This document shows, one piece after another, positions 1 through 24,000 of a DNA stretch of 24,000 nt. The translations under genes were made by a program, and so were the position numbers. This stretch comes from Nitrososphaerota archaeon (GTDB taxonomy: Archaea > Thermoproteota > Nitrososphaeria_A > Caldarchaeales > Calditenuaceae). Position 1 is the first letter of the stretch, and every line of letters starts with the position of its first letter. The notes beneath the pieces were generated by a model. The model was not told the origin of the DNA. It searched no databases and saw only the letters and a list, made by a program, of their open reading frames with translations. Location: positions 71,400 through 95,399 of the forward strand of contig JAWBQR010000006.1 in assembly GCA_038845265.1 (NCBI GenBank). Direction: 5' to 3'.

Positions 1-1
1 T

Positions 2-856
2 TTCATCTTTATTCCTCCTAACATTAGACCTAGTTTGAGTCAACAAAACCTTGAGGGTAAGAAAGTAGTCGTTGTGACAACTGGCATACTTGCTGATGTA
101 GTGTACAACATAGCAGGAGATCGAGTAATAATAAAGCAACTTATGACTGGAGGTGATATTCATGACTGGGAGCCTAGTGCTAAAGACATAGCTGAGGCGT
201 CAAAGGCATCGATAGTAATTTACCTGTCGAGAAATGTGGAGAAATGGATCGATAAGTTTGAAACAGCAATCCCCGATAATGTCGAATTAATAGAGGCTGC
301 AGAAAACGTCGAGTTCTTGACCATGGATGGTATAGTCGATCCTCATATCTGGTTTGACATAAGAAATATGATTAAAGTGACTGAGAGGGTATGCGGTGCC
401 TTAATCAAAAATGATCCGGATAATGCTAAGTATTACTCGGAAAATGCAGAACGATTTAAGGGAAAATTAAATGAGCTTCATGAAAGATATCTTAGCGAAC
501 TGAGCAAATTTAAAGGGAGGATAATAATTACTAGGCATGATGCATATAGATATCTGGGAAATACTTATGGTCTAGTCACCATTGCTATATTAGGTGTATA
601 TGAGGAAGAAATATCTCCGACAAAGATGCAATACCTAATTGAACTGATAAAAAAAGAAGATATTAAGGTAATTTTTAGTGAATATGAGAAGACTGAAGAT
701 TTTATAAACAATTTTGCGGCTGAGCATGGATTAAAAATAATAAAGCTATACTCATTGGAGAATATCAGTCTTGAAGATGTGGTAAAAAATGAGGGTTACA
801 TTTTTAGGATGAGTAAAAACCTAGATGCGTTGGTAGGAGGGTTAAGCCTTGAGTGA
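2..856 (+). CDS. Metal (Zn/Mn-type) ABC transporter substrate-binding protein, ZnuA/TroA family; probably 5'-truncated by the window edge
   Basis: The start of the mature domain (GKKVVVVTTGILADVVYNIAGDRV...DIHDWEPSAKD...DPHIWFD...) is typical of cluster-9 TroA/ZnuA binding proteins. The track start at 35 is a TTG, but the frame stays open back to nt 2 (FIFIPPNIRPS...). No signal or anchor sequence is visible, so the true start probably lies upstream of the window. The gene overlaps the next ABC gene by 8 nt. Confidence 0.75.
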   Translation, partial: FIFIPPNIRPSLSQQNLEGKKVVVVTTGILADVVYNIAGDRVIIKQLMTGGDIHDWEPSAKDIAEASKASIVIYLSRNVEKWIDKFETAIPDNVELIEAAENVEFLTMDGIVDPHIWFDIRNMIKVTERVCGALIKNDPDNAKYYSENAERFKGKLNELHERYLSELSKFKGRIIITRHDAYRYLGNTYGLVTIAILGVYEEEISPTKMQYLIELIKKEDIKVIFSEYEKTEDFINNFAAEHGLKIIKLYSLENISLEDVVKNEGYIFRMSKNLDALVGGLSLE

Positions 857-1577
857 TGAAGTAGTGGCACTTAATCGGGTATGGATAAGCTACGAACCAG
901 GCATATATGTAGTTGAAGATGCTTCATTTACTGTAAACCAGAGAGAATTCGTGGCTTTGGTAGGTCCTAATGGGGGAGGAAAAACTACTGTTTTGAAGGC
1001 CATTCTAGGACTAATTAAGCCAGAGAAAGGTAGCATTAAGCTTTTTGGCAGGGAGATCAGAAACTTCAAGGAATGGGCATGGATAGGTTATGTACCACAA
1101 CATGCAGAGAAAATGTATACAAATTTTCCACTGAGTGTGGAAGAGTTCCTATATTTAAAATCTCCCACCCATAAAGTGCCTCGAGAAGATGTATATAAAA
1201 TGTTGGAATTGGTAGGATTAAAGGATGTAAAATACAAAAGAGTTTCTGAACTTTCAGGCGGTCAGTTCCAGAGGTTATACATCGCGAGAGAGATTATGGC
1301 ATCTCCGAAATTATTAATTTTGGATGAACCCACGAGCTCAATTGATGCATCATTTAAGTCAGACCTTTATGATATTCTTAAAGAAATAAACGAGAACTTG
1401 AGGGCAACTATAATCATGAGTACACATGACATAGCAGCAATAAGCACATACGTGAATAGAGTTGTTTGTATAAACAAGAGAGTTATTCACATGGATAACA
1501 TAGAGGAGTTAATGAGCGGCAAGGGTTTATGTGAGCTTTACGGATATCATGTCCATGGGCTCAGACATGTTCATTGA
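849..1577 (+). CDS. Metal ABC transporter ATP-binding protein (ZnuC-like)
   Basis: Walker A GPNGGGKTT, ABC signature LSGGQFQR, Walker B LLILDEP and a switch His (STHD) are present. The gene overlaps both neighbouring transporter genes (8 nt and 4 nt). Confidence 0.88.
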   Translation: MSDEVVALNRVWISYEPGIYVVEDASFTVNQREFVALVGPNGGGKTTVLKAILGLIKPEKGSIKLFGREIRNFKEWAWIGYVPQHAEKMYTNFPLSVEEFLYLKSPTHKVPREDVYKMLELVGLKDVKYKRVSELSGGQFQRLYIAREIMASPKLLILDEPTSSIDASFKSDLYDILKEINENLRATIIMSTHDIAAISTYVNRVVCINKRVIHMDNIEELMSGKGLCELYGYHVHGLRHVH

Positions 1578-2389
1578 TGCCTATGATTGAGCCGCTCCTT
1601 CATCCATTCATGCAACGTGCAATAATAGCAGGAATACTAATCGCCATAATTTGTCCACTTTTAGGGGTATTTCTAGTTATTAAGCGCTTGACAATGATTG
1701 GCGATACCGTGGCACATATTGCATTGACTGGACTAGCCTTTGCTTCCTTATTGGGACTTCTCAAAAATATCTACCTAACATATTTGATAACTCTGCCTGG
1801 AACAATTCTCATCTTTAAACTTACTAAAAGTGTTAGACTAAGTGGTGAGCAATCCTTAGCCATTATTTTATCTGCTTTCGCGGCACTAACTTCTATCATA
1901 GTTTCACTCGGTGGTAAATTAAATTTTGAGGCCGTTCTTTTCGGAAGCATTCTCTTTCTCAGCTGGGACGATGTTTACTTACTAGCAATCATGACGGTGG
2001 GGATATCCTTGATACTCATGATTAGGCTCAAGAGTTTTCTTCTCTTTGTGTTTGACGAAGAGTCTTTCCGTCTCACGGGACAAAAAAATGAGATTTATGA
2101 ACTGACTTTAAGCATTTGTTCATCGCTCATAATTGTCGCTTCTCTTACTTTAATGGGAGTATTGTTAGTCGCGGCAATGATATCAATACCAGTCCTTTCA
2201 TCGATGCAGATAGCTAGAAGCTTTAGTAAGACACTTCTCACTTCAATAATAATATCTGAGCTTGCAGTACTAATCGGGATATTTGGTTCTTATTATACGG
2301 GATTGGCTCCAGGAGGATTAATTGTAATTCTATTAATACTTGCATTCACTTCCTCGATAATCCTTGGAAAGGCCGGATTAAAGATCTAA
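1574..2389 (+). CDS. Metal ABC transporter permease (ZnuB/ABC-3 family)
   Basis: The 271 aa protein is very hydrophobic, with about 8 predicted TM segments. Its length, its position after the ATPase and the 4-nt overlap are typical of ABC-3 permeases. Confidence 0.8.
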   Translation: MMPMIEPLLHPFMQRAIIAGILIAIICPLLGVFLVIKRLTMIGDTVAHIALTGLAFASLLGLLKNIYLTYLITLPGTILIFKLTKSVRLSGEQSLAIILSAFAALTSIIVSLGGKLNFEAVLFGSILFLSWDDVYLLAIMTVGISLILMIRLKSFLLFVFDEESFRLTGQKNEIYELTLSICSSLIIVASLTLMGVLLVAAMISIPVLSSMQIARSFSKTLLTSIIISELAVLIGIFGSYYTGLAPGGLIVILLILAFTSSIILGKAGLKI

Positions 2390-2910
2390 ATATCGACAGT
2401 AAAAGTAGTAGTCGTAGAGTTTAGATTGATGTCTGTAAGAAGCCATAGTTTTTTGAAGTAATTATTGAAAAAGTCAGCTCTCGCATCCTCACTTACTCCC
2501 ACTACTACATCATAAAATCCATAGACCTCATATGCTTCTAAGACAGCATCTATGTTACTTAGGAATTTATCCCAGAGTTTAGGCGCCGCAGGACGTCTAA
2601 TCTTGATAAATGTATATGCGCACTTTCTCTTTTTATGAGTCTCAGGTTTCTCGAGATTTAATCCCGAATTATTAACTATCAAGGTATTTGAATCTACTAT
2701 GCCGTTTTGAAATAGATTATCTAAAACTACATTAATCTGTTCAAGTTTCTCGACTTCTACTTTACAAATCAAGTCATATGCTCCATAAATTAGATAGGCT
2801 TCCCTGACAAATTGGATTTTTCTACTAGCCTCTAGGCAGCTGACGAGTTCGCTTCTACTGCCAACAATTCCTAGAACATATGCCTTAATCACGATTTTAG
2901 CATTAGTCAC
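2386..2910 (-). CDS. Stand-alone tandem RAM / Lrp-AsnC ligand-binding-domain protein (no HTH)
   Basis: Two internal repeats of about 80 aa each carry the AsnC-type RAM pattern (…REAYLIYGAYDLICKVEV… and …LEAYEVYGFYDVVVGVSE…). No helix-turn-helix region is recognisable. The gene lies 16 nt downstream of the HTH regulator gene on the same strand. Confidence 0.6.
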   Translation of the reverse strand: MTNAKIVIKAYVLGIVGSRSELVSCLEASRKIQFVREAYLIYGAYDLICKVEVEKLEQINVVLDNLFQNGIVDSNTLIVNNSGLNLEKPETHKKRKCAYTFIKIRRPAAPKLWDKFLSNIDAVLEAYEVYGFYDVVVGVSEDARADFFNNYFKKLWLLTDINLNSTTTTFTVDI

Positions 2911-2926
2911 TTTGATATAAAGCTAT

Positions 2927-3298
2927 TTACTCTTTACAAATATCGCACTCTTCATCTAAGTCAGGTTCAAGGCATTTATGGGCCGTACATAATAGCCCCT
3001 CTTTTCTCATTCTTGCCAATGTTTCATAAAGCTTCTTTCTAACTACTTTGGGGCTTTCGTTATTAATGATTAGCTTAACTATTTCTTCAACAGCGTAATC
3101 TAGAAATTCACTATTCTCAAGAATTTTAGTCCTTGCTCTCATGTGGCGCAAATAGTTACTTACTGCAGCCTGAGTTATGCCGAGCGCCTTTGCTGTTTTC
3201 TCCTGGGTAAAGCCATATTTCTTTACGAGTCTCTGTACAATTAGTGCCCTTATTAATGGTAAGGCTATTCTCGCCTCGATTTCTTGTGGAAGCAGCAT
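2927..3298 (-). CDS. Small archaeal HTH (XRE-like) transcriptional regulator with a C-terminal Cys cluster
   Basis: An HTH segment (FTQEKTAKALGITQAAVSNYL) follows an N-terminal LPQEIEARIALPLIRA motif typical of a small archaeal regulator family (COG2522-like, from memory). The C-terminus carries four Cys (CTAHKC...ECDIC). The start is ATG, with a TATA-like box about 30 nt upstream. Confidence 0.65.
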   Translation of the reverse strand: MLLPQEIEARIALPLIRALIVQRLVKKYGFTQEKTAKALGITQAAVSNYLRHMRARTKILENSEFLDYAVEEIVKLIINNESPKVVRKKLYETLARMRKEGLLCTAHKCLEPDLDEECDICKE

Positions 3299-3323
3299 GA
3301 ATCCAGTTTTAATAATGTTTAAG

Positions 3324-3333
3324 ATATATTTAA
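3324..3333 (-). promoter_or_regulatory. TATA-like box (TTAAATATAT on the minus strand) for the HTH regulator / RAM-protein pair
   Basis: The box is centred about 30 nt upstream of the ATG at 3298, in the 51 bp gap downstream of dtdA. Confidence 0.35.
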
Positions 3334-3349
3334 GCTATATATCGCTACA

Positions 3350-4204
3350 CTATTTCTTCACTACAATATCCTTCCCTAGTTTCTTCAACTGGTTAATTAT
3401 CTCTGATCGATACGTGCCTGGAACTCCCTTCCAATCAATGACTGCAATATTTGTCTTCTCTAATGTTTTGTCAAATGCCTCTGATAAAATGTTTATTCCG
3501 TGTGGGAATGCATATTTTGGCATCATGTGTCCAAAATCGAATTGATTGTCAAGCGTAAGTTTAGTAAAGAGGGGTGCGTAATGATTTCCACCTATGCCGA
3601 CAGCTGGTCTATTCGACGGGACTGCATTTACAGCCGAAATGCAGGCCTCTGCCACGGCTATCGACGCTTCTCTGCAGGTCAATGCAGAGGGAGGTCCGCC
3701 GAACTCTACGAATATCAATGGAACTGGAGAGTAGGGACCATGGTGCGTGACTTCGAGACTGACTAGCCAGTCTCTTAGTACCACCATCTCGGTCGCTTTT
3801 TCGTAAAGTTTTCTGAAAGCAGAACCTACAGCTCCTGCCATTGTGTATGATAGTTTGTATGGTTCTCCGCCAAGCTTAGCATCTGGGCCCCAATTACCGG
3901 TTGAGTGTACGTGAAGACTTTTAATTCCCATCTCTGACCTATGACTTGAGGCGATTATTATTAATGATGTTTTGAGATTTTCTATTTCATCTATATGCAT
4001 GTAGACATGTTGTGTAGATGTAGTGATTCCTAGGGTTGTTCCGTTGGTTATAATTGGTTCTCTATTCTTTTCTCCACATGTTTCTCTCCAATTAAAATTT
4101 TCTAGCAGCGTTTGTCTGACTAGCATTGACGCGACGTCCTGCTTAGAGAAGAGTATGATTGGACTTAGCTCCTGAGCTGCATGCTCTGTATTTCTTGAAT
4201 TCAT
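3350..4204 (-). CDS. dtdA: D-aminoacyl-tRNA deacylase, archaeal type (DtdA)
   Basis: The 284 aa protein has motifs I recognise from the archaeal DtdA/GEK1 family: HVHSTGNWG...LGG, EVTHHGP, FVEFGG, GIGGNHYAP and FGHMMPKY. Confidence 0.8.
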   Translation of the reverse strand: MNSRNTEHAAQELSPIILFSKQDVASMLVRQTLLENFNWRETCGEKNREPIITNGTTLGITTSTQHVYMHIDEIENLKTSLIIIASSHRSEMGIKSLHVHSTGNWGPDAKLGGEPYKLSYTMAGAVGSAFRKLYEKATEMVVLRDWLVSLEVTHHGPYSPVPLIFVEFGGPPSALTCREASIAVAEACISAVNAVPSNRPAVGIGGNHYAPLFTKLTLDNQFDFGHMMPKYAFPHGINILSEAFDKTLEKTNIAVIDWKGVPGTYRSEIINQLKKLGKDIVVKK

Positions 4205-4274
4205 CCCTAAGTCAATTATTCCATTTTGTTACCTTATAATAAGTGTGAAAAATGATATATAGGGAGGCTGTCAA
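4205..4274. promoter_or_regulatory. Divergent promoter spacer between dtdA (-) and the radical SAM gene (+)
   Basis: This 70 bp AT-rich gap contains TTATAATAA (4234-4242) and GATATATA (about 4253-4260). GGGAGG at 4262-4267 is a possible ribosome-binding site for TTG 4275. Confidence 0.35.
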
Positions 4275-5873
4275 TTGAATCGGATAGTAGATATGACTAT
4301 AACAGCTGAGCTTGTGGAAAAGAAGACGGCAAAGAAGTTAATTACGAAGACTAGGAGTATCTGTCCAGAATGCAATGCTATCCTGCCTGCAGAAATTTTT
4401 GAAGACAATAATAAGATCTACATAAGGAAAAATTGTCCAAAGCACGGTGAGTTTGAGGAGCTTTACTTCGGAGACGCTTCGATTTATCATAAGTTTGCTA
4501 AGTGGCTTCGGGATGGAAAAGGCACCGGGAATCCTAATGTAGAGGTGCCGCGAGTGGCTTGCCCCGCGAACTGCGGACTTTGCAGCGAGCATCTAAGCCA
4601 CACCGCGCTGGCCAACATAGTCGTGACGAACCGTTGTGATCTTCACTGCTGGTACTGCTTCTTCTACGCAGATAAGTCAGGATATGTCTACGAGCCGACC
4701 CTTGAGCAGATAAAAGAGATGGTTCTAAACTTAAGGGCTGAGAGACCTATTCCCGGCAACTCGGTACAAATAACAGGCGGAGAGCCGACACTGAGAGACG
4801 ATCTACCAGAAATCATCAAAATAATCAAGAGTGTAGGAATAGACCACATACAGCTAAACACAAATGGTATAAGGCTATCCAGAGATTTTGAATATTTCAA
4901 GAAATTGAAAGAAGCTGGTGTCAGCAATCTCTACATGAGTTTTGACGGAATCACCCCTAGGACAAATCCGAAAAATCACTGGGAGGTTCCAGCAGTTCTC
5001 GAGAATGCTCGTAGATTAGGTGTAGGTATCGTACTTGTTCCTACAATAATCAAGGGAATTAATGACCACGAGTTGGGCGATATAATTAGGTTTGGCTTTT
5101 CTAACATAGATATAATTCGAGCAGTAAACTTTCAGCCAGTATCTCTTACAGGGAGAATGCCGAAGAAAGAACGGGAAAAGTACAGAATTACTATTCCAGA
5201 TTGTATAGTAAAGATTGAAGAGCAGACTGATGGTATGATTCCGAGAGATGCCTGGTTTCCAGTTCCTGCTTGCATCCCGTTAACAGACTTTATCGAGATG
5301 CTGACCGGAAAACCGACATACATGCTCAGCACCCATTTCGCTTGCGGTGCAGGGACATATGTATTCAAGGACGGGGATAAGATTAAGCCATTAACCGAAT
5401 TTGTTGATGTTGAAGGATTAATAAAATATCTCCAAGACAAGGCAGAAGAAATAGAGATGGGTAGGAATAAGTATTGGGTTGGATTGAAAGTTTTAGCAAA
5501 CATCGGAAAATTCATTAATAGCAAAAAGGAGCCCCAAGGCCTAAATTTAAAGAGAATGATCTTTGACATAATAGTGAAGCATGACTACAAGAGCGTGGGT
5601 GATTGGCATAGACGCAGCCTATTCCTCGGTATGATGCATTTCCAAGACAAATACAATTACGATATTGAAAGAGTATGGAGATGCGAAATACACTACTTAA
5701 CGCCTGACAAAAGAATTATTCCGTTCTGCGCATTTAATGTTCTTCCTGAATGGTATCGGGATCGGCTCCAAGCACAGTATGGCATACCGATAGAAGAATG
5801 GGAGAAAAAGACCGGCAGAAAATTATCAGATGATTTCTATAAAAGAAGACTATTAATAAGTACTACTGGCTAA
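4275..5873 (+). CDS. Radical SAM protein, Tes / GDGT-MAS-like (putative tetraether lipid synthase family)
   Basis: The canonical radical SAM CxxxCxxC motif is present (NRCDLHCWYCFF). The N-terminus has a rubredoxin-like CPEC...CPKHG site followed by CPANCGLCSEH. The 532 aa length matches the MJ0619/Tes type. The radical SAM assignment is firm; the Tes assignment rests on remembered family features. The start is either TTG 4275 (GGGAGG lies 8 nt upstream) or ATG 4293. Confidence 0.7.
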   Translation: MNRIVDMTITAELVEKKTAKKLITKTRSICPECNAILPAEIFEDNNKIYIRKNCPKHGEFEELYFGDASIYHKFAKWLRDGKGTGNPNVEVPRVACPANCGLCSEHLSHTALANIVVTNRCDLHCWYCFFYADKSGYVYEPTLEQIKEMVLNLRAERPIPGNSVQITGGEPTLRDDLPEIIKIIKSVGIDHIQLNTNGIRLSRDFEYFKKLKEAGVSNLYMSFDGITPRTNPKNHWEVPAVLENARRLGVGIVLVPTIIKGINDHELGDIIRFGFSNIDIIRAVNFQPVSLTGRMPKKEREKYRITIPDCIVKIEEQTDGMIPRDAWFPVPACIPLTDFIEMLTGKPTYMLSTHFACGAGTYVFKDGDKIKPLTEFVDVEGLIKYLQDKAEEIEMGRNKYWVGLKVLANIGKFINSKKEPQGLNLKRMIFDIIVKHDYKSVGDWHRRSLFLGMMHFQDKYNYDIERVWRCEIHYLTPDKRIIPFCAFNVLPEWYRDRLQAQYGIPIEEWEKKTGRKLSDDFYKRRLLISTTG

Positions 5874-5904
5874 ATTCATAATGGTTTTCTAGGAAAAAGT
5901 TGTA

Positions 5905-7230
5905 TTATGATCTATTCAGGATTTTCTTAATTTTTTCATGAATAATCGGTGCGATCTCTGCCACTTCTTTTAGAATGGTTTCCTCTTCCAGCGTCATGAC
6001 TACTTTGTTCTTCATAAGTAATTTTCCATCAACAATTAAGTCGGAGACATCCTCTCCAGACGCAAATAAAGGTAGGGTAAATGGGTCATGAAGAGGTGTT
6101 AAATGTGGTTTGCGAATGTCAATGATTGTTAAGTCAGCTAGATACCCCTCCTTTATGGTACCTGCATTTTGAATCATGAGTGCCATGGCGCCATTTCTCG
6201 TGGCCATCAGTAAAGCATCTCTAGGCGAGATTACACTATGATCTAAAAATGGCGATCCATAGTATCCCGACATACCAGCAATCATTACATTCATCTCCGT
6301 GAATAGATCCAATCCCCGGTAGCTTCCTCCATCACTTCCAAGAGCAACCTTCACTCCCTTAGCTAATAGTTCTGGTACTCTTGGGAAATTCATGTACATC
6401 ATATTTATTGTTGGACAGTGAACGATTTTGGCATCGGCTCTACTCATCATATCTAATTCTCCGCGGCTTAGGAAGGCGCAATGGGCGGCAAGGACACGAT
6501 TACTCAGGTATCCTTGATTATATAAAAATTCTACTGGTCTTTTTCCCCATCTAGACAATGAGTGCTGAATCTCTGCTGCTTCTTCACTCAAGTGCATATG
6601 AATCCCAACTGAATCCTCCTCAGCATACCTGAATGTTTTCTCAATTAATTCCTCTGTAGAAGTCATTAATTGTCTAATGGAATACCATCCTCTCACCCTT
6701 CCATCCCTGTACTTTAAGACTAATTCTCTGTTTAACTCAGCGGTCCTAATATAAGACGATACCCCTGTATCCATCGTTGAATGAGTAATCGTGGCTCTAA
6801 GTCCAGCTTCATTTACAGTCTCAGCTAATATCTCTGGAAATGGTCCCCCAGCGTCAGAAAAAGCAGTGATTCCTTTTTTTATCATGTTGAGACAGGCTAG
6901 TCTCGCGCTGATTTTTGCTTCTTCCTTGCTCATCTCTGCTTCAAATGGTATTAATACTTTTAGCCATATTGGGTGTCGCTGTAGTTCGCTCATCGTTAGC
7001 GCTCCTCTCAAGAGGATTTGAAATACATGTGTATGTGCATCTACGAGTCCTGGTAAAGCAATTTTTCCTTTTCCATCAACTATTTCTCCAGAATCAATCT
7101 TTAGATCTTTTCCAATTTTAGATATAACTCCATCTTTTATTGCAATGTCTATGTTTTTAAGTATTCCTAATTCTTCATCTGGTACGAGGGCGGTAATGTT
7201 CTTAATTAGAATATCTGCTTCTTGCCTCAT
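5905..7230 (-). CDS. Metal-dependent amidohydrolase, TRZ/ATZ-MtaD-like nucleoside/nucleobase deaminase
   Basis: The metal-binding motifs of the amidohydrolase superfamily are present: GLVDAHTHVFQ (HxH), GIHMHLSEE, AAHC and ALGSDGG. I place the start at ATG 7230 rather than 7257, because it forms an ATGA overlap with the TGA stop of the upstream BMP gene (7229-7227). Confidence 0.8.
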   Translation of the reverse strand: MRQEADILIKNITALVPDEELGILKNIDIAIKDGVISKIGKDLKIDSGEIVDGKGKIALPGLVDAHTHVFQILLRGALTMSELQRHPIWLKVLIPFEAEMSKEEAKISARLACLNMIKKGITAFSDAGGPFPEILAETVNEAGLRATITHSTMDTGVSSYIRTAELNRELVLKYRDGRVRGWYSIRQLMTSTEELIEKTFRYAEEDSVGIHMHLSEEAAEIQHSLSRWGKRPVEFLYNQGYLSNRVLAAHCAFLSRGELDMMSRADAKIVHCPTINMMYMNFPRVPELLAKGVKVALGSDGGSYRGLDLFTEMNVMIAGMSGYYGSPFLDHSVISPRDALLMATRNGAMALMIQNAGTIKEGYLADLTIIDIRKPHLTPLHDPFTLPLFASGEDVSDLIVDGKLLMKNKVVMTLEEETILKEVAEIAPIIHEKIKKILNRS

Positions 7231-8510
7231 GTTTGTCCGATGTATTCGACTATCCAATCCATGTTCATAAGCATGTTTCTATCGGCTCTTCCTCCTTTTG
7301 GTATTCTTATCTCGCCGTTCTGATCCCTTATTGGCTCGTCTAGATTTCCCTCACTGCTAAATGGTTCGAATATCCCTTCCTTCATTTCTTCGTATCTCTT
7401 CTTGATTAGATATTGCCACTCGTCTGGTACAGCTGGATTAATAGGGGCCATATATACTGGCCCCTCTGGTTTTCCTAACGTGCTTTGCTCCGGAGCCTTT
7501 GCCCACCTAGAGGGTAGATAATCCCCTAATCTTGCCCATATATCGACTGATTCCCACGTATTAGTGGCTATTGCCTTGTAAAACTCTAAGTATATCACTC
7601 CCCAATTAACTATGTGTCCAGACAGATGTGAATTCGGCCCGTATTCGTACATGTTTGTATAGTGGCTAAAGCCCCACGTCCTTCTTCCTCTCTTGGTTGT
7701 GTATTCTTCAGCTACTTGCAATACTGTTGGCGAATCCTCCGTAGAACTAATTACGTCTGCATCAATAAGATCTATTAATGATATTGCTGCGTCCCTAGCT
7801 TTAGTTGGGTCAAACCATGTAAGAAGCCAGACTACCTGTATCTTGATGTCTTTCCCTGTTCTTTTCTTATAGGCATAGTGTGCTCCTAATGCAAAGGCAT
7901 TCACAAGCCTTGTTATCACTGGTACGGGATAAGTAGCTACTATTCCTACTGCACCGGTCTTAGTTACGCTACCTGCGGCAAGCCCCTCAAGGTAATATAT
8001 TTGGTATGTGTTTATGTCTGCCACAGACATATTGTCTGGAGCGTTTCCAAGTACCCCGGCCCTGAAGCCATTAATATGCAGGAAGTATTTATCAGGATAC
8101 TGTGAAGCGAGTTCAGCCATTGAATCCATATAGCCAAAACTTGTACCGATAACTAAATCTACTCCTTCGCCCTCGATTAGTCCCCTCATTGCGCTTTTAA
8201 CGTCTGCATCACTGACCCCCTCTATGTATGTGCTTTTTACGGATGGCATTCTACTATCGGCCCATTGCCTTCCCTGGTCGTGAGAGTATGACCATCCATA
8301 ATCTTTGGCAGGACCAATGTAGACGTATCCTGCTTTAACCACTTTCTGCTTCTCAACAGTTACTGTTTTTTCAATAGTAGTCGTCTTTTCTCCCCCTGTA
8401 GCTAGATAAGTCCCTGCCACTCCTACTAATGCTCCTCCAAGCACACCTGCAATAGCGGCATTCCTAACTGATCCAAGAAACTTTCTCCTAGTAGGATTTC
8501 GAATAGCCAT
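7227..8510 (-). CDS. BMP-family (PnrA/Med-like) ABC-transporter substrate-binding protein, membrane-anchored
   Basis: The N-terminus has a twin-Arg-like RRKFLGS, a hydrophobic anchor (AAIAGVLGGALVGVAGTYLA) and a Thr-rich linker (EKTTTIEKTVTVEK). The mature domain has a periplasmic-binding-protein pattern typical of the BMP family (GYVYIGPAKDYGWSYSH...GTSFGY...). No cognate permease or ATPase gene is present in the window. Confidence 0.75.
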   Translation of the reverse strand: MAIRNPTRRKFLGSVRNAAIAGVLGGALVGVAGTYLATGGEKTTTIEKTVTVEKQKVVKAGYVYIGPAKDYGWSYSHDQGRQWADSRMPSVKSTYIEGVSDADVKSAMRGLIEGEGVDLVIGTSFGYMDSMAELASQYPDKYFLHINGFRAGVLGNAPDNMSVADINTYQIYYLEGLAAGSVTKTGAVGIVATYPVPVITRLVNAFALGAHYAYKKRTGKDIKIQVVWLLTWFDPTKARDAAISLIDLIDADVISSTEDSPTVLQVAEEYTTKRGRRTWGFSHYTNMYEYGPNSHLSGHIVNWGVIYLEFYKAIATNTWESVDIWARLGDYLPSRWAKAPEQSTLGKPEGPVYMAPINPAVPDEWQYLIKKRYEEMKEGIFEPFSSEGNLDEPIRDQNGEIRIPKGGRADRNMLMNMDWIVEYIGQT

Positions 8511-8532
8511 ATAAATATTCCAGAAGCGCCGC

Positions 8533-8539
8533 TATAAAA
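8533..8539 (-). promoter_or_regulatory. TATA-like box (TTTTATA on the minus strand) for the BMP-family gene
   Basis: The box is centred about 26 nt upstream of the ATG at 8510. This spacing is expected for an archaeal leaderless or near-leaderless transcript. Confidence 0.35.
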
Positions 8540-8611
8540 TTTGAGCTTTCAAAAATATGTAAATTTTCATTGAAAGGGCCAGATATAATTATAAATCGAA
8601 TTATGCCTTAC

Positions 8612-10924
8612 TTAAACTATTTCCAATAATTTAAGAATGAATGCCTGACCAGCTGATATGCATCCGTCATTCGGGGGGAGTCTTTTACTCATTTTGAGGA
8701 TTAAACCGGAGTTTTTTAAGGACGATTCAATTCCTTGAATAATGTACTCATTTACGGCTGCACCACCACTAACATAAACAACATTACTTCCATAATTAAG
8801 TGCTTCTTCTAGTGCTGCATTGCCAAGTAGTTTCCCAATAATTAATTGTGCAGTGTACGCAATATCTTGACTTTTCGTATTATCTATCAGATCGACTAAT
8901 TGACGAATTATCTCCGTCGAAGGAATGATTCCATCCTTGTAGTTAATTAGGTCTGAAGTTAATAGTTTAATTTCTCGCCCATTACTAGCATGTTCTTCAA
9001 GCAAAATTGCTGGTTCACCCTCATATGTACGCTCTTTACATAATTGCAAAAGGACAGAAACGCTATCAAGTACTCGGCCGGTGCTAGACGTTAATTGTCC
9101 CCTTCCAGATTTAGCCAAAGATATACATTGTTGGAACTCTTCGAAGCCGTGGGGAAAATAATGAATTAATCCTCTTCTCTCGAATAATCTTACGATTTCT
9201 TCTTCACTCAATATTTTGCTTAGAATTGATACAAGCATTCTAGCCGGATATTTAGTAGCTAGGTCTCCTCCAGGCATAATTTGATACTCGAGATGAGCTT
9301 TTCTTTCAATTTTTTCAGAATCCCATGTAAGTATCTCGCCTCCCCAGATTGCTCCATCCTCGCCATATCCTGCACCATCAATCGTTATTGCTACAGCTGG
9401 TTCATCAATGTCGTGTAGATTATCAAGCATGGCTGATGCCATATGCGCTTTATGATGCTGAACTTTGATTAGCTCCGATCCATATTTATTACTCCAATTT
9501 TCAGCAAGAAGAGAAGAACTATAAAGAGGATGTAAATCAGAAACTATGATTGCGTCTTTTGGATTGATTTTGTAATAATTACATAACCTATAGAGATATT
9601 TCTCAAGGTCCTTATAACACTCGTATTCATCAACATCGCCGATATATTGTGTAGGAATTATTTTGTTGTCTATCGCTATCGCGCCCGTGCTCTGTAGATC
9701 TGAGCCGAATGCGATGACAGGTCTACTGAATCTTAGATTAGTTTCTATCCATCTAGGCGCATACCCTCTCCCTCTTCTTAAGAATACTGCCTCGCCCCTA
9801 GTAAACCTAATGACTGAGTCATCAACTCTGTTTATTATACGTCTATTATGTACTAGGAAATAGTCTGCCACACTTGTCAACTTCTTTAAATCCTCTTCAC
9901 CAATTATCATGGGATGACCAGTAGGGTTTCCGCTTGTCATTATTGCAAATTTATCCTTAATATTCATCAATAAGAGATAATGAAGCCCCGTATATGGTAT
10001 GAAAACTCCCAAGGTGTTTAGTCCTGGTGCTACTAAAGGAGAAACATTAGCATCAGCAGTCCTAGGCAGAATTAATATCGGTCTCTCATAACTCAGCAGT
10101 AATTTCTCAGCCTTATCATTTACCAAAACAAGTTTTTTTAAAATCTCAAGATTTAATGCCATTATAGCGAAAGGCTGTCTTGGACGATGCTTTCGGAGGC
10201 GTAGCTTTAAGACAACCTCGTCATCAGATGCTAGGCATGCTAAATGGTAGCCTCCAATGCCTTTGACAGCCACGATGCATCCTTCATTTATCAGTTTGGC
10301 GGTTTCAAGAATAGGGTCTCTGACATTTAGCAATTTTAAATCGTTGTCAAGTAGATTTAGTCTCGGCCCACAATATGAACAGCTGATTCCCTCTCCGTGG
10401 AATCGTCTTATATCTGATACATTATTATATTCTTCAATGCAGCTGGGACATAGCGGGAATTCTTTCCAACTAGTGTTATCTCTATCGTAGGGTATACTTT
10501 CAATGATAGAATACCTTGGACCGCACCATGCACATGAATTAAACGCATATGCATATCTCCTATTTTCTTTGTCGAGGATCTCTTTTAGACACCACTCACA
10601 GATACTTATGTCTGGAGGAACTTCAGAAATGAGGAGGGAGTCTGAAGAACTTTTATGAATAGTAAATTCATTGAAGTTGTTTGGTTTCGCGTCATTAATT
10701 ATTATTTTTTCTATCTTTGCTGTCGGAGTTATACCTTTTTCTATGGATTTGATGAAAAGTTCAACTTTTCTGTCTTCACCCTCTACCCAGATCTCGACTT
10801 CTCCTCCACCCAGGTTTTTTACATATCCATTTACTCCTACACTTAATGCGAGACGAGTGATGGCGGGTCTGAATCCTACACCCTGAACAACGCCAGTGAC
10901 AGTTATTCTAACAGCCCTTAGCAT
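8612..10924 (-). CDS. hypF: [NiFe]-hydrogenase maturation carbamoyltransferase HypF
   Basis: The 770 aa protein has an N-terminal acylphosphatase domain (VTGVVQGVGFRP), two CxxC...CxxCGPR zinc-finger pairs, and YrdC-like and Kae1-like C-terminal regions. It overlaps hypE by 7 nt. Confidence 0.95.
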   Translation of the reverse strand: MLRAVRITVTGVVQGVGFRPAITRLALSVGVNGYVKNLGGGEVEIWVEGEDRKVELFIKSIEKGITPTAKIEKIIINDAKPNNFNEFTIHKSSSDSLLISEVPPDISICEWCLKEILDKENRRYAYAFNSCAWCGPRYSIIESIPYDRDNTSWKEFPLCPSCIEEYNNVSDIRRFHGEGISCSYCGPRLNLLDNDLKLLNVRDPILETAKLINEGCIVAVKGIGGYHLACLASDDEVVLKLRLRKHRPRQPFAIMALNLEILKKLVLVNDKAEKLLLSYERPILILPRTADANVSPLVAPGLNTLGVFIPYTGLHYLLLMNIKDKFAIMTSGNPTGHPMIIGEEDLKKLTSVADYFLVHNRRIINRVDDSVIRFTRGEAVFLRRGRGYAPRWIETNLRFSRPVIAFGSDLQSTGAIAIDNKIIPTQYIGDVDEYECYKDLEKYLYRLCNYYKINPKDAIIVSDLHPLYSSSLLAENWSNKYGSELIKVQHHKAHMASAMLDNLHDIDEPAVAITIDGAGYGEDGAIWGGEILTWDSEKIERKAHLEYQIMPGGDLATKYPARMLVSILSKILSEEEIVRLFERRGLIHYFPHGFEEFQQCISLAKSGRGQLTSSTGRVLDSVSVLLQLCKERTYEGEPAILLEEHASNGREIKLLTSDLINYKDGIIPSTEIIRQLVDLIDNTKSQDIAYTAQLIIGKLLGNAALEEALNYGSNVVYVSGGAAVNEYIIQGIESSLKNSGLILKMSKRLPPNDGCISAGQAFILKLLEIV

Positions 10925-11973
10925 ATCCTTGGAACCGGATCACCAATAGGCGGAGGAATGATTCTTTTACCACCAATAGTTGTCTCTAAAATTACACCTT
11001 TAAATGAATCGGTAACGTATCCGATTATACTTGCTTGGCTCCAACCTGAATTCTTAATTGATTCAAGAATTTCTTCGGCCTTATCGTTTATGACACTCAT
11101 TACAACCTTTCCTTCGTTTCCAACCTCAAGTATGTCGATGCCTAACAATTCAGACGCTGCCTTAGCTGCTGAACTTATTGGTAATGCGTCTTCTCTAATG
11201 ACGAATCCGAGCCCTGTATTTTCTGCCCACTCATTTAACAATCCAGCAAGTCCTCCCCTTGTCGGGTCTTTTGCGCAAGTAACGCCGCCGACCTTCAATG
11301 CCTCTCTCATCAATTTATTTAGAGGGGCTACGTCTGATTTTACGTCTGATTTAAAGCCCAATTCTCCACGCGCAGCAAGAATTGCTACTGCATGGTCGCC
11401 GAGGGGGCCATTCAAAATTATCTTATCTCCAGCCCTAATGTTTTTAGTTATAAGCCACATCGAGGAATGGTCATCCCTACTTCTCTTAATTATTTCGTAG
11501 TTTTGCATTAATTCTTGGCCGGGTACCCCTATGCCGGAACAGTTAATCAAGAGTTTATCGACTCGGCCCTTCTCAACTACTTTTGTATCACCAGTAATTA
11601 TTGAGGTTTCTGCCTCAAGAGCTGCCTCCCTCATGCTGTTTAAGATCTTTTCAATATTGGAAATCTCAAACCCCTCTTCGATTATTAAGCCGCAAGATAC
11701 TCCAAGAATTTTTGTTGCTCCTTTAACTGCTAAGTCATTAATTGTTCCGCACACAGCCATCCTACCGATATCGCCTCCTGGAAAGAATAGTGGATATACA
11801 GTGTACGAATCAGTTGTAAATGCTATACCGTTAACAATTGCTGAATCTTCAAGGAGATAGAGAGGTACATCAATATTCCTGGATAAATCACCAAAATATT
11901 TTAAAACATACTTATGAATAAATTGCAGCATATATTTTCCGCCCGCGCCGTGAAGCATTGTAACATTATTCAT
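10918..11973 (-). CDS. hypE: Hydrogenase maturation protein HypE (carbamoyl dehydratase)
   Basis: The protein has a PurM-like fold pattern, an N-terminal HGAGG, and the diagnostic C-terminal PRIC ending in the thiocyanate-carrying Cys. Confidence 0.95.
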   Translation of the reverse strand: MNNVTMLHGAGGKYMLQFIHKYVLKYFGDLSRNIDVPLYLLEDSAIVNGIAFTTDSYTVYPLFFPGGDIGRMAVCGTINDLAVKGATKILGVSCGLIIEEGFEISNIEKILNSMREAALEAETSIITGDTKVVEKGRVDKLLINCSGIGVPGQELMQNYEIIKRSRDDHSSMWLITKNIRAGDKIILNGPLGDHAVAILAARGELGFKSDVKSDVAPLNKLMREALKVGGVTCAKDPTRGGLAGLLNEWAENTGLGFVIREDALPISSAAKAASELLGIDILEVGNEGKVVMSVINDKAEEILESIKNSGWSQASIIGYVTDSFKGVILETTIGGKRIIPPPIGDPVPRIC

Positions 11974-11979
11974 TGTTGA

Positions 11980-12792
11980 TCACTTATTCTTGGGTTTAGA
12001 AATAAACTGTTCAAGCGCCTTAGCAAAACCTTCTGGAAGCTCGATGGACTCCGTTAAAGAGGTATCGGTACATACTCCGACAGTGTAAATATCAGCTGCT
12101 AGCTTATTAGAAGTTTTATTCCAGACAAAATTGCGGAACTTCACATGTTTTCTACCTATTTCTTCAACCCAGACAATTACTTCGATCTCATTGTCCAACC
12201 GGACTGGAGAGAGTATTTTTCCCCCCGTCTCGACTGTCGGTATGAAACGGCCGAATTTATGTATCAGTGTTGAGTATCCAAACCCAACGCTTGCTAATAG
12301 CTCTTGTTGACACCGCTCACAGAACTTGAAATAATTAGTATAATGCATAACCTGTAAATAATCCGTGTCTGAAAGAGATATTTTATATGTCCTTTTGAAA
12401 GCATTGCTAGGAATTTCTAACTTATCTTTTGTATCAACTTCATCATCTTCGTTTATATCTTTACCTACCCCCTCAATGTTTTGGGCATCGAGGCCAAGAC
12501 TTGATAATAATTTTTTAAAATCCGCCATAGCTTTAGAACTCGCTTCCTCAGGGCTAAGCCCCATTTCTCTATAGTTTATTTCTGCTAACTCGGAATACAG
12601 CGCCAAATTTGTCGCTACATCTTTAGGGTCCATTTTTCCAATTATAACTCCTGCGTGAACCATTACAAAATCATTTATATTTACATCGTCTATCGCCAAT
12701 AGAGCTTCCCTGACTACGCCTCCAAAATCTATCTTGGCTATTTTATTTTCATTATCAATTTCTAAAACTTTACCAGGTGCTCCCCAACACAT
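11980..12792 (-). CDS. hypC: HypC (Fe(CN)2CO chaperone) fused to a C-terminal 4HBT/YbgC-like hot-dog thioesterase domain
   Basis: The protein starts MCWGAPGKVLEI (the essential Cys2 HypC signature) and its first ~72 aa look like the HypC OB-fold. Residues 73-130 form an acidic/Ser-rich linker. Residues ~131-250 (YKISLSDTDYLQVMHYTNYFKFCERCQQELL...) resemble acyl-CoA thioesterases of the 4HBT class. The reading frame is a continuous 270 codons. Confidence 0.85.
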   Translation of the reverse strand: MCWGAPGKVLEIDNENKIAKIDFGGVVREALLAIDDVNINDFVMVHAGVIIGKMDPKDVATNLALYSELAEINYREMGLSPEEASSKAMADFKKLLSSLGLDAQNIEGVGKDINEDDEVDTKDKLEIPSNAFKRTYKISLSDTDYLQVMHYTNYFKFCERCQQELLASVGFGYSTLIHKFGRFIPTVETGGKILSPVRLDNEIEVIVWVEEIGRKHVKFRNFVWNKTSNKLAADIYTVGVCTDTSLTESIELPEGFAKALEQFISKPKNK

Positions 12793-12795
12793 ATC

Positions 12796-14022
12796 TTATT
12801 CCCCTTTATTGATTAGTGAATTTTTAATGTCTCCATGTTTTGCCCATACATTACATGTCCCCTCAATCGATACCATGCATGGTCCCCACGGTGTCTCGGG
12901 CGTGCATGATTTCATAAATAGTGGACAATCTGTTGGTTTGGATATTCCGAGCACTACTTCCCCGCATCTACAGTTAGGAGGCAAATCGTACTTCCCGGGC
13001 TCTCCGAAATGCGCATGAGTCATAACATACTCAGAAGGTGAAGCGTCAGGTATACCAAAATACTCAAAGGCATCATAGATCTTCCTGAAATCTTCTCGAA
13101 ACATTAATCCACTTCTCGCTATCATGCCAATCCCCCTCCAGGCGGCGTATGTGGGCTGAAAAACCTCATTCACCATTTTTTTTACATAAGAGTTACCATT
13201 AGGTTTAACTAACCTTTTGTACTCGATTTCTAGTCTTGGTTTTTGGTTATCAATCATTTTAAGAATTGTTGCGATCGCCATTAGTATATCTATTGGCTCA
13301 AATCCCGTAACAACGGTTGGGAGACCGAAGTTTTCAGGAAGAAATCGCCACTCATAACCGCCAATGACGGCCGAGACATGTCCAGGCGCTATGACCCCCA
13401 TTATAGGGAGTAATCCTCTTTCCTTGTACAGCTTTACAGTAAACTTCATCGCTGGCGGAGTGAGACGTACAAGACTCATGAACTTAAGGTTGGTTGGTAC
13501 CTCTCCCTTATAAAAGAAGAAGCCGTAAATAGGTAAAATTGTCTCAAAGCCTATTCCGAGAAATATGCTTTCCTTTTTATGTGTTTTTGCGTCTTTTATG
13601 GCGTCAAAAAATGAATAGACAACTTTGACTTCAGCGCCCAGGGACTTTGCTTCATAAAGAGATCTTGCTGGTGTTTTAGGCCTACTTGAAGGAAGCCTAA
13701 GTGCATCGCCATATGTATAAATAGTATATCCTTCAAGTGCAAGCTTAATAGACATATCTATGTAGTTTGACGGCACTACGCATACTGGGCAGCCTGGACC
13801 GGCTACAAGCTCTATGCTTCGTGGCAATAAGCTCCTCAATCCATAATGCGTTATAGCCCATTCATGCGTACCGCAGAAATGCATTATCTTAATTAATGAA
13901 TTATTTTCGAATTGTTTTTTCATGATTTTCTCTGCATATTTTTTGATTATTCCAATTAATGATGAAGCAAGTTCACGGTTGCTTCGAAATATATCCTGAA
14001 CAGTTCTCAGCTCTGGTTGCAA
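12796..14022 (-). CDS. hypD: Hydrogenase maturation protein HypD
   Basis: Diagnostic motifs are present: FCGTHEW, GPGCPVCV, GFET, PGHVS and a C-terminal Cys cluster (CRCGEV...CPLFMKSC...GPCMVSIEGTC). The start is TTG at 14022, overlapping the protease gene by 16 nt. Confidence 0.95.
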   Translation of the reverse strand: MQPELRTVQDIFRSNRELASSLIGIIKKYAEKIMKKQFENNSLIKIMHFCGTHEWAITHYGLRSLLPRSIELVAGPGCPVCVVPSNYIDMSIKLALEGYTIYTYGDALRLPSSRPKTPARSLYEAKSLGAEVKVVYSFFDAIKDAKTHKKESIFLGIGFETILPIYGFFFYKGEVPTNLKFMSLVRLTPPAMKFTVKLYKERGLLPIMGVIAPGHVSAVIGGYEWRFLPENFGLPTVVTGFEPIDILMAIATILKMIDNQKPRLEIEYKRLVKPNGNSYVKKMVNEVFQPTYAAWRGIGMIARSGLMFREDFRKIYDAFEYFGIPDASPSEYVMTHAHFGEPGKYDLPPNCRCGEVVLGISKPTDCPLFMKSCTPETPWGPCMVSIEGTCNVWAKHGDIKNSLINKGE

Positions 14023-14498
14023 TTAATATGGTCACCTCTTCTAGTAATTTTCATAATGATGTCAAAAACATTCTTTGTAATTGAATCCAATTTTTCGGAA
14101 ATTTCTAGTGAAATATTATCTCCAATTGTATATGGATCTTTTGTTTCAATTGCAATTATATGTATAAAGTTAGGACGAAGTAATTCTAGTGCATGGATAG
14201 CCATCAAGGCTTCAGGAAGTCCTGCATAATGAGGTGAAAACACAGACATGGATTTCATTAAATCCCCATCCAGTTCGTATACGTGTCCTACTGGATGTTT
14301 GTTGCTTCTTATACCATCAACTATTATGACCATGTCGTAGCCGTGAATGTAATCTAGTAATGAGAGTCCTGTTTTTTCTAAGATATGCGTATCAATACCC
14401 ATTTTTTCTAGTTCTCCCATCAGACGTTTCCCTACTTCTATTCCTACGGCATCATCCCTGTAAATAGGATTACCGAGGAATAGAACGACTACTTTCAC
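14007..14498 (-). CDS. [NiFe]-hydrogenase maturation endopeptidase (HycI/FrhD/HybD family)
   Basis: The N-terminal VVLFLGNPIYRDDAVG motif, the IIVDG and SPHYAGL motifs, the 163 aa length and the position directly downstream of the large subunit all fit this family. Confidence 0.85.
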   Translation of the reverse strand: MKVVVLFLGNPIYRDDAVGIEVGKRLMGELEKMGIDTHILEKTGLSLLDYIHGYDMVIIVDGIRSNKHPVGHVYELDGDLMKSMSVFSPHYAGLPEALMAIHALELLRPNFIHIIAIETKDPYTIGDNISLEISEKLDSITKNVFDIIMKITRRGDHINCNQS

Positions 14499-14504
14499 AG
14501 CCGA

Positions 14505-15965
14505 TTATAAATTATGCCGAACTACATTAAGTAGTTTGCCATTCATGTCATAAATGTATACAGCTAGTGGCATATTCCCCGGCAGTGAATGAGTTCCACA
14601 CGCATGGCATGGGTCATAGGCCCTAAACGCCATCTCTATCATGTTTAATATACCTTCATTTATCTGGCCTTGTCTGATCAATTGTTTTGCTGCCTTATCA
14701 ATTGATAAGGCAATTCTTGCAGCATTGTTTTGTGTAGCGACTATGAGATTAGCCTGTTTAACTACTCCACGTTCATCAGTTATGTAGTGATGTATTAATG
14801 TGCCTCGAGGCGCCTCAACGACTCCCATACCTTCACTTGGTTGATCTTTAGGAATATTTCTTATATTTTGATCAGTTATATCAGGATCATTTGCTAATTC
14901 CTGAATTCTTTCTGCTGCATAAATCATCTCTATCACCCTTGCCCAGTGGTTTGCGAGAGTGTGATGAACAGGTCTACCAATCATCGAAATCATTTCCTCA
15001 AATGCTGATTGTGCCTCATGTGTAGGTAATGATTGAGAAACATTAAGTCTCGCAAGGGGTGCTACACTATATATCCCGCTATCTTCTCCATCAATGAATC
15101 CTTTCCAACCTATTTTCTTTAGGAAAGTGAATTTAATATATGTCCATGGCTCAACATGTTCTCCAACATATTCTAAGTACTGATGTACATCAAATTTAGC
15201 AAATTCATTACCCTTTGGGTCGACTACTCTTATTTTTCCATCATAGAAGTTGAGCTGGTTCTTCTCATCAACTAAACCCATATAATAGGTTCTATGTGTA
15301 TATGCATCGCTAGTTATAAGATTGAAGTATTGGTCATTACTTAATACTAGAGTTTTAAACAGCTTCATGGTAAATTTTGCAAATTCTACAGACTCTTCTG
15401 CTACTTGTTTTATTTTTTCTAACTCATTATTTTTTATTGGTCTTGAGACTCCGCCAGGCACTCCTGATACTGGATGGATTGTTTTACCACCCAGCATTAG
15501 ATTTATTTCTCTAAGTTTTTTACGAATTGATATAACTCTTAGCACATTTTCTTTACCAACCTTGTTAATTACTCCCAGTATGTTTCTTTCTTCTTTAGGT
15601 GAAGTCGGTCCAACTATGAAATCTGGTCCTCCTAATATATAGACGTGGAGAGCGTGGTCTTCAAGCATGAATATGTTATACATAAGTTCTCTAATCTTTC
15701 TGGCAGTCAGTGTTGGAGGGCAATTATAGAGGTCATCAAGCGTTTTCGTAGAAGCCATGTGATGCGCCATAGGGCAGACACCGCATATCCTAGCAGTGAT
15801 TTGCGGCATGTCCTCGACTGCCCTTCCCTCGGCAAATTTTTCAAATCCCCTGAGTTCTGGTATTTGGATGTATGCTCGGTCCACGTTTCCAACATCATTT
15901 ATAAATATGATTATCTTCCCATGTCCTTCAAGCCTAGTTATTGGGTCAATTACTATTTCTCTCAC
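14505..15965 (-). CDS. mvhA: [NiFe]-hydrogenase large subunit, MvhA-like (group 3c-like)
   Basis: RLEGHG and the proximal Ni-binding RICGVCPMAH motif are present, as is the C-terminal DPCHACGTH followed by a 27-residue extension (SLPGNMPL...RHNL) expected to be removed by the endopeptidase. The genomic context includes MvhG, MvhD and HdrA-like genes. Confidence 0.93.
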   Translation of the reverse strand: MREIVIDPITRLEGHGKIIIFINDVGNVDRAYIQIPELRGFEKFAEGRAVEDMPQITARICGVCPMAHHMASTKTLDDLYNCPPTLTARKIRELMYNIFMLEDHALHVYILGGPDFIVGPTSPKEERNILGVINKVGKENVLRVISIRKKLREINLMLGGKTIHPVSGVPGGVSRPIKNNELEKIKQVAEESVEFAKFTMKLFKTLVLSNDQYFNLITSDAYTHRTYYMGLVDEKNQLNFYDGKIRVVDPKGNEFAKFDVHQYLEYVGEHVEPWTYIKFTFLKKIGWKGFIDGEDSGIYSVAPLARLNVSQSLPTHEAQSAFEEMISMIGRPVHHTLANHWARVIEMIYAAERIQELANDPDITDQNIRNIPKDQPSEGMGVVEAPRGTLIHHYITDERGVVKQANLIVATQNNAARIALSIDKAAKQLIRQGQINEGILNMIEMAFRAYDPCHACGTHSLPGNMPLAVYIYDMNGKLLNVVRHNL

Positions 15966-16948
15966 TTTCTCACACTCCTGAGAATATTTCTTAAGCCTGA
16001 TTTTGGAAGCGAGTATTTGTAAATTAAACCTAAAATGTCCGGGAGCTTTGAGATTTCTTTTCTTATTTGTTCTTCATCTTCGAGATCTAGTATACTGCCA
16101 AGGAAGGATATCGCCTTTCCTCCATAATCATGAATATTGTCAAGTGGTCCGAAGCAGCCTGTGCAGGGCATGTTAGCTTTAATGCAGAGCGCACTGCATC
16201 CTCCTCTCGTCACAGGACCTAAGCAGGGCAATCCTTGAACTAGGAGACACTGATTTGGGTCAGGCACGAAGTGGACTACTCGTTTAAATTCTTTAATTAA
16301 TACATTCTCTGGCTTTGTATCATTAAGCGGACATTCATTGCATAACGATTTGTTGCTGGCTCCTATCACTGAGCCCTTGCTGGGAAGCTTTCCTGATAAT
16401 AATATATTGATCGCTTCCCAAGTAACTTCAGGTGTTGGTGGACATCCAGGCACGTAATAATCTACGGTAATAACCTCGTCAAGAGGCTTGAGGCTAGGTA
16501 AAAATTCTGGTAAATCAATTTTAGCACCATTGATTTCTACAGGGCGAGTCTGGGAAGGTATTATTTTCTCAGGATTAACAGTAGTGGGCGTAGTTATATA
16601 GGCCCTTTCAAGTATCTCCTCTCGTCTATAATTGTTTGCTAGTCCAGGAATTCCTCCCCAACATGCACATGCTCCATATGCCACGACGAACATAGATTTT
16701 CTCCTCAGCAATTTTACTATCTTCTCATGTTCGGATAAACGAACACCGCCATTAATGAAGCTCACAGTTATTGAATCATCTGGCATAGCCTCTATGTCCG
16801 GGATCTTGAAGTCCATGGCGACAGGCCAAAACACGATATCGACAAGATTAACCACATCTAAAATTTTCTCACCTAAGTCTACTACTGCTTCTTCGCATCC
16901 ACCACAGCTTGCGCACCAATAAAATGCAACTTTTGGACGTATACTCAT
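15962..16948 (-). CDS. mvhG: [NiFe]-hydrogenase small subunit, MvhG-like; no Tat signal (cytoplasmic)
   Basis: The N-terminal [14 protein letters not shown] and [11 protein letters not shown] proximal-cluster motifs are present, with further Cys clusters ([19 protein letters not shown]...CTGC). The protein begins directly at MSIRPKVAF, with no twin-arginine leader. Confidence 0.9.
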
Positions 16949-17382
16949 ACGGCTTCGACCTCTAATTTGACTGGGCCTAATCTTTTCAGATCTCTAACCA
17001 TTTCATTTACTACTTGTACCCACTTATTTGCTTCCGATGCTGATATCCATTCAAGTCTGAATCGCTCCTTTTCGATTCCTAATTCCTCTAACAATCTTCG
17101 GAATAAGCTATAACGTCTAAGTGCCTTTATGTTTCCACTAATGTAGTGACAATCAGAAGGTGGATGGCAACCGGCTACGATTACACCATCAGCACCCTGC
17201 TCAAATGCCGCGAGGACGAATTGTGGATCAATACGTCCAGAACACATGACTCTGATAACTCTCACATTTGGCGGATACTGCATCCTACTAGTTCCGGCTA
17301 GGTCAACAGCAGCATAGGTACACCAATTACAGGCGAATACAACAATTTTAGGCTCGTAGTCATTAGAGCTCATTTTAGTCAC
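16945..17382 (-). CDS. mvhD: MvhD / FlpD-family hydrogenase iron-sulfur (delta) subunit
   Basis: [18 protein letters not shown]...VMCSGRIDP...[18 protein letters not shown] is the hallmark of the MvhD family. The start is GTG 17382 or ATG 17373. Confidence 0.9.
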
Positions 17383-19315
17383 CTTTTATTAATGCCAAAA
17401 CTTGAGCTAGTACCTGTCTGTCCTTAAAGCTATACTGCTGCATCGCTCCTGATGGACATGCTGCAGAACAAGTACCGCAACCCATGCATAATGCTCTCTC
17501 GACGTAGGCAATCATTCTTCCATTAATTTCTTTGAGTGAAATAGCCTTATATGGACATAAGCCCACGCAGATCCTACAACCACTACACAATTCATCATTT
17601 ACGGTGGCTACAAATGGTTCAGTCTTGACTTTTCCTTTTGATAAGAGAGCAGCCGCCTTAGAAGCAGCGGCACTTCCAGTTCTAATACTCTCAATAATGT
17701 TTTTTGGCCCAGTAACTGACCCTGCTAGAAAGATGCCTTGGGTAGGAGCTTCTACTGGATTAAGCTTGAGATGCGCTTCTCTGAGAAATCCATCTGTGCC
17801 ACAACTAGCTCTGGTAACTGCAAGTAGGTCTATAAGATCCCTTCTCGGAATCATACCTACCGATAAAACGATTAAATCTACCGGTATGCTTATTTCTTCC
17901 TGAATAGTGACTTCATATACGTCAATTAAAATTCCTTCAGGGCCAATGTCCACTACTGGGGGTTCCTCAAATTTGATGAACTTAATGAGATGCTCTCCGG
18001 CCCTCTCATAAAGACTTTCATCATTTCCATAAGTATTGATGTCTTGGTAAAGAATAAACACATCTGTTTCAGGATACTTTTCTTTTATTTTGATCGCATT
18101 TATCAATGTAGATGTGCAGCACATCCTTGAACAATAACTCTTAGAATTGGGCGTTGTATTACGCGAGCCTACGCATAATATAAAAGCGATTCTTTTAGGT
18201 ATCGTTCCTCCTATTATTAATTTTCCCTGAGTTGGGCCGTCTTTATCTAAAAGTCTCTCTAGCTGGAATAGCGTAATTACATTATTATGAAGACCATATG
18301 CATATTCGCCCTTTGGTGGAATGTATGGATCATATCCAGTAGCTATGATGAGTGCTCCAACATTTAAATCCAACAATTTAGGTTGCTCAGATAAATCGAT
18401 TGCATTAAACCTACATGCTTTTACGCACTCGCCACACTTGATGCAGACTCTTTGATCTATAACATACATGAGTGGATAGGCTGTCTTAAATGGATAATAG
18501 ATGGCTTTTCTTCTTGATAATCCATATTGATACTCATCTGACAATTCGATTGGGCACTCAACTTCACATTCTCCGCACAAAATGCATTTTTCATTTATAT
18601 ACCGCGGATTTATTCTGATTTTTGCTTTAAAGTTGCCTGGAAAACCACCAAACTCGATTAGTTCAGAATTTGTGAATACGTGGATCTTTCTATTCTCTGC
18701 AATTTTGTTAATTAAATTATTTACTACATCGGCACCTCTTCTATCACTTTCAAGCCATCCGGTTAGGGCGGCTCTCCCCCCAAGCGTGGGGCTTTTCTCA
18801 ACTAAATAAACTTCAAATCCATATTCCGCAAGGTCAATTGCAGCCCTCATTCCAGCGACGCCACCGCCAAGCACCAAAACGGCGGGATATGTCTGAAACT
18901 CTGTCTCTTCCAATGGTTCTAGGAGAGCGGCCTTGGCAACAGCCATCCTAATTAAGTCCATAGCCTTCTTAGTGGCTGCTTCTCTATCAGAATGAGCCCA
19001 TGAGCAATGCTCCCTGATATTTGCCATTTCTAATAAGTACTTATTCAGTCCTGCACTTTCTATGGCGGACCGGAATGTAGGTTCATGCATTGAGGGTGAG
19101 CAAGCAGCAACTACAACTCTATTCAAATTATGCTTCTTTATCTCTTCCTTTATCAATTCTTGGCCTACAGTTGAGCACATAAACACATAGTCGTGACTCA
19201 CTATAACATTCGGAAGTTTCTTTGCATATTCACTGACTGTTTTAACATCTACTTTTGAGGCTATGTTATGTCCACAATGACAGATAAATACTCCAACCCT
19301 AGGCTCAATACTCAT
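17375..19315 (-). CDS. Full-length HdrA-family flavoprotein (HdrA/QmoB-like, without a fused MvhD domain)
   Basis: The N-terminal domain is HdrA-type ([18 protein letters not shown]) and the FAD dinucleotide fold is [18 protein letters not shown]. An inserted ferredoxin ([23 protein letters not shown]), the HdrA signature CVGSRN...YCSRMCC and a C-terminal 2x[4Fe-4S] ferredoxin ([24 protein letters not shown]) are also present. Confidence 0.85.
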
Positions 19316-20673
19316 GATTTATCACCTTTTATGGTAATTATCTTTTCAATCATATGCCTCTTTGCAATTGTAGAGGCCTTTATCGCGGCTGAACTAGCCA
19401 TCGTTACAGAGTCTGGAATGTCCCTTGCTTCAGCTGCGCCCCCAATGACAAAAATTCCCTCCATAGAAGTTGAGACAGTGTCAAGATAGGGATCCATAAG
19501 CTGTATAAATCCTCCTTTATCTGTCTTCAGTGGTATGGAAGAAATTTTATTAGGCCTAACTGCAACTGATAGAACCACCATATCAAATTCTTCTTTCTTC
19601 ATGTAGCTATGCAGGGTATCCTCATAGAATAATATTAAATTCTTATTGTGCGGGTTCTCAATGATCTTGACTACTTTACCTCTGACATATTTTACTCCAT
19701 ACTCCGTCATGGCTCTTTTGAAGAATTCATAGAATCCCTTACCAAATGCCCTCATATCCATAAAATAAATCGTAGTATCCACGTCTGGAATGTGTTCTTT
19801 TGCTAGAATCGCTTGCTTCGTAGCGGCCATGCAGCAAAACGCAGAACAGTAATGATTGAATCTTATATCTCTTGAACCAACGCATTGAATCCAAGCTATC
19901 TTTTTTGGATGCTTTCCATCTGACCTTCTAATTAACTCTCCATTTGTTGGTCCTGTTGATGATACTAATCTCTCAAACTCTAGATGAGTGTAAACATTCT
20001 GATATTTACCGTAACCATACTCAGGAATGTTACGTGCATCATATAGGTCTAGACCAGTAGCGACTATTATCGCTGCGACATTAATCTCAATGATTTCTGA
20101 CTGTTGATTATAGTCAATAGCCTTTGTTGGGCAAACCTTCTCACATGCACCACATAACGGCTTTCCTTTTGCTTTTTCTTTAAGGTCAGGAGGTGGGTTT
20201 AGTCTCAGACATTGTGTAGGATCAATCAGTGCTTTTCGCGGGACTGCCTGAGGATATTCAATGTATATTGCCTTTCTTTGGCTGAGATTTGCGTTATACA
20301 GATCTGAGACTTTAACCGGGCATCGCTCGATACATGTCCCGCATCCTGTACATTTATTCCAATCAACATATCTTGGCTTCTTTAAAATCCTAACTGTAAA
20401 ATCCCCTATCTTTCCTTTTACTTCCTGCACCTCTGAATACGTCAGAAGCTTTACATTACTATATCTCAGAAGCGCTGCCATCTTTGGAGTCAATATGCAT
20501 GACGCACAGTCAAGTGTTGGAAACGTCTTGTCAAGTTGTGCCATCTTTCCACCAATACTCGGATTCTTTTCTACTAGATAGACTTCAACTCCGTGTTCGG
20601 CGAGGTCAAGACTGGCCTGAATTCCCGCAATACCGCCACCTATTACGAGTACTGGTTTACTCAAGTATCTCAC
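19312..20673 (-). CDS. Short HdrA-family flavoprotein (QmoA-like)
   Basis: The protein starts directly with the FAD fold (VLVIGGGIAGIQASLDLA) and GGKMAQLDKTFPTLDCASCILTPKM. It has an inserted ferredoxin (CTGCGTCIERCP, CGACEKVCP) and CVGSRD...YCSAFCC. It lacks the N-terminal Cys domain and the C-terminal ferredoxin of the 646 aa paralogue. The start is GTG. Confidence 0.8.
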   Translation of the reverse strand: MRYLSKPVLVIGGGIAGIQASLDLAEHGVEVYLVEKNPSIGGKMAQLDKTFPTLDCASCILTPKMAALLRYSNVKLLTYSEVQEVKGKIGDFTVRILKKPRYVDWNKCTGCGTCIERCPVKVSDLYNANLSQRKAIYIEYPQAVPRKALIDPTQCLRLNPPPDLKEKAKGKPLCGACEKVCPTKAIDYNQQSEIIEINVAAIIVATGLDLYDARNIPEYGYGKYQNVYTHLEFERLVSSTGPTNGELIRRSDGKHPKKIAWIQCVGSRDIRFNHYCSAFCCMAATKQAILAKEHIPDVDTTIYFMDMRAFGKGFYEFFKRAMTEYGVKYVRGKVVKIIENPHNKNLILFYEDTLHSYMKKEEFDMVVLSVAVRPNKISSIPLKTDKGGFIQLMDPYLDTVSTSMEGIFVIGGAAEARDIPDSVTMASSAAIKASTIAKRHMIEKIITIKGDKS

Positions 20674-21787
20674 CTCTTATGAACCCTTTTCTCGCGCTTA
20701 CGTAATTAGCGATTGACTTGTATAACCAGTGGTTATGTTTGCCGAACGGTACCTCGAGTAAAAGGAAGGGAAAGACGACACCAATATGTAAGACATAAAT
20801 TACATAAGACATGAAATAAACATTTAGATCGTTAAAGATATTCATGAGTAGGCCTGTTAAGCCTATTACGAAGACATACCCTAAACTAATCCAATCAGTG
20901 GAGTGTCTAAACATCTTATAATACCAATGAATCTTTGGAGAATTACTAAGACGCTTAACAAATGGTAAGCCTGCACCGACTACGAGTAGCAGAGCAGCTA
21001 CGTATCTACTCGCCATAATCACGTATGCGAATGGATAGATAGAGTAAATTGCGGGATAGATCAAGTAGATAAGGACTAGCAATATGTATAGAATTATCCC
21101 TGCTAGTATGAACATATGTTCAAGAATCCTTATTCTTTTATCGGAAATTTTTAATGCGTCATTCTCACTCTTTATCCAAAATCTTAATACTCTCTTAAAT
21201 GATTCGAAGAAACTGATGACATAATCTTTGCCGCCACCCACAAATTTGTACATTCTATATCCATTGCTTGCTAATAATCCAAGGCTAAGCACTGTTAAAA
21301 GTATTCCTATTGGTAGTATTTCAGGCAAGTTTACAAAAACGTTTTTTGATAAATAATTCATTATTGAGGAATAGAATATCGATAATAATCCAACGATAGA
21401 GATCATTGATAGAATAAAAGTGACCAAGAGTTTTTTCTTTAATGAGGAGAAGTACCACCACTTTGATATTCCTGTCCAGTCGTAAAGCGTGCTTTGGTAT
21501 CTTCTTAATGATGCTAGTATCTCACATGGATTAGCATCTCGTGGACATGCTTCAATACAGTCTCCGTGAACATTACACAGCCAAGGCACTAGGTCTTTCT
21601 GAAGCTTATCCACAAATCCCAGTTGCGCATACTTAATTACTCTTCTAAAACTAATAAACATGCCTTCAGCTATAGCACAGGTTGCAGTGCAGGAACCACA
21701 TTGATAGCATTTGAAGATGCCTTTGCCTCCTAGTTCTATTATTTCCTTGTTGATATCTTTAAAAGATATATAAGGAGTTGCCTTCAT
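20657..21787 (-). CDS. QmoC-like membrane protein 2: HdrC-like FeS domain fused to a NarI/HdrE-like cytochrome-b domain
   Basis: The N-terminus has CYQCGSCTATC and a variant CNVHGDCIEACP motif, followed by about 6 hydrophobic helices. The conserved His residues (EHMF, RHSTDW, LHIG) and the terminal VPFGKHNH resemble the PF(S/T)(K/R)LxH end of NarI-family di-heme proteins. The 376 aa length is similar to QmoC. Confidence 0.7.
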   Translation of the reverse strand: MKATPYISFKDINKEIIELGGKGIFKCYQCGSCTATCAIAEGMFISFRRVIKYAQLGFVDKLQKDLVPWLCNVHGDCIEACPRDANPCEILASLRRYQSTLYDWTGISKWWYFSSLKKKLLVTFILSMISIVGLLSIFYSSIMNYLSKNVFVNLPEILPIGILLTVLSLGLLASNGYRMYKFVGGGKDYVISFFESFKRVLRFWIKSENDALKISDKRIRILEHMFILAGIILYILLVLIYLIYPAIYSIYPFAYVIMASRYVAALLLVVGAGLPFVKRLSNSPKIHWYYKMFRHSTDWISLGYVFVIGLTGLLMNIFNDLNVYFMSYVIYVLHIGVVFPFLLLEVPFGKHNHWLYKSIANYVSARKGFIRGEILE

Positions 21788-22950
21788 ATTTTTGTCACTT
21801 CAGTTATTTTGGATTGACGAATTTCGTTAATTTTAGAGAAATATAAAGCGATGGGGCGGTAGGCAATATGTGCCCACTTCGTGAACGGTACACCTAATAT
21901 GAGAAATGGCACAACGACCATTAGATGGAGTGAGAAAACTACGTATGTACCTATTGGCCATCCAATACTTCTAAATATGCCTGTTAACAATCCTGTAATG
22001 GATATCAGTACTAATAGAATGATGAACATCCAATCAGTTGGATGTGAATATTTCCAGAGTGGTTTATTCTTTTTAATGCGCCCGCTAATTACTGTAAGTC
22101 CTCCATAGGCAATTGTAAAGACCGAAAATAGTCCAATTATGCTAAGGGGTGAAACGAATAAAAATGGATCATTTGTATGCGTAAACACCAAAAGCAGTTC
22201 GAACAGTACTAGAGAGGCTACATAGCCATAAAATATTAATAAATGAACTAACCAGTATTTTCTATCATTGCAATAGCTGAATAGCTTCTGTGTAAGGAAA
22301 TTAGGAATAAGCGTCTTAAAGAATTCTCTAACATAAATCAACAAAGGCAGTTTTACTTTAAGGTTTGAAGTTAGTCGATACATCCGGTAAATATTTATGA
22401 GAAGTATTGATGCGAGAACCGCAAAAATGAGCCGTCCAGCATTTTCCACGATTTCTATTGGAGCAAAGACAGCTAAAGCCACCTGATCTAGTATTATCGG
22501 TCCATGAAACAGGTAAATAATAATGCCTGTTAAAATTGATAATGATAAGATTGCAAAGAGCAATATCTTATTGTTAAGATATAGTAGTTTTGAGATTCCG
22601 GTCCAGTCATAAACCATGGTTAGATATCTTCTAAGCGTCATCATAAGCTCGCTTGGATTTGCATCACGTGGACAAGAATTACTGCACTCTCCGCAGGCAT
22701 AACATAACCATGGTGTCAGGTCGCTTGATATTTTTTTATCTAGTCCAAGCTGAGCATATTTAATCGATCTTCTAAAACTAATTAAGTAATCCTCAGATAT
22801 TGGACAAATCGCAGTACATGACCCGCATTGATAGCACTTCATAATTCCATCGCCGCCTAATCTAATTATTACGTCGGTAATCTTTTCTTCTTTTTGAATC
22901 GGCATTAATAGTGTTGCCACAGGCTGCCTTATTCCCATGCTACTATTCAA
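21784..22950 (-). CDS. QmoC-like membrane protein 1: HdrC-like FeS domain fused to a NarI/HdrE-like cytochrome-b domain
   Basis: The N-terminus has CYQCGSCTAICP and CYACGECSNSCP motifs, followed by about 6 hydrophobic helices. The His residues (VHLL, SHPTDW, LHLM) and VPFTKWAH match the NarI-family pattern. It is a paralogue of the downstream gene, with a 4-nt overlap. The start is TTG 22950 or ATG 22938. Confidence 0.7.
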   Translation of the reverse strand: MNSSMGIRQPVATLLMPIQKEEKITDVIIRLGGDGIMKCYQCGSCTAICPISEDYLISFRRSIKYAQLGLDKKISSDLTPWLCYACGECSNSCPRDANPSELMMTLRRYLTMVYDWTGISKLLYLNNKILLFAILSLSILTGIIIYLFHGPIILDQVALAVFAPIEIVENAGRLIFAVLASILLINIYRMYRLTSNLKVKLPLLIYVREFFKTLIPNFLTQKLFSYCNDRKYWLVHLLIFYGYVASLVLFELLLVFTHTNDPFLFVSPLSIIGLFSVFTIAYGGLTVISGRIKKNKPLWKYSHPTDWMFIILLVLISITGLLTGIFRSIGWPIGTYVVFSLHLMVVVPFLILGVPFTKWAHIAYRPIALYFSKINEIRQSKITEVTKI

Positions 22951-23078
22951 TATTTAAATTATGACTATATATAGATGTGTTTAATTGGACTTACTGCATT
23001 AAGTTAAATATATCTGTATCTATTTGAAATTAATTGTAGGTAAGACATACATTTTAGTTAGAATTGTGACGTAAATTT
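22951..23078. promoter_or_regulatory. Divergent AT-rich promoter region between the hydrogenase/qmo-like/hyp cluster (-) and hypA (+)
   Basis: This 128 bp intergenic spacer is the only sizeable non-coding gap next to the cluster. It contains TATA-like elements (TTTAAATA on the minus strand at about 22952-22959, TATATATA at about 22966-22973, and AAATATAT near 23005). The assignment of boxes to genes is not resolved. Confidence 0.4.
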
Positions 23079-23081
23079 TTG

Positions 23082-23489
23082 ATGCATGAATTCACCGTAG
23101 CAATGGGGATTGTAGATTCATTAAAAGAATTATATTTAAACAAGGGTTTCAAGATTAATAGTTTCAAGATAGTTATCGGTGAATTATCGATGTTTAATCC
23201 AAGCATAATTAATGATCTTGTTAGAGAATTAATTAAGGAAACAGAATTAGAAAACACTAAATTTAAAGTAATTATTGAGGAAGCAAAAATCAAATGTGAA
23301 TCATGCAATGAAACTCACAGCTTTAATGAACTCTCAAAACAGTTAAGTGAGGAAGAAAAAGAGATGATTCATTTTATTCCTGAATTAATTTCATCATATA
23401 TGAAGTGTCCATCATGTAGTAGTAGAGATCTAAAGATTATGAGTGGGAGGGGAGTAAAGGTGATTGACATTGCGTTGCAAAAACGATAA
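23082..23489 (+). CDS. hypA: Hydrogenase nickel-insertion protein HypA
   Basis: The N-terminal MHE nickel-binding motif requires the ATG at 23082; the track start at 23079 is an upstream TTG. The zinc site is CESC...CPSC. The ~135 aa length is typical. Confidence 0.9.
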   Translation: MHEFTVAMGIVDSLKELYLNKGFKINSFKIVIGELSMFNPSIINDLVRELIKETELENTKFKVIIEEAKIKCESCNETHSFNELSKQLSEEEKEMIHFIPELISSYMKCPSCSSRDLKIMSGRGVKVIDIALQKR

Positions 23490-24000
23490 GGAAATAATAG
23501 ATTATAGAGAATCCCTAATAAGAAAAAGGCTTAGCAAGATATCGTCTTCAATTTTTATCGGTAGTGGTAAGGGTGGAGTCGGTAAAAGCCTAATAGCAGC
23601 GACGATGGGATTAATACTAAGCTCTGAGGGTTTCAAAACTGGACTTTTAGACCTAGATATGCACGGCCCTTCATCATCTGCAATTCTTAATATTAATGAG
23701 CTACCACGCGAAGAAAAAGAAGGGTTAAAGCCACCAACAATATGTGGATTAAAGGTCATGTCTGTAGGCTTGTTTGTAAAGGATTCGCCATTACCATTAG
23801 GCGGCCAAGCAAAAAGAGAAATCTTAAAAGAATTACTAGCGATTACAGACTTCGCCACTCTTGACTATTTAATAGTAGATCTTCCCCCTGGAACAGGTGA
23901 TGAGTCATTGGCAGCAATCAATTTTATTACTAATAATAGAGGAGTAATTCTAGTCTCTACACCCTCACTATTGTCACTCGAGGTCGTGAGACGAACTGCT
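23465..24000 (+). CDS. Mrp/MinD (ApbC/Nbp35)-family P-loop ATPase, likely the archaeal HypB-type Ni-insertion partner; 3'-partial
   Basis: This ORF is not in the supplied track. I translated the frame by hand and it is open from 23465 to the window end: ...RLSKISSSIFIGSGKGGVGKSLIAATMGLIL...DLDMHGPS...LDYLIVDLPPGTGDESL.... It carries the deviant Walker A GKGGVGKS and Walker B DLPPGTGD. The only candidate starts are TTG 23465 and TTG 23471, both overlapping the end of hypA. Confidence 0.8.

Follow-up and report, generated by a model that had tools for sequence, protein, structure and literature searches.

A HypC chaperone fused to a YbgC/4HBT-class hot-dog thioesterase domain in archaeal hyp operons

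The window, i.e., the whole 24,000-nucleotide stretch of DNA analyzed here, contains a hyp cluster in which a hypC::thioesterase fusion gene is found between hypD and hypE (Table 1). The ORF list and the sequence agree on a single uninterrupted frame of 270 codons that starts with ATG and ends with a TGA stop, and an SD-like GGGG lies about 8 nt 5' of the start codon. The fusion gene is separated from the hypD stop by 3 nt, and hypE starts 6 nt past it. The translation begins with MCWGAPGKV, the HypC signature with Cys2, and the Pfam domains together with the gene context bear out the original prediction of one ORF in the hyp operon that joins HypC to a 4HBT/YbgC-like hot-dog domain. The CGTH, GPGCPVC, GFET and PGHVS motifs are present in the hypD translation. 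For the hydrogenase genes of the same operon (14007..17382), the top NCBIfam matches are VhuA and VhuG, both below cut-off. The fusion gene encodes the HypC chaperone of the hyp cluster and is co-transcribed straight after hypD, and we regard the architecture and the HypC role of the protein as practically certain.

Table 1. Genes of the hyp locus and features of the fusion protein, with positions in the window.
Feature	Position	Strand	Basis
hypC::thioesterase	11980..12792	minus	Pfam HupF_HypC and 4HBT/4HBT_2 above cut-offs; 14 contigs carry the same protein
HypC domain, residues 1-72 (OB-fold 1-55 and canonical C-terminal helix)	12577..12792	minus	2Z1C/3VYR alignment, AF2
Extra conserved helix, residues 81-98	12499..12552	minus	AF2 pLDDT ~88; near-invariant A84, A88, L99, G100
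Disordered acidic tether, residues ~100-127 (~27 residues)	12412..12495	minus	pLDDT, family alignment
YbgC/4HBT-class hot-dog thioesterase domain, residues 128-265 (138 residues)	11998..12411	minus	Foldseek, sequence/profile matches
S141-D142-T143-D144 motif	12361..12372	minus	Reverse complement TCA GAC ACG GAT; aligns with YbgC EDTD
hypD, scaffold partner, immediately upstream of fusion	12796..14022	minus	Pfam HypD, 392 bits
hypE	10918..11973	minus	Pfam AIRS/AIRS_C; translation C-terminus ...VPRIC
hypF	8612..10924	minus	Pfam Acylphosphatase, zf-HYPF, Sua5/YrdC, HypF_C, HypF_C_2
Maturation protease	14007-14498	minus	Pfam HycI; same operon
[NiFe] large subunit	14505-15965	minus	Pfam NiFeSe_Hases; same operon
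[NiFe] small subunit	15962-16948	minus	Pfam Oxidored_q6; same operon
MvhD	16945-17382	minus	Pfam FlpD; same operon
hypA	23079..23489	plus	Pfam HypA, 71 bits

The HypC half is complete, with Cys2 (codon 12787-12789) and His46. The full HupF_HypC profile (PF01455) matches residues 1-65 and scores 64 bits (cut-off 28.5). With NCBIfam TIGR00074 (hypC_hupF) the score is 42.8 bits, marginally short of the required 48, and the NCBI pipeline still labels the fusion protein a HypC family chaperone. This half aligns over its full length with the 75-aa HypC of T. kodakarensis (2Z1C/3VYR), and the AF2 model places strands at residues 5-54 and a helix at 56-76. H46, which we take to be the equivalent of His51 in E. 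coli HypC, is invariant in the family alignment, and Cys2 is universal in the family after correction of two mis-called TTG/GTG starts.

The stretch between the two halves (residues 73-130) was originally described as an acidic linker of 58 aa, which holds in part. According to the AlphaFold model and the alignment, residues ~100-127 are indeed acidic and disordered, while the remainder includes the end of the HypC helix (56-76) and the conserved helix 81-98. This extra helix lies past the point where the alignment with the 75-aa HypC stops and is without counterpart in stand-alone HypC structures; it is absent from one natural short variant (P0043). In the tether, pLDDT is below 50 at residues 110-121, mean pairwise identity is 20%, and the length varies but always in frame.

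The C-terminal half is matched by two Pfam profiles, 4HBT at residues 147-230 (33.5 bits, cut-off 20.6) and 4HBT_2 at residues 140-260 (31.7 bits, cut-off 25.5). In the AF2 model, a helix at 151-168 and strands at 186-240 make up a hot-dog fold. A Foldseek run against the PDB agrees with this fold, as had been predicted for the C-terminal part, and places YbgC-type thioesterases on top: 5V10, 1S5U/5KL9/5T06, 2EGI, 1Z54, 4K00 and 6FDG are matched with E values of 1e-12 to 1e-10, an rmsd of 1.2-2.4 A and a target TM of 0.76-0.94 (0.86-0.94 except for 6FDG). The same PDB chains are matched by sequence and profile searches. The structure was predicted as a single chain with a pLDDT of 84 and a pTM of 0.57, so the arrangement of the domains relative to each other carries no confidence. 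The domain scores 50 bits with TIGR00051 (YbgC/FadM; cut-off 68.7) and 46.6 bits with TIGR02799 (tol-pal YbgC equivalog; cut-off 141), and no tol-pal genes were found among the window neighbours or in the related loci, which are archaeal. The domain is therefore better described as a member of the superfamily and class than as a YbgC orthologue.

The original prediction pointed to the Asp of a DTD motif as the catalytic residue. This Asp is present, and alignment with the substrate-trapped E. coli YbgC entries 5T06/5T07, which carry EDTA for the wild-type EDTD and thereby mark the second D, refines the assignment to the second D of S-D-T-D, namely D144 (codon 12361-12363). D144 is at the catalytic-Asp position, equivalent to D18 of E. 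coli YbgC, D17 of Ps4HBT and D16 of SaDHNA, and is invariant in 33/33 sequences. The active-site residues of S. aureus DHNA-CoA thioesterase are Asp16/His23/Glu31/Tyr45 (PMC8918352), which at an offset of +128 correspond to D144/Y151/E159/Y173. All four are invariant in the fusion family, although the mapping of Tyr45 to Y173 presumes no gap and is the least certain of the four. The position of SaDHNA His23 and fusion Y151 is taken by Tyr24 in Ps4HBT. D142, T143, N153 and Y154 are also invariant across phyla.

Beside the catalytic Asp, the A-A-G of relatives is replaced by an invariant Y145-L146-Q147 in the fusion clade. Other clade-specific changes are Phe to C158, Arg to T186 and Asp to N201, and H178 and W208 are invariant in the fusions but variable in relatives. 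This remodelling near D144 argues for a specialised substrate. The domain lacks the Gly of the D-x-x-G-x-V loop, and the Arg conserved in its nearest relatives is T186; with both lost, canonical acyl-CoA binding is not guaranteed. A clade-specific metal site formed by C241, D243, R198 and D200 was considered and set aside, as these residues are common to ordinary YbgC-type enzymes. In this comparison C158 alone is specific to the clade, at the position of a Phe in relatives.

The exact 270-aa sequence is found on 14 independent contigs (NCBI MAGs, JGI, Logan), and the architecture is kept in ~50 cluster representatives with identity down to 42%. The fusion is thus conserved in relatives and not a feature of a single assembly. 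A frameshift or missed stop in the linker, for which a check had been suggested, was not found in the identical ORFs, and all homologues have one open frame in spite of changes in linker length. NCBI and JGI annotations each name one half of the fusion only. The family occurs in 12 of ~185,000 species genomes, and its hosts are archaeal MAGs only, from Hadarchaeota, Nitrososphaeria, Geoarchaeota, Desulfurococcales and one Hodarchaeaceae. Mean pairwise identity is 67% in the thioesterase domain, 54% in the HypC OB-fold and 20% in the linker. Purifying selection acts on this ancient architecture, which is confined to a few anaerobic archaeal lineages.

hypD lies immediately upstream of the fusion in 16/16 loci (13/13 plus L015-L017). 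For the window and L001-L014, an HMM scan that covered 10 kb to either side of the fusion detected no second HypC or thioesterase, and the gene calls of L015-L017 with precomputed Pfam show no second hypC or free thioesterase either. The fusion is the sole HypC in six complete or near-complete hyp clusters, i.e., the window, L003, L004 and L015-L017, the last three judged from gene calls with precomputed Pfam only.

When 1.84 billion representatives were searched exhaustively with the thioesterase profile (HMMER), five matches were obtained at E<=1e-30, namely four fusion clusters and a single stand-alone protein, which is degenerate. The fusions score 210-244 bits, and the stand-alone thioesterases that follow reach at most 116. 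Judged by these searches, free-standing close relatives of the fused thioesterase are essentially absent. The stand-alone protein (P0055, 153 aa) is truly free-standing, as stops are present in all three upstream frames. It adjoins a TenA-family gene on contigs of 0.9-1.2 kb where no hyp genes are visible, and it lacks C158 and H150, its clade-specific residues being relaxed. As a candidate hyp-linked stand-alone version, it speaks neither for nor against a functional link. An apparent natural split thioesterase (P0044, 152 aa) starts 23 nt from a contig end, is followed by hypE and hypF and is a truncated fusion. Other long matches to the thioesterase profile were rejected as HypC fusions, since their partners are response-regulator, cytidylate-kinase or hemerythrin domains or the thioesterases are in tandem.

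Compared with known systems, the fusion shares with HypC/HybG/HupF (T. kodakarensis 2Z1C/3VYR, E. coli 2OT2) the Met-Cys start, the conserved His and the OB-fold with C-terminal helix. Like these it is encoded with hypD, hypE and hypF, and it is apparently the only HypC of its cluster. The known proteins are stand-alone with 75-100 aa, whereas the fusion adds a helix, a flexible tether and an enzyme-type domain of 138 residues. The gene order also differs, with hypD followed by hypC in the fusion loci and hypC followed by hypD in known systems. With the YbgC/4HBT class (P. aeruginosa 5V10, E. coli YbgC 1S5U/5T06, Aquifex AQ1494 2EGI, DHNA-CoA thioesterases 4K00/6FDG) it shares the fold, the catalytic Asp of D-T-D, an E-R in the central helix, and the strands with P-x-R-x-D and V-C-x-D. 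Unlike that class, the domain is archaeal and not free-standing, has no tol-pal or menaquinone context, and carries Y-L-Q for A-A-G in addition to C158, H178, T186, N201 and W208. The architecture is previously undescribed, in that no description of a HypC-thioesterase or hot-dog fusion was found in the literature searched.

Two further systems are relevant as precedents for thioester chemistry in hydrogenase maturation. HypX, the aerobic CO-ligand synthase, converts N10-formyl-THF to formyl-CoA and then to CO, and, as the fusion may do, it brings a domain that handles CoA thioesters into [NiFe]-cofactor maturation (PMC12134894). HypX consists of formyltransferase and crotonase-type domains and has no kinship in sequence or fold with the hot-dog domain. 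Furthermore, HypX is a separate protein of aerobes, while the fused domain is joined to HypC in anaerobes and its production of CO is purely hypothetical. No Pfam or NCBIfam match to HypX-type domains (N10-formyl-THF transferase and crotonase-like decarbonylase) was obtained on the fusion protein or its neighbours. In the biosynthesis of [Fe]-hydrogenase's FeGP cofactor, HcgF provides a case in which a carbon ligand (acyl-iron) has a thioester bound to protein as its precursor (PMC9314073). HcgF belongs to an unrelated protein family and another hydrogenase class, and the analogy is conceptual only.

In the fusion protein, a YbgC/4HBT-class domain with catalytic residues is permanently tethered to the C-terminus of HypC via the extra helix and a flexible acidic linker. 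We infer that the domain handles thioesters at the HypC-HypD scaffold, an assignment which we hold tentatively and with somewhat less than even confidence. The hot-dog domain would pair with a second copy, as in all enzymes of the class, because the active sites are located at the dimer interface. Such pairing would yield a dimeric HypC and match the known (HypCD)2-HypE2 stoichiometry, in which a HypE dimer is joined by a pair of HypCD heterodimers (PMC12134894). The domain would bind a thioester of the acyl-CoA type, and D144 would attack or cleave near HypC Cys2 and the HypD iron site. Its likeliest purpose would be to handle the small unit, acyl or formyl, found on the N-terminal cysteine of E. 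coli HypC, a proposed precursor of the CO ligand. The unit could be passed from CoA to the scaffold, for which the class offers precedent in an acyl-Asp anhydride intermediate; covalent anhydride catalysis has been proposed for Pseudomonas 4HBT (PMC8918352). Alternatively, CoA or a carboxylate could be released after the transfer. The E. coli data come from mass spectrometry of HypC, which detected Cys2-dependent adducts of +28 Da (formyl-sized) and +26 Da (possibly acetyl-derived), both proposed as CO precursors (PMC10847431), and they make the thioester reading more plausible.

The anaerobic CO source has been called "the most pressing" open question, with formyl-CoA as a discussed candidate, and formyl-CoA in HypX is a precedent for a CO ligand supplied by thioester chemistry (PMC12134894). 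Under discussion for the CO source are formyl-CoA, a formyl or acetyl group borne by HypC Cys2, and CO2 via a carrier protein. Against thioester handling at the scaffold, the rarity of the family (12/~185,000) means that it is not a general anaerobic solution, and plain HypC is enough in other thermophilic archaea, e.g., T. kodakarensis. Hydrolysis of formyl-CoA or acetyl-CoA would give formate or acetate and not CO. In addition, the domain falls below the NCBIfam YbgC/FadM cut-offs, and the loop Gly and the relatives' Arg are lost. A more specific possibility, which we consider unlikely, is that the domain is the anaerobic CO-ligand enzyme itself. It would bind formyl-CoA or a small acyl-CoA, D144 would transfer the acyl group to HypC Cys2 or decarbonylate it in place, and the Fe-CO bond would form on the HypC-HypD scaffold.

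The fused domain might instead have an architectural role only, as a dimerisation or docking module for two HypC-HypD units, for HypE or for the large subunit, and perform no thioester chemistry. In enzymes of the class, the hot-dog sheet and helix mediate assembly into dimers or tetramers (PMC8918352), one HypE dimer is bound by two HypCD heterodimers (PMC12134894), and both the sub-threshold YbgC/FadM score and the replaced pocket-loop Gly and conserved Arg would fit such a module. We nevertheless find this improbable. D144, Y151, E159, Y173, D142, T143, N153 and Y154 are invariant across phyla, and selection on an interface alone is not expected to keep a buried catalytic carboxylate. The thioesterase domain is also more conserved than HypC, and the only free-standing offshoot (P0055) is relaxed exactly in the clade-specific residues.

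Hydrolytic editing or protection, in which the tethered thioesterase strips unwanted acyl adducts from reactive cysteines on HypC, HypD or HypE or breaks down acyl-CoA in the vicinity, would keep the scaffold thiols free in hot cells rich in acyl-CoA, and it demands no new chemistry of the enzyme. In E. coli, HypC accumulates a Cys2-dependent +26 Da adduct, which is abundant even when the other Hyp proteins are missing and shows that metabolites modify the N-terminal Cys in vivo (PMC10847431), and the titles of the MAG records suggest hot-spring and deep-subsurface origins. On chemical grounds, however, an N-terminal Cys undergoes a very fast intramolecular S-to-N acyl shift, the amide product of which is no thioesterase substrate, so proofreading of S-acyl cysteines looks chemically weaker. 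A tethered enzyme would also be unable to deplete a freely diffusing metabolite to a meaningful extent, other hyperthermophiles cope with plain HypC (2Z1C), and the strongly remodelled, invariant pocket suggests one specific substrate and not broad clean-up. Our estimate for this explanation is accordingly low. An unrelated housekeeping thioesterase joined by chance, or a sequencing error that merged two genes, is very improbable indeed. Neighbouring genes do fuse, and the NCBI and JGI names cover one half each, but the same ORF is present on 14 independent contigs and in ~50 representatives from several archaeal phyla with all linker indels in frame. The apparent split in P0044 is a contig-end cut, the thioesterase clade has no free-standing copy except one degenerate orphan, and the linker has no in-frame Met from which a separate thioesterase could start. 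The fallback in the original prediction, that the fusion is functionally neutral, is likewise disfavoured: conservation is highest in the thioesterase half (67% vs 54%), its active-site residues are kept across archaeal phyla, the loop is remodelled, and almost no free-standing close relatives exist.

Returning to thioester handling at the scaffold, the conservation of the fusion across archaeal phyla offers independent "Rosetta-stone" evidence and suggests CoA-thioester chemistry at HypC-HypD. It gives a concrete and testable lead, on a single polypeptide, to the anaerobic origin of the CO ligand of [NiFe]-hydrogenase. If the domain were the CO-ligand enzyme, it would be the functional counterpart of HypX in strict anaerobes, and the carbonyl ligand's long-sought metabolic precursor would be an acyl-CoA thioester. 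Even if it were only structural or protective, no HypC before this one would have carried an extra domain of enzyme type, and the protein would also be a natural dimeric HypC of use for structural work on (HypCD)2-HypE2.

In two lineages a radical-SAM gene is repeatedly found close to the fusion. It was considered as a maturation partner and rejected, as its product is Tes, the synthase of tetraether lipids (726 bits, cut-off 450).

The fusion serves as HypC in its hyp clusters and carries a tethered, catalytically equipped hot-dog domain. The original observation of an uninterrupted hypC-thioesterase ORF between hypD and hypE was borne out, as the identical 270-aa protein is recorded on 14 contigs from NCBI MAGs, JGI and Logan. 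Its start lies 3 nt past the hypD stop and its end 6 nt ahead of the hypE start. A homology search returned 43 full-length proteins with both Pfam domains (99% to 42% identity) and a domain-only profile search gave four extra fusion members, i.e., the architecture is conserved. The linker, which was to be checked for a frameshift or missed stop, showed no sign of either and differs in length among members with the frame always kept. Two members that seemingly lack Cys2 have mis-called starts (TTG or GTG). The homologue P0044 was rejected as a split protein, since a contig end truncates its gene.

Mean pairwise identity is 67% in the thioesterase domain, 54% in the OB-fold, 41% in the helices and 20% in the linker. 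When 1.84 billion cluster representatives were searched exhaustively by HMMER with a thioesterase-only profile, five matches reached E<=1e-30, comprising four fusion clusters (210-244 bits) and the protein P0055 (153 aa, 157 bits), and ordinary thioesterases of ~140 aa appeared from 116 bits downward. P0055 is truly free-standing and has lost several clade-specific residues; LSDTDYL, LIHEY and VCTD are retained, and C158 and H150 are gone (numbering of the 270-aa protein). Its gene is convergent with a neighboring TenA/THI-4 gene on very short contigs. Longer proteins among the profile matches carry unrelated partner domains. Taken with the HMMER matches and the degenerate P0055, this shows that the fused thioesterase clade is found essentially only as a HypC fusion. 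An artefactual fusion, or the functionally neutral one initially considered as an alternative, is very unlikely.

Both domains are members of known families, and database names cover one half each (HypC-family chaperone at NCBI; acyl-CoA thioester hydrolase for relatives at JGI). In Pfam, residues 1-65 match HupF_HypC (64 bits vs a cut-off of 28.5), and residues 140-260 match 4HBT (33.5 bits) and 4HBT_2 (31.7 bits), both over cut-off. The closest NCBIfam models, YbgC/FadM thioesterase and hypC_hupF, both score just under their curated cut-offs. An AlphaFold2 model built from the 33-sequence family alignment (mean pLDDT 84) has an OB-fold (1-55) and a helix (56-76) in the HypC half, which aligns end-to-end with the structure of Thermococcus kodakarensis HypC (75 residues), followed by an extra helix (81-98), a disordered acidic stretch (~100-127) and an alpha+beta domain (131-265). 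Foldseek against the PDB supported the predicted hot-dog fold, as the top matches were all YbgC/4HBT-class hot-dog thioesterases (5V10, E. coli YbgC 1S5U/5KL9/5T06, 2EGI, 1Z54, and the DHNA-CoA thioesterases 4K00 and 6FDG; E 1e-12 to 1e-10; target TM 0.76-0.94, or 0.86-0.94 without 6FDG). The inter-domain geometry is not confident (pTM 0.57). P0043, a 216-aa member of the alignment known from one Logan contig, has neither the extra helix nor the acidic linker, and its hot-dog domain lies ~10 residues past the HypC helix; therefore, the long tether is not indispensable.

In a profile alignment, S141-D142-T143-D144 falls on the EDTD of YbgC. In the E. coli entries with trapped substrate this motif is EDTA, which marks the second Asp as the catalytic one; its equivalent here is D144, in agreement with the expected DTD motif. 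The S. aureus enzyme has an active site of Asp16 and His23 of one subunit together with Glu31 and Tyr45 from its neighbor (PMC8918352), which by alignment offset correspond to D144, Y151, E159 and Y173, all invariant in the fusion family. Compared with the nearest free relatives, a catalytic core of D142, T143, D144, H150, N153, Y154, E159 and R160 is retained, and the loop past the catalytic Asp has changed from A-A-G to an invariant Y145-L146-Q147. Further changes in the fusion clade are F to C158, R to T186 and D to N201, with gained invariant H178 and W208. Through these changes the clade has lost one Gly and one Arg that characterise its relatives.

The fusion occurs in 12 of 185,579 GTDB species (one genome scanned per species), all archaeal MAGs: seven Hadarchaeota/Hadesarchaea, one each of Nitrososphaeria, Geoarchaeota, Desulfurococcales and Hodarchaeaceae, and one unclassified archaeon near that of the window. 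Every fusion member comes from uncultured MAGs. hypD is directly upstream in all 13 loci with upstream DNA and in three more, and hypE, hypF, hypA and hydrogenase genes adjoin the fusion in some loci only. In the window and the homologous loci L001-L014, HMMs of each half found no second HypC or thioesterase copy up to 10 kb on either side of the fusion. The fusion is the sole HypC of six complete or near-complete hyp clusters (the window, L003, L004, L015, L016 and L017), the last three being read from gene calls with precomputed Pfam. L016 and L017 also hold hypA, directly followed by an Mrp/MinD-type HypB analogue (ATPase). In L015, from Hadarchaeum, a NikR-like regulator adjoins hypF, and the hyp genes are followed ~4 kb downstream by a Prismane gene of the hybrid-cluster/CODH family.

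Where the CO ligand comes from under anaerobic conditions is, according to a 2025 review, the most pressing question in the field; the review discusses formyl-CoA as a candidate, with no mention of a HypC-thioesterase fusion (PMC12134894), and full-text literature searches found no paper that links HypC to a thioesterase or a hot-dog domain. On E. coli HypC, native mass spectrometry detected two Cys2-dependent adducts, one formyl-sized (+28 Da) and one possibly acetyl-derived (+26 Da), proposed by the authors as CO precursors (PMC10847431), and the [Fe]-hydrogenase cofactor offers a precedent for a thioester precursor of an iron-bound carbon ligand (PMC9314073). The fused hot-dog domain would be expected to dimerise, since the active sites of the class sit at the dimer interface (PMC8918352), and a dimeric fusion would fit the known (HypCD)2-HypE2 assembly (PMC12134894). 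The domain would bind an acyl-CoA-type thioester, and the acyl group would be cleaved or transferred within reach of Cys2. The covalent acyl-Asp catalysis proposed for the class prototype (PMC8918352) would permit transfer to a thiol in place of water. Thioester handling at the HypC-HypD scaffold may be the function of the domain, a reading we tentatively favor. The stronger version, in which the CO ligand is made or delivered by the domain, is unlikely. Being rare, the family cannot provide a universal route in anaerobes.

That the fused thioesterase protects the scaffold cysteines by hydrolysis is unlikely; we regard this as chemically weaker, since an N-terminal cysteine undergoes a fast, irreversible S-to-N acyl shift. 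That this catalytically equipped domain is purely architectural, serving dimerisation, seems improbable.

In the window, the fusion lies in a long minus-strand operon holding two QmoC/HdrC-like genes, two HdrA-like genes, MvhD, the hydrogenase small and large subunits, the maturation protease, hypD, the fusion, hypE and hypF, with hypA nearby on the plus strand. The translated partners look canonical, both HypD (CG-x-H, GPGCPVC, GFET and PGHVS motifs) and HypE (C-terminal PRIC), and the window shows no hypB, either as a GTPase or of the Mrp/MinD kind. The hydrogenase is of the Vhu/Mvh-type [NiFe] class. Its large subunit scores 377 bits against VhuA, far under the cut-off of 800, which points to a divergent group-3c-like enzyme, and the VhuU-like C-terminus, elsewhere a separate selenoprotein subunit, is here fused to the VhuA-like sequence. 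The HdrA-like flavoproteins are 646 and 453 aa, and the tandem paralogues, with HdrC-like ferredoxin domains, match QmoC best in NCBIfam (143-183 bits against a cut-off of 300); no HdrB was seen in this region. Judged by sequence, the Mvh-HdrA-QmoC-like genes form an electron-transfer module of unusual make-up. The 118-aa ORF is without Pfam or NCBIfam match.

Table. Coordinates of the fusion gene and of features in the window and homologous loci.
Feature	Location	Strand	Remarks
hypC::thioesterase fusion ORF	window 11980..12792	-	ATG start, 270 uninterrupted codons, N-terminus MCWGAPGKV
Hydrogenase large subunit	window 14505-15965	-	VhuA best whole-protein match; residues 435-460 match VhuU model
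Two HdrA-like flavoproteins and two tandem ~380-aa paralogues	window 17375-22950	-	5' of Mvh/Vhu-type hydrogenase
118-aa ORF	window 23502-23858	-	directly after hypA
Radical-SAM protein gene	window 4275-5873	+	532 aa, N-terminal zinc ribbon
Same radical-SAM gene	L002 5914-7509
Same radical-SAM gene	L012 7109-8704
Same radical-SAM gene	L003 16960-18567
Same radical-SAM gene	L004 16962-18533
P0055 gene	L018/L019 75-536		153 aa; sole free-standing member of fused thioesterase clade
NikR-like regulator and Prismane gene	L015 1616-2023 and 10592-12244
Zn/Mn-type ABC importer	window 35-2389	+	AztC/ZnuA-like binding protein, ATPase, ABC-3 permease
D-aminoacyl-tRNA deacylase	window 3350-4204	-	archaeal DTD2-type

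In two divergent lineages the radical-SAM gene recurs close to the hypD-fusion pair, only a few kb away, and in L012 it is transcribed divergently from hypD at a distance of ~100 bp. NCBIfam identifies its product as Tes, the tetraether (GDGT) lipid synthase (726 bits, cut-off 450), so the closeness probably reflects synteny rather than a role in maturation. The ABC importer and DTD2 genes are ordinary housekeeping genes, in synteny with L003 and L004.

Follow-up and report, generated by a model that had tools for sequence, protein, structure and literature searches.

A conserved gene cluster joining an Mvh-type hydrogenase to a Qmo-like module in Caldarchaeales: a candidate quinone-coupled bifurcating complex

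Where do the electrons of a cytoplasmic Mvh-type [NiFe]-hydrogenase go when its locus encodes no HdrB to receive them? The question is raised by a 24-kb stretch of DNA (hereafter the window) from a Caldarchaeales (HR02/Calditenuaceae) hot-spring metagenome-assembled genome (MAG), in which hydrogenase genes share one string with genes for Qmo-like flavoproteins and membrane proteins (Table 1). Seven structural open reading frames (ORFs) occupy the minus strand from 22950 to 14505 in the order QmoC1, QmoC2, QmoA-like flavoprotein, 646-aa HdrA, MvhD, MvhG and MvhA. A preliminary description of this DNA had reported seven consecutive genes overlapping by 4–17 nt; the ORFs are placed as it described, with measured junction overlaps of 4, 17, 4, 8, 4 and 4 nt. 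The string continues past mvhA, with hycI 6 nt downstream, through hycI-hypD-hypC-hypE-hypF to 8612, all with gaps of at most 6 nt or overlaps, and this run of overlapping structural genes followed directly by hycI and hypDCEF is evidence for a single unit. On the other side, the divergent hypA is followed on the source contig by an Mrp/ParA-type ATPase gene that crosses the window end (L018 gene table). GenBank starts QmoC1 at the ATG at 22938, giving 384 aa, and a direct reading of the sequence places a CTATATATAG element about 27–36 nt upstream of this codon, a candidate archaeal TATA box.

Table 1. Features of the hydrogenase–Qmo-like locus, in window coordinates.
Feature	Position	Strand	Evidence
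hypF	8612–10924	−	Equivalog model score above cutoff
hypE	10918–11973	−	Equivalog model score above cutoff
hypC fused to 4HBT thioesterase	11980–12792	−	HypC and 4HBT domains (Pfam)
hypD	12796–14022	−	Equivalog model score above cutoff
HycI/HybD-type hydrogenase maturation endopeptidase	14007–14498	−	TIGR00072, 75.7 bits, exceeds cutoff
MvhA-like [NiFe]-hydrogenase large subunit	14505–15965	−	Best NCBIfam model VhuA, 377 bits (under the 800-bit model cutoff); C-terminal extension for proteolytic maturation
MvhG, [NiFe]-hydrogenase small subunit, cytoplasmic	15962–16948	−	Pfam Oxidored_q6; VhuG model, 212 bits
MvhD, [2Fe-2S] adaptor subunit	16945–17382	−	Pfam FlpD, E = 9.5e-56; 5odc_D, 176 bits
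Large HdrA, 646 aa, putative QmoB-like role	17375–19315	−	5odc_A, 643 bits, residues 4–642
QmoA-like flavoprotein, 453 aa	19312–20673	−	HdrA thioredoxin-reductase core with inserted 2x[4Fe-4S] ferredoxin domain
QmoC2, type-2 QmoC paralog	20657–21787	−	34% identity to QmoC1; four conserved His kept
QmoC1, type-1 QmoC	21784–22950	−	HdrC-like 2x[4Fe-4S] domain and 6-TM putative di-heme cytochrome b
AT-rich divergent intergenic region	22951–23078	.	Direct sequence reading
hypA, divergent	23079–23489	+	Pfam HypA; NF003008, 118 bits

Profile and PDB matches agree with the family calls made earlier for the flavoproteins, MvhD, a Tat-less small subunit and an MvhA-like large subunit. MvhA carries the nickel-iron motifs RICGVC and DPCHACGTH and matches 7t2r_D (367 bits) and 5odc_F (363 bits) in the PDB, while MvhG aligns over its full length with 5odc_E (225 bits) and showed no Tat motif when its N-terminus was read. 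The window had also been described as devoid of CCG-domain (HdrB/HdrD), aprAB, sat and dsr genes, and our searches concur: a CCG-domain pattern appeared in none of the six frames of the whole 24 kb, and no window ORF of at least 80 aa matched the Apr, Sat or Dsr families. HdrBC was not found within the window and 9 kb upstream. That no alternative acceptor module (HdrB/CCG or Apr) is encoded at the locus counts for quinone as the acceptor.

The two HdrA-type flavoproteins are unequal. The 453-aa QmoA-like protein matches the HdrA core only (HdrA2 model positions 139–566), has neither the N-terminal domain nor the C-terminal ferredoxin domain, and keeps C194/C197, E356 and K409 (positions given throughout in M. 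thermolithotrophicus HdrA numbering). In the large HdrA, Arg and Asp replace C194/C197 and Ile replaces K409. The same division recurs among 23 related clusters: the small flavoprotein has all four residues in every one, along with an inserted ferredoxin domain of 8 Cys, whereas the large flavoprotein, with its N- and C-terminal domains, lacks the CxxC pair in 23 of 23 and K409 in nine, the window's own cluster among them. Canonical QmoA and QmoB (L006, L011 and L024) divide the CxxC pair and the domains likewise. In the Hdr–Vhu–Fwd structure the Cys/Sec197 pair sits between the N-terminal A3 cluster and the FAD (PMC13518236), and K409 with E356 is a proposed signature of bifurcating HdrA (PMC12054007). 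The complementarity of the two flavoproteins, new here, points to a heterodimer in which the small subunit would carry the one bifurcating flavin; with K409 and the CxxC pair gone, the FAD of the window's large HdrA may be non-bifurcating or simply structural. The preliminary description had likened the large HdrA and the separate MvhD to a split QmoB. Its domain logic stands, but in sequence the 646-aa protein lies far nearer the HdrA of methanogens (5odc_A, 643 bits) than the QmoB of bacteria (approximately 25% identity), and it keeps the inserted ferredoxin domain.

The membrane module consists of two QmoC paralogs. Hydropathy and alignment agree with the earlier count of about six transmembrane (TM) helices and four conserved His in each: each QmoC is predicted to have six TM helices, whereas the remaining five structural proteins have none, and H236, H303, H342 and H361 (QmoC1 numbering) are shared by both paralogs and almost throughout the family. 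At the N-terminus each protein has a domain resembling HdrC (PDB match 8rvu_c, 53 bits). Two Cx2Cx2Cx3C motifs had been attributed to each protein, which is correct for QmoC1, with all 8 Cys conserved, but not for the second motif of QmoC2, which reads CxxHxxCxxxC in all QmoC2-type proteins examined. QmoC2 also has an HWYYK insertion and lacks the FTQ, C227 and W233 motif. QmoC1 is 100% identical to P0001, and its AF2 model has a pLDDT of 83.6. Type-2 proteins group in a clade of their own, marked by conserved signature residues, and in two Archaeoglobales loci (L026 and L028) the sole QmoC is type-2. QmoC falls into two subfamilies, a division new here, and both occur in tandem in this lineage. 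Kinship of the membrane domain with NarI/HdrE-type cytochrome b is tentative, because the NCBIfam qmoC model NF038018 scores QmoC1 at 183 bits (positions 8–360 of 360) and QmoC2 at 143 bits (full length), both under its equivalog cutoff of 300 bits, the Pfam Nitrate_red_gam match is sub-threshold (16.8 versus 22.9 bits), and Foldseek against the PDB together with a profile search returned HdrC for the N-terminal domain and nothing else. Of the four conserved His, the topology prediction puts three towards the cytoplasm, so that two bis-His hemes are not obviously accommodated.

The gene set and order QmoC–QmoA–HdrA–MvhD–G–A was found in 23 loci from Thermoproteota, Archaeoglobi, Bacteroidota and untyped metagenome contigs, a recurrence that exceeds chance. 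They include loci from Caldarchaeales, Bathyarchaeia, Nitrososphaerales and Gearchaeales (L001–L005, L015 and L022), Archaeoglobales/Archaeoglobaceae (L021, L026 and L028) and Bacteroidota (L014 and L017), as well as ten untyped contigs (L027 and nine Mvh-linked loci). The gene order is conserved in Thermoproteota, Archaeoglobi and Bacteroidota alike, which speaks for a common function of the hydrogenase and Qmo-like genes. No further acceptor partner was seen in the flanks of L017, L021, L022 and L026–L028 (gene tables and ORF scans), nor did tblastn reveal AprA/AprB/Sat, TusA/DsrE or HdrB at the nine Mvh-linked metagenome loci. In L005, from a related member of the Caldarchaeales, hdrC-hdrB(CCG)-hdrA directly adjoins the cluster, so other acceptor modules, including canonical Hdr elsewhere in the genome, may share the Mvh hydrogenase. 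Among metagenome QmoC relatives (39 loci of at least 8 kb), the commonest context is TusA/DsrE with MvhD, QmoA and HdrA (15/39); four are Apr-linked.

We favour, with moderate confidence, a conserved system whose products would form a membrane-attached complex passing electrons from H2 to both quinone and ferredoxin. All the cofactor ligands needed are present: the NiFe motifs, MvhD and MvhG sequences that match the solved Mvh complex from end to end, the HdrA cluster cysteines, the 8-Cys or 7-Cys + His FeS motifs and the four QmoC His. From the gene content we infer that the seven products likely constitute one complex in which MvhAG, a group 3c-like hydrogenase, would dock via MvhD onto the small/large flavoprotein heterodimer, a pseudo-symmetric counterpart to the HdrA homodimer of methanogens. 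QmoC1 and QmoC2 would carry this heterodimer on their HdrC-like FeS domains and, through their cytochrome-b domains, link it to the quinone pool. The most likely reaction would be flavin-based electron bifurcation, 2 H2 + quinone + 2 Fd(ox) → quinol + 2 Fd(red), with the high-potential branch probably leading from FAD over the TrxR-domain [4Fe-4S] cluster, the HdrC-like clusters and hemes b to quinone instead of to HdrB and the heterodisulfide, and the low-potential branch leaving through the ferredoxin-like domains. The small-subunit FAD is the most likely bifurcating site, since the set of CxxC pair, K409 and E356 is kept there alone, in every cluster; the large subunit would contribute, in trans, its N-terminal cluster domain and the docking site for MvhD. 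Established potentials are −414 mV for H2, about −74 mV for menaquinone and about −450 to −500 mV for ferredoxin, which makes the coupled reaction exergonic. NarI and HdrE have their quinone site on the outer face; were it there in QmoC too, H2 → quinone would dissipate membrane potential, which would be wasteful.

Chance adjacency of independent hydrogenase and qmo-like units is a formal possibility with nothing further to commend it, and we find it barely credible: the genes overlap by 4–17 nt, their order is identical across archaeal and bacterial phyla, MvhD, the Hdr-docking subunit, lies between both halves, and the equivalent cluster of Ca. M. hypatiae is co-expressed (Lynes et al., 10.1101/2023.09.08.556235). 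A joint system could still dispense with bifurcation, the HdrA-like pair serving only as a wire of FeS clusters and flavins that leads from MvhD to QmoC in a cytoplasm-facing uptake hydrogenase that feeds a respiratory chain without ferredoxin. Reduction of quinone by H2 is by itself strongly exergonic, neither K409 nor the CxxC pair survives in the window's large HdrA, and Caldarchaeales relatives are reported as respiratory organisms (PMC10547907). We nevertheless consider such an enzyme unlikely, as the K409, E356, CxxC pair and 8-Cys ferredoxin domain that the small subunit keeps in 23/23 clusters would be superfluous for a wire, and the simple H2:quinone enzymes of group 1 have a far smaller module.

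Quinone need not be the final high-potential acceptor either; H2, with or without quinol, could feed a partner encoded elsewhere (HdrBC, a DsrC/TusA-type sulfur carrier or another reductase), like Qmo–AprAB. The hdrCBA genes of L005, the prevalence of TusA/DsrE over Apr contexts among metagenome QmoC relatives and the proposal that Qmo needs a third partner (Ramos 2012, PMC3333476) speak for this, which we rate as improbable because a partner gene is absent from the window and 9 kb upstream and, L005 excepted, was not seen beside the inspected Mvh-linked loci. Electrons might also run the other way, reduced ferredoxin and quinol yielding H2 as electron disposal in fermentative growth at low H2. 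As a rule, NarI/HdrE/QmoC-type modules take electrons from quinol and carry them inward (Ramos 2012, PMC3333476), group 3 hydrogenases are bidirectional (PMC11094006), and Calditenuaceae are described as amino-acid heterotrophs (PMC12979851). From established midpoint potentials, however, the mean donor potential of about −290 mV is well above that of H+/H2 (−414 mV), so confurcation could proceed only at very low H2 and would, in addition, be opposed by the membrane potential; we regard it as distinctly doubtful.

The complex that we favour, reducing quinone and ferredoxin with H2, combines parts of several known systems. The methanogen HdrABC–MvhAGD complex (PDB 5ODC) was reportedly presented by Wagner in 2017. 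MvhA, MvhG and MvhD match its subunits at 363, 225 and 176 bits (the top PDB matches for MvhG and MvhD), the large HdrA scores 643 bits against the solved subunit, and an HdrC-like domain is common to both. The window differs in having no HdrB or CCG catalytic subunit, an HdrC fused to a membrane cytochrome b, and two unequal paralogs, the large one without C194/C197 and K409, in place of the HdrA homodimer. QmoABC, the quinone-interacting membrane-bound oxidoreductase of sulfate reducers, is said to go back to Pires in 2003. It shares with the window an HdrC-like FeS domain and a cytochrome b domain in QmoC (Ramos 2012, PMC3333476), small QmoA-type and large QmoB-type HdrA paralogs with complementary loss and retention of domains and CxxC pair, the CxxC pair and inserted ferredoxin domain of the small subunit, and an MvhD module, separate in the window and fused to QmoB in Qmo. 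Unlike QmoB, the window's large subunit keeps the inserted ferredoxin domain; the window also has an operon-encoded hydrogenase, no aprBA/sat linkage, and QmoC proteins that both fall under the NCBIfam equivalog cutoff. Ramos et al. (2012, PMC3333476) had put forward a hydrogenase as one candidate for the third Qmo partner.

TusA/DsrE-linked clusters (such as L023 from Thermoplasmata, and L025) likewise encode MvhD as its own protein, two HdrA paralogs of unequal size and a type-1 QmoC; sulfur-carrier genes there replace MvhG and MvhA, so their electron partner is presumably a sulfur-trafficking system, not H2. EtfABCX performs NADH-dependent, flavin-based bifurcation to menaquinone and ferredoxin (PMC10734219); it resembles the proposed complex in using quinone as high-potential acceptor and differs in its unrelated proteins (Etf/EtfX), its NADH donor and its peripheral attachment, where the proposed complex has an integral cytochrome b module. 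The clusters of Ca. Methanoglobus nevadensis and hypatiae (Buessecker et al. 2023, bioRxiv 10.1101/2022.12.01.518715; Lynes et al. 2024, bioRxiv 10.1101/2023.09.08.556235) comprise MvhAGD, two HdrA homologs and an HdrC–QmoC fusion and, like the window, no HdrB, AprAB, Sat or DsrAB. Both studies proposed as speculation the same function, H2 → menaquinone + ferredoxin. Expression of the Ca. Methanoglobus cluster amounts to 995–2,431 RPKM, and the equivalent cluster is highly transcribed in Ca. M. hypatiae (10.1101/2023.09.08.556235). An Archaeoglobaceae MAG (L021) has the order qmoC-qmoA-hdrA-mvhD-G-A-hycI beside hypDCE, its proteins 53–69% identical to the window's. Compared with Ca. Methanoglobus, for which one QmoC is reported in Mcr-bearing Archaeoglobi, the Caldarchaeales window has two tandem paralogs (types 1 and 2) and hyp genes downstream within the same string. 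The H2 → quinone + ferredoxin mechanism was thus proposed previously; the tandem QmoC paralogs and the complementarity of the flavoproteins are new.

The minus strand of the window carries an unbroken string of seven ORFs from 22950 to 14505, in the order QmoC1, QmoC2, QmoA-like flavoprotein, large HdrA, MvhD, MvhG and MvhA, with overlaps of 4, 17, 4, 8, 4 and 4 nt at the six successive junctions. Locating the ORFs and measuring their junctions bore out the genes and overlaps claimed in the preliminary description, and profile searches returned the same family for each of the seven. The extent claimed there stood for the stretch between 22950 and 14505, but the string does not end at 14505: beyond mvhA it runs on through hycI, hypD, a hypC–thioesterase fusion, hypE and hypF to 8612, with gaps of at most 6 nt or overlaps. 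Scanning all frames of the window found no CCG-domain pattern, and family searches of its ORFs of at least 80 aa returned no match to PF02754 (HdrB-type) or to the Apr, Sat and Dsr families, in agreement with the earlier claim that none of these genes lies in the window; Apr and Sat homologs were likewise not found in L018, the source-contig locus with its gene table. The observation is genuine and far exceeds what chance would give. No RNA feature turned up when the window was scanned for tRNAs and against Rfam.

Features of the window and of three compared loci (L005, Caldarchaeales MAG; L009, Thermoprotei contig; L018, source contig)
Feature	Sequence	Position	Strand	Length (aa)	Remarks
ZnuA/ABC/ABC-3 metal transporter	window	35–2389			
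Lrp/AsnC regulator, HTH protein, D-aminoacyl-tRNA deacylase	window	among genes at 35–4204 and 5905–8510			
Tetraether (GDGT) lipid synthase Tes	window	4275–5873	plus		radical-SAM; NF045702
TRZ/ATZ-family amidohydrolase	window	5905–7257			
BMP-family substrate-binding protein	window	7227–8510			
hypC–4HBT fusion	window	11980–12792	minus	270	C-terminal 4HBT/YbgC-type acyl-CoA thioesterase domain
MvhA	window		minus	486	
MvhG	window		minus	328	
MvhD	window		minus	145	
HdrA	window		minus	646	
QmoA-like flavoprotein	window		minus	453	
QmoC2	window	20657–21787	minus	376	
QmoC1	window		minus	388	
hypA	window	starts 23079	divergent to gene string		
Mrp/ParA-family ATPase	window; L018	23470–24000; 8690–9469	plus	259	3' of hypA; exits window end
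ORF	window	23502–23858	minus	118	no family match; probably spurious
hdrC, hdrB (CCG), hdrA	L005	3792–7213			
LAGLIDADG endonuclease ORF	L005	15833–16936	minus		3' of mvhG
HdrA	L009	186–2141			beside type-1 QmoC

The window genes at 35–4204 and 5905–8510 appear unrelated to the hydrogenase/Qmo-like cluster. For the gene between these blocks, a role in methanopterin biosynthesis was rejected in favour of the NCBIfam assignment as Tes, whose model scores 726 bits where the cutoff is 450; Pfam on its own returns only 'HMPTM zinc ribbon' for this protein and is potentially misleading. Tes is in keeping with archaeal DNA.

MvhA carries N- and C-terminal nickel-iron ligand motifs of the CxxC type (RICGVC at 59–64 and DPCHACGTH near the C-terminus) and matches Pfam NiFeSe_Hases. 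Among NCBIfam models VhuA scores highest, with 377 bits, under the 800-bit cutoff, and its closest solved chains are almost tied, with 367 bits for 7t2r_D (A. mobile NiFe-HydABCSL) and 363 bits for 5odc_F (MvhA). MvhG scores 225 bits with 5odc_E, in an alignment that covers essentially the whole protein, and 110 bits with 7t2r_E; inspection of its N-terminus found no twin-arginine motif, as previously claimed. MvhD belongs to the FlpD family (E = 9.5e-56) and matches 5odc_D over essentially its full length at 176 bits. With hdrA directly upstream of the mvhD, mvhG and mvhA genes, the small-subunit set has the make-up of group 3c (Mvh/Vhu), a Tat-less MvhG-type subunit and a FlpD-type MvhD beside hdrA. 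Among the maturation genes, the HypC–thioesterase fusion is kept in the compared loci L001 and L002, and HypC is short and stand-alone in L004, L005 and L021; the fusion's match to the MenI (DHNA-CoA hydrolase) model is very weak (28.8 bits; cutoff 225). Canonical hypB was not seen, so the Mrp/ParA-family ATPase may be HypA's nickel-insertion partner.

The alignment of both QmoC proteins with NCBIfam qmoC (NF038018) spans the whole model; QmoC1 scores 183 bits and QmoC2 143 bits, under the equivalog cutoff of 300. Their N-terminal domains match solved HdrC. Hydropathy gives six transmembrane helices in each, where about six had been proposed, and zero in the other five proteins. The second FeS motif of QmoC2, previously described as Cx2Cx2Cx3C, instead reads CxxHxxCxxxC. 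Four His are conserved in both proteins, three of them predicted to be cytoplasmic and one outer. Membership of the membrane domain in the NarI/HdrE-type di-heme cytochromes b is faintly suggested by a sub-threshold Pfam Nitrate_red_gam score in QmoC1 only (16.8 bits against a cutoff of 22.9) and by a precomputed PF02665 match on some QmoC homologs; no NarI came up for QmoC either in Foldseek against the PDB or in a profile search.

QmoC1 and QmoC2, at 34% identity, represent two subfamilies, type 1 and type 2. In the QmoC2 clade, which is separate and long-branched, these differences are fixed: the second FeS motif has C86→H, HWYYK is inserted ahead of H303, and F218/T220/Q221, C227 and W233, nearly invariant elsewhere, are lost. 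Tandem type-2 copies still have the four conserved His. Type 2 is the sole QmoC in two Archaeoglobales MAGs (L026, L028) whose cluster is otherwise identical, and between the window and Gearchaeales QmoC2 is conserved at 69% and QmoC1 at 57%. A recent degenerate duplicate was therefore rejected as the origin of QmoC2, which is a distinct subfamily, stands alone in L026 and L028 and is better conserved than QmoC1 from one lineage to another. Tandem pairs of the two types occur in the window's genus, in L001, L002 and L029, in Gearchaeales L022 and on metagenome contig L027. Because the window's QmoA, HdrA and MvhD are nearer to type-2-only clusters (66–78% identity) than to type-1-only clusters (57–71%), the operon looks like a type-2 cluster with an extra upstream type-1 QmoC. 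A GenBank entry identical to QmoC2 (P0121) is labelled 'Halobacteria archaeon' and derives from contigs of at most 5.6 kb; since the gene also occurs in Caldarchaeales MAGs, this label is probably a binning or taxonomy-label error.

Both HdrA paralogs of 23 Mvh-linked clusters were aligned to Methanothermococcus thermolithotrophicus HdrA (5odc_A, whose numbering is used here), a reference rebuilt from the printed search alignment. Large HdrA matches 5odc_A across its whole length at 643 bits, and HdrA models match the 453-aa QmoA-like protein, hereafter the small subunit, in its core only. In all 23 clusters the small subunit has C194/C197, E356, K409, the TrxR-domain cluster Cys and the eight Cys of the inserted ferredoxin domain, and lacks the C-terminal ferredoxin domain; the N-terminal cluster domain is missing from it in archaeal clusters. 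[quoted passage not shown] The window's pair follows this pattern: its large HdrA retains all four domains, the eight inserted-domain Cys and E356, but has R194, D197 and I409, and its small subunit has C194, C197, E356 and K409 without the N- and C-terminal domains. With large HdrA wanting C194/C197/K409 and the small subunit wanting the end domains, the features of a full HdrA are thus split between two proteins, as they also are in the canonical QmoA/QmoB of three apr-linked loci (L006, L011, L024).

K409 and E356 are proposed marker residues of bifurcating HdrA (PMC12054007), and in the Hdr-Vhu-Fwd structure the FAD and the N-terminal A3 cluster have the Cys/Sec197 pair between them (PMC13518236). 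We infer that the small and large flavoproteins form an obligate heterodimer, the counterpart of the HdrA homodimer, in which the N-terminal domain of large HdrA, with MvhD, would serve the FAD/CxxC site of the small subunit in trans. The complementary residues point to a single bifurcating flavin, which would be the FAD of the small subunit. K409 loss in large HdrA at first tracked type-2 QmoC in 12 of 12 loci; this was dropped as a strict rule because L032 has type-1 QmoC only and yet K409→S. The HdrA of L009 has K409→Y and E356→H and has lost several Cys of the inserted ferredoxin domain; it is degenerate and presumably does not bifurcate.

The Mvh-linked arrangement recurs in Caldarchaeales, Nitrososphaerales, Bathyarchaeia and Gearchaeales MAGs (L001–L005, L015, L022), in Archaeoglobales (L021, L026, L028), in Bacteroidota (L014, L016, L017), and on ten taxonomically unassigned metagenome contigs (L027 and nine further Mvh-linked loci). 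The Bacteroidota version has the order qmoA*-qmoC-qmoB-like-mvhD-G-A. Such bacterial-type clusters, which include similar metagenome loci (L050–L061, L098, L106), encode a QmoA-like protein of about 600 aa, lengthened at its N-terminus by about 150 aa that contain no cluster cysteines, and a QmoB-like protein without the inserted ferredoxin domain. In the Caldarchaeales locus L005, hdrC, hdrB and a fully featured hdrA lie directly upstream of hypDCE-qmoC-qmoA-hdrA-mvhDG; mvhA was not found within this locus, and a LAGLIDADG endonuclease ORF stands at its expected place.

A metagenome scan with the QmoC alignment kept the best 80 loci, 39 of them at least 8 kb long. Among these 39, QmoC is TusA/DsrE-linked in 15, Mvh-linked in 9, Apr-linked in 4 and beside HdrB in 1, with no recognised partner in the DNA at hand in 10. 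The hydrogenase-linked version is common in this sample, which is skewed towards relatives of the archaeal query. The QmoC module is thus a membrane adaptor that is portable and has three or more sets of partners. The TusA/DsrE context, commonest in the metagenome sample (15 loci, for example L034, L084, L100 and L107) and also that of L023 and L025, is arranged (dsrE)-tusA-mvhD-qmoA-hdrA-(small ORF)-qmoC. It is a Qmo-like module linked to sulfur carriers, in which MvhD is separate and hydrogenase is lacking.

A GenBank protein with the same sequence as QmoC1 lies on contig JAVZLJ010000001.1, from the Tengchong hot spring MAG DRTY-6_201907_bins_5 (1.14 Mb, 90% complete; GTDB lineage Thermoproteota; Nitrososphaeria_A; Caldarchaeales; f__HR02; g__DTDI01; PMC11094006), whose family HR02 is now named Calditenuaceae (PMC10547907). 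The source assembly was taken to be GCA_038883815.1, to which the JAVZDO and JAVZFZ bins are nearly identical. Genomic descriptions of the cluster type already exist. In Ca. Methanoglobus, Buessecker et al. described it, with AprAB/Sat/DsrAB absent, and speculated on an exchange of electrons that links H2 with ferredoxin and menaquinone (bioRxiv 10.1101/2022.12.01.518715). In Ca. M. hypatiae, Lynes et al. recorded the cluster again, with expression of 995–2,431 RPKM, and put forward the hypothesis that electrons of H2 are bifurcated to menaquinone and to ferredoxin (10.1101/2023.09.08.556235). The H2:quinone and ferredoxin interpretation of the preliminary description coincides with this published hypothesis. 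Earlier still, hydrogenase was among the candidate third partners of Qmo (Ramos et al. 2012, PMC3333476). We found no biochemical characterisation of the cluster type in the literature, and no mention of the cluster in the papers examined on Caldarchaeales, Calditenuaceae and Nitrososphaeria, on ANME comparative genomics and on HdrA diversity in methane-metabolising archaea, a set that does not include the HdrA-module review of Appel et al. 2021. New here are the Caldarchaeales host, the two QmoC subfamilies with their tandem occurrence, and the pattern of complementary residues, which indicates one bifurcating flavin, in the small subunit.

The best-supported reading is the published bifurcation proposal, sharpened. 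Electrons from MvhAG would enter through MvhD at the small subunit's FAD. From there the high-potential branch would lead through the TrxR-domain cluster, the HdrC-like clusters and putative QmoC hemes b to quinone, and the low-potential branch through the ferredoxin-like domains to ferredoxin. At textbook potentials of -414 mV for H2, about -74 mV for menaquinone and about -450 to -500 mV for ferredoxin, the coupled reaction from H2 to menaquinone and ferredoxin is exergonic. Weak points of this reading are the faint evidence for NarI-type membership of the membrane domain and the predicted cytoplasmic position of three of the four conserved QmoC His, and a quinone site on the outer face would mean that H2 → quinone transfer dissipates membrane potential. 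Less likely rivals are a plain H2:quinone oxidoreductase and a system running in reverse, which would confurcate electrons to H2. It is also less likely that the electrons go to another acceptor whose genes lie elsewhere; in favour of this rival, the related locus L005 has hdrC-hdrB-hdrA directly adjoining the cluster. That the hydrogenase and qmo-like genes are two independent units, merely adjacent, is very unlikely.

We also considered that QmoC1 and QmoC2 are non-redundant, each docked on one flavoprotein of the QmoA/HdrA heterodimer and so providing two different membrane exits, for example one quinone-reducing and one quinol-oxidising or transmembrane. H2-driven bifurcation at the single small-subunit FAD would then be coupled to a redox loop across the membrane, giving a bifurcating hydrogenase that is integral to the membrane, coupled to the pmf and built on an asymmetric HdrA core; we regard this as improbable. 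Whether Qmo-type HdrA modules bifurcate, and with which third partner, has been a question since Qmo was described (Ramos 2012, PMC3333476). A combined Mvh and Qmo-like operon without Apr or HdrB offers a self-contained natural test system of H2, quinone and ferredoxin, and a good experimental handle on this old question, in which the complementary-residue pattern names the flavin to mutate. The Mvh-linked cluster is widespread in archaea and Bacteroidota and, if the bifurcation proposal is true, would constitute a major, unrecognised route for H2 into respiratory chains and low-potential ferredoxin pools of anoxic and geothermal habitats.

Judged by sequence-level membership tests, the seven-gene system is neither a canonical QmoABC nor an HdrABC–Mvh complex. 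QmoC of QmoABC is an HdrC-like 2x[4Fe-4S] domain fused to a six-helix cytochrome b; the window's two six-helix proteins are candidate counterparts that align with the entire qmoC model, but both score under the equivalog cutoff and in QmoC2 a His replaces one cluster Cys. Canonical QmoB has a fused C-terminal MvhD-like domain and no inserted ferredoxin domain, as in the apr-linked L024 (739 aa with a FlpD domain), whereas the window's HdrA ends after its C-terminal ferredoxin domain, keeps the eight inserted-domain Cys and is accompanied by MvhD as a separate ORF. Linkage to aprBA/sat, present in L024, is absent from the window and L018. HdrABC requires an HdrB with two CCG domains, absent within the window, and one HdrA with the full domain set and K409, E356 and C194/C197, features that are here divided over two proteins. 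By the same tests, the system is assigned to the Mvh-HdrA2-QmoC cluster type reported in Archaeoglobi. It shares mvhAGD, two hdrA paralogs, an hdrC–qmoC fusion and the absence of hdrB, apr, sat and dsrAB with the Ca. Methanoglobus cluster, which has one QmoC where the window has two, and the orthologous Archaeoglobaceae MAG locus L021 is arranged hypDCE-qmoC-qmoA-hdrA-mvhD-G-A-hycI, with proteins 53–69% identical to those of the window.
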